Assembly (NCBI GenBank): GCA_965227295.1
Contig: OZ245742.1
Span: 4,544,001 to 4,608,000, forward strand
Length of the DNA: 64,000 nt
Origin: Leptonemataceae bacterium
GTDB taxonomy: Bacteria; Spirochaetota; Leptospiria; Leptospirales; Leptonemataceae
Direction: 5' to 3'
Shown here: piece after piece, positions 1 to 64,000 of the stretch
Position numbering within the stretch: position 1 is the stretch's first letter
How the letters are laid out: every line of letters starts with the position of its first letter
The notes under the pieces: model-generated
What the model was told of the DNA's origin: nothing
The model's input: the letters and a program-made list of their open reading frames with translations, nothing else
The model's database searches: none
Made by a program: the position numbers and the translations under genes

Positions 1-998
1 TCCGGAATCTTAGAGAAGATCGCATCTTAGAAGCAACTCAGATGCGGAAGATTATCTACTCCCATGACGAACTAAAGCTCTTTTCCCCAAATACTTGCCC
101 CTACTGCCTTCGAGAAATCGACAGAAACGCCGGTGCGTGCGTCTGTGGGAAGCCTATCAATGAAGAGGACTACGAAAAATTCTTTTACGATCGCGAGGAA
201 TATCTGGATATCTTGAAGGCGAAGCAAAAGTCCATAGAAACAATTGAGATAGCGATCGAATCAGTATCAAAGGACCTGAAAGCGACGGAGGGGCAACTAA
301 GAAACATAGATGAATTAATAAAAGGAAGCTCAACCGAAATCGAAAACTTGTCACGAGACATCGAAACGGGAATTGACCTATCTGCATTCAATGAGATTGA
401 AAACAAGCTTCTGGGAGTCCGCTCTGAAATACAAGACCTACAAAAGGACTTAGAACTCAGAACACAGCAGGACATCATCGAGAAAGAACACGAGGAAAAT
501 GAAAATGAGTATAAACGACTGCTCGCCGCAAGCAAGAGTTTAGAACTAGAGGCAGCACAGGCCATGGAAGAAATACTTGAAATATTTTCCAAAAAATACA
601 AGGAACTGATCCGCTCATCTCTGCCAGAAGTAAATACGGCCGCAATTCAAGAGGATTACATGCCTGTCATAGATGGCGGAATATATAAACAAGCAAGCTC
701 GGCCGTACCACGCCGACTCCTCTATTACTTCGCCCTACTTCACATTTCGCTACAGCATCCTACCGTGCTCTTCCCACGTTTACTGATTATCGACACACCA
801 GAGAACCTCGGGATAGACTATGACGTATTTATGGACACGCTTCAGGCACTAGAGGCTGTCATCCCCGCCGGCAAAGAAGAACAATATCAAGTAATTCTGT
901 CCACAGGAGTTAATAAATATCCAGAGTCATATGCAGAGTATGTCTTCGAGAGTCTGTCCACGGACAATCGCCTACTTAAAGAAGTAGGGCCTGAATAG
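1..998 (+). CDS. C-terminal part of an SMC/Rad50-like coiled-coil ABC ATPase (Lamassu LmuB / ABC three-component type); 5' end lies outside the window
   Basis: Frame is open upstream of ATG 42 back to the window start. CPYC...CVCG zinc-hook-like motif, long coiled coil, SSA signature-like motif, Walker B LLIIDTP, QVILSTG. Lower GC than the host genes. Confidence 0.65.
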   Translation, partial: RNLREDRILEATQMRKIIYSHDELKLFSPNTCPYCLREIDRNAGACVCGKPINEEDYEKFFYDREEYLDILKAKQKSIETIEIAIESVSKDLKATEGQLRNIDELIKGSSTEIENLSRDIETGIDLSAFNEIENKLLGVRSEIQDLQKDLELRTQQDIIEKEHEENENEYKRLLAASKSLELEAAQAMEEILEIFSKKYKELIRSSLPEVNTAAIQEDYMPVIDGGIYKQASSAVPRRLLYYFALLHISLQHPTVLFPRLLIIDTPENLGIDYDVFMDTLQALEAVIPAGKEEQYQVILSTGVNKYPESYAEYVFESLSTDNRLLKEVGPE

Positions 999-1005
999 AA
1001 TCAAG

Positions 1006-1746
1006 GTGTGTACCCGTCTTATCGAAGCGATCGACGGCGCCGTGGCTACGCTTCAATTTACCGGAGCCTACGCCGAACGTCTCGGCCGCCTCTTCGAGGG
1101 GGCGATGACTCAGCAAGCGTCGAATTTCAAATCGGACCAGAAGTATATCCGGTTGAAGTGCGAAAGCCTGGATCAGCAGATCCGGCGGTTATACAGAGAA
1201 TACGCGGCCAGCGAACCAGCCGCCGCGCGGCAGATCATGGAAACCATCCGCGAAATGCAGGATGAAATCAAGACGCTGGAGAAAAAAGGCCAGAGCCTGC
1301 GCGCGGAAGACTTCGAGATCAACAACACCATCCTGCGATACATTGAAGAACTGCGGACGATTCCGGAAAAGTATCTGGCGGCGCGGACCACTGCGGAGAA
1401 AGCGAAACTTCTGCGAAACATGGTGCGCGCGATCTACGTGGACGGCGACGAGGTCATTTTCGACTGGCAAGAGCCGTATGCCTTCCTGGCGGACGAAGGC
1501 ATCTATCTGGCACTCACGAAACCGCGCGGGGGCTGGAAGAGCGGTGGTAAGCTCGCGGCGCAGCGCGCCGCCGCGAGCTTACCACCGCACACCCCGCAAA
1601 TGTCAGGGTGTTCGATTCCGTTTACTTCTGCGGAGCCAGCGAAACGCAGATCGAAAAAGCTGTCCGTGGAAGCGGAGATCGCCGCGCATATCCGGCTGAT
1701 GTTTCGGTTCTGGATGGCCGGCAAGAAACTTGCTGCCCACGGCTGA
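1006..1746 (+). pseudogene. Probable C-terminal fragment of a large serine recombinase, fused to the repeat-arm terminus
   Basis: Coiled coil followed by EKAKLLRNMVRAIYVDGDEVIFDW resembles serine integrase C-termini. No catalytic N-terminal domain. The last ~40 codons come from the repeated arm that starts at 1626. Confidence 0.5.
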
Positions 1747-2329
1747 ATTTGTGGCCACAAAGGCGGAGCATTTGTCGAGGCGCGTGGTGCGGTCGGCGGG
1801 AGTTTACCATGGTAAAATCTTTGGCTGACCCGGGCGTGGATCTCGTACCGGTACGGGGCGTGGGGTTGTGGTGGCCTCGCGCTACGCGCGAGTCTTCGAA
1901 GGTAGGTCCGCGGAAATCAGCCTGCCGGCGAGCGCCGCGCGCCTCGACAAATGCGTGGGGCGTGTGGCCACAGAGAACGGACGCGATCAGCGGAGCGATC
2001 ACGGAAAGAACTCACGGAAAGAACTCACGGAAAGAGGGCAAACATCACATGAGATATTGTTAGAGATTAAAGCACCAGGTGCCGCTGAAATCGAGTCCAC
2101 CTGGCAAGAACCCAACTGGATTATATATACGTCAATCGCGGCGACCAAAGACGTCCACGCTAACATATCTCGGCCGAACTCTAACCCCCGCCGCCCAGGT
2201 CGTGTCGTTTTTCTGGACAATCAAGGGAGTTCGAATTTCACGGCCAGCGCCGAGATCCCGCCGCGCACATCGTCGGTAATGCATCTGTGTATTTTGTGTG
2301 CGACGTCACGAAACCGCCGTACATAAATA

Positions 2330-2373
2330 GCGCGTGCAGGCGAAAACCCACCGGGTCTTCGCCTGCACGCGCG
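2330..2373. terminator. Strong GC hairpin after the three-gene arm operon (mirror copy near 7980-8022)
   Basis: GCGCGTGCAGGCGAA...TTCGCCTGCACGCGC, directly after the stop codon. Confidence 0.65.
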
Positions 2374-2379
2374 CGAACG

Positions 2380-2712
2380 TCACCAGCTCCAGCCGATTTC
2401 CTTTAACTGCTCCTTTTCTTCGGCTACGTCTTCTAACAGGTGGTCGGCGATCCGTTGCCAGTCCACTTTTTCGATGGCCCCCTGGAGTAACTCGCGCAAC
2501 AGTTCGGGAAGTTCGAGCCTGTGCAGATACTCCCGGTGACGATCTCTCAAGTGCGTGGCGAGTTGTTCTTCCTCGCCGTCACGAACACAATCGCAGGCAA
2601 TGCCCATAAACAAATCGTTGGTCGCCGTGTCTTTGTACATGCGCTCAGACACACACCACGTTTCGTAGTTGCCCCAACCGCAATAGTATTCGTTACTCCT
2701 TCCAGCCGTCAT
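2380..2712 (-). CDS. Phage/plasmid-type hypothetical protein (YxGWxNYETW motif), left-arm copy
   Basis: 110 aa with YCGWGNYETW and VDWQRIADHL motifs typical of small phage/plasmid proteins. Confidence 0.65.
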   Translation of the reverse strand: MTAGRSNEYYCGWGNYETWCVSERMYKDTATNDLFMGIACDCVRDGEEEQLATHLRDRHREYLHRLELPELLRELLQGAIEKVDWQRIADHLLEDVAEEKEQLKEIGWSW

Positions 2713-2896
2713 CGCAGAGGACCTTCTCCGGCTCTTTGCCGATCAATTCCCGGAGCGGCGGACGCTTACGCAGGTCCGCCGCAATGAGATTGCGAATGTG
2801 CTGTGCCGTGTTCGCGAAGCGCGTGCGCAATTCGTAGCGCATGTCTTCGCTGATGCCGACCAGATACTGAACTGATTTTCTTCCCGGGTCTTTCAT
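2693..2896 (-). CDS. Small protein, possibly ribbon-helix-helix DNA-binding, left-arm copy
   Basis: MKDPGRKSVQYLVGISEDMRYELRTRFANTAQHIRNLIAADL; ATGA overlap with the upstream stop; AGGAGG SD. Confidence 0.55.
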   Translation of the reverse strand: MKDPGRKSVQYLVGISEDMRYELRTRFANTAQHIRNLIAADLRKRPPLRELIGKEPEKVLCDDGWKE

Positions 2897-3366
2897 GCTT
2901 CGGCCTCCTGGTCCAGGTCGTCGAAGAGCGGGTAGAAACGAGTGCTTTTCGGCGCTCCCAGGTAACACGCGCGGCGGAGTTCCTGGTCCCACTCGCAAGC
3001 GACCTGTTGAAGTTCGAGAAACACTTCTCGATTTACTTTTAAGAGGGAATTCAGCCGGGACGGCTGCGGTACCTTCACCGGGGTGTAGACCTCTTTGAAT
3101 TCACCGGTAGTTTCACTGGCGAGCAGAAACGGAAACCACTCATTGTCCGCCGTGATTTCGAACTGCATTTCGCGAGCGCACAGCCAGCGGCCGTTTGCTT
3201 GCTTGATGAACTGCGAAACGCCCAGGGCGGGGCGAGCGGTTGGACCCTCTCCCAGAAACTCGATGACGAGCAGCGGGTATTCTTCGTGCTCCACGCGGAT
3301 GGACTCGCACTGCTTGAGCGCTTCCATGCCTTCGTGACTGACGATGATTTTCTGAATTGTTTCCAT
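2893..3366 (-). CDS. Hypothetical mobile-element protein (DUF6908-like), left-arm copy
   Basis: 157 aa, GGAGG Shine-Dalgarno, LVIEFLGEGP...EMQFEI pattern; identical to 6986-7459. Confidence 0.7.
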   Translation of the reverse strand: METIQKIIVSHEGMEALKQCESIRVEHEEYPLLVIEFLGEGPTARPALGVSQFIKQANGRWLCAREMQFEITADNEWFPFLLASETTGEFKEVYTPVKVPQPSRLNSLLKVNREVFLELQQVACEWDQELRRACYLGAPKSTRFYPLFDDLDQEAEA

Positions 3367-3527
3367 GTGATAGATTCCTCCGGGGGAAGGCTAAACACAC
3401 GGCGGCATACTGCAAGTTTAAACTCAAGGAAAGTTAATTTTTTGCTGACAAAAGCCCGGAGACATGCTAACATCACGAAATGTTACTCTAGTAAATGTCG
3501 ATGCACGAGGTCGCCCGCTTCTCTCTT

Positions 3528-3600
3528 TCAGGGGTGCGGGATTCGAACCCACTTCCCGGGGGACACAGTCCCGGATGTTAGCCGCATACACCAACCCCTA
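3528..3600 (-). tRNA. tRNA-His(GTG), atypical (no G-1/C73)
   Basis: Cloverleaf with anticodon loop CTGTGTC and GGTTCGAATCC T-arm. Confidence 0.75.
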
Positions 3601-3605
3601 TTGAA

Positions 3606-3679
3606 AATCCCGGCGAGGACTCGAACCCCGATCGACGGGGATAGAAGCCCCGTGCTTTTTCCCGTTAAGCTACCGGGAT
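3606..3679 (-). tRNA. tRNA-Arg(TCT)
   Basis: Anticodon arm CGGGG-CTTCTAT-CCCCG; T-loop TTCGAGT. Confidence 0.85.
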
Positions 3680-3682
3680 ACT

Positions 3683-3755
3683 TCGAAGCGGCTGGAATCG
3701 AACCAACACCAACGGCATATCAGAGCGTCGTTCTCAACCGTTAAACTACGCTTCG
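3683..3755 (-). tRNA. tRNA-Ile(GAT)
   Basis: Loop CTGATAT; acceptor CGAAGCG/CGCTTCG; one mismatch in the anticodon stem. Confidence 0.8.
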
Positions 3756-3759
3756 TATG

Positions 3760-3830
3760 CACCACGTAGGGGAGTCGAACCCCTGCTACTCGATCGACAA
3801 TCGGGCGTTCTACCGTTAAACTAATGCGGC
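3760..3830 (-). tRNA. tRNA-Asp(GTC)
   Basis: Loop TTGTCGA; T-loop TTCGACT; G discriminator. Confidence 0.8.
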
Positions 3831-3836
3831 AAACTG

Positions 3837-3910
3837 TAGGGCCCGCGGGACTCGAACCCGCAATCTCCAGATTCGTAATCTGATGCCTTGATCCATTTGG
3901 CCAGGGCCCT
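3837..3910 (-). tRNA. tRNA-Arg(ACG)
   Basis: TCAGA-TTACGAA-TCTGG arm. Confidence 0.88.
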
Positions 3911-3913
3911 GTG

Positions 3914-3987
3914 TTGGACTTGCAGGACTCGAACCTGCGGCCTTCCGCCTCGGAAGCGGGTGCTCTTTCCCTCTGAGCTAAAGTCCA
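3914..3987 (-). tRNA. tRNA-Arg(CCG)
   Basis: CCGC-TTCCGAG-GCGG arm. Confidence 0.85.
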
Positions 3988-3990
3988 GTG

Positions 3991-4061
3991 TGGAGCCGGT
4001 GGGAATCGAACCCACATCTGTTGCTTGCAAAACAAAGATTCTCCCGTTAAACTACGGCCCC
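3991..4061 (-). tRNA. tRNA-Ala(TGC)
   Basis: Loop TTTGCAA; G3:U70 alanine identity pair present. Confidence 0.85.
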
Positions 4062-4064
4062 GTG

Positions 4065-4138
4065 TACGGGCTGCTGGATTCGAACCAGCGATCTCCTGTT
4101 TGTAAGACAGGCGTTCTGACCTGCTAAACTAAGCCCGT
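4065..4138 (-). tRNA. tRNA-Val(TAC)
   Basis: CCTGT-CTTACAA-ACAGG arm. Confidence 0.9.
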
Positions 4139-4141
4139 GTG

Positions 4142-4213
4142 TTGCGGCGAAAGGAATTGAACCTCCGTAGGACGGGTTATGAGCCCGTTGCATCGCCACT
4201 ATGCTACACCGCA
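4142..4213 (-). tRNA. tRNA-Met(CAT), initiator-like
   Basis: ACGGG-CTCATAA-CCCGT with three consecutive G-C pairs; weak U1-A72 pair. Confidence 0.8.
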
Positions 4214-4219
4214 ATGTTT

Positions 4220-4294
4220 TGCCCGGTGCATGGATTCGAACCTGCAACCAGCGGTTTACAAAACCGCCGCTCTAACCATTGGAGCTAACCGGGC
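4220..4294 (-). tRNA. tRNA-Thr(TGT)
   Basis: GCGGT-TTTGTAA-ACCGC arm. Confidence 0.9.
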
Positions 4295-4297
4295 GTG

Positions 4298-4369
4298 TGC
4301 ATCAGCAGGGAATCGAACCCTGATGATCTGCTTGGAAGACAGACATGTTGGCCGTTACATCACTGATGC
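4298..4369 (-). tRNA. tRNA-Gly(TCC)
   Basis: TCTGT-CTTCCAA-GCAGA arm. Confidence 0.88.
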
Positions 4370-4373
4370 GTAT

Positions 4374-4447
4374 TCGTCGGGTTCGGGATCGAACCGAATT
4401 CTCTCGCTTTTCAGGCGAGCGCTCATGACCACACCTGCTCCCCGACG
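4374..4447 (-). tRNA. tRNA-Phe(GAA)
   Basis: CTCGC-CTGAAAA-GCGAG arm; weak D-arm. Confidence 0.8.
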
Positions 4448-4504
4448 TTCGTCTTGTTCTTCTTAAAGTCACTTTCGCTCATATTTACTCCTTAGTGCGA
4501 AATG

Positions 4505-4576
4505 TGGGTCCGGTGGGATTCGAACCCACGGCCATCCGATTAAAAGTCGGATGCTCTACCCCCGAGCTCCGGACCC
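4505..4576 (-). tRNA. tRNA-Lys(TTT)
   Basis: TCCGA-CTTTTAA-TCGGA arm. Confidence 0.9.
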
Positions 4577-4641
4577 GCTATTCTCTAAATGTCTTCTTGT
4601 CATCTTCGCTCTTCATGGCGTATCTCCTGTTGCTTATGATG

Positions 4642-4714
4642 TGCACCGCAAGAGACTCGAACTCTTCCCTGCTGCATGGCACACAGCTATGCTTGCCACT
4701 AACACCAGCGATGC
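4642..4714 (-). tRNA. tRNA-Gly(GCC)
   Basis: GCTGT-GTGCCAT-GCAGC arm. Confidence 0.8.
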
Positions 4715-4723
4715 GTTTAAACG

Positions 4724-4757
4724 AAAAAACCCTCCAGGGAGTCGGCCGGGGAGGGTT
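4724..4757 (-). terminator. Attenuator terminator of tRNA block 4
   Basis: AACCCTCC...GGAGGGTT followed by TTTT on the minus strand, directly before tRNA-Gly. Confidence 0.85.
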
Positions 4758-4784
4758 CTTCATGAATGCGTTTGCAGATTCTTC

Positions 4785-4901
4785 TCAGCAACGCATGCGC
4801 AGAACTCCTCCGGCGATCCGGCCGTCCTTATGGCCCGCATCGATCCGCATCCCGATAAATCGGGCGGTTCTCACAACCGTTGCTGTTACTGTTAAGCTCA
4901 T
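4785..4901 (-). CDS. Leader peptide of block 4, MSLTVTATVVRTARFIGMRIDAGHKDGRIAGGVLRMRC
   Basis: Codons 4-33 use only the 11 amino acids of the downstream tRNAs. Only synonymous changes in copy B (13977-14093). Confidence 0.85.
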   Translation of the reverse strand: MSLTVTATVVRTARFIGMRIDAGHKDGRIAGGVLRMRC

Positions 4902-4951
4902 GATAGAATACTCAGACGAATCCCTTGTTAAATTTCTTATAAAAATATCTT

Positions 4952-5023
4952 TGCCGACGCAGGGAATCGAAACCTGATTACCGCAGTGAAAGTGCGAGGT
5001 CCTTGCCTTTAGACGACGCCGGC
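4952..5023 (-). tRNA. tRNA-Glu(TTC)
   Basis: Loop CTTTCAC; T-stem imperfect in copy A and intact in copy B. Confidence 0.8.
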
Positions 5024-5119
5024 GATTTGAGTTGAAACGTAGTTAGGTCCACGTTCCCGTTCTCGCGGCATCGCTCCAGCTGACACGTATGTACGTCCTG
5101 CGCGGTTCATTATACTATG

Positions 5120-5190
5120 AGACATGGGTGGGATTCGAACCCACGTAAACGGCTTTGCAGACCGCCCGCTGGCCTCTCGCGCACCATGTC
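5120..5190 (-). tRNA. tRNA-Cys(GCA)
   Basis: GCGGT-CTGCAAA-GCCGT arm; U discriminator. Confidence 0.88.
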
Positions 5191-5285
5191 GGGTTTACTC
5201 TGGCTTGCGGCGGTCGGTAACATCGTTCTCTGTCTTCCATATCTCCCTCATAACACTTGAAAAATAAGCAAAATGCCCATAAACG

Positions 5286-5319
5286 AAAAAAGGCGAGCCG
5301 TTGATCCGGGCTCGCCTTT
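5286..5319 (-). terminator. Attenuator terminator of tRNA block 3
   Basis: AAAGGCGAGCC...GGCTCGCCTTTTTT. Confidence 0.88.
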
Positions 5320-5343
5320 CGCATCCAGCAGGTTACACTGAAT

Positions 5344-5451
5344 CTAAGACGAGCGCATGACTCCCTGAAACACATCACGCTCACAACCCGCATGAATCAT
5401 GCCGGCCTTCGCGAGGTCTCGTTCCGTTCTATGTTGGCGCTTCGGCGACAT
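5344..5451 (-). CDS. Leader peptide of block 3, MSPKRQHRTERDLAKAGMIHAGCERDVFQGVMRSS (alternative start 5400)
   Basis: Adjacent Cys-Glu codons; the stop overlaps GCTCGTCTT, which complements the terminator 5' arm; frame conserved in copy B (13375-13482). Confidence 0.65.
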   Translation of the reverse strand: MSPKRQHRTERDLAKAGMIHAGCERDVFQGVMRSS

Positions 5452-5531
5452 TCCGTTTCCTGAATACTTACTTGGTATTCGACGTCAACAACTTCATAAA
5501 GATTTAAATATTTTTTTCATGGAACTCAATG

Positions 5532-5604
5532 TTCCGGGAGATGGATTCGAACCATCAACCCCCGACTTCAAAGGCCGGTGTTCTACCCGTTGAACTACCC
5601 CGGA
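5532..5604 (-). tRNA. tRNA-Gln(TTG)
   Basis: CCGGC-CTTTGAA-GTCGG arm. Confidence 0.88.
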
Positions 5605-5612
5605 ATGAGTTG

Positions 5613-5684
5613 CACCGGAGGCAGGACTCGAACCTGCATAGAACGCATTAACATTGCGTCGCCTTACCATTAGGCTACTCCGGT
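5613..5684 (-). tRNA. tRNA-Asn(GTT)
   Basis: ACGCA-ATGTTAA-TGCGT arm. Confidence 0.88.
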
Positions 5685-5688
5685 ATTC

Positions 5689-5766
5689 TGGCAGAGGGAA
5701 CAGGATTCGAACCTGTGAACATCGGATTTGGAGTCCGACAGCTTGGACCGCTCGACTCATCCCTCT
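5689..5766 (-). tRNA. tRNA-Trp(CCA), with encoded 3' CCA
   Basis: TCGGA-CTCCAAA-TCCGA arm. Confidence 0.88.
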
Positions 5767-5769
5767 ATG

Positions 5770-5842
5770 TCGGCGTGGTGGGACTTGAACCCACGACCCC
5801 CGGTTCCCGAAACCGGTGCTCTACACCCTGAGCTATACGCCG
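5770..5842 (-). tRNA. tRNA-Pro(CGG)
   Basis: CCGGT-TTCGGGA-ACCGG arm; C1-G72, A73. Confidence 0.9.
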
Positions 5843-5845
5843 GAT

Positions 5846-5882
5846 AATAAAAAACCCCCTCAAGCTTCCGCCGGAGGGGGTT
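5846..5882 (-). terminator. Attenuator terminator of tRNA block 2
   Basis: AACCCCCTC...GAGGGGGTTTTTTATT. Confidence 0.88.
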
Positions 5883-5911
5883 CTCGCGCAAACGCGCTGT
5901 TGCTCAGAGCA

Positions 5912-5983
5912 CTACACGACCACCTCCAGGCAGATGCCGGGATTCTGTTGGGGCCAGTTGCTCTGTGGGAAAAACATGCTCAT
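5912..5983 (-). CDS. Leader peptide of block 2, MSMFFPQSNWPQQNPGICLEVVV
   Basis: PQSNWPQQNP control run matches the Pro/Trp/Asn/Gln tRNAs. Copy B (12689-12754) is 6 nt shorter at the 5' end with the frame preserved. Confidence 0.88.
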   Translation of the reverse strand: MSMFFPQSNWPQQNPGICLEVVV

Positions 5984-6087
5984 CACGTTTACCTGAAGTT
6001 AAGAGACGACGGTTTTCGAGAAATCCTTAACGAAAATATATTTTTTGGAACGAAAGCTTCGCTTTGCCTCGTCTCATCTACCGTATC

Positions 6088-6156
6088 ATGAACGGTATGT
6101 TACTATCATCGCTGTATCTTCTCAGCTCCGGCGGCATGCGGGAGGCGGCGATGTAG
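6088..6156 (+). CDS. Leader peptide of block 1, MNGMLLSSLYLLSSGGMREAAM (alternative start 6097)
   Basis: Ten consecutive Leu/Ser/Tyr codons, all different; identical in copy B (12516-12584, minus strand). Confidence 0.9.
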   Translation: MNGMLLSSLYLLSSGGMREAAM

Positions 6157-6184
6157 TACGCGCAGACAGTTTTCTGTCTTCGAG

Positions 6185-6224
6185 AAGCCCCTCCCGGTGA
6201 ACCCGCGAGGGGCTTTTTGTTTTT
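6185..6224 (+). terminator. Attenuator terminator of tRNA block 1
   Basis: AAGCCCCTC...GAGGGGCTT followed by TTTGTTTTT. Confidence 0.88.
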
Positions 6225-6228
6225 AAAC

Positions 6229-6315
6229 GCGCTGCTTTCCTCCTGCCGGTCTGTAAAGCCGGGGTCGTTAAACGAGGAGGTCGGGAGACGAGAGGTTCAA
6301 ATCCTCGGCAGCGCA
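6229..6315 (+). tRNA. tRNA-Tyr(GTA)-like RNA lacking a normal D-arm
   Basis: Acceptor GCGCTGCT/GGCAGCGC; arm CCGGT-CTGTAAA-GCCGG; T-arm GAGG-TTCAAAT-CCTC. Confidence 0.65.
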
Positions 6316-6319
6316 TACT

Positions 6320-6403
6320 GGATAGATGCCCGAGTGGTAAGGGACCCGTTTCGAAAACGGAGGTCGGCGGTTCGTCGCGTGGGTTCGATTCCTACTCTAT
6401 CCG
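6320..6403 (+). tRNA. tRNA-Ser(CGA)
   Basis: Loop TTCGAAA, long variable arm, G73. Confidence 0.88.
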
Positions 6404-6409
6404 CATTAC

Positions 6410-6493
6410 GGAGGGATGACCGAGTGGTAAGGTATCCGGTTGGAAGCCGGTGGTCATCGATGAGATGCGAAGGTTCGATTCCTTCTCCCTCCG
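6410..6493 (+). tRNA. tRNA-Ser(GGA)
   Basis: Loop TTGGAAG, long variable arm, G73. Confidence 0.88.
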
Positions 6494-6499
6494 AGAAAT

Positions 6500-6584
6500 G
6501 GAACAGTGGCCGAGAGGTAAGGCAGCGGTCCGCTAAACCGTGGTCGTCGTAACAGACGCGGAGGTTCGATTCCTCCCTGTTCCG
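6500..6584 (+). tRNA. tRNA-Ser(GCT)
   Basis: GCGGT-CCGCTAA-ACCGT arm (C33), long variable arm. Confidence 0.85.
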
Positions 6585-6587
6585 CAG

Positions 6588-6662
6588 CGAGCGATAGCCC
6601 AATCAGGCAGAGGCAGTCGACTTAAAATCGGCAGAGTGCGGGTTCGATTCCCGCTCGCTCAA
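6588..6662 (+). tRNA. tRNA-Leu(TAA), short variable loop
   Basis: GTCGA-CTTAAAA-TCGGC arm. Confidence 0.82.
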
Positions 6663-6665
6663 AAC

Positions 6666-6738
6666 GCATCCGTAGCCCAACGGTAGAGGCACCAGGTCGA
6701 GAGCCTGGTCAGTGCAGGTTCGAATCCGGCCGGATGCA
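6666..6738 (+). tRNA. tRNA-Leu(GAG), short variable loop
   Basis: CCAGG-TCGAGAG-CCTGG arm (C33). Confidence 0.75.
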
Positions 6739-6741
6739 CAC

Positions 6742-6814
6742 GGGGACGTAGCCCAACGGCAGAGGCAGCACGCTCAGAACGTGTCCAGTGTGAGTTCGAA
6801 TCTCGCCGCCCCCA
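6742..6814 (+). tRNA. tRNA-Leu(CAG), short variable loop
   Basis: GCACG-CTCAGAA-CGTGT arm. Confidence 0.82.
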
Positions 6815-6985
6815 TAGAGTCTCCACTGAAGAGATTTGCGACCTCGTGCATCGACATTTACTAGAGTAACATTTCGTGATGTTAGCATGTCTCCGGGCTT
6901 TTGTCAGCAAAAAATTAACTTTCCTTGAGTTTAAACTTGCAGTATGCCGCCGTGTGTTTAGCCTTCCCCCGGAGGAATCTATCAC

Positions 6986-7459
6986 ATGGAAACAATTCAG
7001 AAAATCATCGTCAGTCACGAAGGCATGGAAGCGCTCAAGCAGTGCGAGTCCATCCGCGTGGAGCACGAAGAATACCCGCTGCTCGTCATCGAGTTTCTGG
7101 GAGAGGGTCCAACCGCTCGCCCCGCCCTGGGCGTTTCGCAGTTCATCAAGCAAGCAAACGGCCGCTGGCTGTGCGCTCGCGAAATGCAGTTCGAAATCAC
7201 GGCGGACAATGAGTGGTTTCCGTTTCTGCTCGCCAGTGAAACTACCGGTGAATTCAAAGAGGTCTACACCCCGGTGAAGGTACCGCAGCCGTCCCGGCTG
7301 AATTCCCTCTTAAAAGTAAATCGAGAAGTGTTTCTCGAACTTCAACAGGTCGCTTGCGAGTGGGACCAGGAACTCCGCCGCGCGTGTTACCTGGGAGCGC
7401 CGAAAAGCACTCGTTTCTACCCGCTCTTCGACGACCTGGACCAGGAGGCCGAAGCATGA
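6986..7459 (+). CDS. Hypothetical protein (DUF6908-like), right-arm copy
   Basis: Identical to 2893-3366. Confidence 0.7.
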   Translation: METIQKIIVSHEGMEALKQCESIRVEHEEYPLLVIEFLGEGPTARPALGVSQFIKQANGRWLCAREMQFEITADNEWFPFLLASETTGEFKEVYTPVKVPQPSRLNSLLKVNREVFLELQQVACEWDQELRRACYLGAPKSTRFYPLFDDLDQEAEA

Positions 7460-7659
7460 AAGACCCGGGAAGAAAATCAGTTCAGTATCTGGTCGGCATC
7501 AGCGAAGACATGCGCTACGAATTGCGCACGCGCTTCGCGAACACGGCACAGCACATTCGCAATCTCATTGCGGCGGACCTGCGTAAGCGTCCGCCGCTCC
7601 GGGAATTGATCGGCAAAGAGCCGGAGAAGGTCCTCTGCGATGACGGCTGGAAGGAGTAA
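7456..7659 (+). CDS. Small putative RHH DNA-binding protein, right-arm copy
   Basis: ATGA coupling to the upstream gene; AGGAGG SD. Confidence 0.55.
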   Translation: MKDPGRKSVQYLVGISEDMRYELRTRFANTAQHIRNLIAADLRKRPPLRELIGKEPEKVLCDDGWKE

Positions 7660-7972
7660 CGAATACTATTGCGGTTGGGGCAACTACGAAACGTGGTGTG
7701 TGTCTGAGCGCATGTACAAAGACACGGCGACCAACGATTTGTTTATGGGCATTGCCTGCGATTGTGTTCGTGACGGCGAGGAAGAACAACTCGCCACGCA
7801 CTTGAGAGATCGTCACCGGGAGTATCTGCACAGGCTCGAACTTCCCGAACTGTTGCGCGAGTTACTCCAGGGGGCCATCGAAAAAGTGGACTGGCAACGG
7901 ATCGCCGACCACCTGTTAGAAGACGTAGCCGAAGAAAAGGAGCAGTTAAAGGAAATCGGCTGGAGCTGGTGA
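7640..7972 (+). CDS. Phage/plasmid-type hypothetical protein, right-arm copy
   Basis: Identical to 2380-2712. Confidence 0.65.
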   Translation: MTAGRSNEYYCGWGNYETWCVSERMYKDTATNDLFMGIACDCVRDGEEEQLATHLRDRHREYLHRLELPELLRELLQGAIEKVDWQRIADHLLEDVAEEKEQLKEIGWSW

Positions 7973-8316
7973 CGTTCGCGCGCGTGCAGGCGAAGACCCG
8001 GTGGGTTTTCGCCTGCACGCGCTATTTATGTACGGCGGTTTCGTGACGTCGCACACAAAATACACAGATGCATTACCGACGATGTGCGCGGCGGGATCTC
8101 GGCGCTGGCCGTGAAATTCGAACTCCCTTGATTGTCCAGAAAAACGACACGACCTGGGCGGCGGGGGTTAGAGTTCGGCCGAGATATGTTAGCGTGGACG
8201 TCTTTGGTCGCCGCGATTGACGTATATATAATCCAGTTGGGTTCTTGCCAGGTGGACTCGATTTCAGCGGCACCTGGTGCTTTAATCTCTAACAATATCT
8301 CATGTGATGTTTGCCC

Positions 8317-9328
8317 TCTTTCCGTGAGTTCTTTCCGTGAGTTCTTTCCGTGAGTTCTTTCCGTGAGTTCTTTCCGTGAGTTCTTTCCGTGAGTTCTTTC
8401 CGTGAGTTCTTTCCGTGAGTTCTTTCCGTGAGTTCTTTCCGTGAGTTCTTTCCGTGAGTTCTTTCCGTGAGTTCTTTCCGTGAGTTCTTTCCGTGAGTTC
8501 TTTCCGTGAGTTCTTTCCGTGAGTTCTTTCCGTGAGTTCTTTCCGTGAGTTCTTTCCGTGAGTTCTTTCCGTGAGTTCTTTCCGTGAGTTCTTTCCGTGA
8601 GTTCTTTCCGTGAGTTCTTTCCGTGAGTTCTTTCCGTGAGTTCTTTCCGTGAGTTCTTTCCGTGAGTTCTTTCCGTGAGTTCTTTCCGTGAGTTCTTTCC
8701 GTGAGTTCTTTCCGTGAGTTCTTTCCGTGAGTTCTTTCCGTGAGTTCTTTCCGTGAGTTCTTTCCGTGAGTTCTTTCCGTGAGTTCTTTCCGTGAGTTCT
8801 TTCCGTGAGTTCTTTCCGTGAGTTCTTTCCGTGAGTTCTTTCCGTGAGTTCTTTCCGTGAGTTCTTTCCGTGAGTTCTTTCCGTGAGTTCTTTCCGTGAG
8901 TTCTTTCCGTGAGTTCTTTCCGTGAGTTCTTTCCGTGAGTTCTTTCCGTGAGTTCTTTCCGTGAGTTCTTTCCGTGAGTTCTTTCCGTGAGTTCTTTCCG
9001 TGAGTTCTTTCCGTGAGTTCTTTCCGTGAGTTCTTTCCGTGAGTTCTTTCCGTGAGTTCTTTCCGTGAGTTCTTTCCGTGAGTTCTTTCCGTGAGTTCTT
9101 TCCGTGAGTTCTTTCCGTGAGTTCTTTCCGTGAGTTCTTTCCGTGAGTTCTTTCCGTGAGTTCTTTCCGTGAGTTCTTTCCGTGAGTTCTTTCCGTGAGT
9201 TCTTTCCGTGAGTTCTTTCCGTGAGTTCTTTCCGTGAGTTCTTTCCGTGAGTTCTTTCCGTGAGTTCTTTCCGTGAGTTCTTTCCGTGAGTTCTTTCCGT
9301 GAGTTCTTTCCGTGAGTTCTTTCCGTGA
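8317..9328. repeat. Perfect 13-bp tandem repeat (TCTTTCCGTGAGT), ~78 copies
   Basis: 1012 bp of invariant units; the mirror site 1999-2035 has ~2.8 units. Confidence 0.97.
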
Positions 9329-9356
9329 TCGCTCCGCTGATCGCGTCCGTTCTCTG

Positions 9357-11340
9357 GTCGCGGTAGAACGGCCGGTTGCCCGGCCGCCCCCGCACAGATC
9401 CCGGCGTGCGGTATTCTCGCACCGGGCTCTTCGAAAGCACTCGCTTCCACATAAAGTCAATTCAGAGTAAGTCGCAACTGAGATACTGGTCGTTCCATGA
9501 TGCGCGGTTTTTCGATCCGGTAGTGCGCCATCAGATCCCTCAGCCCCTGCCAGTCCAGACTCCGGCGCTGACTGCGCCGATTGAGCCACTTGTACAGATT
9601 CATTTCCACCTGATAGTAGAAGCTTCGTATACTCTTGTAGTTGCATTGGACGCCATAATAGTTATAGTATCCACGCAGCCGGGAGTTCAGAAGATTGAAG
9701 AACCTGCGCATGGGTAGATGCCGATTCGCTTTAATCCACTGCTTCACATTCTGGATCGACGCATGCAATCGCTTTGGAGCGGTGCGACGCGGAACCCACC
9801 AGAACCCCTTTCGAGAACGAGCCCAGCGGTATTCAAAGCCTAGAAATACGAACGCCTCACGCCCGGTATTGAACTTCGCGCGGAAGCCCGGGCGCTCGAA
9901 ACTTTTCACTCCTGACTTTTCCGGCGCCAGTTCCAGACCAAACTTTCGCAAACGTTTTCCAAGCGTCGCATAGAATTTCAGCGCATCGTCTTTGGATTCA
10001 AAGGCGCAAACAAAATCGTCCGCGTATCGACACATATAGGCCGGTCTCTTGCAGTGCTTCTTCACCACTTTCTCGAACCAGAGGTCCAGTACGTAATGAA
10101 GATAGACGTTCGCCAGAACCGGACTGATCACGCCGCCTTGAGGAGTCCCAGCGGTCGGGCGCGAGACCTGACCGTTTACCTCCAGCACGCCTGCTTTCAG
10201 CCACTTGCGAATCAGACCGAGAAAGGCCCGATCATCGATTCGTTGCTCCAGCATTCGCATCAACCAATCATGGTCAATGTTGTCGAAGAAACCCTTGATG
10301 TCGGCTTCCACAATCCAGCCGAGCTTCCCCGGACTCAAAGTTGAACTCAGAGTCTTCGAAGCCTCACGCGGACCGGTGTTCGGCCGATAACCATACGAAC
10401 ACGACAGGAAGTCTTGCTCATAGATCGCTTCAAGGATACGCGTCGCGCATGTTTGTACCAGTTTGTCTTCGAGGGCCGGCAATCCAAGCGGACGTTGTTT
10501 TCCGTCCGCTTTCGGGATAAAGACCCTGCGAATCAGTTTTGTTCGGTATCGTTTCTGTTTTAAGCGTTCCACCAGATCCCCGACATTTTCCGTAAGGTTC
10601 GCTTCGTAGTCGCGAAACGTTTCACGGTCCACGCCCGGAGCCGCCCGGCGATTCATTCCTGCGAACGAATCTTCGAGATTCATCTGGTTGAGCATCCCAT
10701 ACAGATTACGAAACAGATGTTTCTTACTCCTCCTCGCTTTATTTGCTATTGCCCGTAGTGAGGTTTGCATCAGTTGTTCCGATCCTGCCGTCCGGCTGAT
10801 GTTGACTCTGCGAGCTGCGTACTTTCGTCAGCCCCTTCCCCGATCATCGCGCATCGCACGCGAAGACCGAACCCGTCGAAACTCCATTCGAGTTTCATTC
10901 GATTCTGTGGACGGCTCTCCCGCCCTCTGAGTACTATGGGCTGATCCGACTCCCCGTTGATCATCATTCTTCCTTGTTCATTCGGTCAGAATTACCTTCG
11001 CTATCGTCGAAGGAACCAACGGGGTCTCCCGGGTTCCACGATGTTTCTCTGCATACATGCCGCGCTCAAGCGACCCCGACAGACCTCCAGAATCTCGCTA
11101 AAACGATTCCTTTGTGCTGGTTTCCATCTGACCAATGATGTCACCGTCTGCATCTATGGCATTTTACGAGGCTCAACAGCTTCCGGGAGTGTGGACTCCC
11201 CTACGGCCTGCATGCTTCCCTGTGTACGCTTCGTGTGGCGGTTACCCGCTTCCACGCAACACTCGGTAGAAGTTGTTCGCTAAACTTTACTTCATATGGA
11301 CTTTCACCTTATCAGAAACATCGGGCTTTGCCCGGCGCAC
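9357..11340 (-). mobile_element. Group II intron (~1984 nt), probably bacterial class E
   Basis: 5' GTGCG at 11340; domain V/VI GAGCCCGGTGCGAGAATACCGCACGCCGGGATCTGTGCGGGGGCGG...CTACCGCGAC; the exons rejoin to the intact left-arm site at 1970/1971. Confidence 0.93.
9457..10770 (-). CDS. ltrA: Group II intron reverse transcriptase/maturase without endonuclease domain
   Basis: RPLGLP, SYGYRP, DIKGFFD, GTPQGG and YADD motifs, followed by maturase domain X. Confidence 0.95.
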   Translation of the reverse strand: MQTSLRAIANKARRSKKHLFRNLYGMLNQMNLEDSFAGMNRRAAPGVDRETFRDYEANLTENVGDLVERLKQKRYRTKLIRRVFIPKADGKQRPLGLPALEDKLVQTCATRILEAIYEQDFLSCSYGYRPNTGPREASKTLSSTLSPGKLGWIVEADIKGFFDNIDHDWLMRMLEQRIDDRAFLGLIRKWLKAGVLEVNGQVSRPTAGTPQGGVISPVLANVYLHYVLDLWFEKVVKKHCKRPAYMCRYADDFVCAFESKDDALKFYATLGKRLRKFGLELAPEKSGVKSFERPGFRAKFNTGREAFVFLGFEYRWARSRKGFWWVPRRTAPKRLHASIQNVKQWIKANRHLPMRRFFNLLNSRLRGYYNYYGVQCNYKSIRSFYYQVEMNLYKWLNRRSQRRSLDWQGLRDLMAHYRIEKPRIMERPVSQLRLTLN

Positions 11341-11499
11341 TGGCCACACGCCCCACGCATTTGTGGCCACAAATTCAGCCGTGGGCAGCAAGTTTCTTGC
11401 CGGCCATCCAGAACCGAAACATCAGCCGGATATGCGCGGCGATCTCCGCTTCCACGGACAGCTTTTTCGATCTGCGTTTCGCTGGCTCCGCAGAAAAAT

Positions 11500-11680
11500 T
11501 GATCCATGACCTACTTCGACCACTGCATAACCAACGCCGGCTCGGAAGGGATGAATTCACGAATCCAGGCGATCAAAACTCGCGCCCGGGGCTTCCGAAA
11601 CTTCGCCCATTACCGGGCCTCGATCCTCTCTCATTGCGGGGATTTAGAGCTTTATCCGTGAAAATTCCTGAAGATGGACG
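11500..11680 (+). pseudogene. ISL3-family transposase C-terminal remnant
   Basis: Reads YFDHCITNAGSEGMNSRIQAIKTRARGFRNF...CG, then LELYP* after a frameshift, followed by an IR-like AAATTCCTGAAGA. Confidence 0.75.
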
Positions 11681-11799
11681 CACATGGCGGCATATTACAA
11701 GTTTAAACTCAAGGAAAGTTAATTTTTTGCTGACAAAATCCTGGAGACATGCTAACATCACGCAATGTTACTCTAGTAAATGTCGATGCACGAGATCGC
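11681..11799. repeat. Truncated left arm of tRNA array B
   Basis: Diverged copy of ~3396-3514. Confidence 0.9.
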
Positions 11800-11822
11800 A
11801 AATCTCTTCAATGGAGACTATA

Positions 11823-12443
11823 TGGGGACGGTGAGACTCGAACTCACACTAGACACGTTCTGAGCGTGCTGCCTCTACCGCGAATGTAAGCAGTTGCTCC
11901 CGGGTGGTCGCAACTGCGGCGGTTCAGACTGCTTCGCAGTCTGGGCTACGGATGCGTTTCGAGCGAGCGGGAATCGAACCCGCACTCTGCCGATTTTAAG
12001 TCGACTGCCTCTGCCTGATTGGGCTATCGCTCGCTGCGGAACAGGGAGGAATCGAACCTCCGCGTCTGTTACGACGACCACGGTTTAGCGGACCGCTGCC
12101 TTACCTCTCGGCCACTGTTCCAATTTCCGGAGGGAGAAGGAATCGAACCTTCGCGCCTGTTAAGACGACCGCCGGCTTCCAACCGGATACCTTACCACTC
12201 GGTCATCCCTCCACGCTGCGGATAGAGTAGGAATCGAACCCACGCGACGAACCGCCGACCTCCGTTTTCGAAACGGGTCCCTTACCACTCGGGCATCTAT
12301 CCAGTATGCGCTGCCGAGGATTTGAACCTCTCGTCACCCGACCTCCTCGTTTAACGAGTAAACTGTACCTTGCTGCGCAAGCCTTGACTTACTACCGCCT
12401 TTCAGTTGCTGGCGTTTACAGACCGGCAGGAGGAAAGCAGCGC
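11823..12443 (-). tRNA. Array B block 1: Tyr-like (insertion), Ser CGA, Ser GGA, Ser GCT, Leu TAA, chimeric Leu GAG/CAG (insertion)
   Basis: Homologous to 6229-6814 in inverted orientation; leader at 12516-12584 and terminator retained. Confidence 0.88.
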
Positions 12444-12823
12444 GTTTAAAAAGAAAAAGCCCCTCGCGGGTTTACCGGGAGGGGCTTCTCGAAGACAGAG
12501 AACTGTCCGCGCGTACTACATCGCCGCCTCCCGCATGCCGCCGGAGCTGAGAAGATACAGCGATGATAGTAACATACCGTTCATGATACGGTACATGAGA
12601 CGAGGCAAAGCGAAGCTTTCGTTCCAAAAAATATATTTTCGTTAAGAATTTCTCGAAAACCGTCGTCTCTTAACTTCAGGTAAACGTGATGCACTTCCCA
12701 CAGAGCAACTGGCCCCAACAGAATCCCGGCATCTGCCTGGAGGTGGTCGTGTAGTGCTCTGAGCAACAGCGCGTTTGCGCGAGAACCCCCTCCGGCGGAA
12801 GCTTGAGGGGGTTTTTTATTATC

Positions 12824-13294
12824 CGGCGTGTAGCTCAGGGTGTAGAGCACCGGTATCGGGAACCGGGGGTCGTGGGTTCAAGTCCCACCACGCCGACATA
12901 GAGGGATGAGTCGAGCGGTCCAGGCTGTCGGACTCCAAATCCGATGTTCACAGGTTTTTGTGCATGGATGCACTTATGCCGCGGAGGACAGGAAGTCCGG
13001 GAGCGGCCGAATCCTGAAAGAGGAAGATGCTACGCATCTTTCATCTTACTGACGCGCTGCGCTTGTCCCTCTGCCAGAATACCGGAGTAGCCTAATGGTA
13101 AGGCGACGCACTGTTAATGCGTTCTATGCAGGTTCGAGTCCTGCCTCCGGTGCAACTCATTCCGGGGTAGTTCAACGGGTAGAACACCGGCCTTTGAAGT
13201 CGGGGGCGCAAATAGACTTTTGCCTTATGGCAAAAGTCGGCGGTTCGGAGTTGTGCGGCAACGCACAACTCCGGGTCCTCACCATCTCCCGGAG
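12824..13294 (+). tRNA. Array B block 2: Pro CGG, Trp CCA (two insertions), Asn GTT, Gln TTG (T-arm replaced by an insertion)
   Basis: Homologous to 5532-5842; leader at 12689-12754 and terminator retained. Confidence 0.88.
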
Positions 13295-13635
13295 CATTGA
13301 GTTCTATGAAAAAAATATTTAAATCTTTATGAAGTTGTTGACGTCGAATACCGAGTAAGTAATCAGGAAACGGAATGTCGCAGAAGCGCCTACAGACAAC
13401 GGAACGAGACCTCGCGAAGGCCGGCATGATTCATGCGGGTTGTGAGCGTGATGTGTTTCAGGGAGTCATGCGCTCGTCTTAGATTCAGTGTAACCTGCTG
13501 GATGCGAAAGGCGAGCCCGGATCAACGGCTCGCCTTTTTTCGTTTATGGGCATTTTGCTTATTTTTCAAGTGTTATGAGGGAGATATGGAAGACAGAGAA
13601 CGATGTTACCGACCGCCGCAAGCCAGAGTAAACCC

Positions 13636-13926
13636 GACATGGTGCGCGAGAGGCCAGCGGGCGGTCTGCAAAGCCGTTTAACGTGGGTTTGTGTGCAGGG
13701 ATGCACTTATGCCGCGAAGGACAGGATGTCCGGGAGCGGCCGAATCCCACCCATGTCTCATAGTACAATGAACCGCGCAGGACGTACATATGTATCAGCC
13801 GGAGCGATGCCGCGAGAGCGGGAACGTGGATCAAGCTACGTTTCAACTCAAATCGCCGGCGTCGTCTAACGGCAAGGACGCTGCACTTTCACTGCGGTAA
13901 TCGGGGTTCGATTCCCCGCGTCGGCA
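13636..13926 (+). tRNA. Array B block 3: Cys GCA (51-nt insertion), Glu TTC
   Basis: Homologous to 4952-5190; leader at 13375-13482 and terminator retained. Confidence 0.88.
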
Positions 13927-14163
13927 AAGGTATTTTCATAAGAAATTTAACAATGGATTCGTCTGAGTATTCTATCATGAGCTTAACAGTAACAGCAACG
14001 GTTGTAAGGACCGCCCGATTTATCGGGATGCGGATCGATGCGGGCCATAAGGACGGCCGGATCGCCGGAGGAGTTCTGCGCATGCGTTGCTGAGAAGAAT
14101 CTACAGACGCATTCATGAAGAACCCTCCCCGGCCGACGCCCTGGAGGGTTTTTTCGTTTATAC

Positions 14164-15529
14164 GCATCGCTGGTGTCAGTGGCAAGCATAGCTGTGTGCC
14201 ATGCAGCAGGGAAGAGTTCGAGTCTCTTGCGGTGCACATTACAGAAAACAGGAGGTACGCCATGAAGAGCGAAGATGACAAGAAGACGTTTAGAGAATAG
14301 CGGGTCCGGAGCTCGGGGGTAGAGCATCCGACTTTTAATCGGATGGCGATCGGTTGAGTGCTTCGCACTCTCATCTTACTCCCGCCTTTCAGTTGGGGGT
14401 TCGAATCCCACCGGACCCACATTTCAAGTAGCGAGGTTAATATGAACGAAAGTGACTTTAAGAATAATAAGACGGAACGTCGGGGAGCAGGTGTGGTCAT
14501 TGCATCCGGTTGAAGCCCGGAGGAATTCGGTTCGATCCCGAGCCCGACGAATACGCATCAGTGATGTAACGGTCAACATGTCTGTCTTCCAAACAGATCA
14601 TCAGGGTTTTTGGCCATGGATGGCCTTATGCCGCGGAGGACAGGAGGTCCGAGAGCGGCCGATTCCCTGCTGATGCACACGCCCGGTTAGCTCCAATGGT
14701 TAGAGCGGCGGTTTTGTGAACCGCTGGTTGCAGGTTCGAATCCGTGCACCGGGCAAAACATTGCGGTGTAGCATAGTGGCGATGCAGCGGGCTCATAACC
14801 CGTCCTACGGAGGTTCAATTCCTTCCGCCGCAACATACGGGCTTAGGACGCAATATAAACGCCTGTCTTACAAACAGGAGATCGCTGGTTTTTGTGCATG
14901 GATGCACTTATGCCGCGGAGGCCAGGAGGGCCGAGAGCGGCCGAATCCGGCAGCCCGTACATGGGGCCGTAGTTTAACGGGAGAATCTTTGTTTTGCAAA
15001 CAAGGGACGTCGGTTCGATTCCGACCGGTTCCACAAATTGGACTTTAGCTCAGAGGGACAGAGCGCCCGTTTCCGAAGCGGTAGGCCGCAGGTTTTTGGC
15101 CACGGATGGCCTTATGCCGCGAAGGACAGGAGGTCCGAGAGCGGCCGAGTCCTGCAAGTCCAACACAGGGCCCTGGCCAAATGGATCAAGGCATCAGATT
15201 ACGAATCTGAAGATTGCGGGTTCGAGTCCCGCGGGCTCTACATGCCGCGTTAGTTTAATGGTAGAACTCCTGATTGTCTCTCAGGGGGCGAGGGTTCGAT
15301 TCCCTCACGTGGTGCATACGAAGCGTAGTTTAACGGTTGAGAACGACGGTCTGATATGCCGTTGGTTAAAGACGAAGATTCAGCGTTATGCGTGAACGCA
15401 TAACGCTGGGTTCGATTCCAGCCGCTTCGAAGCATCCCGGTAATCGGGATTTTCATAAGGGGTTGGTGTATGTGGCTAACATCCGGGATTGTGTCTCCCG
15501 GGCAGTGGGTTCGAATCCCGCACCCCTGA
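14164..15529 (+). tRNA. Array B block 4: Gly GCC, Lys*, Phe, Gly TCC*, Thr, Met, Val*, Ala, Arg CCG*, Arg ACG, Asp, Ile*, (Arg TCT internally deleted), His; * = insertion
   Basis: Homologous to 3528-4714; leader at 13977-14093 and terminator retained. Confidence 0.88.
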
Positions 15530-15542
15530 AAGAGAGAAGCGG

Positions 15543-15943
15543 GCGATCTCATGCATCGATATTTACTAGAGTAACATTGCATGATGTTAGCATGTCGCCA
15601 GGTTTTTGTCAGCAAAAAATTAACTTTCCTTGAGTTTAAACTTGTAATATGCCGCCATGTATTTAGCCTTCCCCCGGAGGAAACTATCACATGGAAACAA
15701 TTCAGAAAATCATCGTCAGTCACGAAGGCATGGAAGCGCTCAAACTGTGCGAGTCCATCCGCGTGGAACACGAAGAATACCCTCTGCTCGTCATAGAGTT
15801 TCTGGGACAGGGGCCCACCGCTCGCCCCGCCGTGGGCGTTTCGCAGTTCATCAAGCAAGCGGGTAAACATCAGCCGGATATGCGCGGCAATCTCCCCTTC
15901 CACAGACAACTTTTTCGATCTACGTTTCGCTGGCTCCGCAGAA
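15543..15943. repeat. Internally deleted right arm of array B
   Basis: 15543-15860 matches 6838-~7155; 15865-15943 matches 11417-11495. Confidence 0.9.
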
Positions 15944-16542
15944 ATAAATGCGAGAAACCGGCGGACGTCCGCGAGGCCTGCGTCCGCGAGGCGCTGAAGA
16001 TCATTGAAAAACACGGCGTGGAAAATCTGAGCCTGCGCCAGGTCGCCCGGCGCCTGAAGCTTTCTCATCAGGCCCCGTACAAACACTTCGCGAGCAAAGA
16101 TCATCTGCTCGCGGAAATCATTGAGCGCGGTTTTGTCACGTTCGCGGAGTATCTCGAACGCGACGCAAAATCGAAGCAGGCCAATCGCAACCTGCGCAGC
16201 CTCGGCAAGGCTTACATCCGCTTCGCCCTGGACTATCCGCTCTACTACCGGCTCATGTTCTCGTCGCCGCATCCGCCGGCGAAAGAACATCCCGGCATGG
16301 CAGCCCGCAGCAAGGCCACCTTCGAGATCTTACGCGATCGCGTCCGCGACATGCAGTCCATGACCGGAGCGCGGCGCGACGTGGACGCGGAGGCCCTGTT
16401 CATCTGGTCGACCATGCACGGCCTTGCTTCGATTCTTTCCTGGGAACACGTAAACGGACTGCCGATCGGCGGCCGGGACCGCCGACGGTACATTACGCAC
16501 GTATTGAATCGCATCGGGGATGCGTTGCGATTCAATGATTGA
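15691..16542 (+). CDS. Chimeric ORF: arm-protein N-terminus plus arm terminus, in frame with a TetR/AcrR regulator (TetR part ~15950-16542)
   Basis: TetR HTH LSLRQVARRLKLSHQAPYKHFASKDHLL and WSTMHG motif; native TetR start not visible. Confidence 0.75.
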   Translation: METIQKIIVSHEGMEALKLCESIRVEHEEYPLLVIEFLGQGPTARPAVGVSQFIKQAGKHQPDMRGNLPFHRQLFRSTFRWLRRNKCEKPADVREACVREALKIIEKHGVENLSLRQVARRLKLSHQAPYKHFASKDHLLAEIIERGFVTFAEYLERDAKSKQANRNLRSLGKAYIRFALDYPLYYRLMFSSPHPPAKEHPGMAARSKATFEILRDRVRDMQSMTGARRDVDAEALFIWSTMHGLASILSWEHVNGLPIGGRDRRRYITHVLNRIGDALRFND

Positions 16543-16549
16543 GCTCTAT

Positions 16550-17803
16550 CAGGCTGCTGAAAAAGTCATTCGAAAGCGGAATCTGTGAAATTCATTTGGG
16601 CGTTGCGCCCGGCCGGGCCGCACACAAGTCGCGGTCGTAGCGACTTGTGAACCCGACGAGGCGCAAGGCGCGTCGCTCCATTCCGCCGACCGGGCGCCGG
16701 GCTGCTCCGGGCTCCGCGTTCGCTTCGGTCCTCCGTGCTTCGCACTCCGGACTGCCGCTGCGCGGCACCCTGCACATCCCTAACGCTTGTATTTCGCAAG
16801 TTAGCATTCGCGATCATGCTGCTGCCTCCTGTAGGTTTCTGATTCGCAGCAAGTTGTAGACGGCAACAGCGAAACGGAAAATCCATTGAGCGGTGCGGTG
16901 ATCGACGGCACTGGAGCGGCTCTTCTGTGCGATGTGCGGCACAATCCGGTTCGCTTTAAGTTCTTCTACGAAAGCTTTAGTATCGTAGCCTTTGTCGGCG
17001 CCCGGAGTGATGCGGCGGCGATCTTTGCTTCGGCGTAGTTCCTTCATGAAGATGGCTGCCGCATCGCGTTCCGCCGTTCCGGTCGCGTGTGTCACGCCGG
17101 CCATCACGGCGAGGCCGTGACGATTTTCCATAAGGACATGCCCCATATACACCAGCCGGGCCTCTTTGCCGTTGCCTTTGCGAAACAGCTTCGCATCCGG
17201 ATCGGTAGTGGATTCGTGCGTATCGTTGCGGCGTTTTTCACCGTGAAAACTTACGGACGGATTGCCCGGGTCACAGGCTCGCTGCGGCTTCCAGCAACGT
17301 GGCATCCACGGTGAAATGTTCGTCGCTGATCAGCCCGCGATCATCCGCCACTTCCAGAACGCCGCGAAAGAATTCGTCGGCGATGCCGCCTTCCATCAGA
17401 CGGTCGCGATTCTTTGAAGAGACGCTCGCATCCCAGACGGGATCGTCGGCGCTCAACCCGATGAACCAACGATACAGCAGATTGTAGTTCGTTTGCTCCA
17501 TCAACTGACGTTCGCTGCGGACGCTGAACAACACTTGCAGCAACAGAGCGCGCAACAGGTACTCCGGCGGAATCGAGGGCCACCCGAAAGCCGGATACAT
17601 TTCATCAAATCGATCGCTAAGATTCGCGAGGACCGCATCCGTCAACTTGCGAATGTCACGCAACGGATGGTTGGCCGGAATCCGGTCCTCCATCGAAACG
17701 TGACTCCAGATACTCGGTTGCTTTTCTTCTTCGCCGCGCATGCGACGAAATCTGAACAAGCACCGCTAAATCGCCAGGAGATTTCGACTTTTTCAGCAGC
17801 CTG
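16550..17803 (-). mobile_element. IS5-family insertion sequence with a disrupted transposase
   Basis: 18-bp terminal IR CAGGCTGCTGAAAAAGTC / GACTTTTTCAGCAGCCTG; CTAT direct repeat on both flanks. Confidence 0.9.
16814..17741 (-). pseudogene. IS5-family transposase, frameshifted and C-terminally deleted
   Basis: Two frames: IPANHPLR...SVRSERQL...HFTVDAT and HESTTDPDA...ADKGYD. Confidence 0.85.
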
Positions 17804-17822
17804 CTATTCGATTCTCCCGAAC

Positions 17823-18767
17823 TCAGGCCGCGGGAATTTGCCGCGAGGTCTGCATGATCCAGGACGTGTAGAAGATTCCCAGGCTTCTTAACAGAAACAA
17901 ATCTGAATCTAAGGGTTCGCCGCTGTCCGGGGTGTAGTCCCGCAGCGAACGAACCGCGTCCCGATAGCTGGCGCGGAACTTCCAGAAACCCGTCTCGAAC
18001 GGAATGTACTGGGCCACGCGCATCATGTGTTCCGGGCCGAGGCCGTATTCCTTCAGCCACTCCACGAGCAGAGTATCGCACTTGAACTTCTTCGAAAGAA
18101 TGACCTGGGCCACCAGGGAACGATAGGCGCGGTCGAGAAAGATGAGCGAAACCTCGGGATGGTCGCGGTAGGCGTTCACGATGATCTCGTCCTGGCTCTC
18201 CAGTGCGGCCCGCATGTTGCGCATGCGAGCCAGGCGGCGCGCAAGATAGATGTAGGCCCGGAACGAACGCATGAGCCGACCGCGGTCCTGCTCCGAAAGA
18301 GCCGTGTGATGGGCCCGCCGGCCCATCTGCATAATGGTCTGCTCCGCGCTTTCCCGCGTGGGGTTGAGCGCCAGGATCTGGATGGTTTGAAATAGAATGT
18401 CGAAGGAGATTTGCCCGGCGGTGTCACCCACCGACATAATTTCTTTGCGATAGGCCGAGGCCACTTCCAGGGCCACCCGCGCAAGTTGGTCGACACGCGT
18501 CCGCCCGGCGGATTCGAGGAGCTTCTTGATGTTGCCGACCAGGGACGGATTGTACTCGGTGAAGTCGTCCTCCGAATCGCGAATGTGAGCGAGGAAGGTC
18601 TTTTTCAGGACCTGGAGACGCCCGTCCTGTACTTCCTGCCGCGCCTGCACGATGCGCCAGAGCAGCAAAGGCCGGGATGAACCTTTCGGCAGGCGTACCG
18701 AGCCAGTATAATAGAAGGAATCGCGATTTGCAGCCTTTTCGGGGGGCGCGGTTTCGGGGGAGGTCAT
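17823..18767 (-). CDS. Hypothetical protein
   Basis: 314-aa ORF with host-like codon usage. Confidence 0.75.
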   Translation of the reverse strand: MTSPETAPPEKAANRDSFYYTGSVRLPKGSSRPLLLWRIVQARQEVQDGRLQVLKKTFLAHIRDSEDDFTEYNPSLVGNIKKLLESAGRTRVDQLARVALEVASAYRKEIMSVGDTAGQISFDILFQTIQILALNPTRESAEQTIMQMGRRAHHTALSEQDRGRLMRSFRAYIYLARRLARMRNMRAALESQDEIIVNAYRDHPEVSLIFLDRAYRSLVAQVILSKKFKCDTLLVEWLKEYGLGPEHMMRVAQYIPFETGFWKFRASYRDAVRSLRDYTPDSGEPLDSDLFLLRSLGIFYTSWIMQTSRQIPAA

Positions 18768-18924
18768 GGGATCACCATTTTCGCATGAAATGTTAGTTTT
18801 ATGTTAGCCGGATTGTACACATAAATGAAACAATGTCTACTACTTTTAGCTCGCCCGGTAAAATGCGCGGCGAGCTCCCCCGGTTCATCGTTGATTCCGT
18901 TCCGGGAATCATTCTCCATGGCCC

Positions 18925-21900
18925 ATGCCCGTCACGAAACTGCTCATCGCCAACCGCGGGGAAATTGCCGTACGCATCGCCCGGGCCGCCGCTGATCTCG
19001 AGCTGCCCTGCGTGGCCGTATTTTCGGAGGACGATGCCGGCGCCGGTCACCTGCGCCACGCGGATGCATCCCGGCCCCTGCCCGGCACCGGTCCCGCCGC
19101 CTACCTCAATCCCGCCGCGCTGATGGAAGCCGCGCGATCCGCCGGCTGCGATGCAGTCCACCCCGGCTACGGTTTCCTCAGTGAAAACGCCGGCTTCGCC
19201 CGGGCCTGCCGGGAAGCCGGCCTCGTCTTCGTGGGGCCGGAGCCCGAACACCTGGAACTCTTCGGCGACAAGATGCGAGCCCGCGCCCTCGCTCTCGAAC
19301 ACGGCGTGCCCGTACTCACCGGGAGTTCCGGTCCGGCCTCATTAACAGACGCTCGGCAATTGTTAATGGACGGCCCGATCATCCTAAAGGCCGTGGCCGG
19401 AGGCGGCGGACGCGGCACCCGCATCGTGCGCCGGCCCGAAGAACTGGAGCCGGCCTTCGAACGCTGCTCTTCCGAGGCCCGCCTGGCCTTCGGCAACGGC
19501 GCTCTCTACGCCGAACGTTTGCTGGAACGGGCGCGCCACGTCGAGGTGCAAATCGTCGGCGACGGGGAACGAATCACGCACTTCCACGAACGCGAATGCA
19601 GCGTGCAACGCCGGCGGCAGAAGCTCATCGAAATCGCCCCGGCCCCGGAATTGAGCCCGGCCCTGCGCGAACCATTGATCGAGGCCGCCGTAAAACTGGC
19701 CCGGGCCGTGCGCTACCGCAGCCTGGGTACGTTTGAGTTTCTCGTGGATACGCGAGCCGGTGCGTTTTATTTCCTGGAAACGAATCCGCGGGTTCAGGTG
19801 GAGCATACCGTCACCGAGGCGGCGTGCGGCGTAGATCTCGTTCAGTTACAGTTAAGGCTTGCCGGGGGTGAAAGCCTGAACGCGGCCGGCTTCGAAGATG
19901 CCGGGCCGAAGCCTTCGGGATACGCCGTGCAACTCCGCATCAACACCGAGACCATGGACGTGAGCGGCGAGGCCCGGCCCGCCGGAGACGTTACACTGGC
20001 TCGCTTCGATCTACCCGGCGGGCCCGGCGTGCGCGTGGATACCGCCGCGCGCCAGGGCGACAGCACCAACGGCAACTTCGATTCCCTGCTCGCCAAACTC
20101 ATCGTCCATCACCGCGGAACGTTTGCGCGGACTGTCGATCGTTTGCGTCGCTCCCTGGCGGAGCTCCAGGTCTCCGCGACGGACGGGCGGCCCTGTAGCA
20201 ACGCAAACTTCCTCGCCGCGATTCTTGCGCGCCCGGAGTTTGTTCAGTACGATCTCGATACCGGCTTCGTCGATGATCACGTCGAGGAACTCGTGGCCGC
20301 GACGCCAGGCGCTACTCCGGAGGGGGGCACCGCAACCGCCGCCTCGCCGACGAACTCACTCGCAGCCCCGCCGGGAACGGAGGCGATCGCATCTCCCATG
20401 CGCGGTCGGTTGATCGAAGTCAGCGTGAGTCCGGGGGAAAACGTGAGTCGCGGCGCGCAGCTTGCCGTACTCGAAGCCATGAAGATGGAACACGTCATCC
20501 AGGCGCCGTGCGCCGGCTTCGTAGAACGGCTGTTCGCATCGGCCGGAGACGCCGTGAGCGACGGACAACCGTTGCTGTTTCTGCGTCCGGGCGCGGACGA
20601 CGGGCCCGAGGCCGGCGACGAAAACGAAGCCGCGGATTTGAATGCGATTAGACCGGACTTGCAAGAAGTTATCGATCGACACTTTGCAATTTCCGACGAG
20701 GGGCGACCCCGGGCCGCGGCAAAGCGTCACAAGCGCGGCCAGCGCACGGCCCGGGAAAACCTGGCCGATCTCTGCGATCCCGGCACGTTCAAAGAGTACG
20801 GGGCCATGGCCCTGGCGGCCCAACGCTCCCGGCGTTCGTTGGATGATCTCATTCGCCTGAGTCCCGCGGATGGACTGGTGGCCGGCCTGGCCGCGGTCAA
20901 CGGTGATCGCTTTCAAGAAGAACGCTCACGCTGCGCCGTGATGTCCTACGATTATACCGTCTTCGCCGGTACCCAGGGCATGATGAATCACAAAAAGACC
21001 GATCGCCTGCTGCAAGTCGTCGAAGAGTTGCAGTTACCGATGGTCGTCTTTACCGAGGGCGGCGGCGGCCGTCCCGGTGACGTGGACGCGGTGGCCGTGG
21101 GCGCTCTCGACCTGCATACGTTTACAGCCTACGCGAAATTGAGCGGCCTCGTCCCGCGCATCGCCGTGGCCTCGGGACGTTGTTTCGCGGGCAACGCCGC
21201 GTTCTTCGGTGCCAGCGACATTACCATCGCGACGCAGGACGCGACGATCGGTATGGGCGGGCCGGTAATGATCCAGGGCGCGGGCCTGGGCCGTATCGAC
21301 GCCGAAGACGTCGGCCCGGCCGCCATGCACGCGCGGAGCGGCGTGGTGGATGTCCTGGTCCGGGACGAGGTCGAAGCCGTGCGCGCCGCAAAGCACGCCC
21401 TGTCGTTTTTCCAGGGCCCGCTACAGAACTACGAGCACGCCGATCAACGCCTCCTGCGTACCGCGGTACCGGACAATCGCCTGCGGGCCTACGACGTGCG
21501 TCGCATCATTCGACTCTTAGCTGACACTGATTCAATGTTAGAGCTGCGGCCGCTTTTCGCCCCCGGCATGATCACGGCCCTGATTCGCATCGGTGGCCGA
21601 CCGCTCGGTTTGATCGCCAACCATCCCGGCTACCTGGCCGGGGCCATCGACGCCGACGGCGCCGACAAGGCCGCGCGTTTTTTACAGCTTTGCGACGCCT
21701 TTGCTCTGCCCGTCCTCAGCCTGGTGGACACGCCGGGCATCATGGTCGGCGCGGATGCGGAACGCACCGCCCTGGTCCGTCACGCGGCCAGGCTCTTTCT
21801 CACCGGCGCGTCCGTCAACATACCGATCTTCGCCATCGTCCTGCGCAAGGGCTACGGACTGGGCGCCATGGCCATGACGGGCGGCAGCTTTCATCGATCT

Positions 21901-22212
21901 ATTTTCACCGCCGCCTGGCCGTCGGGAGAATTCGGCGCCATGGGACTCGAAGGCGCCGTGAGTGTGGGCTTCCAGAAGGAGCTGGCCGAAATCAAGGACT
22001 GGGACCAACGCGACGCGCGCTTTCGCGAACTCGTGGAAGAAGCCTACCAGCACGGCAAGGCCCTGAACATGGCCTCGTACCTGGAGATTGATGCCGTCAT
22101 AGACCCGGCGGAATCCCGGGAATGGGTTCTGCGCGGCCTGGCCTCGTTGCCACCGACGACGTACAGCCCTCAAGAATACAAAAAACGACGCCCCTGCGTG
22201 GATTCCTGGTAG
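18925..22212 (+). CDS. Fused acyl-CoA carboxylase (biotin carboxylase + biotin carrier + carboxyltransferase)
   Basis: LLIANRGEIA, HPGYGFLSEN, GGGGRG, EAMKM biotinylation motif, C-terminal CT domain. Confidence 0.95.
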   Translation: MPVTKLLIANRGEIAVRIARAAADLELPCVAVFSEDDAGAGHLRHADASRPLPGTGPAAYLNPAALMEAARSAGCDAVHPGYGFLSENAGFARACREAGLVFVGPEPEHLELFGDKMRARALALEHGVPVLTGSSGPASLTDARQLLMDGPIILKAVAGGGGRGTRIVRRPEELEPAFERCSSEARLAFGNGALYAERLLERARHVEVQIVGDGERITHFHERECSVQRRRQKLIEIAPAPELSPALREPLIEAAVKLARAVRYRSLGTFEFLVDTRAGAFYFLETNPRVQVEHTVTEAACGVDLVQLQLRLAGGESLNAAGFEDAGPKPSGYAVQLRINTETMDVSGEARPAGDVTLARFDLPGGPGVRVDTAARQGDSTNGNFDSLLAKLIVHHRGTFARTVDRLRRSLAELQVSATDGRPCSNANFLAAILARPEFVQYDLDTGFVDDHVEELVAATPGATPEGGTATAASPTNSLAAPPGTEAIASPMRGRLIEVSVSPGENVSRGAQLAVLEAMKMEHVIQAPCAGFVERLFASAGDAVSDGQPLLFLRPGADDGPEAGDENEAADLNAIRPDLQEVIDRHFAISDEGRPRAAAKRHKRGQRTARENLADLCDPGTFKEYGAMALAAQRSRRSLDDLIRLSPADGLVAGLAAVNGDRFQEERSRCAVMSYDYTVFAGTQGMMNHKKTDRLLQVVEELQLPMVVFTEGGGGRPGDVDAVAVGALDLHTFTAYAKLSGLVPRIAVASGRCFAGNAAFFGASDITIATQDATIGMGGPVMIQGAGLGRIDAEDVGPAAMHARSGVVDVLVRDEVEAVRAAKHALSFFQGPLQNYEHADQRLLRTAVPDNRLRAYDVRRIIRLLADTDSMLELRPLFAPGMITALIRIGGRPLGLIANHPGYLAGAIDADGADKAARFLQLCDAFALPVLSLVDTPGIMVGADAERTALVRHAARLFLTGASVNIPIFAIVLRKGYGLGAMAMTGGSFHRSIFTAAWPSGEFGAMGLEGAVSVGFQKELAEIKDWDQRDARFRELVEEAYQHGKALNMASYLEIDAVIDPAESREWVLRGLASLPPTTYSPQEYKKRRPCVDSW

Positions 22213-22349
22213 TTTTCGCCGGGATTTTCCTAACGAAAAAATAACATTCGGTTAACAGAACCCTAGCAACTTACTACATCATTGTATTGCCTGATTTGAC
22301 CGTTCGCCCATAATTGGGTCTAAGGCTCCATGAGCAGGAAGGTCCCAAG

Positions 22350-25300
22350 ATGACACTACGACGTACAGGTTCTCGATCCTTCATTCGAAGTCTCACCGCT
22401 GCTGCGCTGTGTGGCGCAATCTCGCTGTCCAACTGCGCGAACGGCGAAGGCGGGTCCGATCCCCTGCTCTTCGGCTTTACCAGCGATCTACTCCTCGCGG
22501 CCATCACGCCGACGACGGACGAAGGCACCCAGACCTATACCACCGGCGTCACGATTCGTACTCTCGACGGCGGCTACATCATCCCGGAAAACCAGGCGAA
22601 CGGAACGCTGGACCTGACCATCGTCCTGAACAGCCCGCCCACGGCGGATGTCGTCATCCCGCTGAGCATGGCGAATCCCGCGGAATCGGCCGTGTCGCCC
22701 GAAAGCGTCACGTTCACGCCGGACAACTGGAATGTGCCGCAGAATCTCGTCATCACCGGCGTGATTGAACCGGACATCGACGGCAACCAGATCACCTCCC
22801 TGGTCTTCGGTGCCGCGGAGTCCGACGACCCGGAGTACGGCGGCCTGGTGGCTCCGTCCATTACGGGCATCATCGCCGTCGACGACGACGCGCCGAGCAT
22901 CATCGTGTCTGCGCCGCCGGCAGGTCTGGTGACCACGGAAACCGGCACCGCCGACGTCTTCGCCGTTGTACTCTCGCACGAGCCGACCGCAAACGTCGTC
23001 GTACCGGCCACCATCGTATCTTCCGATACCACCGAAGGACTGCCGGACATGACCACGCTCACGTTTACACCCGCGAACTGGAGCACACCGCAGATCGTAA
23101 CCGTCACCGGTGTCGACGACGTCTTCCTGGACGGCAACGTTAACTACACGGTGGATCTCCCGAACAGCACGAGTGCGGACGGGGATTTCAACAACCTGCA
23201 GTACTTTTCGTATCATAACACCGTGCCGTCCTCGTCGACGAACTCGGTCCAGGCCACGAATATCGACAACGAAACACCGGTCATCAACGTAACCCCCACT
23301 GTCTTAAACTTAACGGAGAACGGTGCCAACGGTACGTTCAACGTGTCGCTCGGCACGCAACCTCCCGGCAACGTAACCATCTCGGTGACGAACCCGCAGC
23401 CAGGCCGCGCGAACGTTACGCCGACGCTCCTCACGTTTACGACCGGCAACTTCAGTACCCCGCAAACGGTGACCGTCGATCCCATCGACAACGACCTGGC
23501 GGACGGCAACGTCTCGTTCGTCGTAGACCTCGGAACGGCCACGAACTATCAGAACACCGAACCGGACGACGTCACGGTCAACATCACCGACAACGAAACC
23601 GCGTCCATTGTCGTCTCGACCCTGTCACGGAACACCACCGAGGCTGGCCAGAACGCCAACTTCACGGTGGTCCTCACGTCCGAGCCCACCGCAAACGTGG
23701 ACGTAACGCTGAGCGATACCAGCGACTCGAAGAACGCGGGCAACTCCGAGGGCACCATCGACAAATACTCGCTCACGTTTACGCCGGCGAACTGGGACAC
23801 GCCCCAGACCGTTACGGTGACGCCGACGAACGAAGACATCTTTGACGGCAACGTACAATGGCTGGTCTCCGTGAGTAACGCCACCAGTGCGGACCCGGAC
23901 TACTCCGGCCTGGCGCCGACGCCGAACTTCGTTACGGTCAACAACGTGGACGACGACATCGGCGGTTTTACGATCGTCGCCAACGGGCAGACCACGAACA
24001 CCGCGGGCTCCGCGGGCACCATCAGTGGCCTGGCAACGGACGATTCGAATCAGCTCAGCAACAGTACTTACTCAAGCTTCACGATCCGCCTGCGTTCGGA
24101 GCCCACGGCGAATGTCGTACTGAACTTCACCGCCAACGGACCGAACAACGACGGCCGCTTCACGGATACGCTGACGACAACCACGTCGCGCACGTTCACG
24201 CCGGCGAACTGGGCGACGCCGCAGACCGTAACGCTCTACGGCGCCTCGGACGGCAGCAACGAGGGCAACCAGGACTACTCGGTCAGCGTCACTCCGGTGA
24301 CCACGGACGATAAGTACTCGAACACGGCTTTCGTTGCGCGCCCGTCGTTCTCGCTGCACAGTTGCGATAACGACGTCGCGAACGTCATTGTCGGTTGTCG
24401 GCGTTCCGGCAGCTTCGGCACTACGGAATCCGGCGGCACGGCGACACTGTGGATGATCACCCAGTCCGATCCGGGCGGCACGGTAACCGTCGCAGCTTCC
24501 AGTTCGGATACGACGGAGGGTGTCGTTACGACGAGCCCGGCCACGGTAACCTCGGGCAACTGGAACACCATGGGCGCCGCGGGCAGCAACCGTCTGATCA
24601 TGACCGGCCAGTCGGACGCGCTCTTCGATAACAACATTCTCTACACGTTCATCATCGATCCGCCGACCACGGGCGGGGCCATCTACACCTCGTTCAATCC
24701 GCCGGACTTTCAGCTCTATAACACCGACGACGAACAGTTGTTTGAGTTCGATACCTCCGGCTCCGCGAACACGTCGGAGGCGCTGGAAAACTCGTCGACC
24801 TTCCTCGTTCGTCTGCGGACGGCCCCGGCGGCCGACGTAACCGTCAGCATTTCGTGCGGCAACAGCGAGTGTAAGAACGTTAGTCCCACGAGCGTGACGT
24901 ATACGACCGGCAACTGGAACGTATATCAGACCGTGACTTACACCGGTAAGGACGACAACCGCGCCGACGGACCGCAGGGTCTGAGCGTGAGTTTCGGCGC
25001 GGCATCCAGTACGGACCTGACCATCAACGGCATTACGCCGCCGGCCATCACACCGGCGCAGAACCTCGACGACGACAAGGTCGTCTGGACGACGAACGCG
25101 AACTCCGGCACGGGTCTGCGCGGTAACTTCAACGCCGGACTGGGCGTCGCGGATACGTTCTGCAACGACGGCACGGACCTGAACAAACCGAACGGCTACT
25201 TCGACGGCGTGACCTACAAGGCGCTGCTGGTCGACAGCGGCACCCGCGTGGCCACCACCAGTGGCACGGACGGCACCGGTCAGTTGAACTGGGTGCTCAC

Positions 25301-25607
25301 CGCGAACACCAGCTACTACCTGGGCACCGGCGGAAGCCCGCCGTATACGTCCCTGGTGTTCACGACGAACTCCTACGGCACGTTTACGTTCGGCACGCTT
25401 ACGACTGCGTTCAGCGGCAGCGGCACCTTCTGGACGGGCCTGAATACCGACTGGACGACGAATGCGGATAACTGCTCGAACTGGACCAACGATACGGCCG
25501 GCTTCAACGGACGCTACGGCGTCGGCGGGGCCACCGGCGCCACGTCCATCAGCTCGACGACGGACACCTGTGCGACCCAGAGGCAGTTGATCTGTGTGCA
25601 ACAGTAG
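22350..25607 (+). CDS. Large surface lipoprotein with repeated Calx-beta/Ig-like modules and a C-terminal DUF1554 (Len/endostatin-like) domain
   Basis: Signal peptide ending LSNC; repeated LTFTPANWxTPQTVTV; C-terminal YKALLVD...WVL...WTGL...C..W...LICVQQ. Confidence 0.8.
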   Translation: MTLRRTGSRSFIRSLTAAALCGAISLSNCANGEGGSDPLLFGFTSDLLLAAITPTTDEGTQTYTTGVTIRTLDGGYIIPENQANGTLDLTIVLNSPPTADVVIPLSMANPAESAVSPESVTFTPDNWNVPQNLVITGVIEPDIDGNQITSLVFGAAESDDPEYGGLVAPSITGIIAVDDDAPSIIVSAPPAGLVTTETGTADVFAVVLSHEPTANVVVPATIVSSDTTEGLPDMTTLTFTPANWSTPQIVTVTGVDDVFLDGNVNYTVDLPNSTSADGDFNNLQYFSYHNTVPSSSTNSVQATNIDNETPVINVTPTVLNLTENGANGTFNVSLGTQPPGNVTISVTNPQPGRANVTPTLLTFTTGNFSTPQTVTVDPIDNDLADGNVSFVVDLGTATNYQNTEPDDVTVNITDNETASIVVSTLSRNTTEAGQNANFTVVLTSEPTANVDVTLSDTSDSKNAGNSEGTIDKYSLTFTPANWDTPQTVTVTPTNEDIFDGNVQWLVSVSNATSADPDYSGLAPTPNFVTVNNVDDDIGGFTIVANGQTTNTAGSAGTISGLATDDSNQLSNSTYSSFTIRLRSEPTANVVLNFTANGPNNDGRFTDTLTTTTSRTFTPANWATPQTVTLYGASDGSNEGNQDYSVSVTPVTTDDKYSNTAFVARPSFSLHSCDNDVANVIVGCRRSGSFGTTESGGTATLWMITQSDPGGTVTVAASSSDTTEGVVTTSPATVTSGNWNTMGAAGSNRLIMTGQSDALFDNNILYTFIIDPPTTGGAIYTSFNPPDFQLYNTDDEQLFEFDTSGSANTSEALENSSTFLVRLRTAPAADVTVSISCGNSECKNVSPTSVTYTTGNWNVYQTVTYTGKDDNRADGPQGLSVSFGAASSTDLTINGITPPAITPAQNLDDDKVVWTTNANSGTGLRGNFNAGLGVADTFCNDGTDLNKPNGYFDGVTYKALLVDSGTRVATTSGTDGTGQLNWVLTANTSYYLGTGGSPPYTSLVFTTNSYGTFTFGTLTTAFSGSGTFWTGLNTDWTTNADNCSNWTNDTAGFNGRYGVGGATGATSISSTTDTCATQRQLICVQQ

Positions 25608-25629
25608 AAGGAGATTGCTGACTATTAAT

Positions 25630-26349
25630 ATGCGAAACTCACGCACCTTCGGCCTTGCCGCCGCCCTGTTCGGGGCGGCGGTGCTCGTGCACTGCGAAAG
25701 CCTGGCCAACAGCAAAACCATGCAGGCCGTCACCGGCTGTCCGCCCTATCAAACCGAAGTGGCCTTCCCTTCGGTCCGCTGGATCGACGGCCTGGATCCC
25801 TTCCTGCTGGATAAGCTCTACACGAAGGTGAAAGAGGACTTCGAGGAAACCGGCGTAGAGCTGGACGAGGTCGCCAACGGCTTCCGCGCAAAGGGCATTG
25901 AGCTCAAGAAAGACGTGGGTCCCGAGGGCAACACGAAAGAGCTCATAGTCTCCCTGGACGGGGACATCGCCTTCGCCACGGGTAGTTCGCGACTCACGCC
26001 CAAGGCCAAAGAGCTCGTTTCGAAACTCGGTGCGGCGATGCTGGAGTATAAGGACACCCTGGCGAAAATCGGCGGGCACACGGACTCCGTGGGCACGTTC
26101 GCCAGCAACATCAAGCTGAGCTTTCGGCGCGCCGAAGCCGTTAAGAAAGAACTCATCGAGAATATGGGTATCGTGGAAAAGCGCATCATCGAGGTCGAAG
26201 GCTTCGCCGATACGCAGAAAGTCGTGGATACCAACGGACCGGAAGTCCGGAACCGCCGGGTGGAAATCCGACTCACGCCGGGTAAGGTCACCATCGAAGA
26301 ACCTCCGGGCGAGGCCTCGTTCCTGGAAAGGACGCGGCCGTGCGCCTGA
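25630..26349 (+). CDS. OmpA-family lipoprotein
   Basis: FATGSS, GHTDSVG, NIKLSFRRAEAV and NRRVEI motifs. Confidence 0.9.
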   Translation: MRNSRTFGLAAALFGAAVLVHCESLANSKTMQAVTGCPPYQTEVAFPSVRWIDGLDPFLLDKLYTKVKEDFEETGVELDEVANGFRAKGIELKKDVGPEGNTKELIVSLDGDIAFATGSSRLTPKAKELVSKLGAAMLEYKDTLAKIGGHTDSVGTFASNIKLSFRRAEAVKKELIENMGIVEKRIIEVEGFADTQKVVDTNGPEVRNRRVEIRLTPGKVTIEEPPGEASFLERTRPCA

Positions 26350-27662
26350 GCCGGCTGAATTCATATTATCTCATGTTACAAAAAAACAGCGCTCCTCTCC
26401 GGAAAACCACCGTCTCAATTTCTAAGCGGGTCGATTTGTGCTCCATAAGCGGCCCAATTGCCGTCTTAACATTATCTTTCTTAGCATTAGCAACCCCGCT
26501 TTTTCCCCAGGAGCCCGAGAAGACTCCGCAAGAACAACCGGCCGATGAAACTGCCCCGGCCGGAGAAGCAACGGAAGGCACCGGCGACACCACGACAGAC
26601 ACCACCGGCGAAGGCACTCCGACACCGACCGCGGACGAACCGCGGGAAAACCTGGGAAACGGATTCGCGAATCGCTTTCGGTTCCTCTTAGGATTCGGTC
26701 GCGCCACGTTTACGCCGGCGATCCTGCGCGAAGCCGGGCCGTCCTGGCAATTGAACTCGTTCTTGATTTCGGCGGTGGACGCGAATACTTCGCCGGTCGT
26801 GCAACTATCCGAGCCGGGTTCTTTACGTTCCTGGCCGCTGTATGCCGAGGGCGAGTGGACTTACAATGACCGCCTCACCGTCGGCCTGCGCTACTACGGG
26901 ATGAACCAGAGCTTCAGCCGCGACGCGCCGGCCACAGTGGATTTTTTCCATCCCGCCGGAGCCACGAAACGCTGGTCCTACTTCGAAGGTGTCCGCCTGG
27001 CAAAGTACAAAGAGCAGCATCATACCCTCGACGTGCAGTACCTCTACCCGGTTTGGCTGCGCGGATTAAAGGCCGGCGTTTACTTTGCCCGGGAATGGTA
27101 CTTCGAACGCGACGAAGTGAGCTTCGGTTCCTACGTCGCCACGAATCTCAGCGACACGGTAGCCCCCGGAACGTTGAACTGGTCTCAGGGCGCCGTTACG
27201 CCGGTGGACGTTCGTGCAAAGGGTCTGGTGTTCGGTCCGGCCCTGCGCTATCAAATCTTCGACTGGCTCGGTGTGAACTACAAGCTCACCCTGGTGAATC
27301 GCCAGGGGACACTCTCCTACTTCGGTGTGCGCACGATCCAGCAGTCCGACGAAGTCAACGGTACCTTCAACGTGTCCGCACTGATTCCGTCGGCGTTTGC
27401 AGAGTTTTCCGAAACCGGCATTCGCCATAATCTCGAAACGGTCTTTCAATTCTATTGTCGCTATTCCGTCCACCTGGGCGTACTTAAAGAGGACATCGAT
27501 CGCTCCTACAGCACGTACTTCAGCGGTACCCTCCCGCTGAATCCGACGATTCCCTTTCAACAAAAGACACCCACCGGCCTTGGAATCGGCGAGACCTCAC
27601 AAAGTTTCAAGAGCGACAAGTTAGAGATCTACATGAAATTCGGCGTGGCCTTCTTCCTGTAG
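26340..27662 (+). CDS. Putative outer-membrane beta-barrel protein (start uncertain)
   Basis: Hydrophobic signal segment, acidic linker, alternating aromatic beta-strands, aromatic C-terminus. Confidence 0.65.
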   Translation: MRLSRLNSYYLMLQKNSAPLRKTTVSISKRVDLCSISGPIAVLTLSFLALATPLFPQEPEKTPQEQPADETAPAGEATEGTGDTTTDTTGEGTPTPTADEPRENLGNGFANRFRFLLGFGRATFTPAILREAGPSWQLNSFLISAVDANTSPVVQLSEPGSLRSWPLYAEGEWTYNDRLTVGLRYYGMNQSFSRDAPATVDFFHPAGATKRWSYFEGVRLAKYKEQHHTLDVQYLYPVWLRGLKAGVYFAREWYFERDEVSFGSYVATNLSDTVAPGTLNWSQGAVTPVDVRAKGLVFGPALRYQIFDWLGVNYKLTLVNRQGTLSYFGVRTIQQSDEVNGTFNVSALIPSAFAEFSETGIRHNLETVFQFYCRYSVHLGVLKEDIDRSYSTYFSGTLPLNPTIPFQQKTPTGLGIGETSQSFKSDKLEIYMKFGVAFFL

Positions 27663-27678
27663 TCCGCGCCGCGCCGGT

Positions 27679-28593
27679 CTAAATCCGCCGTTCCTGCAAC
27701 AACGCATATTGCTTCGGGGAGACGTCGTAACGTTTCTTGAACTCGCGAATGAAGTGCGAGATGTTCTCGTATCCGATCTCGTAGGCCGCCTCGGTGACCG
27801 AGGTGCGGCCGTCTTTGAGCAGTTCCCGGGCCTTTTCGATGCGGCGATCCGTGAGCCAGCGCCGGGGGGTCGACTGAAACTGCCGTTTGAAGTCGCGCAG
27901 GAAGGTCGACGGGCTGCGTCCGGTTAAGTCGGCGTAATCTTCGACACTCAGCGGCTTGTCGTAGTAGCGTTCCATGAAGGATCTGAGATCGCGCTCCCGA
28001 CGTTGACCGCGGTTCGCCAGGCAGAGCAAACGATGCACGAAGTCGTCCGTGGCCTCGGCGGCTTCGACGAGCATGAGCAGTTCCAGAAGTTTGTGTTTCA
28101 GGAGGTTGCGGCGGATCTTTGCGTCCTGCACACCGGCGAAGACGGCCCGTAAGTTCTGCGCAAAAGAAGTCAGCGTGCGGCCCCAGGTGCCGCGGTGAAC
28201 GGCGAGATCGTCCGGCACCGCCTCCGCTGAGCGTCGGCGACTTACGTCCCGGGCCGCGCAGAACTCGTCGAGCAACGCGTCCGAGAAAAAAAAGATGTAG
28301 GAATCAAAGCTGTGCCCCTCTGCGGGCAAGAGATCCGAGATCATGTACAGATCGCGCGGGAGAAAGACGAACCCGTTCTCGCCCACGGTCAGGCTCACGC
28401 CGTCCGGATCGGCGATGCGTTTTTCGCCGCGTAGAATCACGCTCAACGAATGCGCCTGGGCGAAAACCTCGTCATGCACCAACGGCACGTCGAGACTTTT
28501 ATGCAGGATCGCCAGCCCCGCGTCGACGTCCGCGGCAAGGACCCGCACGCCCTTGCGCGGATTCTGCACGAGCGCGCGCGGAACAATCTTCAC
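27679..28593 (-). CDS. AraC-family transcriptional regulator
   Basis: GRSPSTFLRDFK and SVTEAAYEIGYENISHFIREFK HTH motifs. Confidence 0.92.
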   Translation of the reverse strand: MKIVPRALVQNPRKGVRVLAADVDAGLAILHKSLDVPLVHDEVFAQAHSLSVILRGEKRIADPDGVSLTVGENGFVFLPRDLYMISDLLPAEGHSFDSYIFFFSDALLDEFCAARDVSRRRSAEAVPDDLAVHRGTWGRTLTSFAQNLRAVFAGVQDAKIRRNLLKHKLLELLMLVEAAEATDDFVHRLLCLANRGQRRERDLRSFMERYYDKPLSVEDYADLTGRSPSTFLRDFKRQFQSTPRRWLTDRRIEKARELLKDGRTSVTEAAYEIGYENISHFIREFKKRYDVSPKQYALLQERRI

Positions 28594-29495
28594 GACTGCG
28601 CCCCGCCGCCGCTTCCGTTGACCACCCGAAAGACGGCGGAAAAATCACCGTCGCCCAGTCCGGCGTTCAGCGCACGATCGTAGAGGGCGCCCGCGGTTTC
28701 GCCCAGGGCGAGTTGTAAATTCTCTGCCGCCGCGGATTCCACCGCCAGGCGCAGATCCTTGCGCATATGCTTCAATGGAAAGTGCGTCGAGGTATCGCCG
28801 GACTCAAGGCGTTGCCGGACGAGTTGCAGCATGGGCGCGGCCACCGGCGTGGCGAGCAGTACGTTCTGCATGAGTTCATCGTTCAAACCAAGACTGCGTC
28901 CCAGTGCGCACGCCTCGGCGTATGCGGCCACGGCCTGGCCCAGCATGAAGTTCACAACGAGCTTGAGCGATGAGCCCGCCCCGTTTTCCAGGCCGGCATG
29001 CACGGTCTTCTTGCCCATGATCGCTAACATATCTTCAACACGATTTAAGTGATCCTTCATACCGCCCACCAGGAAGACCAGTTCGCCGTTCGCCGCCGGT
29101 TCACGACTGCCCGCGACCGGGGCGTCCAGAAAATCCGCGCCGGCCGCCCGGGCCGCGCCGCCCAGTTCCCGGCTGAACGCCGGGTCCACCGTCGACGCAT
29201 CGACCCACAGCTTGCCCCGGGCTCCGACCAAAAGACCGCCTTCCGGCTCCAGGGCCACCGCGCGCACCGCCGCCGGATCCGAGAGCATGGTGAAAATGAT
29301 GTCCGCCTCGCGGGCGACTTCCGCCGCCGAAACCGCGGACCGCGCGCCCTCGTGGTCTTGCCGGAACTCTTCGACGGCCGCCGTGGAGCGATTGTAAACG
29401 ATGAGTTCGTAACCCGCATCGCAGAGCCGACCGGCCATGCGACGCCCCATGATGCCCAGGCCGATCCAGCCGATTTTTGCTTTGTTTGCTGACAT
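28590..29495 (-). CDS. NAD(P)-dependent oxidoreductase, 3-hydroxyisobutyrate dehydrogenase family
   Basis: IGWIGLGIMG, DAPVAGS, LKLVVN, KDL motifs. Confidence 0.92.
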   Translation of the reverse strand: MSANKAKIGWIGLGIMGRRMAGRLCDAGYELIVYNRSTAAVEEFRQDHEGARSAVSAAEVAREADIIFTMLSDPAAVRAVALEPEGGLLVGARGKLWVDASTVDPAFSRELGGAARAAGADFLDAPVAGSREPAANGELVFLVGGMKDHLNRVEDMLAIMGKKTVHAGLENGAGSSLKLVVNFMLGQAVAAYAEACALGRSLGLNDELMQNVLLATPVAAPMLQLVRQRLESGDTSTHFPLKHMRKDLRLAVESAAAENLQLALGETAGALYDRALNAGLGDGDFSAVFRVVNGSGGGAQS

Positions 29496-29639
29496 AGATT
29501 TATTCCCCCTGGCGCCGCGGCGCCGGTCTCCGATGGTTTCCGCAGTGTAAGCGAAAACCAGGATCCGCGCTAATCGGCTCCAGGCAAAAGTAGTCGAAAT
29601 CCGTCACGGCGAAAGTTTTTTTCGCGGATTGGCGGTGAC

Positions 29640-30122
29640 TCAAGCCCTGGCATGGCGCCGGAGTGCGTCGCCGGTCAGACGATAGATCGTCCACTCCTTC
29701 TGCGGCAGGGCGCCCAGAGACTCGTAGAACCGAATGGAAGGTTCGTTCCAGTTCAGCACCGACCACTCCATGCGACCGCAACCGCGTTCCACGGCCAGGG
29801 CGGCGACGTGCAACAGCAACGCCTTGCCGTAACCACACCCGCGGTGCTCCGGATTCACAAAAAGATCTTCGAGGTATATGCCCGGCCGCCCCAGAAACGT
29901 CGAGAAGGTATGAAAAAACAGGGCGAAACCCACCGGCGTGGATCCGGCTTCCGCAATCACGGCTTCCGCGTAATGTTCTTCGAAAAGATGTTTGCGAACG
30001 AGTGCGGCATCCGCCGTGACCTGGTGTTCCAGGCGCTCGTACTCTGCCAGGGCTCGCACGAATTCTAAGATCAGATCGGTGTCGGTTTCCAGGGCAGGAC
30101 GGATGCGAAGTTCCACGGGCAT
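29640..30122 (-). CDS. GNAT N-acetyltransferase (diamine acetyltransferase-like)
   Basis: GIYLEDLFVNPEHRGCGYGK and WSVLNWNEPSIRFY. Confidence 0.92.
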   Translation of the reverse strand: MPVELRIRPALETDTDLILEFVRALAEYERLEHQVTADAALVRKHLFEEHYAEAVIAEAGSTPVGFALFFHTFSTFLGRPGIYLEDLFVNPEHRGCGYGKALLLHVAALAVERGCGRMEWSVLNWNEPSIRFYESLGALPQKEWTIYRLTGDALRRHARA

Positions 30123-30237
30123 AAGGTTACACAGTTTGCGTAAGCCTTCATGTGTGCAAGCAGGAGTGTGCGTTTCGGCGCAGACACGTCGCGTACGCGA
30201 CACCGGCGAAGCCCGGGACGCAGTTCGCGCCGCATAC

Positions 30238-31005
30238 TCAGAGAGCCGCGGAGACTTCCGGCTGGTCCGGCACGACATCCAGGTCGTCCACGACCAGGCC
30301 GTCCACGCCGATCACACCCATGGCCGCATCGAAGACGGCGTTGCGCTTCCGCACGCTGTCGACATCGCCCGTTAATGTGATTTTAGAATTACTTACGCGC
30401 ACGGTGACTTCGTCGGCGTCCACCAGCTTGCGGCTGCGCAGGGCGGACATGACGTTGTCGGCCAGGGTTTCATCGGCTACGGCCTCGGTGGGCACCACGG
30501 TAAGATGGTCCTCCACGAGGACGACGCCGTAGATATCTGCCGCGAGTTCTTCGGCCAACGTCTTACTCCAGAGCGTATCCGTACTGCCGCGCAGGTCCAC
30601 CACACCGGCGTTCACTTCCACCTGGATGTCCGCGGCCTCGATACCCGGATCCCAGGCGAAAAGCGCGGTAATGCGTTCTTCCAGTTCCGCGTCGGTGGGC
30701 AAACCTGCGACGGGATACTCGACGCGCAGATCGTTCTCGACACCGTATACGCCCGGGGCGAGCCAGGCTTCGTCGGCGGCCGCGTTCAGTTCCAGATAAC
30801 TGCCCACCTCGCCGCTCAGAGTGACATAGCCGTCGTCCACTTCAATTTGGACGTCCTCTCGATCCACGAGGCTCGACCAGTGTAAACGCGCCGCGATGTC
30901 GTTCTTCATGCGTTCTTCCTCCGGCGTCGGGCCGCAGCCGACGGCCAATAACAGCGCCGCGCCGAGGACGGCAAATTGCCGGTAGTTCGTTAATGCGTAT
31001 TTCAT
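30238..31005 (-). CDS. BON-domain lipoprotein (three BON repeats)
   Basis: Lipobox AVGC; VTLSGEV...GVYGVENDL repeats. Confidence 0.88.
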   Translation of the reverse strand: MKYALTNYRQFAVLGAALLLAVGCGPTPEEERMKNDIAARLHWSSLVDREDVQIEVDDGYVTLSGEVGSYLELNAAADEAWLAPGVYGVENDLRVEYPVAGLPTDAELEERITALFAWDPGIEAADIQVEVNAGVVDLRGSTDTLWSKTLAEELAADIYGVVLVEDHLTVVPTEAVADETLADNVMSALRSRKLVDADEVTVRVSNSKITLTGDVDSVRKRNAVFDAAMGVIGVDGLVVDDLDVVPDQPEVSAAL

Positions 31006-31036
31006 ATATACCTCCTTTAAGTTTTCGATGCTTGAG

Positions 31037-31777
31037 TTATTGCGTGCCCGTTGTCTGTCGCAGAAGATTGTTCACGCCGGTTACGCCGAGCGTATTACGG
31101 GCCGCACGAGCCGCCGCGTAGCGGGCTTCCCAATCCGCGACGGTACCGCTTAGTTCCACGATGCCGTCCTGTACGCTGACTGTGACGTATTCGGCACGCA
31201 CCGCGGAGTCTCGCTCGATCGCGGCGATGACATCTTCCGCGATCAACTCGTCCGAACGTTGTTCCGTAGGTACGACGGCTATGCGATTCTCCACGAATAA
31301 CACACCGTCCGTCCGAGCGGCCGTTTCTTCGGCGCGCGTTTTTTCCCAGTAGGTGTCCGTGTTACCGCTCAGCCGCACCGTTCCGTTTTCCACGGTGACG
31401 TCGATGTCGCTCGCGTCCACGCTGGCGGTCCAGTCCAGGCTGCGTTCCACGGCATTGCGAATCTCGGTGTCTTCCAGCAGACCGGCTTCTCCGTAATAAG
31501 AGACACGTAAATCGTTGATGACGTAGGCCGTGCCGGGGGTCTGCCAGGCAATTCGGTCCGCCGCCTGCAGGGCGTAGTAGTCCGGAACGGTTCCCGCTAG
31601 CTTCACTTGACCGTCAGTTACTTTCACACTGACGTCGTCGGCGTCGATCCGAAAGTCGTTGCGGTATTGTTCCTTAATGTCTTCGCGCACGGAGTCGTCG
31701 ATCGGCAGGGCTACCAGGGGCAGAGCCAGACCGAAAGCGATCACTCCGATACAGAATCGATTCAATAGTTTTGTCAT
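31037..31777 (-). CDS. BON-domain periplasmic protein (three BON repeats)
   Basis: Signal peptide and BON repeats; paralogue of the neighbouring gene. Confidence 0.88.
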   Translation of the reverse strand: MTKLLNRFCIGVIAFGLALPLVALPIDDSVREDIKEQYRNDFRIDADDVSVKVTDGQVKLAGTVPDYYALQAADRIAWQTPGTAYVINDLRVSYYGEAGLLEDTEIRNAVERSLDWTASVDASDIDVTVENGTVRLSGNTDTYWEKTRAEETAARTDGVLFVENRIAVVPTEQRSDELIAEDVIAAIERDSAVRAEYVTVSVQDGIVELSGTVADWEARYAAARAARNTLGVTGVNNLLRQTTGTQ

Positions 31778-31927
31778 GAATGATCTTCTCCTTAATATTT
31801 ATAGTTTCAGTTGTACTGCTGTCGTACTGCCGCGTAAAACACGGCCACCTGCGAAGTACTAAAACCCGATGGCATCGACCAGGGAGCGGCCTGGACGGCG
31901 GCCCGGATCGTTCGTATGCTGTCCCAA

Positions 31928-33271
31928 ATGGGCGATTCCGATTCCTCCAACGAACAGTACGACGCTTTCCACCGTGACGAAGACCGGCGACGCGTCGTCA
32001 TCATCGGCGGCGGCTTCGCCGGACTCGCGACCGCCCGGGGCTTGAAGAATGCGGACGTGCACGTAACCCTCATCGATCGTAACAACTATCATTTGTTTCA
32101 ACCGCTGCTGTACCAGGTGGCCTCCGCGGCCCTTGCCCCCGCGAACATCGCCGAACCGATTCGCCGCATCTTAAAAAATCAAACAAACACTGATGTGATA
32201 TTAGGAGAAGCCGCGGCTATCGATACGAACAATCGGCACGTCCGTCTCAAAGACGACGATCGTTCCGTGCCGTACGATCTTTTGGTCGTCGCCACCGGCA
32301 GCCGACACACGTATTTCGGGAACGACGATTGGGAAGAACACGCCCCCGGCTTAAAGACCCTCGACGACGCATTGCGCATTCGCGAAAAGATTCTGCTGGC
32401 CTTCGAACGCGCGGAGCAACTGCCCGAGGACCGCGAAGCCGAACGCACGGCACAACTTACGTTCGTCGTCATCGGCGGCGGCCCCACGGGAGTCGAGATG
32501 GCCGGAGCGATCGCCGAAATTGCGAGTCGCACGATCCGCCGGGATTTTCGGAACATCGATCCGGCGTCGGCCCGCGTGATACTGGCCGAGGGCATGGATC
32601 GCATCCTGCCCCCGTATCCGGAAGAGTTATCGCAAAAAGCCCGGCGACAGTTGGAGCACCTGGGCGTGGAAGTTCGCACCGGCGCCCTGGCCGAAGAGGT
32701 CAATGCCGGCGGGGTCCGCGTCGGCAAAGACTGGATCGAAAGCCGCACGGTCCTGTGGGCCGCGGGTAACGCCTGCCGGAGCGTCGTCGACAGCCTGGGC
32801 GCCGAACGCGGGAGCGGCGGACGTATTGTCGTCGGCCCGGACCTGGCGCTGCGCGATCACCCCGAGATTTTCGTAATCGGCGACACCGCCGCGGCGGTCC
32901 ACCCGGGCGCCAGCGACCCCGGTGCGCCGGAGTTGTTGCCGGCCCTCGCCCCGGTGGCGATCCAGCAGGGTCAATACGTAGCACGTTTAATCAAAAAAAG
33001 ATACAACCCGCATGAACGACCGCCCTTTCGGTACCGGGATCGCGGCAGCATGGCCACCATCGGCCGGGCCCGCGCGGTGGCGCAAATCTACGGCCGTAAC
33101 TTTTCGGGCTGGTTCGCGTGGTTGCTCTGGTCGGTCGTGCACGTCTTCTTTTTGATCGGCTTTCGCAATCGGCTCAGCGTGATGCTCGAATGGATCTGGC
33201 ATTACTGCACGTTTCAGCGTTCGTCACGGCTCATCACCTGGCGCGACCGCGGGGAGGACCGAAACGAGTAG
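31928..33271 (+). CDS. ndh: Type II NADH:quinone oxidoreductase
   Basis: GGGFAG, FQPLLYQVA, GGGPTGVEMAG, DRGSMATIG. Confidence 0.92.
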   Translation: MGDSDSSNEQYDAFHRDEDRRRVVIIGGGFAGLATARGLKNADVHVTLIDRNNYHLFQPLLYQVASAALAPANIAEPIRRILKNQTNTDVILGEAAAIDTNNRHVRLKDDDRSVPYDLLVVATGSRHTYFGNDDWEEHAPGLKTLDDALRIREKILLAFERAEQLPEDREAERTAQLTFVVIGGGPTGVEMAGAIAEIASRTIRRDFRNIDPASARVILAEGMDRILPPYPEELSQKARRQLEHLGVEVRTGALAEEVNAGGVRVGKDWIESRTVLWAAGNACRSVVDSLGAERGSGGRIVVGPDLALRDHPEIFVIGDTAAAVHPGASDPGAPELLPALAPVAIQQGQYVARLIKKRYNPHERPPFRYRDRGSMATIGRARAVAQIYGRNFSGWFAWLLWSVVHVFFLIGFRNRLSVMLEWIWHYCTFQRSSRLITWRDRGEDRNE

Positions 33272-33303
33272 ACAGGATTCGCGCTGCAAAGATTCATACA
33301 ACT

Positions 33304-34515
33304 ATGCCCGAATTCGCGACGTCGTCTCGCCTGCGCACAATCATCATTATCGCCGTCCTCCTGATCATGAGTTCGTTCACGGTGATGGCCGGTGCCACCA
33401 TCGCCCCGGCCCTGCCCGCCATGCGCCTGGCGTTCACGGATCAAGCCTACGCCGACGAGTTGATTCAGTTCGTACTCACGGCGCCGGCCCTCTTCATCGC
33501 CCTGGGGGCCGGCTTTGCGGGCTTGATCGTCGACCGCTTCGGCCGCAAACCTCCACTCATCGCAGGTTTAGTCCTGTACGGCCTGGCCGGAACCTCGGGC
33601 CTCTTCCTCGACGATATCTACGCCATCCTGGTCGGCCGGGCGTTGCTGGGCGTCGCGGTGGCGGCGATCATGACGGTCTGCACGACGCTGATCGCGGACT
33701 ACTTCGAGGGTGATCAGCGCCAGCGCATTATGGGTTTTCAGGGCGCGTTCATGGCCTTCGGCGGCGTCTTTTTTCTTACGGGCGGCGGCGCCCTGGCCGA
33801 CATCAGCTGGCGCGCGCCGTTCATCATTTACGCCGCGGCCTTCCTGGTGTTGATTCCGGCCGTGATCTTCATCTACGAACCGCCGCAGCACGAACGCAGC
33901 GAGGACGATCCCGGGGAACCGATCATTGCACATCTGAATCCGGAGCAGACCAGCCAGGTACGATTGCTCTATGCCACGGCCCTCGTCTCGATGATTTGTT
34001 TTTATCTCGTGCCGGTGCAGTTTCCGTTTTACATCAAAGCCCTGGGCGTAACGGCCAACGTCTACACCGGCATCGCCATGGCGTCCATGACCATGACGAG
34101 CGCCATCGTTGCCAGTCAGTACCAGAAGATCAGAGCGCGGCTCAGCTTCCGCGCAATCTTCGCGCTTCTGTTCGCCGCGCAGGGCGCGGGTTTCGTGCTG
34201 CTGTACTTTGCCGAGACCTACGCCGTCGCCGTCGCGGCGTTGGTCCTGGCCGGGGCGGGGTTGGGTCTGCTTATGCCGAACCTGAGCGTGTATCTCGTGT
34301 CGTTTATGCCGGAGTCCGTGCGCGGACGCGCCGTGGGCGGTCTCACCGCGTCGGTCTTTGCCGGACAGTTTCTCTCACCGTTTCCGGCGCAATTGCTGCG
34401 GGGCACCACCGGCCTGGGCGGCGTCTTCGCGTTGGCCGGTGGTGTATTGTTCTTGATGGCGGCGTTGTATGCCGGCGGAACGGGCACGCCGAAAGCGCCG
34501 GTGCCTCCGGCTTAG
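33304..34515 (+). CDS. MFS transporter
   Basis: Multiple TM helices; motif A GLIVDRFGRK. Confidence 0.9.
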   Translation: MPEFATSSRLRTIIIIAVLLIMSSFTVMAGATIAPALPAMRLAFTDQAYADELIQFVLTAPALFIALGAGFAGLIVDRFGRKPPLIAGLVLYGLAGTSGLFLDDIYAILVGRALLGVAVAAIMTVCTTLIADYFEGDQRQRIMGFQGAFMAFGGVFFLTGGGALADISWRAPFIIYAAAFLVLIPAVIFIYEPPQHERSEDDPGEPIIAHLNPEQTSQVRLLYATALVSMICFYLVPVQFPFYIKALGVTANVYTGIAMASMTMTSAIVASQYQKIRARLSFRAIFALLFAAQGAGFVLLYFAETYAVAVAALVLAGAGLGLLMPNLSVYLVSFMPESVRGRAVGGLTASVFAGQFLSPFPAQLLRGTTGLGGVFALAGGVLFLMAALYAGGTGTPKAPVPPA

Positions 34516-34537
34516 TGTTGGCCGGTCCGCCGCCGGT

Positions 34538-35545
34538 TTAATGTACACCCATAATATCTTTGCGAATCTTCTCGATCGCGGCCAGGCGTTCCTGCGGATC
34601 CATGTCGGGATGTTCGGCGATGAACGCCTGCTCTTTCGCAAGAAACTCTTCGAGCTTTTCGTTCTGTTCGGCAAACTCCGCCGCGGCGGCGGCTTCGGAT
34701 TTGCGCATGGACTCCGCGCCGTCTTCGCCGAAGTGTTTGACGCGCAGGCTGTGGACCATACGCGCATGTTCTTCCGGTGAGGCCTGGCTCAGCTCCGGAC
34801 CGCGGACGATCATTTCGACGGCGTAGCCCGCGCCGGCCGGTTCACGGTCCAGCAGCGTCTCGTAGTACGGGCCGAAGATGCGGCCGCGCTGTTCTTCGAA
34901 GGCGGCCAGGCGTTGTTGCACGGAGCCGCGGGCGAACACACCCTCCCCGGCGCTCGCCGCACGAATGAGATCCTGGTAATCGAAGTTCGCCTCTTCGAGA
35001 CCGAAGATGAGCTGCGCATCTTCTTCGCCGAAGATGTTTCGACGTTGCTCGCGCACGGCGGCGTAGCGATCACCGAGACTCATGCCCGGTTCGAGCCGTA
35101 GTTCACCGTTCGCTCGTTTGCTCTCGTATTGTACATAGTCGTCGAAGAGCTGGACGAGTTTCCCGCCGTCCGGCTCCGGTAGTTGGTTGAGAAAATCCAG
35201 GACGAGGCCGCGGCACTGTTCCGGAGTGTACTCCTCGCCGAAATGTCGCGGGCATTGAGAGCGCAGCTGGCGGAGCTCCGCGAGCAGGTTGATGCGACCG
35301 GAGCGCACGTCTTCGAGTATGCCGGCCTCGCTGATGCGGTCGGGATCGATGACGTCCGTGGGATACAGACCGCCCTGGCGCTGGTGTTCGCCGGCCAGGT
35401 AACCCTCCGGGTCCGGGTCGGTGCCGCTTAAATCGATGGTGCCGTTCGGATCGGCGTCGCTTAACATCCACAGAATAGAAGTCAGCACGAGGGCGCTGAC
35501 GGCGAAGGCGGAGAAGATTAAGGTCCGTGATGATTTCGTTTTCAT
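34538..35545 (-). CDS. Lipase-foldase (Lif)-like membrane-anchored chaperone
   Basis: N-terminal TM helix; LFDDYVQYE, RRNIFGEEDAQLIFG and LRVKHFGED helical motifs. Confidence 0.6.
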   Translation of the reverse strand: MKTKSSRTLIFSAFAVSALVLTSILWMLSDADPNGTIDLSGTDPDPEGYLAGEHQRQGGLYPTDVIDPDRISEAGILEDVRSGRINLLAELRQLRSQCPRHFGEEYTPEQCRGLVLDFLNQLPEPDGGKLVQLFDDYVQYESKRANGELRLEPGMSLGDRYAAVREQRRNIFGEEDAQLIFGLEEANFDYQDLIRAASAGEGVFARGSVQQRLAAFEEQRGRIFGPYYETLLDREPAGAGYAVEMIVRGPELSQASPEEHARMVHSLRVKHFGEDGAESMRKSEAAAAAEFAEQNEKLEEFLAKEQAFIAEHPDMDPQERLAAIEKIRKDIMGVH

Positions 35546-35648
35546 AAAGCCGTCCTCCAAAAAGAGGCCGCCGGCGGTATGGAACCGGCGGCCGTGCAAG
35601 CGGTACCGCCGGCAAGCATAGCGGCGGTACCAATGGGTTCAGATGATC

Positions 35649-36968
35649 TTACTGCTGCCAGGTACCTTCCTGGTTGCGATCGTGATAGCGAATCCAGGCG
35701 TCGCTCACGCCCTTCGCCTGTTTGGCTTCGAGCAGCTTCTGGTTATCGTAGCCGTCGATGGGGACCGCGAAGGAGAACGCCCCGCCGGTCTCGGATGAGC
35801 AGTAATGATGGCCCATGTGCCACTGTCCCGACGCGTTCGTAACGTACCATTCGCCGGCCGCGTTCTTGCACGCGAAACGATAGTTGACTTCACAGCGATT
35901 GTCGTTCCAGCGTCCGTTGCCCCACTGGTGCGCGCAGTCTTCCCGACCGCCCCAGTCGTTCGGTTCGCTCCGATCCCAGGACCATACCGCGGCCGCCAGT
36001 CGACCGTCCGTCGGGTTGATCTTATCGTAACCGGGCAGGTTGACGCCGCACTTCATCATCTCGGGTACGTTCTGGGTCGTGGTCTTGCCGGAGCCGCCGC
36101 CGAACCAGTCGGTCAGATTCGTGCGATCTTCATAGTAGCGAATGAGCTTCGTGTCGTACTCGCTGCGGGAACGCGTGCAGTTCGGATAGTTCTTAAACGA
36201 AGCGACGTTCGACTCGGGTACGTTGCGGTCTTTGCGGAAGACCCAGCGGCCCCATTCGCCGCCCTTGCATCCGCCGGTCCACAGGATGATGTTCTTGCCG
36301 GCGTTCAGCACGGTGCGTTTTGAAATCGTCGTCGGCACGTCCATGCAGGTGGACGAGGCATTGATCATGGCCGGACGATAAATTAAATCGCCGACGTAGC
36401 TCTTGATCACGTTCAGCGCGTCGTTCTGCCGTCCGTCGAGATGATCTTCGATATAGAGAATCACCACCTCGCCGCGGTTGCCGCGAATGAACGAGTTCAA
36501 TTCGGACATGCCTTCTTTCAGGTGACGATCATAGCTGCTGCAGCCCAGGTGATTGGACTGGCCGTGGCAGAGCAGCGGGCGCTTGCCCCATTCCCAGGGC
36601 CAGCCGTCCATGCTGAAGTACCAGTGCACGTCGAACTCGATGGCCCGAATGTCCATGCGCAGTTGGTCTTTGATCGTATGCTCGTGATTCGGATCGAGAT
36701 AGCGAACGGCCGTCCGGTACTCGGAGCTGTTGTAGGTATTGTGGGAGTGCAGAAAGGTCGTCCGCGCGAGCGGCGAGTCGATCTGCAGCGCGCTCTGCAG
36801 GCCCAGGGCCTTGTGCTCCCAGGAGCGCTGGTATTTGTCCACCGGGCTCTCCGGCGGCGGAGACGGCGACTTGAAGGCCACCGTGCTGGTCGCAAACAGA
36901 GCGATCAGCGCTGCGGCAATCGGAAGGGCGTGTTTCCGGCGCCGCTCTGAATTAGAAAGATGTTGCAT
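35649..36968 (-). CDS. Secreted PI-PLC-like phosphodiesterase with a C-terminal C-type lectin-like domain
   Basis: HSHNTYN, QLRMDIRAIEFDVH, LLCHG; EPND...EDC...WND...C. Confidence 0.8.
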   Translation of the reverse strand: MQHLSNSERRRKHALPIAAALIALFATSTVAFKSPSPPPESPVDKYQRSWEHKALGLQSALQIDSPLARTTFLHSHNTYNSSEYRTAVRYLDPNHEHTIKDQLRMDIRAIEFDVHWYFSMDGWPWEWGKRPLLCHGQSNHLGCSSYDRHLKEGMSELNSFIRGNRGEVVILYIEDHLDGRQNDALNVIKSYVGDLIYRPAMINASSTCMDVPTTISKRTVLNAGKNIILWTGGCKGGEWGRWVFRKDRNVPESNVASFKNYPNCTRSRSEYDTKLIRYYEDRTNLTDWFGGGSGKTTTQNVPEMMKCGVNLPGYDKINPTDGRLAAAVWSWDRSEPNDWGGREDCAHQWGNGRWNDNRCEVNYRFACKNAAGEWYVTNASGQWHMGHHYCSSETGGAFSFAVPIDGYDNQKLLEAKQAKGVSDAWIRYHDRNQEGTWQQ

Positions 36969-37387
36969 CGGTTCTCTCCTGTATGTTCCGCGCCGGCCCG
37001 AGGCAGACCGGCGCGGTTTCGCATGATCTTTGTGGGCAGCGGGCCTCGCAGGCTCGCTTACACCCTGTCAGTGTTTTGACAGTTCGTATAGCAATGACCG
37101 TGCCTAACGTTGTTTTTCAGGAGATTCCGGCTCCGGGAAGGCCCTGGACAATTGAAAACGATGTTAGATTGGACAGGCCCTGGAATGGCCAACAGGTTGA
37201 TTCAAATGAACGCCTCTCGTTGGTGCGTTCTGCCAAACTCTCACCTGGCTTTAAATCAAGCATGCCCTGGAATAGTGCATCTGGCCCTGTAGGAACTTCT
37301 ACAGCAGGCCGCGGCGGCTGTTTCGGCCCAATTGCTCTTCGAAAAGATCTTAGACAGCATCACCCTGCAGTGAGATTCGTCGTGTAG

Positions 37388-38422
37388 ATGATCTTTGATC
37401 TTTCGCAGCCGGTGCCGGCCTTCCTGGCGTTCCTGGCGAGCGCGTTGGCCATCGTCATCGCCGGCTCCAGGCTCAGCCGCAACGCGGACATTCTGGCGGA
37501 TCGCACCGGACTCGGCGAGGCCCTGATGGGCGCGCTCTTCCTCGGGGCGTGCACGTCGTTGCCCGGCCTCACCGCATCGATCACCGCGGCCCTGCACGAT
37601 CGTCCGGCCCTGGCCCTGTCCAACTGCATCGGCGGCATCGCAGTGCAGACCGTATTCCTGGCCTTCGCGGACATCTCTTACCGACGCGCGAATCTGGAAC
37701 ACGCCGGCGCATCGCTGCCGAATCTCATCAGCGGTTCGTTGTTGATCAGCCTGCTCGGTCTGTTGCTCTGCGCCATGACCGGGCCGGACCTCTCGCTCTT
37801 CGGCATTCATCCTGCAACCCCGCTGATGATCGGCGGCTACATCCTGGGACTGCACCTGGTGTACCGATCGCATAAATACCCGATGTGGGTACCGCGGTTG
37901 ACGCCGCAGACCAGGACCGACGAGCCCGACGAAGAAGAACACGATGCCCCGTCGACCACGCGCATCGGCATCGAGTTTGCCGTCGGCGCGATGATCGTCC
38001 TGTACGCGGGCTGGCTGTTGACCCATGCGGTGGAGTCCATCGCCGCTTTGACGGGGATCGGCGACAGCACGGCGGGCTTTCTGTTGATTGCGATTACGAC
38101 GTCGCTTCCGGAGATGGTTACGAGCATCGCCGCGGTCCGGCGCAACGCCCTGACCCTGGCTGTGGGCGGCATCCTCGGCGGCAACGCCTTCGATACGCTC
38201 TTCGCCGCCGTGGCGGACGTCGCCTATCGGCCGGGCTCGTTGTATCATTCCGTAACTGCGACCGAAACGTTCTTAGTATCCTCGACGGTCCTGATGACCG
38301 CCGTCCTGCTGCTCGGCCTCCTGCATCGCCAGCGCAGCGGCCTTGCGAACATCGGCTTCGAAAGCGTGCTGATCCTTCTGATCTACGCCCTGGTCGTACT
38401 GACGTTGAGTTTCGGCGCCTGA
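37388..38422 (+). CDS. Sodium:calcium antiporter (CaCA family)
   Basis: Two alpha-repeats (CTSLPGL, TTSLPEM) and GGNAFD. Confidence 0.88.
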   Translation: MIFDLSQPVPAFLAFLASALAIVIAGSRLSRNADILADRTGLGEALMGALFLGACTSLPGLTASITAALHDRPALALSNCIGGIAVQTVFLAFADISYRRANLEHAGASLPNLISGSLLISLLGLLLCAMTGPDLSLFGIHPATPLMIGGYILGLHLVYRSHKYPMWVPRLTPQTRTDEPDEEEHDAPSTTRIGIEFAVGAMIVLYAGWLLTHAVESIAALTGIGDSTAGFLLIAITTSLPEMVTSIAAVRRNALTLAVGGILGGNAFDTLFAAVADVAYRPGSLYHSVTATETFLVSSTVLMTAVLLLGLLHRQRSGLANIGFESVLILLIYALVVLTLSFGA

Positions 38423-41400
38423 CCCGGCTCTTCGGCTTTAGTTTTTACGGAACGAACATTAGCCAACAACACCCCGGCCTTTGCATGCCCGGGTTCGTGT
38501 TCCAGGGCCCGTTCCAGCATCGTCTCCGCCCGTCCGAAGAGCCGCATCTTCGCGTAGATCCGTCCGAGATTCACCAGGTTCCGCACGTGGCCGTGATCGC
38601 GCAGGCGGACCCGTTCGCCGTAGTCCGCCGCGGACTCGAGGCGATTGCACTTCCGGTAGCACACCGAGGTAAGATACAGCATCTCCGTGTCCACGGGACG
38701 CAGCCGGGCATATTCCTCACCGACGGCGGCGGCCTGGCGATAGGCCTTCTTCTGCTGATAGGCGATGGCCAGGGAACGCAGGACGCCGGGATCGGCCGCG
38801 TCCAGGGAGCGCGCCTCTTTCAGCGCGGTCACCGCCCCCGCGGGATCGCCGCGCCCCAGGGCCTCGCGCCCGGTTTCGCGCAGACGATGAATCTCCGCCG
38901 CTCGCTCCGGTTCTTCCGCCGGCAGCGGCAAATCTTCTTTGTAGGCGATGCGCAGCAGAGACAGATCGTCCGTCAGTTCGCCGCGGTCTTTGATGCCGTG
39001 GACGATGCGCTCAAGGACGCCGTCGGCCTCTTCCACGCGATGCAGAAACTGCGTCTCATCTTCCTGCATGACATCGACGCCCTCTTTCGTTGCCAGACGG
39101 ATGTCGTCACGACCGTCGGAGCCCGCGATAAAGACGTCCCCGGGTTCCAACTGCAACGTGTGGATCGTGATCTGCCCCTCCACGCCCAGGGTCCCGAGCT
39201 TGCGAAAGTGAGTATCCTTTTCAATGAAGCGCGCCTGCCCTCCGCGATATAATACGCTCCAGGGATGTTCGGCGTTGATGTAATAAATGAGGCCGGCCTC
39301 GTCGTCCACGAGGCCCAGAACCAGAGACACTAACATACTTCCATCGAATGTTTCGAAAACCTTATGGAGCTCCACGAACGAGTTTTTCATCCAGCGCTCA
39401 GGAAAACGACGGCGGGTCTCACCGGACAAGTGCGTGCGCTCGATCAAGGCCTCGAACACCGCGCCGAGGACGAGCACGCCACCGGCCCCCTGCATGGACT
39501 TGCCCATGGCGTCGGCATTGATGAAGGCAATGTAGCGGCGGCCCACGAGTTCGATGGTATGAGCGATGCACACGTCTCCGCCGAGTTCATCCGCCCAGCG
39601 ACGAAAGCGGAACTTCTTCTTTTGTTCCAGGTAAAAATCCACATCCGTAAAGCGCCCCTCGGCGTGGTTCGTACTGAGCGGACGAATCAACAACGAGGTG
39701 AGAAAGTAGTCGCCGTCCTGTTGCGTCTTTAATTGCTGCACACGTCCGAGGGACTGCTCCAGCTCCGCCGTACGTTCGCGGACTTTATCCTCCAATTGCC
39801 CGGCGTATTCTTCGAGCTTCGCCCGGGCGTCTCGAATCGAAGACACCATGCCGTTGAACGAGTGCGCGAGAAAACCGATCTCGTCTTCGACCTTAACGGG
39901 CACCTCGACGTCCAGATCGCCCTCGTTGACCTGCCGCACGCCGGCCAGCAGCGCATTCAGCGGGCTCACGAGCGCCCCGTGAAAGAAGAAGCGAAACAGG
40001 ATCAACACCACGAACAACACCACGCCGAGCAACACGGCAAAGCGCGCCGCGGCAACGTCCGCGTAGCTGCGATAACTTCGATACGCAAAGCCCGCCTCGT
40101 AGACCACGGGCCTGCCGTCGGCGCGGCCCACGTACTGGAACGCCGCGTAATGTTTGTTTTGCTCCGCATCGGTGCGATAGCGGCGATCCTCCGGGGCGAG
40201 CATGGGCGTGAAGTAGGCGGCGAGGGCTGACTTCAGTTCGGCGCCGTCGCGGGAATCCTGGCTCAGATGATCCGACACCGCCCGGCCGAACGGGTGAAAG
40301 GCTTCCCCGGCATCGCCGGTTTGCCCGGCGACGTATGCCTTCACGGCCGGGCGGAAGTTCTCGTCCGGCAGTCGGCGGATCTTGTTCCAGTGATAACGCA
40401 CGGGCCGCGCCGCGGCGCGAACGCGTTCGATCAGAGCGGCCGGACTTCCGGTGGCCTGCTCCCGGATCAAACCGGCCCAGCCTGCAAAGTGTCGCGGAGT
40501 AGCAGTTAAGAAATCTTCGACGGCGGCCGCATCTTCCGCGGCGCGAACCCGCTGAAACGCGAACCCGTTGTACGCCTCCCGGGACTGCTCCGCCCGATCG
40601 TCTTCACTGAATCGAATCTCGCTCTCTCGATTCGCGTAGATTCCCCGCACACCGGCCACGTTCGCGTCGATCTCCACTCGATGCAGATACTCCAGGTCCT
40701 CCGGCCGCGCGTTCCGGAAGAGCGCGAGCTCCATCCGCTCCCGCCGCAGTTCATCGTAGGCCTCGTCGCGATCGCGCAAAGAGTAATAGCTGATTCCCTG
40801 GAGCAACAGCAGCAGCGTCACGAGGGAGATGCCGATGATCTTCGCCATGAAACTCGTGCGGTCCCGGGTGTTGTTGATGTAAATGACGACGACGGCGAAA
40901 AATCCGACGATGACGGTGATGCTGTAAGTCGTCTGAAAGGCGTCCCGGCCGATCAGTCCCTCCCGGCTCAGCGAGTTCGTAACGCCCTGGGCGAGCCCCG
41001 CGCAACCCAATACCAGAAGCATTGCGAGCGCGCTCCAGCGACCGCGCCCGCTCGTCCGGACGACCTGGTAGATACCGCTGAACAGCATGACGAAGGTATT
41101 CACCAGGATCATGAGGCCGACCAGGCGCGTGCCCGTGTCGGCGCGAAAATCCCAGTAGTGGCCCGCAAAGAAGTAGCGGTAGCCCGAGCCCAGGGTGTCT
41201 CCGTAAAAGACGGCACCCACCACGGAGACGAGCACCAACTGCACGATCAACAGCCAGCCGGTCAGTCGCGGATGCAGGACGCGCGGATAGTGCAGCAGGA
41301 ACTGAGTGATGGCCGGCGTAAGCAGGAGACCGCCGAAAACCGTGAGCCAGCGATGGTAGGCGGCGTAGGGATGATACAACGACGAGCCGAAGATGTAACC

Positions 41401-41589
41401 GAAACTCATGCAGGCGATCATCAGAAAGGCGATGCCGAGGTACAACGTCGCCCGGGACTTCGACGGCAGCGCCACGAAGTATACCCCGTAGGCCGTCGAC
41501 ATGGAAAACGAGATCATCGCGCTGACGGAAAAGAAATTGAAATAGATATCAGAAGTGAAAATAGAATAAATACTATGCATAAGCCGCAC
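38383..41589 (-). CDS. Membrane sensor with HAMP, SpoIIE/PP2C phosphatase and TPR domains
   Basis: N-terminal TM helices, DEIGFLAHSFNGM, GGD, DAMGKS, NAEHP, SDG, DDLS, C-terminal TPR-like helices. Confidence 0.9.
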   Translation of the reverse strand: MRLMHSIYSIFTSDIYFNFFSVSAMISFSMSTAYGVYFVALPSKSRATLYLGIAFLMIACMSFGYIFGSSLYHPYAAYHRWLTVFGGLLLTPAITQFLLHYPRVLHPRLTGWLLIVQLVLVSVVGAVFYGDTLGSGYRYFFAGHYWDFRADTGTRLVGLMILVNTFVMLFSGIYQVVRTSGRGRWSALAMLLVLGCAGLAQGVTNSLSREGLIGRDAFQTTYSITVIVGFFAVVVIYINNTRDRTSFMAKIIGISLVTLLLLLQGISYYSLRDRDEAYDELRRERMELALFRNARPEDLEYLHRVEIDANVAGVRGIYANRESEIRFSEDDRAEQSREAYNGFAFQRVRAAEDAAAVEDFLTATPRHFAGWAGLIREQATGSPAALIERVRAAARPVRYHWNKIRRLPDENFRPAVKAYVAGQTGDAGEAFHPFGRAVSDHLSQDSRDGAELKSALAAYFTPMLAPEDRRYRTDAEQNKHYAAFQYVGRADGRPVVYEAGFAYRSYRSYADVAAARFAVLLGVVLFVVLILFRFFFHGALVSPLNALLAGVRQVNEGDLDVEVPVKVEDEIGFLAHSFNGMVSSIRDARAKLEEYAGQLEDKVRERTAELEQSLGRVQQLKTQQDGDYFLTSLLIRPLSTNHAEGRFTDVDFYLEQKKKFRFRRWADELGGDVCIAHTIELVGRRYIAFINADAMGKSMQGAGGVLVLGAVFEALIERTHLSGETRRRFPERWMKNSFVELHKVFETFDGSMLVSLVLGLVDDEAGLIYYINAEHPWSVLYRGGQARFIEKDTHFRKLGTLGVEGQITIHTLQLEPGDVFIAGSDGRDDIRLATKEGVDVMQEDETQFLHRVEEADGVLERIVHGIKDRGELTDDLSLLRIAYKEDLPLPAEEPERAAEIHRLRETGREALGRGDPAGAVTALKEARSLDAADPGVLRSLAIAYQQKKAYRQAAAVGEEYARLRPVDTEMLYLTSVCYRKCNRLESAADYGERVRLRDHGHVRNLVNLGRIYAKMRLFGRAETMLERALEHEPGHAKAGVLLANVRSVKTKAEEPGQAPKLNVSTTRA

Positions 41590-41683
41590 GAAAAGCGAGA
41601 CGCAAAGTCATTCTACGGTTTCCCGGCAGATGTCAAGCCGGACGCGAACTTTCTCTAATGATACTCAGACGCCGCAGACGCCC

Positions 41684-42814
41684 ATGAATCACACCCGCCT
41701 TCATCCACCGCCGTCCACCGGCCCTTCGATCCTGGACTATGCCGCACGCCTCACCGGCTGGTTGGCGATCAACACGGTCCTGGGCATCATGAACGCGCTG
41801 TTGATAACGTTCTACAGCGCCGAACCGCTCACCCGGGTCTTCGCAGCGGCACAGTTGAACACGCATACGATTTGCATCATCGTCGAGATCGCCATCTACG
41901 TGGGCGGCATTCGCATATACGAGTACGGGCGACGCGCGGGGCGACCGATCATCGCCTTCGTGCTCGTCCTGCTGCTCGCCGTACTCGCCGCGTTTGCCGG
42001 CGTCTATGCCGGCGCGCATCTTACGGAGCTGTTGCTGGACTTCGATCCGCTGCAGTACGAAACGTTTTTCAGCGTCATCTACGGATCGATCCTGGCGGCC
42101 ATCGTCGTCACCGCGGTGGATCGCTGGGGTCGCCATCTCGCGCGGCGCCGTCTGGAACTGGAAAGCGCGTACCACGAGGCGCGCCTCAAGTCGCTGCAGT
42201 ACCGCATGCGCCCGCACTTTCTCTTTAACGCTCTCAACACGATCCACGCCACGCTGCGCCGCGATCCGGAGGGCGCCGGCCGCGCGCTCTTCATGCTCGC
42301 GGAGAACTATCGTTTTATTCTGGAAACCGCCGACAACACGTTGATCGACTTCGCCGAAGAATGGGAGTTTACCCGCAATTACATCGAACTGGAACGCCTG
42401 CGTTTCGCCGATCGCCTGACGGTGCAACTCGAACAGTTGCCGGACGCGGAAGCCTTCCAGGGCATTCGACTCCCGCCGCTTACCATCCAACCGCTGATCG
42501 AAAACGCCTGCGTGCACGGCATCCGTAATTTGCGCGAAGATGCGCGCATCACGCTGCGCGCGGAACGGAGGGGCACCCAGATCACAGTTGAGGTTCAGGA
42601 CAACGGACCGGGTTTTCAAAATCCGGCCGAGGAGGAAACGGGCGGCACCTTCGCGCACATCCGCCAGCGCCTGGAATTCCACTTCCCCGGCGTAGAATTG
42701 TACCGGCGTAACTTAAGCGAGGGCGAGAAAACCGGCGCCGTCGCCGGATTCCGCTTTGACGTACCGCCGGCCCCCGCAGAAAACGCAAGCGTCGCAGCGC
42801 GCACCGTCTCATGA
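41684..42814 (+). CDS. LytS/YehU-family sensor histidine kinase
   Basis: PHFLFNALNTI, IQPLIENACVHG, DNGPG. Confidence 0.92.
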   Translation: MNHTRLHPPPSTGPSILDYAARLTGWLAINTVLGIMNALLITFYSAEPLTRVFAAAQLNTHTICIIVEIAIYVGGIRIYEYGRRAGRPIIAFVLVLLLAVLAAFAGVYAGAHLTELLLDFDPLQYETFFSVIYGSILAAIVVTAVDRWGRHLARRRLELESAYHEARLKSLQYRMRPHFLFNALNTIHATLRRDPEGAGRALFMLAENYRFILETADNTLIDFAEEWEFTRNYIELERLRFADRLTVQLEQLPDAEAFQGIRLPPLTIQPLIENACVHGIRNLREDARITLRAERRGTQITVEVQDNGPGFQNPAEEETGGTFAHIRQRLEFHFPGVELYRRNLSEGEKTGAVAGFRFDVPPAPAENASVAARTVS

Positions 42815-43551
42815 AAACCCCGGACAACACGGACGCCCTCAACGCCTTCATCGTGGAGGACGAATTTCCCGCCCGGGAACTCATGGTGGACTACGTCACC
42901 GCGCGGCCGGAGCTGAAACTGGTCGGTTTCGCCCGGGACGCCGCCGAGGCCGTCGAAAAACTCCGCGACCGCGACATAGACCTGCTCTTTCTCGATGTAC
43001 AGCTGCCGGATCGCAACGGCATCGAACTACTCGGCGATCTACAACGCGTACGCCATGTCGTGTTCACCACGGCCCACGACGGTCACGCCATCCGCGCGTT
43101 CGAAATCGGGGCGGTGGACTATCTGCTGAAACCCATCTCCGAAGAACGCTTTCACCAGGCGGTGGACCGTGTGCTCGCCGTGGCCGGGGCCCGGGATCGC
43201 TGGTTCCAGCCGTCGAAACTGGGGCTCTCCATCAAAGAAGGGGACAATCACTTTCTGATCCCGCACAACGAAATCGTGTATCTCGCATCCCACGGCAAAC
43301 GCACGATCATTCACGGAACGCGCCGGGACCACGAATCCGCGCGGCTCTTAAAGGACGTCGAGGCCGATCTGCCCGGCGAGTTGTTTCAGCGCGTGCACAA
43401 GCAGTACGTCGTGAACCTGGGCTACCTTTCGCACATCCAACACCTCATCGGCGGGCGCTACGAAGCCTACTTAAAGGACGAAGACGAGTCGGTCCTGCCG
43501 GTGGGCCGCCAGTACGCCGACGCGTTGAAATCGAAGATGAACATTAAGTAG
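42811..43551 (+). CDS. LytTR-family response regulator
   Basis: LFLDVQLP, FTTAHD, DYLLKP, FQRVHKQYVVN. Confidence 0.93.
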   Translation: MKTPDNTDALNAFIVEDEFPARELMVDYVTARPELKLVGFARDAAEAVEKLRDRDIDLLFLDVQLPDRNGIELLGDLQRVRHVVFTTAHDGHAIRAFEIGAVDYLLKPISEERFHQAVDRVLAVAGARDRWFQPSKLGLSIKEGDNHFLIPHNEIVYLASHGKRTIIHGTRRDHESARLLKDVEADLPGELFQRVHKQYVVNLGYLSHIQHLIGGRYEAYLKDEDESVLPVGRQYADALKSKMNIK

Positions 43552-43574
43552 CGCGATTCTATTCTTCGCGCGAG

Positions 43575-43680
43575 GGATACGCAGGGTGGCGCGCAGCGCC
43601 AGTCCGGAGCGCGCAGCGCGGAGGACCGCAGCGAAGCGGAGCCCGGAGTAGCCCGGTCGCCGCAGGCGACGCGCCCATAA
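43575..43680 (+). repeat. Intergenic palindromic repeat family member (other copies ~16596-16773, ~52229-52337, ~57548-57664)
   Basis: Shared core GACCG(A/C)AGCGAAGCGGAGCC..G.AGCCCG...GCGCCCA. Confidence 0.8.
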
Positions 43681-43849
43681 GATTTTCGCGTTCTCCCCCG
43701 CTTTCTTCTAAATCGCCAACACGAGGAACTGCACCGTTCATTCCGGTCCACCCGTCGTTCATTCCGGCCCCGCACCGTACATGCGCAATCGCTTGCGCCG
43801 GACGCACCCGTGTGCTAAAACCACTGCAACATCCCGCAGAGGAACAGCA

Positions 43850-44581
43850 ATGAAACAGACTCAGCACAAGCACATTCGATTCGCGGCCGTGGCCGCGGCA
43901 TTGATCATCCTGGCCGGTCTCGGCTACCAGCACGACCTGTTCGCCGATCGCAGCACGGCCCTGGTCGTCCGTCTGGTCGGTAAGGCCCGGGCCAAAAGCG
44001 AGGGCGGCGACTGGAAGGCCCTCAAGAAAGGTTCCACCGTAACGGACGGCGACATGATCCAGACCGGCGACGCGTCGCAAATGGTAATCCGCTACAAGGC
44101 CGTGGAGATTCGTCTCGGACCGAACACGAAAGCCCGCGTGGCCGCCCTGCTGAATACGAACAAACCCGCGAAGGTTCAAGTCCAGGAAGGTTACAGTTGG
44201 TTCAAGATGGATAAAAACAACCCGGGCCGGCACAAGCGCTTCGAAGTCCACACGCCGACGGCGGTGGCCGGGGTCCGCGGCACGGCGTTCTCGGTCATCG
44301 AAGACGGCGACGGCGCCCTCACCTGCACCTGTGAAGGAACCGTGGAAACCAGTCAGGTCGGCGAATCTGAAAAACACACCGCGGCAACCGGGGCCTCGCA
44401 CAGCTACACCGAAGACGGCAAACGCGTCGAAAAGGATTTTACAAAATACTTCAAGGGCCTCAAAGTCGATAACAGCTTCCAGGCTTTGATCGACAAAGAC
44501 GATCGCCTCGCATCCTGCAAGTCCTGCCATCGCATGACGGACATCGCCAACGATCGCACGCCGGATCCGGAGAATTACTGA
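43850..44581 (+). CDS. FecR-domain exported protein with C-terminal CxxCH
   Basis: GDMIQTG, TPTAVAGVRGT, CTCEG, CKSCH. Confidence 0.8.
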   Translation: MKQTQHKHIRFAAVAAALIILAGLGYQHDLFADRSTALVVRLVGKARAKSEGGDWKALKKGSTVTDGDMIQTGDASQMVIRYKAVEIRLGPNTKARVAALLNTNKPAKVQVQEGYSWFKMDKNNPGRHKRFEVHTPTAVAGVRGTAFSVIEDGDGALTCTCEGTVETSQVGESEKHTAATGASHSYTEDGKRVEKDFTKYFKGLKVDNSFQALIDKDDRLASCKSCHRMTDIANDRTPDPENY

Positions 44582-44584
44582 ACG

Positions 44585-45355
44585 ATGAGTACATCACCCA
44601 CGCAGCTTACGCGCCGACGTTTTCCGGCGCGCCTCCTGTCCCTCCTCGTCGCCGCTACGGCGGCGGGGAGTTTCTTGAGTACGGACGCTCCGCTCTTCGA
44701 GTCCGGCGTCTACGCCCAGAACGGGCCGGTGGCCGCCCGGGTCGCGCGGCTCATCGGCCAGGCGCGCATTCGCGGCGCCGACGACAGTGCCTGGCGCCCC
44801 CTGCGCATCGGTTCAGCGGTCACCGACGGGGACAGCATCGAAACCGGCAAGAGTTCGCAGTTGATCATCGTGCATCGCGGCGTGCAGATTCGCCTCGGCC
44901 CGCGCACGCGCAGTCGCGTGGACACGTTGCTGGAAGCGTCTCGTCCGGGCAAGGTGCGCATTGAACGCGGTTACGGTTGGTTCAAGGTCAACGGCAAGAA
45001 ACGCCAGAACGGATTTTCCGTACAAACTCCCACGGCCGTGGCGGGAGTCCGTGGTACAATGTTCGCCATTACTCAGAACGAACGCGGCATGCTCTCATGC
45101 GTTTGCGAAGGCAGCGTGGAAACGGCCACGCAGGGCAGCGAGAATCGTAAGATCGTAGAGACCGGCGGCTCGCTTGCGTATGCGCCGGACGGCGAAACGG
45201 CGCAGAAAGATCTCAGCGAGTACTTCCGCGGCCTCAAGGCCGATCGATCGTTTCAGTCACAAATTCTCAAGGACGGGCGATTGAACTACTGCAAGTCCTG
45301 CCATCGCATGACGAACCTGGCGACGGACGACAGCCCGGACCCCGAGACGTACTGA
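44585..45355 (+). CDS. FecR-domain exported protein with C-terminal CxxCH (paralogue)
   Basis: TPTAVAGVRGT, CVCEG, CKSCH; twin-arginine-like TRRRF N-terminus. Confidence 0.8.
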   Translation: MSTSPTQLTRRRFPARLLSLLVAATAAGSFLSTDAPLFESGVYAQNGPVAARVARLIGQARIRGADDSAWRPLRIGSAVTDGDSIETGKSSQLIIVHRGVQIRLGPRTRSRVDTLLEASRPGKVRIERGYGWFKVNGKKRQNGFSVQTPTAVAGVRGTMFAITQNERGMLSCVCEGSVETATQGSENRKIVETGGSLAYAPDGETAQKDLSEYFRGLKADRSFQSQILKDGRLNYCKSCHRMTNLATDDSPDPETY

Positions 45356-45402
45356 AACGTTTTTCGCTTTATGCAAGAGACCGCGCCGGGCGCATTGCAT
45401 GT

Positions 45403-45900
45403 ATGATGAATGCATTTTTTCCTCCGTGGCGCGGGCGTTGCGCATATGTGGCGCATTCCGGCATTCTCGCCGTCCTCTTCGCCCTCCTCACCTGCGGCGC
45501 CGACTATCCCGACGTGCCGAAGACCGGCCGCCTGGAAGTCAAGGACGCGATCGTACGGGCCAATCGCCCGAACGTGAGCATGACCGCCGGTTATCTCACC
45601 ATTGAAAACGGCACCGAGAACGACGATCGTCTGCTCTCCGCAACGATCTCCGGCGCCGGCATAGACGGCGCCCGCGTGGAACTCCACGACATGTATCACG
45701 AGGGCGGCGTCATGCGTATGAACGCCGTGGAATCGATGGACGTGCCGGCCCTGTCCCGCCTGCGCTTCGCGTCGGGCAACAAACACCTTATGATCCTCGG
45801 CCTCGAAGGGGTCCTGAGTGCGGATGAAGACGTGACCCTCGAACTCCACTTCGAAAAGGCCGGCGTGGTACAGGTTACGGCGAAAGTCCAGGAGGAGTGA
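45403..45900 (+). CDS. Copper chaperone PCu(A)C
   Basis: ELHDM...MRM...HLMI motif. Confidence 0.9.
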   Translation: MMNAFFPPWRGRCAYVAHSGILAVLFALLTCGADYPDVPKTGRLEVKDAIVRANRPNVSMTAGYLTIENGTENDDRLLSATISGAGIDGARVELHDMYHEGGVMRMNAVESMDVPALSRLRFASGNKHLMILGLEGVLSADEDVTLELHFEKAGVVQVTAKVQEE

Positions 45901-46475
45901 TGCGAATGCGGTACGTTGCACTCTGTGCGCTCGTGTTCTTTTCTATGATGGGCCTGCGCTGTGGAAGCGAGCTGCGCGACTACGAAATGGACACGGCCTT
46001 CACGCTGCACAATACGAGCGGCGAAAAGTTCGCCTTTGCCGAAGAACTGCACGGCCGGGTCGTTCTACTCTACTTCGGCTTCACGCACTGCCCGGACTTC
46101 TGTCCGGCCACGCTCTCAAAAATCCGGCGAGCCTATCGTATTCTGGGCGCCCGGGCCGGGCGCGTAAGCACCGTCATGGTCACGGTGGACCCGGAGCGGG
46201 ACAGCCCGCAACGCCTCAAAGAGTACCTCGCGTCCTTCGAGGTCGACGCCATCGGCTTAACCGGCAGTAAAGATGAGTTAACGGCCGTTGCCAGACGATT
46301 CGGCGCCACGTTCCAACAACGGCCGCTGGAAAACTCGGAACTGGACTACACCGTCGACCACTCCACGTATCTGTACCTGATCGACCCCGACGGCCGCGTG
46401 CGCCACGTCTTCAAACACGACGACAGCCCGCAGTTGATCGCCGAAAAGGTCCAGGCCGTGCTGCCGTTGTTTTGA
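45897..46475 (+). CDS. SCO1/SenC family protein
   Basis: FGFTHCPDFCP, TVDPERD, VDHS. Confidence 0.95.
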   Translation: MMRMRYVALCALVFFSMMGLRCGSELRDYEMDTAFTLHNTSGEKFAFAEELHGRVVLLYFGFTHCPDFCPATLSKIRRAYRILGARAGRVSTVMVTVDPERDSPQRLKEYLASFEVDAIGLTGSKDELTAVARRFGATFQQRPLENSELDYTVDHSTYLYLIDPDGRVRHVFKHDDSPQLIAEKVQAVLPLF

Positions 46476-46552
46476 ACCACCGGGCCTCCGTACACAAAAA
46501 CGGCGCCCCGTTGCCGGTAGCGCCGTTTCGCGAGTCGCAGTCGGTTTGCTGA

Positions 46553-47167
46553 TTACAGGCGCTGCGCGTAGTATTCGACGACGAGCTGCTCGTCTACCTG
46601 GATCGGAACGTCGTCCCGGGTGGGCAGGTATTCCAGTTTGCCCTTCATCTCGCCAGGCTCGAAGGAAAGATAACCGGCCAAACGCAGCGTCGGCATTTCG
46701 ATGCTGTTCTGGATGTGCTCAATTTTCTTGCTCTTTTCGCGGACGCCCACCTCGTCGCCCGGTTCCACCCGGTAGGACGCGATGTCCACGCGGTGGCCGT
46801 TGACTTCGATGTGACCGTGGTTTACGAGCTGGCGCGCAGCCGGGATGGTCGCGGCGATGCCCAGACGAAATACGATGTTATCGAGACGTTGTTCGAGGAG
46901 GCGCAGCAGTACGAGGCCGGTCGGCTCGTGCGCGTTCTTCGCCTCGGTCATGAGGCGGCGCAACTGGCGCTCGCCCACGCCGTAGTTGTAGCGGAGCTTT
47001 TGTTTTTCGTACAGCTTCTTCTTGTATTCGCTGAACTTCTGGCGGCGGCTTTGCGCGCCCTGTCCCGGCGGATACGGGCGTTTCTGAGTGGATTTGCGGG
47101 TAAGCCCCAGCAGCGGCACACCCAATCGCCGCACCATGCGGAGTCTCGGTCCTGAATATCTTGCCAT
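46553..47167 (-). CDS. rpsD: 30S ribosomal protein S4
   Basis: MARYSGPR, EKQKLRYNYG, LEQRLDNIVFRLG, ARQLVNHGH, LVVEYY. Confidence 0.96.
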   Translation of the reverse strand: MARYSGPRLRMVRRLGVPLLGLTRKSTQKRPYPPGQGAQSRRQKFSEYKKKLYEKQKLRYNYGVGERQLRRLMTEAKNAHEPTGLVLLRLLEQRLDNIVFRLGIAATIPAARQLVNHGHIEVNGHRVDIASYRVEPGDEVGVREKSKKIEHIQNSIEMPTLRLAGYLSFEPGEMKGKLEYLPTRDDVPIQVDEQLVVEYYAQRL

Positions 47168-47309
47168 TTGAATGGCTACAAATTTACACCCGCGCGCACT
47201 GTAAAGCGTTTCCCTCTCGAAAACGCCGCGATTGCCGGTTTCCGCGCATTTTTCTCTTTGCACTTCCAGGATCGGTGGGCTAAGATCCCGATAATGGACG
47301 GGACTGCCC

Positions 47310-47897
47310 ATGAATGATTCTGACATCGATCTCCAGTACGACGCGGTTCTGCGCCGCTACGCCGAGGAGCGCCGCAGGGGCGAGGCCCTGAGCGTGGGCG
47401 GCTGGGTCCTGCTCCTCGCCGTGGCCGGCGCCGGCCTGGGTGGCCTGTTTCTCCTCGTCCACGGTCTGCGCGACGGCAGTCCCCTCCTGGTCCTGGCCGA
47501 TTTTGCCCTGCTGGGCACGCTCTTCGTCGGCCTGGTCTTTATTGTGAAGTCCCTCGTCGCCTACCCGGCGGATCGCCAGGTCCTCACCCTCGGCGGAGCC
47601 CGGGGCGGAGAACGTGTGGTCCGCGAGTTTTCCCAGGCCCTGCACGCCCGCGGCCGCACCAACCGGGAGCGCCGCTTTGATCTCATGATTGCCGGCTGGT
47701 CCCTGGCCGTCGCCGTGTTCTTCGGCACCGTCGCCGTCCTCGCCCACTTCGGCCCGACGTCCAATCCCGGTCCCGTGGCCCGCGAGTACCGCGAACGTCC
47801 GGCACCGCGGGCTCCGGTTAAACCGGCGGCGGAGCTGGAACTGGAATCGGTGGGCCCCGTCGAAACGTTTCAATTCGAAGATCGCAACCTGCGATGA
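47310..47897 (+). CDS. Membrane hypothetical protein
   Basis: Three predicted TM segments. Confidence 0.65.
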   Translation: MNDSDIDLQYDAVLRRYAEERRRGEALSVGGWVLLLAVAGAGLGGLFLLVHGLRDGSPLLVLADFALLGTLFVGLVFIVKSLVAYPADRQVLTLGGARGGERVVREFSQALHARGRTNRERRFDLMIAGWSLAVAVFFGTVAVLAHFGPTSNPGPVAREYRERPAPRAPVKPAAELELESVGPVETFQFEDRNLR

Positions 47898-48117
47898 TAA
47901 ACTCCGCCCCGCCTGAGAATGCAGGAACTCCTACAATTCGATCTTGCAATAGTTTCCAAAACTCTTCGCGCCGGGACGACCGCTGCCGAAGGCGGCGGGG
48001 GAGCCCAAACAGATTTTGTAAGAGTTCCTACATTTTGATTCGGGCCGGTCGCGGGCCGGAGATATCTATTGACCCGCTCCGGTTTCCTATGAATCTGGTA
48101 GACATTCTGATTCTGGC

Positions 48118-49110
48118 ATGGGCATTTTTCAAGACAACACGCTGGCCATCGGCCGCACGCCGCTGGTCCGGTTGAATCGCATCACCGAGGGCGCGAGAGC
48201 GACCGTGCTCGCGAAGGTCGAAGGGCGAAACCCGGCCTATTCAGTGAAGTGCCGCATCGGCGCAGCGATGATCTGGGACGCGGAAAAGCGCGGGCAGCTC
48301 AAGCCGGGCATGGAAATCGTCGAGCCCACCTCGGGCAACACCGGCATTGCCCTGGCCTTCGTGGCGGCGGCGCGGGGCTATGCACTCACGCTGACCATGC
48401 CGGAAAGCATGTCCATCGAACGGCGCAAGGTGCTCAAGGCCTTCGGTGCGAAGCTGGTGCTCACCGAGGCCGCGCGGGGCATGTCCGGCGCCATCCGGGC
48501 CGCGGAGGATCTCTGCCGCGAAGAGCCCGAGCGTTACTTCATGCCGCAGCAGTTCGACAATCCCGCCAATCCGCGCATTCACGAGACCACCACCGGCCCG
48601 GAGATCTGGGACGATACGGACGGCCAGGTCGATGTACTCGTGGCCGGCGTGGGGACCGGGGGGACCATCACCGGGCTCTCCCGCTTCTTCAAGAACACAA
48701 AACAGCGCCCGATCGAATCCGTGGCGGTAGAACCCGAGGCCTCGCCCGTCATTACCCAGACCCGGAACGGAGAACCCATGCGCCCGGGCCCGCACAAGAT
48801 TCAGGGCATCGGCGCAGGATTTCTGCCGGCCATCCTGGACGTGGATCTGATTGACCGGGTCGAGCTGGTCAGCGACGAAGAGGCCATCGTCATGGCCCGG
48901 CGCCTGGCCTCCGAGGAAGGCATCCTCTCCGGCATCTCCTGCGGGGCCGCGGTGACTGCGGCGCTGCGCCTGGCCTGTGATCCGGCCTATGCCGGCAAAA
49001 CCATCGTCGTCATCCTGCCCGACGCCGGGGAGCGTTATCTCACCACGGACCTCTACGACGCCACCTACGCCAGTCTGGAAACCGCCGGAGCCTCCCGGCA
49101 CACACTCTGA
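48118..49110 (+). CDS. cysK: Cysteine synthase A
   Basis: [37 protein letters not shown]. Confidence 0.96.
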
Positions 49111-49163
49111 AAACCGGCAATTGTGCTTTATATTTTCGCCCGTGGGTATACGAAGATAATACT

Positions 49164-50048
49164 ATGCCGCTTTTTCCGGCCGTATCGCCCGTCCTGGTCC
49201 GCTCCGAGGACGACATCCGCGAATGTCTGCGGGAGACCGAGCTCAGACTGCCGGCCCCCCTTTTAAACGAGTACATCGCGTATCTGGAACGCATCGAGGA
49301 CGGCGGCGTAAAGCTCGGTTCCTTCGGGCGCTGGTATCTGCACCAGTACTGCCTGAACGGCGGTTTCCTCCAGGCAACGTTCCAGTACGACGGCAAGGCC
49401 GTCTTCACCTTCGGCGCCGAGATCGTCCCATGGGAATCCGCGGACGTCCCCTTGCTCCCGGATTCCCTCATTGAAGAAGGCCCGGGCGCCCTGACCCTGG
49501 TCTACCGCGAACTGCGGCACCGGGACCACCGCCTGAATATCGAGGTGGTCCTGCCGGCAAAGCTCTCGAAGACCGGGCAAAACCTTCTCGACCACGAGAT
49601 CCTGCCCTTCGCGCGGAACTTCTTTTTTTACCAGCCCGGCCTCGGCGATCCGCGACACATCGATCACCTGGACGTCCTCGATCAGAGCGCCCTGGAAATT
49701 CTCACCGAACACGTAAAGCACGGACGGCACGTAACTGTCAGTCACTTTAAGTTTCAGGATTTGCACATTTACCTGGAGATGTCGGGCGAACACCGGACGC
49801 GGGATCTCATGTCCGCCATCATCGAGTACATCCTTTCGAACTTAAAGTACGCCGACATGCTCGTACAGATCTCGCCGCTTTCGTACATCGTGCTTTCGCC
49901 GGGTGCCAACGAGGAGCAGATCCTCGAACGTTTTAAGAACATATACTTTCAGGTGCGCAGTCTCGTGCTGGAGTACGAAATCCATCTCACCACCGTACGC
50001 AAGCTGCCCATTCGTCTTCCGGAAATCTGGCGGGAGCTGAAGCTCTGA
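49164..50048 (+). CDS. Hypothetical protein
   Basis: 294-aa ORF ending 2 nt before the argH start. Confidence 0.75.
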   Translation: MPLFPAVSPVLVRSEDDIRECLRETELRLPAPLLNEYIAYLERIEDGGVKLGSFGRWYLHQYCLNGGFLQATFQYDGKAVFTFGAEIVPWESADVPLLPDSLIEEGPGALTLVYRELRHRDHRLNIEVVLPAKLSKTGQNLLDHEILPFARNFFFYQPGLGDPRHIDHLDVLDQSALEILTEHVKHGRHVTVSHFKFQDLHIYLEMSGEHRTRDLMSAIIEYILSNLKYADMLVQISPLSYIVLSPGANEEQILERFKNIYFQVRSLVLEYEIHLTTVRKLPIRLPEIWRELKL

Positions 50049-50050
50049 GC

Positions 50051-51493
50051 ATGGGCACAGGCAACTCCCAGCTCTGGGCCGGCCGCTCCTCCGGCGGTGT
50101 GGCGGACATCATGGTCCGCATGGGCGAATCGATCTTCCTGGACGTGGAACTCTTTCGCGAGGACATTCGCGGCTCGGTGGCCCACGCGCGCATGTTGCAA
50201 CGCATCGGCGTACTCTCCGCGGAAGATCTGCGCAACATCGAAGACGGACTGCGTAAAATTCGCGCGGAAATCGAAGCGGGGGAATTGCAGCTCCGGCCGG
50301 AACTCGAAGACATCCATACGCACGTGGAGAACCGGCTCACCGAACTCATCGGAGACGCCGGCAAACGCCTGCACACGGCGCGCTCGCGCAACGACCAGGT
50401 GGCCGTTGACACGCATCTCTTTGTACGCCGCGCCGCCGCCGAAGCCGGCACTGCGCTCTTAGCTTTATGCGAAGCGCTCTTAGCGCGTGCAAAACAGGAG
50501 ATCGAAGCCGGCACGGTGCTGCCCGGTTATACGCATCTCCAGGTGGCGCAACCGGTGTATCTCGGTCATCACCTGCTCGCGCATTTCTGGTCCTTTTCCC
50601 GGGACATCGAACGCTTCGCCCGGGCGAACGAAACGGCTCTGCGTCTGCCCCTGGGCTCCGGCGCCATGGCGGGTGTGAACTACGGGACCGACCGTGAGTT
50701 TCTGCGCCAGGAACTGGGCTTCCGTTCGATCTACGAAAACTCCATGGACGCCGTCTCCACCCGGGACCACATTCTGGACTTTCTGTTTGCGGCGGCGGGT
50801 TTCTTTGCCCACGCTTCGCGCATCTCCGAGGAACTGATCCTCTGGAACTCGGTGGAGTTCGGTTTTCTTTCGCTGCCGGATGAGTTGACCACGGGCTCGT
50901 CGATCATGCCGCAAAAGAAGAACCCGGACCTGGCCGAACTCAGCCGCGGCAAAAGCGGCCGGGTCACGGCGAACTTAATGAACGTTCTTGTGAACTTAAA
51001 GTCCCTGCCCCTTACGTACAATCGTGATCTGCAGGAAGATCGTTTTCCCCTGCTGGACTCGCATCGTCAGACTCACCTGGCCTTAGAAGCGCTCACGGCC
51101 ATGACGGCCGGCGCGGAGTTTCACCGCGAGCGCATGAGCGCTTCCCTGGAGCGAGGTTTCGCTACCGCCACGGACCTGGCCGACGCCCTGGTCGCCGAAA
51201 AGAACGTGCCCTTTCGCGAAGCCCATCATTTCGTGGGCGCACTTGTCCGACTTTGCTCCGACAACGGGGCAACCCTCGCCAACGTCGCCGCCGCGGAACG
51301 CGCGAAGATCAGCGAACACTTCGCGGACGAAGAGTTCTACCGGCGCGCCGTGGACCTGAACGCCAGCGCGGATAAAAAGATCAGCCGCGGCGGCACGGCC
51401 CGCACGGCGCTTGAGTTTCAGCTGGACGAAGCGGATCATCTCGTGCAAAGGTGGCGCGACTTCGCCTGGCACACGCCGGATCTGAATTTCTAA
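50051..51493 (+). CDS. argH: Argininosuccinate lyase
   Basis: LHTARSRNDQV, GYTHLQVAQP, GSSIMPQKKNPD. Confidence 0.97.
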   Translation: MGTGNSQLWAGRSSGGVADIMVRMGESIFLDVELFREDIRGSVAHARMLQRIGVLSAEDLRNIEDGLRKIRAEIEAGELQLRPELEDIHTHVENRLTELIGDAGKRLHTARSRNDQVAVDTHLFVRRAAAEAGTALLALCEALLARAKQEIEAGTVLPGYTHLQVAQPVYLGHHLLAHFWSFSRDIERFARANETALRLPLGSGAMAGVNYGTDREFLRQELGFRSIYENSMDAVSTRDHILDFLFAAAGFFAHASRISEELILWNSVEFGFLSLPDELTTGSSIMPQKKNPDLAELSRGKSGRVTANLMNVLVNLKSLPLTYNRDLQEDRFPLLDSHRQTHLALEALTAMTAGAEFHRERMSASLERGFATATDLADALVAEKNVPFREAHHFVGALVRLCSDNGATLANVAAAERAKISEHFADEEFYRRAVDLNASADKKISRGGTARTALEFQLDEADHLVQRWRDFAWHTPDLNF

Positions 51494-51502
51494 GAGAGTA
51501 TC

Positions 51503-52111
51503 GTGAAGCACGACGCGCTGACAGAAAAACTGAGCCACGAGTACAACCGTACGCTCCACGACCTGGCGAATGTCATTACGAACGAGCAGTTGCCCATGCT
51601 GCTCGGCGTCCTGGAACGCATCCCCGACGAGGCCGCCGATCTCCGCGCGCAGTTCGCGGCGGATCCGAACAACCTGCGCTATCCGAAGACCTGGTTGGAC
51701 TTCGTGCGTTTGTTGCGTTTCAGTCTGCTGCTCAAGGCTCCCCTCGCCGAACAGTACGACAATTTCGTGCAGGCCTACCAGGTTCTGAGTTCCCGGTCGG
51801 ATATGGGGCCCGACCAACAGAAGCTGCTCGGTGAGATCGGCGACCTTATGTACAACATCGACGACCTGGCCGGCGATCACGAACGCCTGGCCGTGAAGAT
51901 CATCACCGAACTCTCCCGGGACCTCAAAGAAACCTACGGCATGTTAATGGAACCGCGGCATACGCTGTTCTCCGAAACGGTGCATGAAGATCATGTATTT
52001 CGCCTGGCGCCGTTGATCAAAGACCTGCTGCGTTTGTGCGAAGGCATGATGAAGCAGCTCGGTGTGATGAAGGCGTTGTTACGAATGCGGAAGTTGATTG
52101 TGGGGTTGTAG
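51503..52111 (+). CDS. Hypothetical helical protein
   Basis: 202-aa ORF downstream of argH. Confidence 0.7.
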   Translation: MKHDALTEKLSHEYNRTLHDLANVITNEQLPMLLGVLERIPDEAADLRAQFAADPNNLRYPKTWLDFVRLLRFSLLLKAPLAEQYDNFVQAYQVLSSRSDMGPDQQKLLGEIGDLMYNIDDLAGDHERLAVKIITELSRDLKETYGMLMEPRHTLFSETVHEDHVFRLAPLIKDLLRLCEGMMKQLGVMKALLRMRKLIVGL

Positions 52112-52404
52112 GATTCGTATACGACTTTGTGGAAGGTTGTATCGTACTGGCCGTTGCAGAAATTGAGAAGAAAGAACGAGAGATAGAAAACGCTAAGACT
52201 GGAAAGAGTCGGAAGAAAACTGCCTGACTTTTTGGGCGCCTCGGCGCTACGCGCCGACCGGGCTTTCCAGGGCTCCGCCTTCGGCTCCGGTCCCCGCTTC
52301 GCGGCGACTCGCGACTTCGTCGCGACCACCCTGGCGCAAGAAATAAGAAAGCCTCGTTTCCCGCTGCTCCCTACTCCAACCCCGGCCCGAAAACCCGGCC
52401 GGCC

Positions 52405-53274
52405 CTACAACACCGCTCGCCGCAACACGGTCTCCGTCCCCGCGAATTCTTCCAGCAACATCTCCTCGATCACCCGCAGCTCCGGCAAGATCGCCGGCCC
52501 CTCCGCGCTGAGTTCCAGCAAACGAAAGCGCGGTACCGGTGCCCGTACCAGACCGCCGTCCCGGGCGACCAGCATGCCCACGGGGACGCTCTGTGCTAAC
52601 TTACGATTTGCAGCGGCTAAGATTCGGCCAAACATATCCGGCCCTCCGGAGCGCGCGGCCGGCAACGCCGCAAGGCCCGTCCGCAGTTCGAATAACGATC
52701 CCGCCGCCTGTCCCGCCGCATCCTGCGAAAACGGACACACATCCCGCAACCGCTGCGTCAAGAACCGAAACAATCGCGTGCTCGCCTCATCCCACGCAAG
52801 CCCCGCACCTTCCACTAACAACCAGCGTTCCGCGCTCAATCGCGCATCGAATGCGTCGGCGCCGATCATGCTGCGCTGCTGCACGCTCTCGCGATGCCGA
52901 CGGACCACCGCCTCCAGGCGATGCAACAACTCCCGGCCGAAGAACGGCTTCGTTACGAAATCATCGAGACCGGTTTCGAAACCCGTCACCCGCGCGTCGG
53001 GCGTATCGTGGGCGGTCAGCAATAACACCGGCAAACGCGCCGTTCGGCGCGCGGCTCGCAATTGTGCGAGTACCTGAAAGCCGCTCCGGTCCGGCATGTC
53101 CAGATCCAGCAAAACGGCGTCCGGTTCCAGGCGGCGCAGAAACCGAAACGCCAGGTTCGGGCGATGGCAGAGAAAGGTCTCGCAACCGCAGGCCCCCAGA
53201 ACCGCGGCGGTGTTTTCGAGGAATTCCACGTCGTCGTCGACGAGTGCGATGCTTAACTTACGTTGAGTTGACAT
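52405..53274 (-). CDS. Response regulator (receiver domain plus unidentified output domain)
   Basis: LVDDD, LLDLDMP, LTA, DDFVTKPF. Confidence 0.85.
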   Translation of the reverse strand: MSTQRKLSIALVDDDVEFLENTAAVLGACGCETFLCHRPNLAFRFLRRLEPDAVLLDLDMPDRSGFQVLAQLRAARRTARLPVLLLTAHDTPDARVTGFETGLDDFVTKPFFGRELLHRLEAVVRRHRESVQQRSMIGADAFDARLSAERWLLVEGAGLAWDEASTRLFRFLTQRLRDVCPFSQDAAGQAAGSLFELRTGLAALPAARSGGPDMFGRILAAANRKLAQSVPVGMLVARDGGLVRAPVPRFRLLELSAEGPAILPELRVIEEMLLEEFAGTETVLRRAVL

Positions 53275-53286
53275 GAACGCGGACGC

Positions 53287-53994
53287 TCAGGCCAGAGACT
53301 CAAGGGCATGCAGGGCCAGGTCCAGCACCTTAATGCGCGCGAAACGTTTATCGTTCGCCTCTACAAGATGCCACGGTGCATGATCACGATGCGTACGTTC
53401 GATCATCTCTTCCACGGCCGCGGCGTACTGCGGCCACTTCTCGCGATTGCGCAGATCTTCTTCGGTCAGCTTCCACTGCTTGAGCGGAGACTTCGCCCGC
53501 TCTTCGAAGCGCTGGAGTTGTTCGTTCTGATCAATGTGCAACCAGAACTTCGCCACGGCGAAACCGGCCTCGTGCCAGGAACGTTCCATGTCCGCGATTT
53601 CACGATAAGCGCGGCGCCAGGCATCCTCCGGGGCGAATCCCTCCACGCGCTCCACCAGCACGCGCCCGTACCAGGAGCGATCGAAGATCGCAATGCGCCC
53701 GGGAGCCGGCAATCGGTTCCAGAAACGCCAGAGATAATGATGACGTTTTTCCCGCGGTGACGGAGCGCCGATGGGAATCACTCGAAACAGTTCCGGCGGC
53801 AGCGCCCCCGTGAGCCGGCGGATGGCCCCGCCCTTGCCGGCGGCATCCTTGCCCTCGAAGACCAAAATCGCCGTACGCCGGCGTTCGTAAACACGCACTG
53901 CCGCTTTCGCCAGGTCCTTCTGCAATTCTTTCAGCCGCTTTCGATAGACCTCGTCTTCGAGGCTCATGCTCAGGTCCAGGGAGTCCAGCAGCAT
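53287..53994 (-). CDS. ppk2: Polyphosphate kinase 2
   Basis: FEGKDAAGKGG, FDRSWYGRVLVERVEG. Confidence 0.93.
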   Translation of the reverse strand: MLLDSLDLSMSLEDEVYRKRLKELQKDLAKAAVRVYERRRTAILVFEGKDAAGKGGAIRRLTGALPPELFRVIPIGAPSPREKRHHYLWRFWNRLPAPGRIAIFDRSWYGRVLVERVEGFAPEDAWRRAYREIADMERSWHEAGFAVAKFWLHIDQNEQLQRFEERAKSPLKQWKLTEEDLRNREKWPQYAAAVEEMIERTHRDHAPWHLVEANDKRFARIKVLDLALHALESLA

Positions 53995-54788
53995 CAGGCG
54001 TCCTCCGTAACTTCTGTCGACGGAACGTTAGCAGGCTTCGTTTTTCCGCTTGCGCCGGCTTTGCGCATGCGGCGCAGCAGGTCCATGGCCTCGTCGAAGT
54101 CCGCGACCAGGCGACGGGAATCCAGGGAGAGCCGCTCTTCCATGCGTGCGATGATGTAGTCAAAGACCGCACCGGCGATTTCTTTGCCGCTGCCCTCGTC
54201 GGGCACGAACCAGGGAGCCACGGCGGTGTCCGTTTTCTTTGCCGTGGAGCGCAGGGCCTTTTTGTAATCGTCGAAGTGCTTCAGCAATCGTTTGGCACGC
54301 TGTTTGCTGAGCGATCGGCGGATGACGTGTTTCTCGTCTTTCTTAAGTTCCTTTTCGAGATCCTTACGCCGCCGGGGGATGCGAACCTTGATCACCAGGT
54401 AACCGTTATCGTCCAGGGAGCGCTCGAAGTCGTTCACGATGTCGATGAGCTGCCGCCGCTGCTTCTTGCCCAGGCGATCGTGGACGATGCCCGCCGCCAG
54501 ATCGTGATAGTAGGCGCCGTCGAAGACGGCCAGATCGCCCAGCGCGGGGAGATCGCACCAGTACTTGTGCAGGAAAGCACGGTCGCGATCCCGCGGGGCG
54601 GCGTTGTCCGGAAAATGGTGGACCGTGAAATGCCGCGGGTCCAGAATTCGCGACAACCGCGTGATCGTATGCAGGATGCCGGTGATGCCGACGCCCTCGA
54701 AGATGAGCACCACGCCGAGGCCGCGCTCCGCCGCCTCGCGAAACAAGAGGGCGACGCGGTCTTTCTGCTCGAGAGAGGCGCTTTTCAA
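53994..54788 (-). CDS. Degenerate PPK2-like protein
   Basis: LIFEG...LDPRHF...FLHKYW...VFDGAYY...FERSL, with Walker A lost. Confidence 0.75.
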   Translation of the reverse strand: MKSASLEQKDRVALLFREAAERGLGVVLIFEGVGITGILHTITRLSRILDPRHFTVHHFPDNAAPRDRDRAFLHKYWCDLPALGDLAVFDGAYYHDLAAGIVHDRLGKKQRRQLIDIVNDFERSLDDNGYLVIKVRIPRRRKDLEKELKKDEKHVIRRSLSKQRAKRLLKHFDDYKKALRSTAKKTDTAVAPWFVPDEGSGKEIAGAVFDYIIARMEERLSLDSRRLVADFDEAMDLLRRMRKAGASGKTKPANVPSTEVTEDA

Positions 54789-54932
54789 CTTAGGGGTCCT
54801 GAGGGAAAGATTGACTCCGAGGACCGAGGGTACGAGGAAAGAAACGGGAGAGTGATCATACTTTGCACGCGATCAGGCTAAAATTACTCTCCGGAAAAAT
54901 CTCGGTACCTCGGTCCTCGTTGTAAAAATTCT

Positions 54933-56354
54933 TCAACTCTTCCGCGAACGACGCCGGCCTCGGCTCCGGTTGCCGCCGCTCTGACGGTTGCCGCCACGGT
55001 TGCCGCCGCGACGAACCGGGAAGAGACTCACGATCTTATGCGTTTCCGGCGGACGCTCCCGCGGCCCGATCTCCCAGAACATGGCCTTCTGAATGTCCTC
55101 GTCGTTTTCTTCGGCCAGAGAGTTGATCTTAAACACCATGAAAGCTTCGTAAAAGAACACCTTCTTGCGAAAGACTTCCGGCTTGAAGCGGCGCGTGCGT
55201 TCGGTTTGATGAAAGCGGCCCTGGGCCATGAAGATCTGCACCAGACGATCACGGTCGGCGTTCGCCAGTTGCATGCGCGCACAGATGGGCAGGATCCGCG
55301 ACTTCACGTACTCCATGACGCGGTCGTGGCCGCCATCTTCGAAGACATCGCGCACCACGTCGGTCAGCAGCAGCGCCATGAAAATGTTCACGGTGAGTTC
55401 TTCGCGTTCGGTCAGCGTACGATCGGCGACGATCAGTCGTTTGCCGATGCCCGATTCGGTGAAGTCTCTCACTTTGCCGATGTCCGAAGCGGCGTGCCCT
55501 TCCGGAAACATGGCTTTGAACAGACCGCACTCGTCGAACGAGGCGAAGATGGTTGCCGACTTGCCCGTGCGAAAGATCTTCGCGTACTCATCGAGCAAAC
55601 GCGCGGGACTGGCTTTGGCGATTTCGCCCCGATTGCGTTTGATGGCCTTGAGTGTGCGCCCTTCGATTCTCATGCCCAGCAGACCCGCGAACTTTGCCGC
55701 GCGCAACATGCGCACCGGATCTTCTTTGTACGAGATGTCCGGATCGCCGATGACCGTAATGCGTTTGTTCTGGATATCGTCGAAGCCGCCGACGTAATCG
55801 ATGAGGCTCTCATTGCGCGGGTCGAAAAACAACGCATTCATGGAAAAATCCCGGCGCGCCGCATCTTCTCGCGGCGAGCCGTAGATGTTGTCCCGCTTGA
55901 GCATGTAGTCCTTGTCTTTGTCGTCCGACTCCAGGCGATGGGACGGCAGGCTGCGAAACGTGGCGACCTCGATGATCTTGCCGCCCTGGAAAATGACGTG
56001 CACGATCTTGAAGCGACGGCCGATGGAACGACTGTTCGAAAAGATTTTACGAATTTGCGTGGGGGTGGCCGTGGTAACGACGTCGAAGTCTTTGGGACGT
56101 TTGCCGAGCAGCATGTCGCGGACGCAGCCGCCGACGAGGTAGGAGCGATGACCGTGACGGTTCAGACGGTTGATGACCTTGAGCGCGTCCTGATCCATCT
56201 GTTCGCGGCGCAACTCATGGAACTCCCGGTAAATGCGTTTGCCTTCCGGGAAGCGCAACATTCCCTCAATCGTACGAGGGCCGGAAGAGAAAATCCGCAG
56301 GAATTTACGTAACATTTTTTGGGTATAGGTATCCTGTAGCGGCCCCTGCATCAA
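54933..56354 (-). CDS. pcnB: Poly(A) polymerase (start uncertain)
   Basis: LVGGCVRD, PKDFD, IGRRFKIVHV signature, RRDF, EDPVRMLRA. Confidence 0.9.
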   Translation of the reverse strand: MMQGPLQDTYTQKMLRKFLRIFSSGPRTIEGMLRFPEGKRIYREFHELRREQMDQDALKVINRLNRHGHRSYLVGGCVRDMLLGKRPKDFDVVTTATPTQIRKIFSNSRSIGRRFKIVHVIFQGGKIIEVATFRSLPSHRLESDDKDKDYMLKRDNIYGSPREDAARRDFSMNALFFDPRNESLIDYVGGFDDIQNKRITVIGDPDISYKEDPVRMLRAAKFAGLLGMRIEGRTLKAIKRNRGEIAKASPARLLDEYAKIFRTGKSATIFASFDECGLFKAMFPEGHAASDIGKVRDFTESGIGKRLIVADRTLTEREELTVNIFMALLLTDVVRDVFEDGGHDRVMEYVKSRILPICARMQLANADRDRLVQIFMAQGRFHQTERTRRFKPEVFRKKVFFYEAFMVFKINSLAEENDEDIQKAMFWEIGPRERPPETHKIVSLFPVRRGGNRGGNRQSGGNRSRGRRRSRKS

Positions 56355-56462
56355 GCGAAAATTGTACTACGAACAGCCGCCGCGCGCGGTGCATCCGGCG
56401 TCGTCCGGGCCGCGCAGGCACCGCCGAATTCTCGTTGCCGTGCGCGGAATCCGGGAAATTCT

Positions 56463-57443
56463 GTGAGCGTGCACTGGCGTGATCGCATCCGTCTCTTTCG
56501 AGACCGCTATCGCCGCCGCTTCGACCGTACCCGGAGCGGAGGCTGGCGCGGCCTGTCCGTCCTCATCTTTAAGGAGGATGCGGCCGACCATCCTGTGCGC
56601 TTGCGCATCAACTACTACGTCGTGGCATTCAGCGCCCTGCTCGTCCTGGGCATTCCCCTGGCCGGCGCCGTCCTGGTCATGCAGGAAAGCCTGACCGCCG
56701 CCGACGCCTCCCGCATGATCGAAAGCCGACGCTCGCTCCTGCATCTCATGCGCCTGCTCACGGAAGAGAAGGAGCAGCTGCTCCTGCGCGCCGCCGATCA
56801 CGTCGATCGCTTCGGCGAGCTCAGCCGCGCCGATGGAACCGTCCTGCGCACGGCCTCCCTGCCGGAGAACCTCGACGCCGTCGATCCCGATCCCGGCCTG
56901 GATCGTATGAACTACGACCTGGCGAAACTGGAGACCCTGCACCGGCGTTCCCGCCTGGTTTTACGTGACAACGCCTATCACTCTTTGCAGCTAGTCTGGA
57001 CGCGCATGTCCGTGCATCACGTCATGCCCCGGGGCCGGCCGCTTCCGGCGGGGGTCGGCTTTCTGACATCGATCTTCGGCAATCGGCCGAATCCCTTCGG
57101 CGTAACCTCCGAGGGCTCGCGGGAAACACACTCGGGCATCGACTTCGCGTCGGCGCCGGGTACGCCGCTCATCGCCACGGCCCCGGGCCTGGTCATCCGC
57201 GCCGTACGCGGCACGTCCCAGGGCTACGGCAAGCACATCCGCATCCATCACGGCTTCGGCTACACCACGCTCTACGGCCACTGCAAGGAACTGGCCGTGG
57301 ACACCGGCGAATTCGTGCGCCGCGGACAGGTCATCGGTTATCTCGGTCGCACCGGCCGCGCCACGGGCAACCACGTGCACTACGAGGTCCAACTCGGCAC
57401 GGACCTGGCAATCGATCCCATGGAGTACGTGCAGTTGAAGTAA
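56463..57443 (+). CDS. M23 family metallopeptidase
   Basis: HSGID, YGH, TGNHVHYEV. Confidence 0.92.
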   Translation: MSVHWRDRIRLFRDRYRRRFDRTRSGGWRGLSVLIFKEDAADHPVRLRINYYVVAFSALLVLGIPLAGAVLVMQESLTAADASRMIESRRSLLHLMRLLTEEKEQLLLRAADHVDRFGELSRADGTVLRTASLPENLDAVDPDPGLDRMNYDLAKLETLHRRSRLVLRDNAYHSLQLVWTRMSVHHVMPRGRPLPAGVGFLTSIFGNRPNPFGVTSEGSRETHSGIDFASAPGTPLIATAPGLVIRAVRGTSQGYGKHIRIHHGFGYTTLYGHCKELAVDTGEFVRRGQVIGYLGRTGRATGNHVHYEVQLGTDLAIDPMEYVQLK

Positions 57444-57717
57444 TCGAGGACGCCTCGACTATAAGTGCAGGTGAGTGTAAGTTAAGAATTTTTCGGGCGT
57501 CCCGGCGGCTACGCCGCCGGGACGCGAAGAGCTCTGGATACGGGACTCTTCGCGCCAGGGATGCGCAAGGTCGCGCGCCAGCGCGAGTCTTCGCGTAGCG
57601 AAGACCGAAGCGAAGCGGAGCCTGTAGCAGCCCGACCGCCGCGAAGCGGCGGGGGCGCCCAAAACATATGCACGCGATGCACTACTTTGTTTTCCGGGGC
57701 GAGTGGGAATAGATACT

Positions 57718-58458
57718 ATGCATAAAGTCACCATCATCGGCAGCGGGAATGCGTTCAACTCGAACGGCCGTGCCCACGCCTGTTACCTGCTGGAAAACGA
57801 CGCCGGCGAGGCGATGCTCCTGGACATCGGCGCAACGTCGCTGTATCGCCTGCAACAGGAAGGCACCGATCTCAATGCAATCCCGTTCTTACTGCTCACA
57901 CACTTTCACGGCGATCACATCGGCGGTCTGCCGTTCTTGTTGATCGAGCTGGACATCGTGCGGCAGCGAAAGAGCCCGCTTACGATCCTCGGGCCCGCCG
58001 GTGTTCAGGCGGCCTGCGAGGCGTTGATCGAGATCTGTTATCCCGGCTTCGATTTTCACTTTCCCATTGAATATCGCGAGGTACCGGCCCGCGGCACGAC
58101 CCGGGCCGGGGAGTTTCGCATCGAATCGTTTCCGATCACGCACAAAGATGAGAGCACCGGTTATAGAGTGAGCGGGTCGTCGGGAAAAACGTTCGCGTTC
58201 TCCGGGGATGCGGCCTTCGACGAACGCCTGGTAGAACTCGTGGACGGTGTGGACGTGGCAGCGATCGAACTCTCCATGGAAACGCAAAGCGATCCGCCGA
58301 CGAAACACGTGGCGCTGGACGAGGTCCGCGCGCGCCGCGACGAACTGCGACCGCGGCGCTTGATCTTCACGCACATCTACGACGATCTGGCGGCGAAAGT
58401 GGAACACGAGGGACTGGGGGAAGCGGCGTACGATGGGATGGTGGTGTCGTTCGACTAA
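57718..58458 (+). CDS. MBL-fold metallo-hydrolase (RNase Z/BN-like)
   Basis: THFHGDH, SGD, FTH. Confidence 0.9.
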   Translation: MHKVTIIGSGNAFNSNGRAHACYLLENDAGEAMLLDIGATSLYRLQQEGTDLNAIPFLLLTHFHGDHIGGLPFLLIELDIVRQRKSPLTILGPAGVQAACEALIEICYPGFDFHFPIEYREVPARGTTRAGEFRIESFPITHKDESTGYRVSGSSGKTFAFSGDAAFDERLVELVDGVDVAAIELSMETQSDPPTKHVALDEVRARRDELRPRRLIFTHIYDDLAAKVEHEGLGEAAYDGMVVSFD

Positions 58459-60170
58459 CGCAGCGCCCCGGCCATCAACTCCGCGTATACCGGGGTCATC
58501 TCCAGCATGCCGTCGTACGAAAGATGGTGCGTATCCAGGAAACGATTCGCCGGCAACGCGCGATGCACGTCCGCGAAACGCACGCGCCCACCGGACGAGG
58601 CCGCCCATTCGCGCATGTACTCCTGGTAGCCGCGATACCAACCGTTATCGTCATAGGCCAGGAGGGCCAGCGGGTTCTCGGGGTTGTTTACCACTAACAC
58701 GCGCGTATCATCACTTAACCCTTCGACGAACTTGCGCAAATCCCGCACCTCGTAAATTTCCGAAAACCCGTGAAAGTTCGTCAGGTACTTCGCGAGACGA
58801 ATGCGATTCAGTTGCAGAAAGGCCAGGTGCTCCGGCGCTTCCCAGTCCGCCGGATGGATGCGCGCCTGGAAGTCCTCCGCGTAGCGGTCGGCGTTCATGA
58901 GGCTGAGGCGCCGGTCTTCCCACGCCGGCCGGCGGACGAAGTGCTGATCCACGGGCAGCGATGCGAGACCGAAGTTGCCGGGCAAACGCACCCCCCGCCC
59001 CGGTCGCCGGTCGTCGTTCGGCGCATCCACCCGCACGGCCTTGCCGCTGCGAATGTCCTCCACGTAGTTCAGGCGCGCAAAGATCACACGATCTTCTGTT
59101 AACGATTCGGGCAGGGGCACGCTGCGCCAGCCCGCGCGTTTCGGCGTGAACGTATACACCGGTTCTCCCGCGGGCGGCGCGCACTTCGGCAACTTCGCCG
59201 GGAACAGAGCGGCGCTCTTCAGTTCTACGTTGTCCCGATCGTGGACCCAGTCGGGCCGCCAGGCGTCCTCGAAGTCGGACAGATGCTCGTGCTGCGCCGC
59301 CGCCGTCGCAAAATCGCCGAGATCGTAGAAGTCGATGCGAAAGTCCCCGGCCGCAAAGAGTGGCTTCGTTACCTGTAGGTTCAGTTCCCCGGCGCGACGA
59401 ACGGCGCTCATGGGAAACGTGAAACAACCGATGGAATTGCCTTCGCGCCAGGTTCCCTCCGGAACGGGAATGCCCTGATAGTTCAGGTACCTGGTCAGCG
59501 GCGCAGCGCCCGCCCGCATTAAGTTGAAGTACACGGGATCCCACCATTCGTCGCGAAAGCGCAGGGCCGCGAACAGGCCGCGCCCGTTCAAACTCAGGAA
59601 ACGTTCGAAGTCCACGTACCTGGAACCGTAGTGATCCCGGGCATACGCGGCGGGATAGAACAACAACAGCGGATGCCGGTGCGCCATGAACCGCTCCGCC
59701 GAACGATCGATGTATCCGTCCTCGGCCCCGCTGAGTTCGTACGGGGCCGCATAACGTTCCAGGTCCAGGTCCGCCGGGCCGGTGAGATAGACGACGAGGT
59801 CCGGCCGCAACTCGCGAATGCGCGGGGCGTAGTAACGCAGATCCGTCGGCACCATGGCCGCGTGCATGAAGAACTCGACCCGCGCGTTCAGGCCGTGGCG
59901 TTCGCGCAGTTCACGCTCGAGCTGTCGCTGCTGCACCGAGTACCGGGAGATGCTCGAACCGACGACCAGGATGTACGGTCGCCCCTCGTTTTCAGAGCGC
60001 CGCGACTGTAACTGCCGGGCGTGATACTCGAAGGTATACCAGAAAAAGGACTCCCAGCCCCCGCGATGGGCCGGCGCGAAGATCAACGCGTCGTAGATCG
60101 CCCGGTCCACGGCGAAGACCGCCGCAACAATCAGGCATATCGTTCCCAGAAAACGAAGGACAGCAAACAT
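58455..60170 (-). CDS. Membrane-anchored hypothetical protein, possibly SGNH-like
   Basis: VGSS near the N-terminus and DTHH near the C-terminus; N-terminal TM helix. Confidence 0.6.
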   Translation of the reverse strand: MFAVLRFLGTICLIVAAVFAVDRAIYDALIFAPAHRGGWESFFWYTFEYHARQLQSRRSENEGRPYILVVGSSISRYSVQQRQLERELRERHGLNARVEFFMHAAMVPTDLRYYAPRIRELRPDLVVYLTGPADLDLERYAAPYELSGAEDGYIDRSAERFMAHRHPLLLFYPAAYARDHYGSRYVDFERFLSLNGRGLFAALRFRDEWWDPVYFNLMRAGAAPLTRYLNYQGIPVPEGTWREGNSIGCFTFPMSAVRRAGELNLQVTKPLFAAGDFRIDFYDLGDFATAAAQHEHLSDFEDAWRPDWVHDRDNVELKSAALFPAKLPKCAPPAGEPVYTFTPKRAGWRSVPLPESLTEDRVIFARLNYVEDIRSGKAVRVDAPNDDRRPGRGVRLPGNFGLASLPVDQHFVRRPAWEDRRLSLMNADRYAEDFQARIHPADWEAPEHLAFLQLNRIRLAKYLTNFHGFSEIYEVRDLRKFVEGLSDDTRVLVVNNPENPLALLAYDDNGWYRGYQEYMREWAASSGGRVRFADVHRALPANRFLDTHHLSYDGMLEMTPVYAELMAGALR

Positions 60171-60201
60171 ACGTAAAAATAAAGTTAACGATTCTGCGCA
60201 C

Positions 60202-61545
60202 TCAGCGAGCGCGCGAAACGAACAGGGCCCGACCGCGCAGGCGATAATCCAGCCACGCCGAGAGCAGGTCCGCCAGGGCCTCGACGCCGCCGTCCGTCCC
60301 GGCCTTCCCGCTTTCCCGGGCCCGGCGAAAACGTTCCGCGAGCTCCCGTCGCTCGGCAACCGTAAAACCGCCGGGGACGATCAACAAACCGTCGCCGGCA
60401 TGGAAGCGACCTTCCACAATCTTCACGGTGTCCTCGCCTTCCGGGGTACTGTCGGGGAGCAAATACAGCCGCCCGTTTTTTTCGCGAAAGAACGCCGGCT
60501 GCATCCCCGAGGCGATGCAGCGAAACGAACCGCGCATGCGCAGTTCCAAACTGAGGCTGGTGTACCCGCTCTCCGCGCCGGAGGGCGTACTGCGCAGCAA
60601 TTCCCGATGCTCGCGGATGCAGTCCGGGGCAAACTGGAGCCGATCAAAAAAAGCGAGGGCGTAGTCCGGCGAAAGCTTGCGCTTCGATGCGAGCATCGAA
60701 ATCTTTAGGAGATCCCCGTCCCGGCGCAGGCAGTAGCGCCGGTACATGCCGCCCCGGGTGGAACCGGCAATGCGATAGTGCAACACGCCGGCCTGGTGGA
60801 CCTCGGCTCTGGTCGCGCCGGCAGCATGCGCCGCGTTTGCCGCATTCGTGCTTCCGGGTGCTCCCAGTTGCCGACGGTCCGCGGGCGACGGCATGTGGGC
60901 CGGCCGCGCCTGGCCTGGATCTTCCTCGACCACGTGCGGCGCGCGGGCCCGAACAACCGAAGGGACGGCCGTGGCGGTTTCCGCGGGCAGCATCAATCGT
61001 TCCGCCTTCGACGGACGCGGACTCAACCAGCGTTCCAGCGGCGAACGCTCCGCCGCCCAGACGACGAAACACACCGGCTCGAACTGCGACTGCCGCATCT
61101 TCGCGAGGATTTCCTGCTCGGGGATGGTAAGCACGCGGGCATGGCCGGCGTCACGGCCGGATGTTGCGAGCCACTCGGCCAGGCGATCCTGTAAACTCTC
61201 GGCGGCGTACGGTGAACGGCGACCGGATACGATCAGGCCGGCGCGGAACGGGCTGCGATCATAGAGAAAAAAGTTCTGATCCCGGGGCCCGGCGTCGATG
61301 CCGCGCGCACGCAGGTAGCGCAAATACGCCGGCGGCAGATGCACGTCTTCGATGAAACGATACGAACGATCTTCGGGAAGATTTTCGAGAAAGGAGCGCA
61401 CGATGAGCGGCACGGGCGTATGCCGCAAAAGAAAACGAGTGAACCAGCCGGGACTCCGGACCTCGGGAAGTTCGCGGCTGCCGTCATCCCGGAGCGGCGC
61501 CAGGCTGTGCATGGGCAGCGCGGCGGGAGCTTCAACGACCGCCAT
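60202..61545 (-). CDS. Hypothetical protein
   Basis: 447-aa ORF overlapping the upstream gene in operon fashion. Confidence 0.6.
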   Translation of the reverse strand: MAVVEAPAALPMHSLAPLRDDGSRELPEVRSPGWFTRFLLRHTPVPLIVRSFLENLPEDRSYRFIEDVHLPPAYLRYLRARGIDAGPRDQNFFLYDRSPFRAGLIVSGRRSPYAAESLQDRLAEWLATSGRDAGHARVLTIPEQEILAKMRQSQFEPVCFVVWAAERSPLERWLSPRPSKAERLMLPAETATAVPSVVRARAPHVVEEDPGQARPAHMPSPADRRQLGAPGSTNAANAAHAAGATRAEVHQAGVLHYRIAGSTRGGMYRRYCLRRDGDLLKISMLASKRKLSPDYALAFFDRLQFAPDCIREHRELLRSTPSGAESGYTSLSLELRMRGSFRCIASGMQPAFFREKNGRLYLLPDSTPEGEDTVKIVEGRFHAGDGLLIVPGGFTVAERRELAERFRRARESGKAGTDGGVEALADLLSAWLDYRLRGRALFVSRAR

Positions 61546-61981
61546 AGTGCGCCTCCACGACTTCGAAGGCCCCCTGGATGCGCCGGCCGAGGGCGGTCAA
61601 AATCTTAAACGCCCAGCGCGGATGGCTCTGCAAAATCATGGCGAAGCTGCTTTCTTTCAGCGCGAGCAACTTCGTGGGCGCCGCCGCGATCAACGTGGCA
61701 CTGCGCGGCGCGTTTTCAATGAGGGCCATCTCGCCGAAGATCTCTCCCGGCCCCAGGGAGTTGAGAATCTTGTAGCTGCCGCGATCGACCTTCTCCGTAA
61801 CCACCACGCGACCGCTGATGATCAAATACACCTCGCGGCCGAACTCCCCTTCGCGGATGATGATCTGCTTTTGTTCGTAGGCCTGGCCGTACTTCGCGTA
61901 CAGTTCCGCGGTGATCGCCTGCTCGCCTTCGAAGCCGAGCTTGATCAAATCGAAGTCGTGGTGTTCGGCGAACTGTTGCAT
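61532..61981 (-). CDS. Cyclic nucleotide-binding domain protein
   Basis: GEIFGEMAL...PRSAT. Confidence 0.92.
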   Translation of the reverse strand: MQQFAEHHDFDLIKLGFEGEQAITAELYAKYGQAYEQKQIIIREGEFGREVYLIISGRVVVTEKVDRGSYKILNSLGPGEIFGEMALIENAPRSATLIAAAPTKLLALKESSFAMILQSHPRWAFKILTALGRRIQGAFEVVEAHYGGR

Positions 61982-62361
61982 CAGTCGAGCTTCTTAATCC
62001 CGGCGTTGATCTGTCGCAGCATGGCACTGAGATTGCGGATGGCCAGCAGGGCGAACTTCAAATTGCCCATCATGTTCTTTTCGAGTTCCTGGCGAGAGAA
62101 GCCCATGGCCTGGACCTCGGTCTTCGCCCGGGCCATCGTCAGCCGTTCGGTGCCGGTATAAACCTCCAGCATGCCGAAGAGATCGCCCTGGGTGTACTCG
62201 AACAGTTCCTTCTTCAGCGGCGTATAGCTGCGGCTGAGTTCCACTTCGCCGCTCAGAATCAGAAACACGCACGGCTCCGTGACGAGGTAGTCCGCCTTGT
62301 ATATGACGTCGTCCGGCTGAAAGCTGCACGGCGTCCCCTGTTCGGTAAGCTGGAAGGCCAT
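61981..62361 (-). CDS. Cyclic nucleotide-binding domain protein
   Basis: LILSGEVEL, GDLFG...RLTMA. Confidence 0.8.
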   Translation of the reverse strand: MAFQLTEQGTPCSFQPDDVIYKADYLVTEPCVFLILSGEVELSRSYTPLKKELFEYTQGDLFGMLEVYTGTERLTMARAKTEVQAMGFSRQELEKNMMGNLKFALLAIRNLSAMLRQINAGIKKLD

Positions 62362-62460
62362 ATGGGTGATGAGACGAATCGATCTACTATATAGAGTATC
62401 GGATTCGTATAAAACAATGCTTTACCGCACACAAGCCGTTTTCACACAGTCAGGAGCCGC

Positions 62461-63456
62461 ATGAAAGTCTCGTTCGACGAATGTTTCCAGACATTCCCGG
62501 CCATCCAGGCGCCCGAGGACCTCGATAAGTTCTGGCAAAAAGCCCTGCTGGCCCTGAAAAAAATCCCCCTCGACCCGAAGCAGCGCCTGGTGCTCTCGAA
62601 GTCCCTGGGCCGTGAGTCCCGCAGCGAGGTCTCGTTCCAGAGCTTCGGATCCCACCGGCTCCAGGGTCTGCTGTCGATCCCCCGTCGCCGGGGCAAGATC
62701 CCCATCGTCATTTCCTTTCACGATTACCACCAACCTCCGCTGGAGATGGACCGGGCCTTCACGGCCGAGGGCCTCGCGCACCTGGCAGTCCGCCTCCGGG
62801 GCCACGAGGTTGTGGCTCCGACGCCGCCTCCCGCGGGAACGCCAGGCGCACCCACGGACCGTCCCCCCGGCACCGAGTCCACGGCCGGGTTTCCGTCGTC
62901 TCTCTACGAGACCGGCCTGGATCCGGTAGAAACCTCTTACCCGTTCGCGTGTTATCTGGATGCCCTGCGTTGCGTGGACTTTCTCCGGCTACAGAAGGGA
63001 TTGGATTCCGGGCGCATCGGCCTGCTGGGCCGTGGTTTCGGCGCGGCCCAGGCGGTGTTTCTGGCCGCCCGGCTCAAGGACAGCGTACGGGCCGTGGCCC
63101 TGGAACGCCCTGGCTTTGTCTGGCTGCCGGGTTGGCTCGAAGACGCCGGGGGCGACCTCGGGGAAGAAGCGCGGGCCGTGCTCGGGAACGGCAGCGCCCG
63201 GGCCAAAGGCCGCGCGAAGAAGGCCCTCGCCTACGTCGATCCTCTCAACTGGGCCGAGGGAATCGAAAGCCCGGTGCTCACCGCTGTCTGTCTGGAAGAT
63301 GAGATCAACCCACCGCGTCCCGGTTTCGGTTTTTTCAATCGGCTGCAAACCGAAAAGGCCATGGAACTCTATCCCGACGAAAACGCCGACCCGGGCGGTC
63401 GCGAACAACAGAAGAAGTCACTGAAGTTTCTGGCCGAATTTCTCCAGAAACGCTGA
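62461..63456 (+). CDS. Acetylxylan esterase (AXE1/CE7)-like alpha/beta hydrolase, possibly inactive
   Basis: PEDLDKFWQ, YLDALRCVDFL, AYVDPLN, LEDEINPP; nucleophile elbow reads GRGFG. Confidence 0.8.
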   Translation: MKVSFDECFQTFPAIQAPEDLDKFWQKALLALKKIPLDPKQRLVLSKSLGRESRSEVSFQSFGSHRLQGLLSIPRRRGKIPIVISFHDYHQPPLEMDRAFTAEGLAHLAVRLRGHEVVAPTPPPAGTPGAPTDRPPGTESTAGFPSSLYETGLDPVETSYPFACYLDALRCVDFLRLQKGLDSGRIGLLGRGFGAAQAVFLAARLKDSVRAVALERPGFVWLPGWLEDAGGDLGEEARAVLGNGSARAKGRAKKALAYVDPLNWAEGIESPVLTAVCLEDEINPPRPGFGFFNRLQTEKAMELYPDENADPGGREQQKKSLKFLAEFLQKR

Positions 63457-63546
63457 TTCACGGCATTTTTTGCAGAATATCGCTTTACGCCCGCGGTGCC
63501 TCCCCCGATCTGTCCCTGATTAACGGAAAAGTATCGCACAGCAATC

Positions 63547-63885
63547 ATGAGTGAAGAAAACAAAACCAGCACCCAGCAATCATCCGGTCAGGGCGGAGAT
63601 CGCGAAAACCGCGGCGGCGACAACCGCGATAACCGTGACAATCGCGACAACCGTGGTGGGGATCGTCGCGGCGGCAAACGCCCGCGCTATCGCAAGAAGG
63701 TCCTCGATACCCGCAACCTGAAGATCGACTACAAACATCCTGAGGTGCTGGAACGCTTCATCTCGAAGACCGGCAAGATCCTGCCGCGCCGCATGACCGG
63801 CGCCACGGCTCGTGTGCAGCGCAAGATCGCCCGGGAAATCAAACGCGCCCGGCAGATCGGCCTCCTCCCCTTCACCCGACGCTGA
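63547..63885 (+). CDS. rpsR: 30S ribosomal protein S18 with a low-complexity RDN-repeat N-terminal extension
   Basis: IDYK...[18 protein letters not shown]...[12 protein letters not shown]. Confidence 0.95.
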
Positions 63886-64000
63886 TTCGCCTCCGGCGCA
63901 CAGCGTTCTCACTGGACGAAGTCCTCCTCCTCAGGAAAAAGGCTGTCGCTGGAGTCCCCTCGTCCTAATATGTAACGAGCAGGCCGCACCCCTACAACAA

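Follow-up and report, generated by a model that had tools for sequence, protein, structure and literature searches.

Leader 2, a short open reading frame (ORF) in front of a block of four tRNA genes in a Leptonemataceae bacterium, is probably a functional, ribosome-dependent attenuator of the trp/his type that gates the genes for tRNA-Pro, tRNA-Trp, tRNA-Asn, and tRNA-Gln, as judged from its codons, from folding models, and from comparison with a related array. The ORF lies in a 64,000-nt stretch of genomic DNA, referred to here as the window, and belongs to a dense array of tRNA genes (array A). The initial annotation had already read the locus in this manner, i.e., as a translated leader with codons matching the tRNAs behind it and with a terminator that can be switched, and this core reading is supported by two sister leaders of the same array, by a homologous array (L008) on a Leptospirales MAG contig, and by a blind scan of 105 regions upstream of tRNA genes. 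We infer that the ORF is translated and that stalling of the ribosome within it leads to read-through of the terminator. The coordinates of all features are collected in Table 1.

Table 1. Features of the tRNA array and its leaders, in window coordinates.
Feature	Position	Strand	Remarks
Leader 2 ORF	5912..5986	-	22-24 codons; starts GTG 5986, ATG 5983, ATG 5977; stop TAG 5914-5912
Leader 2 sensing run PQSNWPQQNP	5939..5968	-	ten codons; overlaps region 1 (5965-5950)
Region 2 (antiterminator 5′ strand)	5919..5934	-	contains GGAGG; overlaps the last ORF codons
Region 3	5881-5867	-	5′ arm of leader 2 terminator; antiterminator partner
Intrinsic terminator of leader 2	5849..5885	-	G+C-rich hairpin and U run; -25.1 kcal/mol isolated
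Block 2	5531..5842	-	four tRNA genes behind leader 2
tRNA-Pro(CGG)	5842-5769	-	block 2
tRNA-Trp(CCA)	5766-5689	-	block 2
tRNA-Asn(GTT)	5684-5612	-	block 2
tRNA-Gln(TTG)	5604-5531	-	block 2
Leader 1 attenuator (predicted)	6088..6224	+	ORF 6088-6156, run 6100-6129, region 2 6138-6149, terminator 6182-6224
Tyr-like RNA	6229-6314		GTA anticodon loop, no normal D arm; between terminator and first Ser gene
Leader 3 attenuator (predicted)	4724..4901	-	ORF 4901-4785, region 2 4823-4801, terminator 4761-4724
tRNA array A	3528..6814	both	26 tRNA genes, 19 amino acids; 20 minus, 6 plus
Copy B array	11959-15530		inverted, decaying second copy of array A
Copy B leader 2	12686..12897	+	ORF 12686-12754, terminator, tRNA-Pro 12824-12897

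Leader 2, its codon run, and the array around it

Leader 2 encodes the peptide MMSMFFPQSNWPQQNPGICLEVVV on the minus strand of the window, and its sensing run, read from 5968 to 5939, consists of the codons CCA CAG AGC AAC TGG CCC CAA CAG AAT CCC. As the initial annotation had pointed out, nine of these ten codons specify Pro, Gln, Asn, or Trp, with two Gln codons and two Asn codons in use, and each of the elements that it had described for leader 2 was recovered where it had been placed. The amino acids Pro, Trp, Asn, and Gln are also those carried by the four tRNAs of block 2. None of the 523 other small ORFs of the window exceeds seven of ten codons for these amino acids; furthermore, none of 27,503 small ORFs in simulated DNA (3 Mb drawn from a second-order model of the array) attains nine of ten, and the maximum of eight is reached three times.

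At the anticodon level, leader 2 contains cognate codons for three of the four block tRNAs, which is likewise the case in 9,556 of 46,141 random windows. A mismatch at proline had been noticed from the outset and is genuine: the leader uses CCA, CCC, and CCC, whereas the anticodon of the gene present is CGG, and tRNA-Pro(CGG) should read neither CCA nor CCC under standard wobble rules. The mismatch is kept in L008, where the leader codon is CCA. Two codons of the sister leader 1, CTA and TCA, are also without any tRNA in the array that reads them. Judged by sequence, the match between leader and block holds for amino acids and is partial for anticodons, and the partial match fits either sensing of isoacceptor families or loss of tRNAs from a larger ancestral array.

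Leaders 1 and 2 are divergent, as first described, with the start of leader 1 at 6088 on the plus strand, approximately 100 nt from leader 2. The earlier remark that leader 2 has no strong Shine-Dalgarno sequence is also accurate, the only candidate being a weak AGG 8 nt upstream of ATG 5983, and no clear Shine-Dalgarno sequence was found upstream of any of leaders 1-3. Strong ones (GAGGAGG, AAGGAG) occur at mini-ORFs a few hundred bases off in the same array, so the host does use them. A promoter scan detected no sigma-70-like site at leader 2, and the promoter-like hexamers near it give an ambiguous picture. In L008, TTGACC and TAATAT hexamers can be seen by eye just 5′ of an in-frame GTG of leader 2. 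This arrangement is compatible with transcripts that are leaderless, as had been suggested, or nearly so, but the region upstream of leader 2 in the window is not alignable with it. The leader in copy B is indeed 6 nt shorter and in frame, but this difference, which had been taken to support translation, is weak evidence because the two copies are almost identical. Translation is argued for by the preservation of the ORF in L008.

ARAGORN identifies 41 tRNA genes in the window, namely 26 in array A and 15 in copy B. With 26 genes in 3,287 nt, array A is a long tRNA array (L-array), defined in passages of earlier array studies as at least 20 tRNA genes at a density of at least 2 per kb (PMC4758250; PMC8421152). 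On either side of it lies one arm of a perfect inverted repeat of 1516 nt (1999-3514 and 6838-8353), which contains a DUF6908 gene. The G+C content of the array is 0.52-0.55 vs. approximately 0.61 in the flanks, and a group II intron lies near it. The lower G+C content, the inverted-repeat bracket, the decaying second copy, and the nearby intron hint at horizontal acquisition, and the array is probably accessory and mobile. Comparison of positions 3400-7500 with plasmids and phages by blastn gave only matches one or two tRNAs long, covering at most 5% of the query. A word-based search for DUF6908 yielded three proteins, all on the window's own 5.94-Mb contig, and the two paralogue loci besides the window (P0002 and P0003) may be sites of further arrays. 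HMMER detected 34 DUF6908 proteins at E up to 0.001. A search of the genome contigs for DUF6908 relatives with a four-sequence alignment matched 43 stretches, none of which was confirmed. The structure model of the DUF6908 protein has a pLDDT of 92.6 and no significant fold match in the PDB (best E 0.018, TM 0.29-0.34).

Terminator, alternative pairings, and the predicted switch

The U run of the leader 2 terminator ends 6 nt upstream of tRNA-Pro. A simple terminator scan missed the hairpin at 5885-5849 because its loop exceeds the length allowed by the scan. The initial annotation had proposed that the end of the ORF pairs with the terminator, and this antiterminator forms in constrained folds, with 5934-5919 pairing with 5881-5867. 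In silico, the isolated antiterminator (2:3) has a folding energy of -35.2 kcal/mol. That of the 1:2 hairpin, in which 5965-5950 pairs with region 2, is -26.2 kcal/mol, and this hairpin represents the minimum-energy fold when the leader is free. The leader 2 RNA folds at -64.4 kcal/mol (z = -3.6) and beats 200 of 200 shuffled sequences.

Folding with simulated ribosome occlusion, which had been suggested as a check, gives the predicted switch. Briefly, 31 nt around each A-site codon were made unpairable in a transcript that ended immediately 5′ of the terminator's 3′ arm, in imitation of the decision moment. With the A site anywhere in codons 1-15, up to and including the last sensing codon, 8 of the 12 nt in the terminator's 5′ arm are paired in the antiterminator; this number falls to 5 at codon 16 and to 0 for every codon from 17 to the stop. 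When no ribosome is placed on the full-length leader, the terminator is retained in the minimum-energy fold, and regions 1 and 2 are paired with each other. When the full-length leader is considered at equilibrium with the terminator complete, the antiterminator wins for A-site codons 7-8 only; therefore, the switch would depend on co-transcriptional order, as in trp.

The mechanism proposed for leader 2 is as follows. Transcription would start upstream of 5986 on the minus strand. In a leader free of ribosomes, region 1 would pair with region 2, the terminator would form, and the polymerase would stop 3-7 nt before tRNA-Pro. Were translation to proceed smoothly to the stop codon, the ribosome would cover region 2 and the terminator would form again. 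A shortage of charged Pro, Gln, Asn, or Trp tRNA would make the ribosome stall within PQSNWPQQNP and cover region 1; region 2 could then engage the terminator's 5′ arm, and transcription would read through into the Pro-Trp-Asn-Gln block. The natural signal might be depletion of tRNA or damage to it, a ribosome-targeting drug, or starvation for amino acids.

Sister leaders and the homologous array

Leader 1 encodes the peptide MNGMLLSSLYLLSSGGMREAAM in the window and precedes a block at 6229-6814 that comprises the Tyr-like RNA followed by three Ser and three Leu tRNAs. Nine of the ten codons in its run specify Leu or Ser, as in only 2 of 27,503 simulated ORFs, and these nine positions use nine different codons. 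The odd tenth codon is Tyr, and the RNA at the head of the same block is Tyr(GTA)-like. Leader 1 contains a cognate codon for each of the six block tRNAs (6/6; null 239/47,756). The Tyr-like RNA matches the Rfam tRNA-Sec model with 21.6 bits and is kept in L008, with four compensatory pairs among the 27 predicted. Leader 3 (MSLTVTATVVRTARFIGMRIDAGHKDGRIAGGVLRMRC, 38 codons, in the window) precedes a block of 14 tRNAs for Gly, Lys, Phe, Thr, Met, Val, Ala, Arg, Asp, Ile, and His. Of its 38 residues, 34 belong to the 11 amino acids of this block (null 2/27,166), all 11 of which are represented, and cognate codons are present for 14 of 14 tRNAs, including three Arg and two Gly isoacceptors (null 100/27,166). 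No relatives of leader 3 were found with a 46-aa ORF of copy B that contains the leader 3 peptide. In the occlusion folds, the switch point falls after codon 14 in leader 1, this being its last Ser codon, and after codon 27 in leader 3. Since two further attenuators of the same design precede other blocks, the whole accessory array looks demand-driven, block by block.

To find homologues, genome contigs were scanned for adjacent tRNA-Trp and tRNA-Asn genes, which gave 30 loci. One of these, L008, contains an independent homologous array that is approximately 80% identical, has the same tRNA blocks in a partly rearranged form, and lies within the same bracket as array A. The Pro(CGG)-Trp-Asn-Gln genes are the same and in the same order as in block 2; they are co-directional with Ser-Ser-Ser-Leu-Leu-Leu, and the large block is on the other strand. 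By blastn, leader 1 of the window and that of L008 are 82% identical over 233 nt and the leader 2 terminators are 91% identical over 34 nt, and little of leaders 2 and 3 aligns outside the terminators. All three leaders are ORFs in L008, with stop positions kept.

The L008 leader 2 peptide (MIRYSLQSFWPQNNLSSGNTREVVV) has a 6-nt in-frame insertion and its stop at the equal aligned position, and indels between the two leader 2 sequences are multiples of three. In the L008 leader 1 peptide (MNGKLLSSLSLYGSSNMREVAM), Leu, Ser, and Tyr are kept but reshuffled, and the run is LLSSLSLYGSS. The L008 leader 3 peptide (MNTMRKINAVITAAAQLRAKHFDAGHKIAGFVQGDSIT) shares only the short core DAGHK, IAG with that of the window; 32 of its 38 residues are from the block amino acids (null 9/27,166), and cognate codons are present for 13 of 13 tRNAs (null 232/27,166). 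L008 leader 2 is less pure in Pro, Trp, Asn, and Gln, with 6/10 in its best ten-codon window and 7/25 overall (null 2,744/43,018). Seven of its codons specify Tyr, Ser, or Leu, which may be related to the Tyr/Ser/Leu block downstream on the same strand. In an Rfam search of L008 7000-11300, no family was found for a 270-nt insert at 8084-8352.

Peptide comparison bears on the possibility that leader 2 is an arrest peptide, in which a nascent W-P peptide would halt the ribosome in the manner of the tnaC or erm leaders, in response to a drug or another small molecule and independently of tRNA supply. Known arrest peptides often contain Trp and Pro, and Q-S-x-W-P-Q and a C-terminal E-V-V-V are common to the window and L008. 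However, the conservation of the C-terminal codons is accounted for by RNA pairing, as they overlap region 2, and the flanks of the W-P-Q core are not conserved. Furthermore, leaders 1 and 3 have the same architecture with different peptides, and it is composition, not sequence, that is conserved. We regard nascent-peptide arrest as highly improbable and as the least probable of the readings weighed here.

The switch of the preferred reading, a ribosome-dependent attenuator, is obtained in L008 as well. In its occlusion folds, the antiterminator forms and is then lost, the codons at which it is present being 1-17 in leader 2, 2-14 in leader 1, and 1-29 in leader 3; across the three leaders in the window and L008, the switch boundary falls where the sensing run ends in six of six cases. 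The 1:2 structure of L008 leader 2 differs from that of the window but is equivalent. The core antiterminator pairs common to both arrays are GGAGG with CCUCC or CCUCU and GG with CC, and the outer pairs differ between them. Conservation of the antiterminator consists of pairing potential and one G-C to G-U change, with no true compensatory pairs in the two lineages compared.

Several other elements of the array were considered. A fourth terminator (5319-5286) was evaluated as an attenuator and rejected, as it has no clean ribosome-dependent switch in the window or L008; the ORF upstream of it is conserved and has no clear codon enrichment. At single tRNAs for Cys, Glu, Lys, and Phe, there are conserved mini-ORFs that have strong Shine-Dalgarno sequences and stop at the tRNA or extend into it, and each contains a codon of that tRNA. 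There may be a second layer here, in which a ribosome translating the mini-ORF blocks maturation of the tRNA unless it has stalled first. A cmscan of 4400-6400 against Rfam (E up to 1) returned 17 matches, all of them tRNAs or at chance level, with no leader family among them, i.e., no Trp_leader, His_leader, Leu_leader, or Thr_leader, and no T-box.

It may also be asked whether the ORFs are accidental and the hairpins ordinary, constitutively leaky terminators, insulators, or processing signals. G+C-rich hairpins are commonplace near tRNA genes, the fourth terminator follows a conserved ORF with neither clean switch nor clear enrichment, and the leaders have neither a Shine-Dalgarno sequence nor a mapped promoter. 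By contrast, the enrichment of the three leaders is never or almost never matched by simulated ORFs, and their frames, stops, and composition are kept in L008 although the DNA of leaders 2 and 3 barely aligns past the terminators. The agreement between switch boundary and run end in all six cases also speaks against accident, and this explanation is very unlikely.

The codon-matched attenuator was further assessed by a blind scan of the 105 tRNA-upstream regions (the first 18 kb of the window and the 30 loci), in which the ORF window most enriched for the amino acids of the respective block was recorded. Ranks 1-5 are taken by window leader 2, leader 1 (copies A and B), leader 3, and L008 leader 1, and L008 leader 2 has rank 8. 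The scan gave no convincing codon-matched leader in the other 29 Trp-Asn loci, and six blastn queries revealed no DNA similarity to the leader-terminator segments in them; the matches obtained were a tRNA-Lys gene within the Lys/Phe query and one at E 0.01 in locus L030. Outside the window, one lineage with these leaders was found among the 30 loci, namely L008. As the other 29 loci are without convincing leaders, the leader system is a property of this array family and not of tRNA arrays generally.

Relation to known systems and biological meaning

Leader-peptide attenuation is a textbook mechanism, and leader 2 resembles trpL, hisL, leuL, thrL, ilvL, and pheL in its short ORF, its run of regulatory codons, and its 1:2, 2:3, and 3:4 alternatives. 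As in the attenuators of biosynthetic operons, an intrinsic terminator is located just before the regulated genes, and a stalled ribosome would select the antiterminator. By contrast, the genes regulated here would be those of tRNAs instead of enzymes, leader 2 would sense four amino acids and its sister leaders three and eleven, and there is neither an Rfam leader match nor a clear Shine-Dalgarno sequence. In E. coli, a leader-peptide attenuator precedes pheST. Leader peptides also precede alaS, thrS, and trpS in Streptomyces lividans, according to part of a published account (PMC8079986). Like these leaders of synthetase genes, leader 2 would sense the supply of charged tRNA and control a component of the same decoding step; the synthetase leaders, however, control the charging enzyme for one amino acid, whereas the targets here would be the tRNAs themselves, in blocks, within an accessory array. 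T-box riboswitches likewise attenuate transcription in response to tRNA status, for genes of tRNA charging and amino-acid supply, but they bind uncharged tRNA via one specifier codon in a translation-free manner, whereas the sensing element here would be an ORF. The leaders of erm, cat, vmlR, and bmrCD are similar in that ribosomes stalled on a short ORF alter the structure of the RNA that follows it; they rely on a drug-bound ribosome and a specific peptide, whereas composition and not sequence is conserved in the present leaders.

With regard to the array as a whole, the closest likeness is to the trn operon of Anabaena PCC 7120, also a dense accessory array of approximately 26 tRNA genes, which is described in parts of two reports as seemingly horizontally acquired, silent, and induced when translation is impaired (PMC8421152; PMC10272220). 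Similarity of array A to it at the DNA level is restricted to single tRNAs (blastn). As reported in the same portions of these papers, control in Anabaena is exerted at the promoter, through direct repeats (PMC8421152) and the RHH repressor TrcR (PMC10272220), whereas the elements predicted here are internal, one per block, and codon-specific. The relevant sections of the Anabaena array papers make no mention of a leader peptide, attenuation, or a terminator (PMC8421152; PMC10272220) or, in the first of them, of a uORF (PMC8421152), and leaders, attenuation, and terminators are likewise unmentioned in the sections considered of surveys of tRNA arrays (PMC4758250; PMC12803027).

The Anabaena operon, the only long tRNA array to have been examined by experiment, is according to the excerpts induced by any class of translation inhibitor (PMC8421152; PMC10272220) and points to a variant in which the attenuator is the same but serves as a general sensor of slowed translation, caused for example by antibiotics, with codon content being secondary. 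The incomplete anticodon match (Pro, CTA, TCA) is in line with such a sensor, and any slowing within codons 1-15 of leader 2 would free region 2. Yet a general sensor needs no particular codons, whereas the three leaders mirror their own blocks and their composition is kept in L008 despite the drift of the peptides; we consider this variant unlikely.

Returning to the codon-matched attenuator, what is new here is its target, i.e., blocks of tRNA genes, together with leaders that spell out the amino acids of each block. In the full-text literature searched, mostly outside subscription journals, leader-peptide attenuation of tRNA genes was not found; the published cases found there concern only genes of amino-acid biosynthesis or transport, aminoacyl-tRNA synthetases, and resistance. 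A wider proposal, which we put forward as tentative and somewhat doubtful, is that the array constitutes a self-regulating module of tRNA supply, with each block gated by a leader that lists its four, three, or eleven amino acids. In such a module, tRNA synthesis would be confined to times when ribosomes stall through a shortage of these tRNAs, and stalling might be brought about by anticodon nucleases or toxins that cleave or inactivate tRNA, or by ribosome-targeting drugs.

The regulation of individual bacterial tRNA genes is described in part of one report as largely unknown (PMC8421152). Leaders for several amino acids, up to eleven in 38 codons, are an unusual design. A codon-matched tRNA attenuator, if true, would constitute direct feedback from decoding demand to tRNA supply and would explain how costly accessory arrays stay silent yet useful. 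It would also supply a simple model, open to testing, of how these arrays act against tRNA-targeting toxins and translation inhibitors, as has been proposed.

Boundaries of the arrays

Array A, the group of 26 tRNA genes, is bracketed by an inverted repeat of 1516 nt, in which the two arms are 100% identical and each contains a DUF6908 gene. The homologous, diverged array of L008, a Leptospirales contig, is bracketed likewise by a DUF6908 homologue with 31% identity. The DUF6908 protein yields a confident structure model (pLDDT 92.6), for which a fold match in the PDB was not found, and two further paralogues are encoded on the source contig elsewhere than in the window. Furthermore, both arms carry promoter-like sites that face into array A, in antisense orientation to its outermost tRNA genes.

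At its end, the inverted repeat adjoins a 13-nt tandem repeat, and the other arm (1999-2035) carries a 2.8-copy stub of this tandem repeat in reverse complement. The edge of copy B, the inverted and decaying second array, is marked at 15691-16542 by an in-frame fusion that joins the N-terminal portion of another DUF6908 copy, the third, to a TetR-family regulator; beyond this fusion lie ordinary chromosomal genes with higher G+C.

Features in and around the tRNA arrays of the window and L008
Feature	Sequence	Position	Strand	Remark
Inverted repeat with DUF6908 gene	window	1999-3514, 6838-8353		
DUF6908-homologue bracket	L008	6246-6680, 11764-12198		
Promoter-like sites	window	3445-3473, 6907-6879	+, -	CTGACA, 17 nt, TAACAT, with TG extension
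13-nt tandem repeat	window	8317-9328		perfect, about 78 copies
Group II intron reverse transcriptase/maturase gene	window	9457-10770		adjoins 13-nt tandem repeat
tRNA-like RNA, GTA (Tyr) anticodon loop	window	6229-6314	+	
tRNA-like RNA, GTA (Tyr) anticodon loop	L008	10469-10557		
Hairpin-forming insertions	window, copy B	12954-13013, 13687-13746, 14606-14662, 14888-14947, 15111-15148		
270-nt insert	L008	8084-8352	-	between tRNA-Gly and tRNA-Thr
Conserved ORF and strong terminator	window	5451-5286	-	
Conserved ORF and strong terminator	L008	9313-9150		
Mini-ORFs	window	4616-4578, 4482-4423, 5125-5009, about 5240-5190	-	
Mini-ORFs	L008	8670-8640, 8535-8465, 9103-9020		

Unusual and interrupted tRNA genes

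The Tyr-like RNA, which received no ARAGORN call, has an acceptor stem and a T arm and lacks a normal D arm, in place of which part of the long variable region pairs with the 5′ segment. This RNA is kept in both the window and L008, with compensatory changes at 4 of the 27 predicted pairs, and is split in copy B by a 50-nt insertion.

In copy B, the five genes that correspond to Trp, Cys, Gly-TCC, Val, and Arg-CCG all carry, at an identical point within the T loop (GGTT / insert / CGAATCC), a common insertion that forms a hairpin and is about 52-60 nt long. Neither the rest of the window nor the 30 loci with adjacent Trp and Asn tRNAs contain this element; it could be a miniature mobile element specific to the T loop or an intron-like insert. 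The 270-nt insert of L008, without a family match in Rfam, may represent an interrupted tRNA gene, because tRNA-like acceptor and T-arm sequences are present at both of its ends.

Small ORFs upstream of tRNA genes

An ORF of 34-35 codons (..DLAK..H..CER..F.G..), followed by a strong terminator, is kept in both genomes. The upstream motif TTGAC(G/T)-N16-TATTCA, located only about 9 nt from the ATG in both, is compatible with a near-leaderless transcript. The unit may serve as operon terminator for block 2 (Pro, Trp, Asn, and Gln) or as a fourth attenuator, acting on Cys, Glu, and the large block of 14 tRNAs; a clean ribosome-dependent switch was not found for it on folding with simulated ribosome masking.

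Mini-ORFs stop at, or extend into, single tRNA genes and contain a codon of that tRNA, and most carry strong Shine-Dalgarno sequences, except the pre-Glu copy of the window. L008 keeps those before Lys (MKSEDDKKTFRE in the window versus MKNESDKVS), Phe (MSESDFKK... versus MSESDFRK...), and Glu (...AGAMPRERE... in both), whereas the pre-Cys mini-ORF, MEDRERCY, is found in the window only. These mini-ORFs may link translation with tRNA maturation.

Follow-up and report, generated by a model that had tools for sequence, protein, structure and literature searches.

A dense tRNA array lies at 3528-6814 of the 64,000-nt stretch of Leptonemataceae DNA analysed here (the window), and the short open reading frame (ORF) standing before one group of its genes raises the question of whether the reading of that frame by ribosomes decides if those genes are transcribed. 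The array contains 26 called tRNA genes, in agreement with the description of L-type arrays as many dense supernumerary tRNA genes (PMC8421152). Its GC content is 0.52-0.55, against 0.58-0.65 in the rest of the window, and its short Leu tRNAs have a D-arm common to arrays on actinobacterial plasmids; this relationship to the arrays of other phyla suggests, at the sequence level, that the array has spread horizontally. A group II intron and a transposase are found near it. We read the locus as a probable ribosome-mediated transcription attenuator gating a sub-operon of spare tRNA genes, a model to which we assign a probability of roughly 0.7. An earlier note on this DNA had proposed that a leader peptide and a terminator control the Tyr-like, Ser and Leu tRNA genes, a proposal supported by the presence of the ORF, its helices and the terminator, by the conservation of these parts and by the match of amino-acid identities. 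The elements of the unit, compared with those of its homologue in a Leptospirales MAG (L037), are as follows.

6088-6156, plus strand: leader ORF MNGMLLSSLYLLSSGGMREAAM, 22 codons and TAG, identical in the block 2 copy.
6100-6129, plus strand: control run TTA CTA TCA TCG CTG TAT CTT CTC AGC TCC, ten Leu/Ser/Tyr codons, which is also region 1, the 5' strand of the 1:2 helix.
6139-6158, plus strand: region 2, predicted by folding, one 1:2-helix pair having a compensatory change.
6164-6179, plus strand: small hairpin separating the stop codon from the terminator, predicted by folding and kept in L037.
6181-6224, plus strand: intrinsic terminator (hairpin 6181-6219, T-run 6214-6224, -25.9 kcal/mol), with stems identical in L037.
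6229-6314, plus strand: gene for a tRNA-like RNA of Tyr(GTA) type that lacks a D-arm, next downstream of the terminator, conserved in L037, L059, L030, L033 and L046.
6320-6814, plus strand: Ser(CGA), Ser(GGA), Ser(GCT), Leu(TAA), Leu(GAG) and Leu(CAG), found by ARAGORN and the Rfam tRNA model.

The leader begins with the ATG at 6088-6090, ends at 6156 and reads ATG AAC GGT ATG TTA CTA TCA TCG CTG TAT CTT CTC AGC TCC GGC GGC ATG CGG GAG GCG GCG ATG TAG. The control run had been described as free of repeated codons, and on the sequence its ten codons are indeed all distinct (P = 0.026 under uniform synonymous choice, P = 0.002 with the codon usage of the window). Leu/Ser/Tyr runs of at least 8 residues occur only three times in all six frames of the 64 kb, two of them being the two copies of this leader and the third lying at 10722-10751; a run of at least 10 appears in 3 of 200 composition-preserving shuffles of the window. 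Codons rare in the host are favoured in the run, with CTA, TCA, TTA and CTT making up 1.8%, 4.7%, 6.1% and 6.4% of their families, respectively. Two of these, CTA and TCA, are without a matching gene in the arrays of both the window and L037. Counting against the attenuator reading, no Shine-Dalgarno-like sequence was found upstream of the ATG at 6088, in contrast to the neighbouring real gene, which is preceded by GGAGGA (6970s), and a consensus promoter scan of 5987-6087 gave no site above threshold. TTG 6064 and ATG 6097 are possible other starts of the leader. The motif AACGAAA is present twice (6029-6035 and 6049-6055), flanking an AT-rich centre.

The RNA of this region is predicted to fold stably, with -71.2 kcal/mol for 6060-6235 (z = -4.00), and none of 200 shuffles folds as well. 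In the free RNA, GGAG 6141-6144 pairs with CUCC 6126-6129 and 6145-6158 with 6101-6115, which together form the predicted 1:2 helix. The 5' arm of the terminator contains CCUCCC, the pairing partner of region 2, and in the alternative fold, the antiterminator, 6140-6149 is paired with 6187-6195. The earlier note had placed CGGGAGG at 6139-6145 and CCTCCCG at 6190-6196 and proposed that they pair; the positions are borne out, and the pairing is the antiterminator recovered, in the window and in L037, when the nascent transcript was folded with the ribosome-covered stretch excluded and the A site set at codons 5, 8, 11, 14 or the stop. The minimum-energy fold contains the 6140-6149/6187-6195 pairing for each of the four stall positions (codons 5, 8, 11 and 14) but not when the ribosome occupies the stop codon, and ribosome-free RNA folds into the 1:2 helix; L037 behaves likewise in each case. 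These computations predict, in silico only, a mutually exclusive antiterminator that would depend on ribosome position. The thermodynamics of the full-length RNA count against the attenuator reading, the terminator being far more stable than the antiterminator, so that a switch would have to be kinetic. Kinetic switching is usual among attenuators. Since the terminator ends 5 nt upstream of the first tRNA-like gene, the tRNA genes would be made only by read-through.

In the proposed mechanism, transcription would begin in the 5987-6087 spacer and the 22-codon leader would be made first. Fast reading of the ten Leu/Ser/Tyr codons would bring the ribosome to the stop, where it would cover GGGAGG(C)GGC at 6140-6149, and the terminator at 6181-6224 would form and keep the tRNA genes silent. 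The terminator would also form if no ribosome were loaded, region 1 (6101-6129) then pairing with region 2 (6139-6158). A ribosome stalled within the run would instead leave region 2 free to pair with the CCUCCC of the terminator 5' arm before the 3' arm is made, and RNA polymerase would read through into the Tyr-like, the three Ser and the three Leu genes. If read-through depends on stalling in this way, the unit would sense that Leu, Ser and Tyr codons are being poorly decoded and would answer by supplying more of the corresponding tRNAs. We infer the translation of the leader, its promoter and the physiological trigger. That the element senses decoding capacity is a reasonable deduction from its output, which is tRNA and not biosynthetic enzymes: only tRNA genes were found downstream of the leader, and no genes for amino-acid biosynthesis, transport or synthetases.

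The first gene after the terminator, the Tyr-like RNA at 6229-6314, was called neither by ARAGORN nor by the Rfam tRNA model. It scores 21.6 bits against tRNA-Sec, under the gathering score of that family, and has 24 pairs in six sequences, 10 of them with compensatory changes. The Leu tRNAs of the array are 73-75 nt in length, without a long arm.

L037 is the only close homologue among the matches listed. Its leader ORF (9391-9459) has the same length and frame as that of the window, with 82.4% identity over 233 nt and 78.8% over 765 nt, and the two loci have in common the start, the stop, the ORF length, the terminator and the GGGAGG/CCUCCC pair, the antiterminator pair being invariant between them. 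Compensatory changes are found in the 1:2 helix and in the middle hairpin, where 4 of the 47 predicted pairs are altered on both sides; they include a G-C to A-U change in the helix (alignment columns 61-93) and two pairs of the hairpin, the sequence of which differs in L037 with the fold retained. With a single close homologue, the covariation support rests on few changes. The control run of L037 reads TTA CTA TCA TCG CTA TCA CTT TAT GGC TCC AGC; 10 of its 11 residues are still Leu, Ser or Tyr, and where the residues of the two leaders differ (Tyr to Ser, Leu to Tyr, a Ser/Gly swap), they stay within the set. Upstream of its ATG there is only AAGG, and the promoter-scan matches of L037 overlap the leader ATG or are ambiguous.

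The leader-plus-terminator design is present three more times in the array, and two of the units have copies in block 2:

5912-5986, minus strand: divergent second (left) leader ORF MMSMFFPQSNWPQQNPGICLEVVV, the L037 homologue of which is MIRYSLQSFWPQNNLSSGNTREVVV.
5848-5896, minus strand: terminator serving the second leader and lying 6-12 nt upstream of tRNA-Pro(CGG), after which come Trp, Asn and Gln.
4785-4901, minus strand: third leader ORF MSLTVTATVVRTARFIGMRIDAGHKDGRIAGGVLRMRC, forming a unit of ORF and terminator.
4730-4781, minus strand: terminator of the MSLTVTATVVRTARFIGMRIDAGHKDGRIAGGVLRMRC leader, located 15 nt upstream of Gly(GCC), which is followed by Lys, Phe, Gly, Thr, Met, Val, Ala, Arg, Arg, Asp, Ile, Arg and His.
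5292-5451, minus strand: weaker unit, ORF MSPKRQHRTERDLAKAGMIHAGCERDVFQGVMRSS (5451-5344) and terminator (5343-5292), before Cys and Glu.
12459-12596, minus strand: block 2 copy of the Leu/Ser/Tyr leader and terminator, from sequence comparison.
12689-12811, plus strand: block 2 copy of the Pro/Trp/Asn/Gln leader (MHFPQSNWPQQNPGICLEVVV) and terminator, from sequence comparison.

Each of the two stronger sister leaders mirrors the tRNAs that it precedes. The left leader has FFPQSNWPQQNP upstream of Pro, Trp, Asn and Gln tRNAs, a match to its own set, and between its block 1 and block 2 copies there is an in-frame 6-nt indel. The MSLTVTATVVRTARFIGMRIDAGHKDGRIAGGVLRMRC leader is rich in Thr, Val, Ala, Arg, Phe, Ile, Gly, Met, Asp, His and Lys, exactly the tRNAs found downstream, and 33 of its 37 post-start residues are amino acids of its 14 downstream tRNAs. 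The MSPKRQHRTERDLAKAGMIHAGCERDVFQGVMRSS unit matches its own set weakly (score 1.17). The small ORF before tRNA-Cys extends into the tRNA gene. In masked folding, the left and third leaders have the same stall/stop logic as the Leu/Ser/Tyr leader, but in both the antiterminator is already preferred in the untranslated nascent RNA, which counts against the attenuator reading.

Related arrays were sought in other lineages with a Leu-Leu D-arm pattern, which matches at least 120 contigs from many phyla; a Ser D-arm pattern was abandoned as an array finder, because the M. alvei plasmid array does not retain it. Of 119 scan loci, 40 were only about 420-700 nt, too short to examine for leaders. Among the matches listed, 53 terminator units were found in 38 of 82 sources, representing 29 leader families, and these families together score 74.11 when matched with their own tRNA sets, whereas permuted sets give 43.67 ± 4.5 (0/5000). 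When the window and L037 are excluded, 21 families from the same matches still give 48.54 against 33.67 ± 3.25 (0/10000). Counting against generality, the own set ranks first in only 10 of the 29 listed families and many units have no match; none of four cyanobacterial arrays sampled contained terminator units. Similar leader units precede tRNA clusters in Actinomycetota, Planctomycetota and Acidobacteriota. Leaders read directly are ..LLRSSSYLSL.. (L005) upstream of Ser, Leu, Leu, Leu and Ser tRNAs, ..MRMQQLLLL.. (L055), with a GGAGGA ribosome-binding site, upstream of Leu, Leu, Gln, Gln and Met, and ..LSSSLRLRLLSLSS.. (L079) upstream of Leu and Ser tRNAs. At 11 Lentzea loci, GGAGGA stands 7 nt upstream of the leader ATG and the ORF has no gaps, its variable columns falling at third (12), first (8) and second (3) codon positions. 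Other routes to homologues gave less: blastn of 3400-7000 returned only single-tRNA matches in plasmids (37 records, best coverage 4%) and phages (121 records, best 5%), none of them to the leader, and the flanking DUF6908 gene, used as a locus finder, had just 3 matches among 5.8 billion proteins, each of them on the 5.94 Mb contig from which the window comes. On inspection by eye, no obvious leader with a T-run terminator stands upstream of the M. alvei plasmid array.

That translation plays no part, the terminator being a plain terminator or insulator between divergent units or part of an RNA-only, T-box-like sensor, and the ORF being incidental or encoding a small hydrophobic peptide with its own function, would fit the weak or absent ribosome-binding site, the empty promoter scan and the resemblance of some leaders, such as MLAKAQLAGWRILALIAGGLLALAWGSTP of Lentzea, to membrane helices. 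It would not account for an ORF whose length, start and stop are kept at about 80% DNA identity, for the in-frame indels of the left leader, or for polar leaders (Pro/Gln/Asn/Trp; Arg/His/Asp/Ser/Leu; Met/Gln/Leu) that match polar tRNA sets, and the position of the terminator, with read-through as the only way into the genes, also speaks against it. No T-box was matched in Rfam at the gathering threshold, nor at E up to 10 in 5840-6330, and other Rfam cis-regulators gave only sub-threshold, chance-level matches (PyrR, rnk leader; 16-18 bits against the 54-55 needed). We consider this explanation very improbable. A little less improbable, but still quite unlikely, is a generic sensor of translation stress, in which any slowing of ribosomes, by antibiotics or ribosome damage, would lead to read-through and the Leu/Ser/Tyr content would be secondary. 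Leaders of the erm, bmrCD and vmlR types are models for such a device. A stall anywhere from codon 5 to 14 yields the antiterminator, as it would require, and, according to the accessible text of PMC8421152, ribosome inhibitors of unrelated chemistry raise expression of the Anabaena L-array more than 100-fold. A generic sensor, however, needs no match to the identities of its own downstream tRNAs, yet the match far exceeds that of permuted sets, and it leaves without explanation several leaders of different amino-acid content in one array, one per sub-operon.

The attenuator reading leaves a choice between sensing at the level of amino acids and at that of isoacceptors. The earlier note had favoured the latter, with one codon per tRNA species and loss of any single species opening the terminator, and had held that every downstream anticodon has a cognate codon in the leader. 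This holds for all six anticodons called by ARAGORN and extends to the Tyr(GTA) gene, itself only tRNA-like and uncalled; 6/6 coverage by the window leader alone is not unusual (P = 0.18, local codon usage). The absence of codon repeats, the other mainstay of that reading, is rejected as a conserved rule: L037 repeats CTA and TCA and has 8 distinct among 10 Leu/Ser/Tyr codons (P = 0.58), and diversity over 14 leaders is at expectation (131 distinct against 131-134). As L037 has neither CTG nor CTC in its run, Leu(CAG) is without a cognate codon there and 4 of 5 anticodons are covered. Jointly, the window and L037 cover 41 of 44 anticodons against 38.6 expected (259/2000). Support for isoacceptor matching comes from the wider class, in which 13 leaders of several lineages provide a cognate codon for 74 of 77 downstream anticodons, where simulations based on the peptide sequence and local codon usage predict 66.9 ± 2.3 (0/2000), and the 7 lineages other than the window and L037 cover 33 of 33 against 28.3 (2/2000); L005 uses 9 different codons for its 9 Leu/Ser/Tyr residues. 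Leaders entered these codon tests only if their amino-acid match score was 2.9 or higher, and L060 was left out of the coverage test because its ORF is long and not leader-like.

Cognate-codon use points the other way. It is 7 of 9 informative codons in the window leader, against 7.5 expected, and 132 in total against 132.5 with a local codon-usage null; an enrichment seen with a cruder base-composition null (149 against 136.3, 29/2000) was rejected, being gone with the local one. None of the three Pro codons of the left leader (CCA, CCC, CCC) is cognate to the array's only Pro tRNA (CGG), and CTA and TCA, as noted, have no gene in either array. The prediction that homologous arrays carry Leu(TAG) and Ser(TGA) fails for L037 (0 of 25 tRNAs), although both anticodons are found in arrays that are more distantly related. 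The 1:2 helix moreover binds codon choice in 6100-6115: the two genomes agree in the first four control codons, which fall within this compensatory-changed helix, and RNA pairing therefore constrains them. A match between leader and tRNAs at the level of amino-acid families is well supported, and a finer match of the Leu/Ser/Tyr leader to individual tRNA species is possible. The isoacceptor-level sensor as originally formulated, which L037 and the cognate-codon counts disfavour for the window leader while anticodon coverage upholds it class-wide, appears doubtful to us, though less so than either explanation weighed above.

Leader-peptide attenuators are classically those of biosynthetic operons, such as trpL, hisL, leuL and pheL, and the multi-amino-acid thrL and ilv leaders; rare CUA codons have a role in the leu leader. 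The present unit resembles the trpL, hisL and leuL type in its short ORF, its cluster of regulatory codons, its 1:2 helix, its antiterminator drawn from the terminator 5' arm, its intrinsic terminator and its predicted control by ribosome position, and host-rare codons likewise occur in the control run. It differs from the trpL type in that the regulated genes encode tRNAs instead of enzymes, that three amino acids are combined in the control run, with as many as eleven in a sister leader, and that several units are chained in one tRNA array. A tRNA product cannot relieve an amino-acid shortage, so the logical signal would be tRNA availability. The T-box, which binds uncharged tRNA directly and needs no ORF, likewise senses tRNA status and controls a terminator upstream of translation-related genes, whereas the sensor here would be a conserved ORF with in-frame indels. 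The accessible part of PMC8079986 describes leader peptides upstream of the synthetase genes leuS, trpS, alaS and thrS in Streptomyces lividans, which share with this locus the attenuation of translation-apparatus genes, the leuS leader LeuL2 being followed by a hairpin and U-run; each concerns one amino acid and a single synthetase gene, whereas several amino acids and tRNA genes are involved here. In Anabaena sp. PCC 7120, the trn operon is an L-array under the repressor TrcR, according to the accessible text of PMC8421152 and PMC10272220. As portrayed there, it is likewise a horizontally spread supernumerary array, silent by default and induced on impaired translation, but its control is at the promoter, by a repressor on direct repeats, whereas a leader peptide and a terminator would serve each sub-operon here. 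The words leader, attenuat- and terminator are absent from the accessible text of PMC8421152, and no description of leader-peptide attenuation of tRNA arrays was found in the literature searched.

We judge the mechanism, leader-peptide attenuation, to be a known one that is new in its application to tRNA arrays. To our knowledge, Anabaena is the one studied case of tRNA-array control, with a promoter repressor and a response to translational stress. Tentatively, and with the odds somewhat against it, leader attenuators mirroring the identity, perhaps the species, of the downstream tRNAs may be a widespread and undescribed form of control of horizontally spread arrays and small clusters in Leptospirales, Planctomycetota, Acidobacteriota and Actinomycetota, the arrays then being self-triggering, modular spare sets. 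Recent papers, as far as the accessible part of PMC12803027 goes, call tRNA arrays putative anti-defence systems. Were the proposal true, each module would turn on when host tRNAs for its own codons are lost, for instance through tRNA-cutting nucleases belonging to phage-defence or toxin systems. In that case the Leu/Ser/Tyr module would serve as a spare set for the tRNAs with a long variable arm, and its rebuilt members, the Leu tRNAs lacking a long arm and the D-arm-less Tyr-like RNA, might escape nucleases that cut this arm. A leader that spells the amino acids of its downstream tRNAs would provide a direct, testable logic, in which failed decoding of its own codons switches on one module at a time, and would link classical attenuation with tRNA supply and possibly with the arms race around tRNA-cutting nucleases. 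Such leaders would be compact natural sensors of decoding capacity for defined codon sets, and would offer a simple bioinformatic signature for regulated tRNA clusters.

ARAGORN finds 41 tRNA genes in the window, in two inverted tRNA-array copies (blocks 1 and 2). Block 1 is a divergent pair of gene sets, and the 390-nt spacer between them contains the reported leader element.

3528–5842, minus strand: leftward set of block 1, 20 tRNA genes from Pro (5842) to His (3528)
5912–5986, minus strand: left leader
6088–6156, plus strand: Leu/Ser/Tyr leader ORF, ATG at 6088, 22 codons (MNGMLLSSLYLLSSGGMREAAM), TAG at 6154–6156
6229–6314: Tyr-like gene
6320–6814, plus strand: rightward set of block 1, six called tRNA genes (three Ser, three Leu)
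9457–11304, minus strand: group II intron between blocks 1 and 2 (Rfam D1–D4, 130.7 bits, and a reverse transcriptase/maturase ORF)
11959–15530: block 2, a decaying copy from which several tRNA genes are absent
16814–17305: DDE transposase fragment

Block 1 is bracketed by a 1516-nt inverted repeat with 100% identical arms (1999–3514 and 6838–8353), which may be either an invertible segment or a product of the assembly; each arm holds an identical DUF6908 gene (2893–3366, minus strand; 6986–7459, plus strand), for whose protein relatives were found only in its own genome. A 13-nt unit in about 80–90 tandem copies, from 8161 to about 9400, gives a spurious 474-aa ORF. The Tyr-like gene of block 2 carries a 50-nt insertion, a 109-nt repeat occurs five times among the tRNA genes of that block (12926–15172), and two of its Rfam tRNA matches are stretched to 112–118 nt (14302–14419 and 15319–15430).

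The best reading of the element is a leader-peptide attenuator of the Leu/Ser/Tyr tRNA module; this reading, whose structural evidence is computational throughout, carries a confidence of roughly 0.7. The ORF is followed by a long G+C-rich hairpin and a T-run to 6224, and the leader region folds at −71.2 kcal/mol (z = −4.00), equalled by 0/200 shuffles. Leu/Ser/Tyr runs of at least eight residues occur three times in the six frames of the 64 kb, two of them being copies of this leader, and a run of at least ten arose in 3/200 shuffles. In the free RNA, folding pairs the control codons (6101–6115) with the 3′ end of the ORF (6145–6158), forming the 1:2 helix, and CUCC (6126–6129) with GGAG (6141–6144), and the terminator forms. 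The earlier note, whose coordinates and motifs all proved right on re-reading the sequence, had proposed that CGGGAGG (6139–6145) can pair with CCTCCCG (6190–6196) in the terminator arm. This pairing was recovered in the model when the nascent transcript was folded without the terminator 3′ arm and with 30 nt masked as the ribosome. When the A site is placed at codon 5, 8, 11 or 14, the best predicted fold joins GGGAGG(C)GGC (6140–6149) to GCC-CCUCCC (6187–6195) as an antiterminator; a ribosome at the stop codon covers the former segment, and the antiterminator pairing is gone. A stall in the control run would give the antiterminator and a ribosome at the stop the terminator, the logic of a classical attenuator. 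The terminator is the stabler fold of the full-length RNA, so the choice between folds must be kinetic; and since it ends 5 nt upstream of the first gene, the tRNA genes could be produced by read-through only.

No ribosome-binding site was found upstream of ATG 6088, and no promoter could be assigned to this leader in the spacer. Two AACGAAA motifs, 20 nt apart (6029–6055), lie on either side of TATATT, the AT-rich middle of the divergent spacer; likened to the direct repeats of the Anabaena trn promoter, the pair may be an operator. The accessible text on the Anabaena L-array (PMC8421152) describes promoter repeats and a presumed repressor, named TrcR in that of PMC10272220. A term search of the former gave no “leader”, “attenuat-” or “terminator”, and “terminator” was likewise absent from the accessible text of a survey (PMC4758250). 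No paper linking tRNA arrays or operons to leader-peptide attenuation was found in the open-access full text of PubMed Central and bioRxiv. In Streptomyces lividans, leader peptides stand ahead of synthetase genes (PMC8079986), whereas the leader in the window precedes tRNA genes.

A genome scan with a pattern derived from the unusual short Leu tRNAs matched at least 120 stretches, and plasmid and phage collections yielded nothing similar. Among the matches listed, the sole close homologue was a homologous array in a Leptospirales MAG (L037), with 75–83% identity across its tRNA genes and 78.8% across the 765 nt that begin at the leader. Its leader, MNGKLLSSLSLYGSSNMREVAM, agrees in start, stop and length; the terminator stems and the GGGAGG/CCUCCC pair are kept, the 1:2 helix shows a G-C to A-U double change and the small middle hairpin shows two. 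In the control run, residue changes keep to Leu/Ser/Tyr.

Neither ARAGORN nor the Rfam tRNA model calls the Tyr-like gene, whose anticodon loop reads GTA, and it scores just 21.6 bits on tRNA-Sec. Homologues lie in L037 (9532–9618) and in four further loci, L059 (10160–10247), L030 (10092–10182), L033 (2121–2212) and L046 (3678–3767). They have a common acceptor stem, anticodon stem and T-arm, and the D-arm is replaced by a 6-bp helix from the D-stem position to the variable region. Compensatory changes in 10/24 pairs indicate a real structured RNA. The array Leu tRNAs (TAA, GAG, CAG; 6588–6814 and 11959–12033, also in L001, L002 and scan loci) are only 73–75 nt long, without the long variable arm that bacterial tRNA-Leu has; their D-arm (TAGCCCAA..GGYAGAGGC) is common to actinobacterial plasmid arrays and at least 120 contigs of many phyla. 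That the module is a spare set of rebuilt tRNAs of the long-arm type is plausible, though speculative.

The same array holds further leaders. On the opposite strand of the spacer, the left leader MMSMFFPQSNWPQQNPGICLEVVV is followed by a terminator and by Pro, Trp, Asn and Gln tRNA genes; its L037 counterpart, MIRYSLQSFWPQNNLSSGNTREVVV, precedes the same four and has a 1:2 helix with one compensatory change, and the block 2 copy has an in-frame 6-nt indel. Deeper in the left array, a third leader, MSLTVTATVVRTARFIGMRIDAGHKDGRIAGGVLRMRC, and a terminator stand before 14 tRNA genes (Gly, Lys, Phe, Gly, Thr, Met, Val, Ala, Arg, Arg, Asp, Ile, Arg, His); of the 37 residues that follow the start of this leader, 33 are among the amino acids of these tRNAs. 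Masked folding gives both leaders the stall/stop logic of the Leu/Ser/Tyr leader. Other short ORFs, all on the minus strand (window 4616–4578, 4482 onwards and 5240 onwards; L037 7480–7730), have strong ribosome-binding sites (AGGAGA, AAGGAG, GAGGGAGA) and begin 40–60 nt upstream of single tRNA genes. One, MKSEDDKKTFRE, stops 2 nt upstream of tRNA-Lys, MSESDFKK.. overlaps into tRNA-Phe and another into tRNA-Cys; the versions kept in L037 are VKNESDKVS, ahead of Lys, and MSESDFRK.., ahead of Phe.

Beyond this genome, a script collected units with a stable hairpin and T-run in the 200 nt preceding a tRNA gene and an ORF ending at most 100 nt before the hairpin, in a sample picked by a Leu-Leu pattern. 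Among the matches listed, 38 of 82 sources gave 53 units, or 49 with overlaps removed, 45 of them with an ORF, in 29 leader families. Examples are as follows.

Thermoanaerobaculia: ..LLRSSSYLSL.., before Ser Leu Leu Leu Ser
Tepidisphaeraceae: ..LSSSLRLRLLSLSS.., before Leu and Ser tRNAs
Lentzea, at least 12 loci (L011, L016, L020, L023, L026, L064, L065, L070, L071, L076, L078, L081): MLAKAQLAGWRILALIAGGLLALAWGSTP, before Trp Gly Leu Leu Ala Ile Val
Actinophytocola: ..MRMQQLLLL.., before Leu Leu Gln Gln Met
Tepidisphaerales: Arg/His/Asp/Ser/Leu-rich, before tRNAs of exactly those amino acids

Leaders scored 74.11 against their own tRNA sets and 43.67 ± 4.5 against permuted ones (0/5000); without the window and L037, the 21 remaining families scored 48.54 against 33.67 ± 3.25 (0/10000). 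The match is not a universal rule: the own set ranked first in just 10 of 29 families, and no unit or no match came from several arrays, all four of the sampled cyanobacterial ones among them. The Lentzea leader, common to at least twelve genomes, has 29 codons (MLAKAQLAGWRILAL..AWGSTP), a GGAGGA site and a terminator; the tRNA cluster behind it is small, so the design is not confined to long arrays.

Whether such leaders sense amino acids or single tRNA species bears on the earlier proposal of isoacceptor-level sensing, which is partly supported. The window leader does contain codons for all called downstream anticodons, as had been noted, and its ten control codons are all distinct (nominal P = 0.026 under uniform and 0.002 under host usage). 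The absence of repeats is not conserved, since L037 has eight distinct codons of ten (P = 0.58), uses CTA and TCA more than once, and has neither CTG nor CTC, leaving Leu(CAG) uncovered. Leu(TAG) and Ser(TGA), predicted for homologous arrays, are absent from that of L037 as from the array in the window. Cognate codons in the window leader stand at 7/9 against 7.5 expected, and the single Pro tRNA of the array, Pro(CGG), reads none of the three Pro codons of the left leader. The 1:2 helix ties up the first control codons, and the control run is enriched in host-rare, A/T-ending codons, with a third-position GC of 0.5 (rest of the leader 0.92, host 0.76). With peptide sequence and local codon usage fixed, the leaders of the window and L037 cover 41/44 downstream anticodons against 38.6 expected (259/2000), seven other lineages 33/33 against 28.3 (2/2000) and the class as a whole 74/77 against 66.9 ± 2.3 (0/2000). 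Isoacceptor sensing is favoured by the class-wide coverage and disfavoured, for this leader, by the L037 repeats and cognate use at expectation. Since coverage exceeds expectation across the class, its members may have species-level sampling in common. The Leu/Ser/Tyr attenuator is best read as one of several in its array and one of many across phyla.

Follow-up and report, generated by a model that had tools for sequence, protein, structure and literature searches.

REP and BIME elements are short, GC-rich hairpin repeats found outside genes in many copies, near gene 3' ends and in tandem or mosaic arrangements, and they are mobilised by RAYT tyrosine transposases without target duplication. 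To our knowledge, and as far as our literature searches went, REP insertion into tRNA T-loops is undescribed. Class C group II introns of bacteria integrate immediately behind intrinsic terminators, and tRNA introns have transposed in the Thermoproteales. Non-canonical tRNA introns of archaea and red algae include some at T-arm positions (PMC9602550). The 51-nt element described here interrupts five tRNA genes on a Leptospirales chromosome and shares the REP/BIME traits of length, composition, copy number, placement and lack of target duplication. We consider it moderately probable that these inserts are a REP-related, non-autonomous dispersed repeat that was put at the DNA level into the T-loops of a redundant tRNA array.

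The window, i.e. the whole 64-kb stretch of DNA analyzed, carries two copies of this tRNA array (Table 1). A perfect 1516-bp inverted repeat borders copy A on either side (1999-3514 and 6838-8353). In copy B, ARAGORN called 15 genes intact, the others being interrupted, deleted or chimeric. An assembly chimera was considered for array B and rejected: the array is 88-99% identical to A, and after it comes a Leptospira-type gene.

Table 1. Coordinates of the two tRNA arrays and of the inserts specific to array B.
Feature	Positions	Strand	Remarks
tRNA array copy A	3515..6837	.	26 intact tRNA genes; source of empty T-loop sites
tRNA array copy B	11800..15542	.	inverted relative to A, 88-99% identical in blocks
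51-nt element copy in T-loop (55^56) of tRNA-Trp(CCA), array B	12957..13007	+	gene ~12900-13076
51-nt element copy in T-loop of tRNA-Cys(GCA), array B	13690..13740	+	gene ~13636-13759
51-nt element copy in T-loop of tRNA-Gly(TCC), array B	14609..14659	+	gene ~14555-14678
51-nt element copy in T-loop of tRNA-Val(TAC), array B	14891..14941	+	gene ~14837-14960
51-nt element copy in T-loop of tRNA-Arg(CCG), array B	15095..15145	+	gene ~15039-15164
Second tRNA-Trp insert ("family 2"), B-specific, 3' of the T-stem	13017..13064	+	hairpin, then TCATCTTACT...; unrelated to the 51-nt element
"Family 2" hairpin insert, B-specific, at the variable loop/T-stem border of tRNA-Lys	14348..14396	+	
"Family 2" insert, B-specific, in a minus-strand tRNA-like (possibly Tyr) gene	12358..12410	+	
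Two further B-specific hairpin inserts replacing/splitting the T-arm of tRNA-Gln	13207..13281	+	
B-specific 42-nt hairpin insert, variable-loop region of tRNA-Ile	15367..15408	+	
Chimera of tRNA-Leu(GAG) 5' end and tRNA-Leu(CAG) 3' part	11823..11956	-	hairpin inserts in D-loop region

A reading made from the sequence alone had proposed that five inserts of exactly 51 nt occupy one T-loop position, with copy A providing the empty sites and no target duplication. Alignment of the copy-B genes to their copy-A counterparts bears this out, with one clean gap per gene, in all five between GGTT and CGA, i.e. at T55^C56. The insert begins with T and ends with C; the base preceding it is T, and the exon resumes with C. 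Since each end base of the insert differs from the flanking base at the opposite end, the boundary cannot be shifted, and target duplication is therefore absent in comparisons of filled and empty sites. Base 57 is gene-specific and the same as in copy A (CGAATCC, CGATTCC, CGAGTCC), so that the inserted block stops exactly at the element boundary. ARAGORN found the five genes intact in copy A and called none of the five in copy B. All copies lie in the sense direction of their host genes, within 2.2 kb of a single array. A degenerate 34-nt pattern gave 5 matches in the window versus 0.00 expected (100 shuffles), and a covariance model run over the 64 kb with filters off returned only the five T-loop copies at 69.7-71.6 bits, the next best score being 9.6 bits. 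The absence of a sixth copy from the other 60 kb of the window, by the same model, counts against a dispersed repeat. Five exact T55^C56 insertions that keep their own flanks call for a local, site-specific cause.

An alternative is local copying, in which gene conversion or template switching between the conserved T-arm sequences would have carried one or two founder T-loop insertions to other tRNA genes of array B, making a T-loop-specific enzyme unnecessary. The confinement of five copies to 2.2 kb of one array in one orientation would fit this, as would the Gly and Arg copies, which differ in only 2 of 52 columns, and the 99%-identity blocks shared by A and B, which show that conversion occurs here. 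However, the five sites have no more flanking sequence in common than GGTT and CGA. Both position 57 and the T-stems are gene-specific and identical to copy A, so a conversion tract would need to end exactly at the element boundary five times. Pairwise differences among the window copies range from 2 to 9 of 52 columns and define two groups, which are set apart by double compensatory stem changes (GTGCA/TGCAC versus GGCCA/TGGCC), and both stem variants are present in the gammaproteobacterial pool described below. Moreover, copy A, with the same T-arms, received no copy. Taken with these observations, we regard local copying as quite unlikely.

The structure proposed earlier, T(T/G)T-hairpin1-TTAT-GCCGC-G(G/A)A-hairpin2-G(G/A)GA-GCGGC, fits all five inserts and is also the minimum-energy fold of each, with z-scores of -2.7 to -3.6. 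In order, the unit consists of TTT, hairpin 1, TTAT and an outer GCCGC/GCGGC stem, within which lie hairpin 2 and a 3x4 internal loop rich in purines. The compensatory changes that had been pointed out, in the GTGCA/TGCAC stem and in GGAC/GTCC versus GGCC/GGCC, are real and agree with the family alignment: across 118 distinct members, 90.8% of cells are paired and 217 cells carry two-sided changes, covariation values that were attained in 0 of 500 shuffles. K-turn, sarcin-ricin and group II domain V were each considered for hairpin 2, by inspection and recall only, and none fits.

The suggestion that the unit is a REP-like non-autonomous element holds up, as it belongs to a dispersed and often tandem family with GTAG-type REP arms. 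In its outer arms it carries the same words, GCCGCGA and GAGCGGC, as the GTAG-type GTAGGAGCGGCC...GGCCGCGA REPs that occur in the same loci (33 matches in 14 element-bearing loci), and one element/REP hybrid junction was found at L057:10174. Like REPs, it is a short extragenic palindrome with many dispersed copies (at least 146 in at least 116 loci). Unlike REPs, it has CG(A/G)G at the position equivalent to the GT(A/G)G head (118 of 118 aligned copies); its arms are in swapped order, so that the duplex is the same but its loop lies at the other end, and it adds two small hairpins with conserved A-N-GGA-U loops. The ends of the element, TTTG... and ...GCGGC, are not inverted repeats and there is no target-site duplication, so it does not have the features of a MITE. 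Its hairpins, lack of duplication and fixed orientation are also traits of PATE-type (IS200/IS605) miniature elements, but those insert 3' of one specific tetra- or pentanucleotide, whereas the 5' flank here varies between copies, and no TnpA was identified. The repeat family is apparently undescribed: it has no Rfam 15 model, and literature searches by sequence strings and concepts gave no match. At E up to 1, Rfam left the element unmatched in positions 1-20000 of the window, and a run over seven array-bearing loci at the gathering threshold likewise gave it no family.

Marine and sediment Gammaproteobacteria carry the repeat in abundance. A genome scan gave at least 146 matches to the two-hairpin pattern in at least 116 loci, and a covariance model gave 129 matches in 80 of these loci (1.28 Mb). 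Among the matches listed, the records are titled Gammaproteobacteria or Pseudomonadota or are unclassified, and one Sedimenticola hydrogenitrophicus strain accounts for at least 17 loci. The 146 listed matches comprise 103 unique non-tandem contexts, 24 copies that follow another unit in head-to-tail arrays with a period of 50-54 nt, 15 duplicate contexts and 4 that were unusable. Among these listed matches, 66 of the 103 unique contexts lie directly 3' of a terminator-like hairpin and T-run, the other 37 having other bases there. A second method placed 45 of the 103 contexts at most 9 nt 3' of a hairpin, compared to 124 of 1000 random positions. Orientation is fixed relative to the preceding terminator-type hairpin, and the 5' flank is T-rich with no single fixed word, being GGTT in the window and T-runs elsewhere. 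A noisy census of ORF orientation, which we do not rely on, gave a co-oriented upstream ORF in 44 of 65 contexts.

In eight loci, a copy follows the trp attenuator terminator and precedes the start of trpE, in the sense direction and 12-258 nt before the ATG; five of the eight have a WWW leader peptide. This trp leader is the one conserved locus, and no recurrent upstream gene, such as csrA, was found. An insertion rule based on hairpin apices, under which a T-loop would be an ordinary target, was tried and rejected as a general rule, with 19 of 103 contexts falling in a predicted hairpin loop versus 235 of 1000 random positions; two individual copies do lie inside REP loops, at L038 and L081. 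Class C group II introns likewise sit in one orientation right behind a terminator hairpin with its T-run, but the element is 51 nt long and has neither ribozyme nor ORF. The window contains a group II intron of its own (9357-11304), which is separate from the elements and has no terminator before it.

Judged by the refuting condition set with it, copies at non-tRNA sites, the claim that the element targets tRNA genes fails as a property of the family. None of the 146 listed copies elsewhere is flanked by GGTT...CGA, and the 13 tRNA genes within element-bearing loci of other genomes are uninterrupted. Conversely, array B has three plus-strand hairpin and T-run sites (~12786-12817, 13510-13540 and 14123-14154) that carry no copy; these were read by eye, and a simple terminator scan missed long-loop terminators. 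That the usual target is vacant in array B while five T-loops are filled counts against the dispersed-repeat explanation.

The window copies differ from gammaproteobacterial copies at 3-4 positions, as close as the window copies are to each other, with 92-94% identity between the Leptospirales-chromosome and gammaproteobacterial copies. In a BLAST comparison of the arrays with the gammaproteobacterial loci, 409 of 409 matches fell on the five elements, the two having nothing else in common. The 51-nt unit was unmatched in a plasmid collection, and plasmid and phage collections matched the arrays only in scattered single tRNA genes at 72-89% identity.

If the inserts are a REP-related repeat, copies would have been inserted as DNA, precisely and without target duplication, into five array-B T-loops of this Leptospirales chromosome. 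Array B is the diverged and redundant duplicate of a tRNA array that looks mobile, and it has also gathered a deletion, a chimeric gene and further small inserts with hairpins. The enzyme may have acted in trans on single-stranded hairpin DNA, as a RAYT/HUH-like protein could. Insertion probably took place at least twice, independently and from a source pool that was diverse, and the element, or array B itself, may have come from a gammaproteobacterial background. In genomes with REPs, the cognate RAYT gene often has its REPs on either side. When about 2900 ORFs in 80 loci were screened with a crude motif, one RAYT-like ORF came up (L039:11596-12354), which scored 76.8 bits against a cut-off of 80 bits and lies 1.5 kb from a copy without being flanked by elements. 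Thus no linked transposase above the cut-off was found in these loci, which counts against the repeat explanation.

Every B-specific insert of at least 40 nt is in a tRNA gene and none is in a spacer. The three family-2 inserts have one DNA orientation, including the one in a minus-strand gene, and this fits a DNA-level process better than an RNA-level one; the family-2 motif is absent from all element-bearing loci. The decay of the array comprises the Leu chimera, whose mismatched acceptor halves mean that the gene is dead, a core deletion in Arg(TCT) and a rearranged D-arm region in Val compared to copy A. An integron attC or tyrosine-integrase att site was also considered and rejected, as a core-site pair is absent and the tRNA 3' part is not duplicated. 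Some observations on array B count against the repeat explanation. Within their exons, the five interrupted genes have only 0-5 mismatches to copy A, and Arg(CCG) of array B carries a compensatory C-G to U-A change, so no long-term decay is evident in these five genes. The mismatches number five in Arg(CCG), two in Gly(TCC) and one in Trp, and Cys has a 1-nt indel. Compensatory changes in the Asp, Phe and Ala genes of array B likewise indicate that its 15 intact genes evolved under tRNA constraint. The interrupted copy-B genes are most likely inactive, copy A having intact versions of all five.

The sequence-only reading had also raised a removable, non-canonical tRNA intron, in which the 51-nt element would be excised and the T-loop religated, leaving five functional genes. 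The shared position in five genes, the near-identity of the remainder of each to copy A and the self-contained fold of the element are in line with this possibility. Archaeal and red-algal introns are also short structured inserts at non-anticodon positions of several genes, with related sequences across genes. Those introns, however, form a bulge-helix-bulge with their exons that is cut by the splicing endonuclease. As had been noted earlier, no such motif is clear here: it could not be drawn at the junctions by inspection, where a 4-bp central helix between the first and last bases of the insert cannot be formed, and it does not appear in the predicted folds. The remark on size, which set group I and II introns aside, is equally sound: those have a ribozyme core and at least 200 nt, whereas the inserts are 51 nt long and had no Rfam match at E up to 1. 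The host belongs to the Leptospirales and is bacterial, unlike those of the archaeal and red-algal introns, and at least 146 copies of the same 51-nt unit lie elsewhere than in tRNA genes, behind terminators and in tandem arrays. In addition, the D-arm region of the Val gene is also disrupted and the Trp gene bears a second, unrelated insert. With no Rfam intron family, no bulge-helix-bulge, a bacterial host and plainly dead tRNA genes in copy B, the intron is unsupported and we consider it very improbable. A unit that is common behind terminators in Gammaproteobacteria looks like a small selfish repeat, not a tRNA intron.

A further possibility concerns the RNA. The unit could be a portable pair of CsrA/Rsm sites that binds CsrA when transcribed within tRNA precursors, or within the trpE leader of Gammaproteobacteria, in which case the five array-B genes would be tRNA-scaffolded decoys or regulators rather than tRNAs. 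Both hairpins present C-A-N-GGA-U-G, with the loop of six bases closed by C-G, and among 113 distinct copies CA(N)GGANG is found in hairpin 1 of 92, in hairpin 2 of 110 and in both of 91. These loops agree with the SELEX consensus for CsrA, RUACARGGAUGU, and with the CsrB repeat, CAGGA(U/A/C)G, as both are given in PMC7652899, and the GGA-to-GGA spacing of 26 nt is inside the 10-63-nt bridging range stated in the same source. CsrA is present in Leptospira (PMC8668096). Within the family the hairpin loops and the internal loop are conserved, and the stems are free to vary. Such constant loops on variable, covarying stems are seen more typically where a protein binds RNA than at transposase ends and count against the repeat, as does the excess of G:U over A:C pairs on the sense strand (26 to 12). 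Copies are sense in all five tRNA genes and in the eight trpE 5' leaders, and in the predicted folds of the Gly and Cys precursors the acceptor and T stems are retained and the element forms a domain of its own.

The unit resembles CsrB, CsrC, RsmY and RsmZ in its repeated short GGA-loop hairpins flanked by CA and UG and in its tandem multiplication. It differs from them in that its units are dispersed behind terminators and in having an extra invariant frame, TTAT-GCCGC-GRA...GRGA-GCGGC; CsrA binding is a sequence-based prediction here. Multiple GGA motifs in hairpin loops are thus present as in sponge sRNAs, but neither homology to a known family nor a stand-alone gene was found. Rfam Csr/Rsm families had no match to the window copies or to the seven array-bearing loci. 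Most family members lie just past a terminator, where little transcription is expected, and element arrays begin directly at the upstream terminator with no room for a promoter of their own. Ten GGA sites over 2.2 kb are also sparse next to CsrB, some array units (L057) have lost the GGA of hairpin 1 and kept hairpin 2, and the conserved TTAT and internal loop are unaccounted for by CsrA. We therefore judge an RNA-level module of this kind unlikely. A combined proposal, in which the unit is a mobile putative CsrA/Rsm hairpin pair whose landing in T-loops would have made five genes of the spare array into stable scaffolded decoys, appears improbable to us; a bolder variant holds that an unfamiliar bacterial pathway recognises the unit and cuts it out of T-loops.

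The REP-related repeat inserted as DNA remains our preferred explanation. Five duplication-free insertions at one T-loop phosphodiester bond, together with an intact paralogous array, constitute a clean natural experiment, and the filled and empty T-loop sites allow the target rules of a hairpin-specific DNA insertion to be derived. Genes interrupted in the T-loop are silently overlooked by tRNA finders, which is a pitfall for annotation. That copies from two phyla are 92-94% identical suggests that tRNA arrays, or the parasites of such arrays, have moved horizontally. The joining of REP-type arms to two consensus CsrA sites makes it testable whether selfish repeats spread sites for a regulatory protein. 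If the mobile hairpin pair is real, the repeat family would rewire post-transcriptional control in any transcribed leader that it enters, such as that of trpE in Woeseiaceae-like genomes.

The array B genes for Trp, Cys, Gly(TCC), Val and Arg(CCG), each aligned with its counterpart in array A, show one clean gap of 51 nt, placed in all five genes at GGTT^CGA, which is between T55 and C56. There is no target duplication since the insert junction cannot be slid. The inserts align with each other without gaps and have the common layout T(T/G)T-hairpin1-TTAT-GCCGC-G(G/A)A-hairpin2-G(G/A)GA-GCGGC, which was also the minimum-energy fold of all five. A degenerate 34-nt pattern matched the window five times against 0.00 expected, and an unfiltered covariance model search of the 64 kb returned the five inserts and no others. 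The sequence-only reading had described five 51-nt T-loop inserts with empty alleles in copy A and no duplication, and alignment, folding, pattern and covariance model fully confirm this description. Exon parts of the interrupted genes are nearly unchanged (0-5 mismatches to copy A). Base 57 and the T-stems next to the inserts are gene-specific and the same as in copy A, and both of the stem variants found among the window inserts occur in the outside pool; because of these features precise insertion is favored over gene conversion.

The pattern with which we scanned 185,579 species' genomes put no constraint on the inner hairpin; it gave at least 146 matches at no fewer than 116 loci, 80 of which are covered by flanking sequence. 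By title, all records of the matches listed belong to Gammaproteobacteria/Pseudomonadota (Sedimenticola, Woeseiaceae, Chromatiales, Oceanospirillaceae, Cellvibrionales) or have no classification. These are the same two-hairpin unit, since the 17 nt upstream of the matches, which the pattern did not constrain, fold again as hairpin 1. Across 118 distinct sequences 90.8% of cells are paired under the proposed structure, and in 217 cells both sides have changed; none of 500 shuffles came near these values, nor did slid registers. The outer stem is uninformative on covariation because the scan pattern fixed it. No Rfam family matched the unit, either in the window or in seven loci that bear arrays, and neither Rfam nor literature text searches yielded a description of it.

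Among the at least 146 matches, 24 lie behind another unit, 15 have repeated upstream contexts, 4 were unusable and 103 have unique contexts; tandem arrays contain 2-4 units with a period of 50-54 nt. A terminator-like hairpin with a T-run lies directly 5' of the unit in 66 of the 103 unique contexts among the matches listed, and a few more contexts were misassigned by the rule used. A second, independent classification placed the unit at most 9 nt 3' of a hairpin in 45/103 contexts, compared with 124/1000 random positions. At the eight trp loci the unit or array lies between a classical attenuator and trpE, and the unit is therefore within a transcribed leader; a leader peptide MNAQIANNWWWLPA... 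or a near variant, with three Trp codons, was found at five of these. The composite repeats of Sedimenticola form two families of palindromic long hairpins of 220-260 nt with many unit copies at the apex, a placement that has raised the unit copy number in those genomes. None of the 146 copies among the matches listed is flanked by GGTT...CGA and none of the 13 tRNA genes of outside loci is interrupted; insertion into T-loops is thus peculiar to the window and not a family trait among the matches listed, which, for the family, contradicts the earlier suggestion of an element that targets tRNA genes.

Coordinates of features in the window, and outside loci (L numbers, from the genome scan) with units in two recurrent contexts
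Feature	Position or locus	Strand	Remarks
tRNA array copy A	3515-6837		26 intact genes (ARAGORN)
tRNA array copy B	11800-15542		inverted relative to A; blocks 88-99% identical to A
Asp A/B pair	3759-3830 vs 15244-15315		compensatory changes, anticodon and T stems
Phe A/B pair	4374-4447 vs 14478-14550		compensatory changes, anticodon and T stems
Ala A/B pair	3990-4061 vs 14963-15034		compensatory changes, anticodon and T stems
Leu(GAG)/Leu(CAG) chimera	11823-11956	-	D-loop hairpin inserts, acceptor halves mismatched; dead or damaged
Val in array B	14846-14862		D-arm region rearranged; dead or damaged
Arg(TCT) in array B	15443-15444		58-nt core deletion, only acceptor ends left; dead or damaged
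Family 2 insert, minus-strand tRNA-like gene	12358-12410	+
Family 2 insert, tRNA-Trp	13017-13064	+
Family 2 insert, tRNA-Lys	14348-14396	+
GTA tRNA-like gene	~6200-6320 and 12303-12430	+ and -	no ARAGORN call in either array
Inverted repeat around array A	1999-3514 / 6838-8353		1516 bp, 100% identical
DUF6908 protein genes, one per repeat arm	2893-3366, 6986-7459	-, +
Group II intron between arrays	9357-11304	-	Rfam D1-D4 130.7 bits, domain V-VI 33.9 bits
RT/maturase ORF of group II intron	9457-10770
IS5/IS1182-family transposase	16814-17759	-	split into two ORFs that overlap; close downstream of array B
trp attenuator terminator, unit or array, trpE start	L015, L020, L042, L043, L057, L059, L096, L115		12-258 nt from start codon; gammaproteobacterial MAGs
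Sedimenticola composite repeats, unit at apex	L001, L003, L004, L009, L010, L017, L022, L028, L032, L039, L053, L058, L079

In its outer arms, GCCGCGA and GAGCGGC, the unit shares the arm words of GTAG-headed REPs (GTAGGAGCGGCC...GGCCGCGA) from the same loci (33 REP matches at 14 loci), although their order is swapped in the unit. A hybrid unit/REP junction occurs at L057:10174, and two units lie within REP loops, in outside loci L038 and L081. The unit may thus be one period of a REP-like mosaic. The earlier label of a REP-like element holds as far as REP-type arms and hybrid and nested junctions go, but tRNA genes are not the usual site of the family. A crude screen of 80 loci found one RAYT-like ORF, which was sub-threshold.

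The main rival to a REP-related origin is that the unit could be a CsrA-binding module. The stems are free to vary, whereas the loops of the two hairpins keep the sequence C-A-N-GGA-U-G, and CA(N)GGANG is present in both hairpins of 91 of 113 distinct copies. The CsrA passages of PMC7652899 give a SELEX consensus RUACARGGAUGU for the high-affinity site, with GGA in a six-base loop, a CsrB repeat CAGGA(U/A/C)G, and bridging by one CsrA dimer of sites 10-63 nt apart. The unit loops agree with the site and repeat as given there in architecture and sequence, and their 26-nt spacing falls inside that bridging range (PMC7652899). True stem pairs include 26 G:U vs 12 A:C, an excess that weakly hints at sense-strand selection. 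The match to a CsrA site is strong at the sequence level, yet most family members are just past terminators.

Array B carries other hairpin inserts of its own: Gln has two of these, Trp has one in addition to its 51-nt copy, and Lys, Ile and a tRNA-like gene on the minus strand are also hit. All inserts of at least 40 nt are in tRNA genes and none in ~1.2 kb of spacers (chance ~0.006, a rough estimate). Inserts of family 2, an unrelated type, are ~48-53 nt long, with ...CTTACT-NCCGCCTTTCAGTTG or a variant after a hairpin, at differing tRNA positions; the motif is absent from the 116 outside loci listed. Their single DNA orientation, despite one minus-strand host gene, fits a DNA-level process. 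Fifteen B genes are intact, and A/B differences are compensatory in Asp, Phe and Ala; tRNA constraint has therefore acted on the evolution of the whole array. These blocks of changes lie beside 99% identical blocks and thus point to a mosaic history of arrays A and B. By eye, a tRNA-like gene next to the Ser genes has GTA in its anticodon loop, a long variable arm and an unusual D region.

Shorter versions of the inverted repeat around array A, 93-96% identical, bracket array B, and with such brackets the array looks invertible or mobile. The group II intron splits the extended right arm and does not have a terminator at its 5' flank. In the right arm a 13-nt unit, TCTTTCCGTGAGT, is also repeated perfectly 77.8 times (8317-9328), while its complement reaches just 2.8 copies in the left arm (1999-2035); this excess reflects either recent expansion on a large scale or an artefact of assembly. 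A TetR-family gene whose N-terminal extension consists of a piece of the DUF6908 repeat arm adjoins the IS5/IS1182 transposase.

A removable tRNA intron had also been suggested, together with the remark that no clear bulge-helix-bulge was visible. None was found here, nor any ribozyme; the host is a bacterium, and most copies of the unit are outside tRNA genes, leaving the intron without support. The evidence best supports a non-autonomous repeat related to REPs, which would be inserted at the DNA level by an enzyme supplied in trans, with exact junctions and a single orientation. In array B five T-loops are filled and three ordinary terminator sites, as read from the sequence, have no copy.

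Judged by its genes, the host of the chromosome is a Leptospirales bacterium: the best named relatives of ArgH are annotated 'Leptospirales bacterium' (72-73% identity), and the window also encodes a LIC_13029-family protein and DUF1554. The five window copies differ from gammaproteobacterial copies at 3-4 positions (92-94% identity) and from each other at 2-9, in two groups, so gammaproteobacterial copies are equally close. BLAST of the arrays against gammaproteobacterial loci placed 409/409 matches on the elements, with nothing else in common. This identity and the lack of any other array match suggest that the unit, or array B with it, may have crossed phyla. The five interrupted B genes are probably inactive, with copy A as backup.
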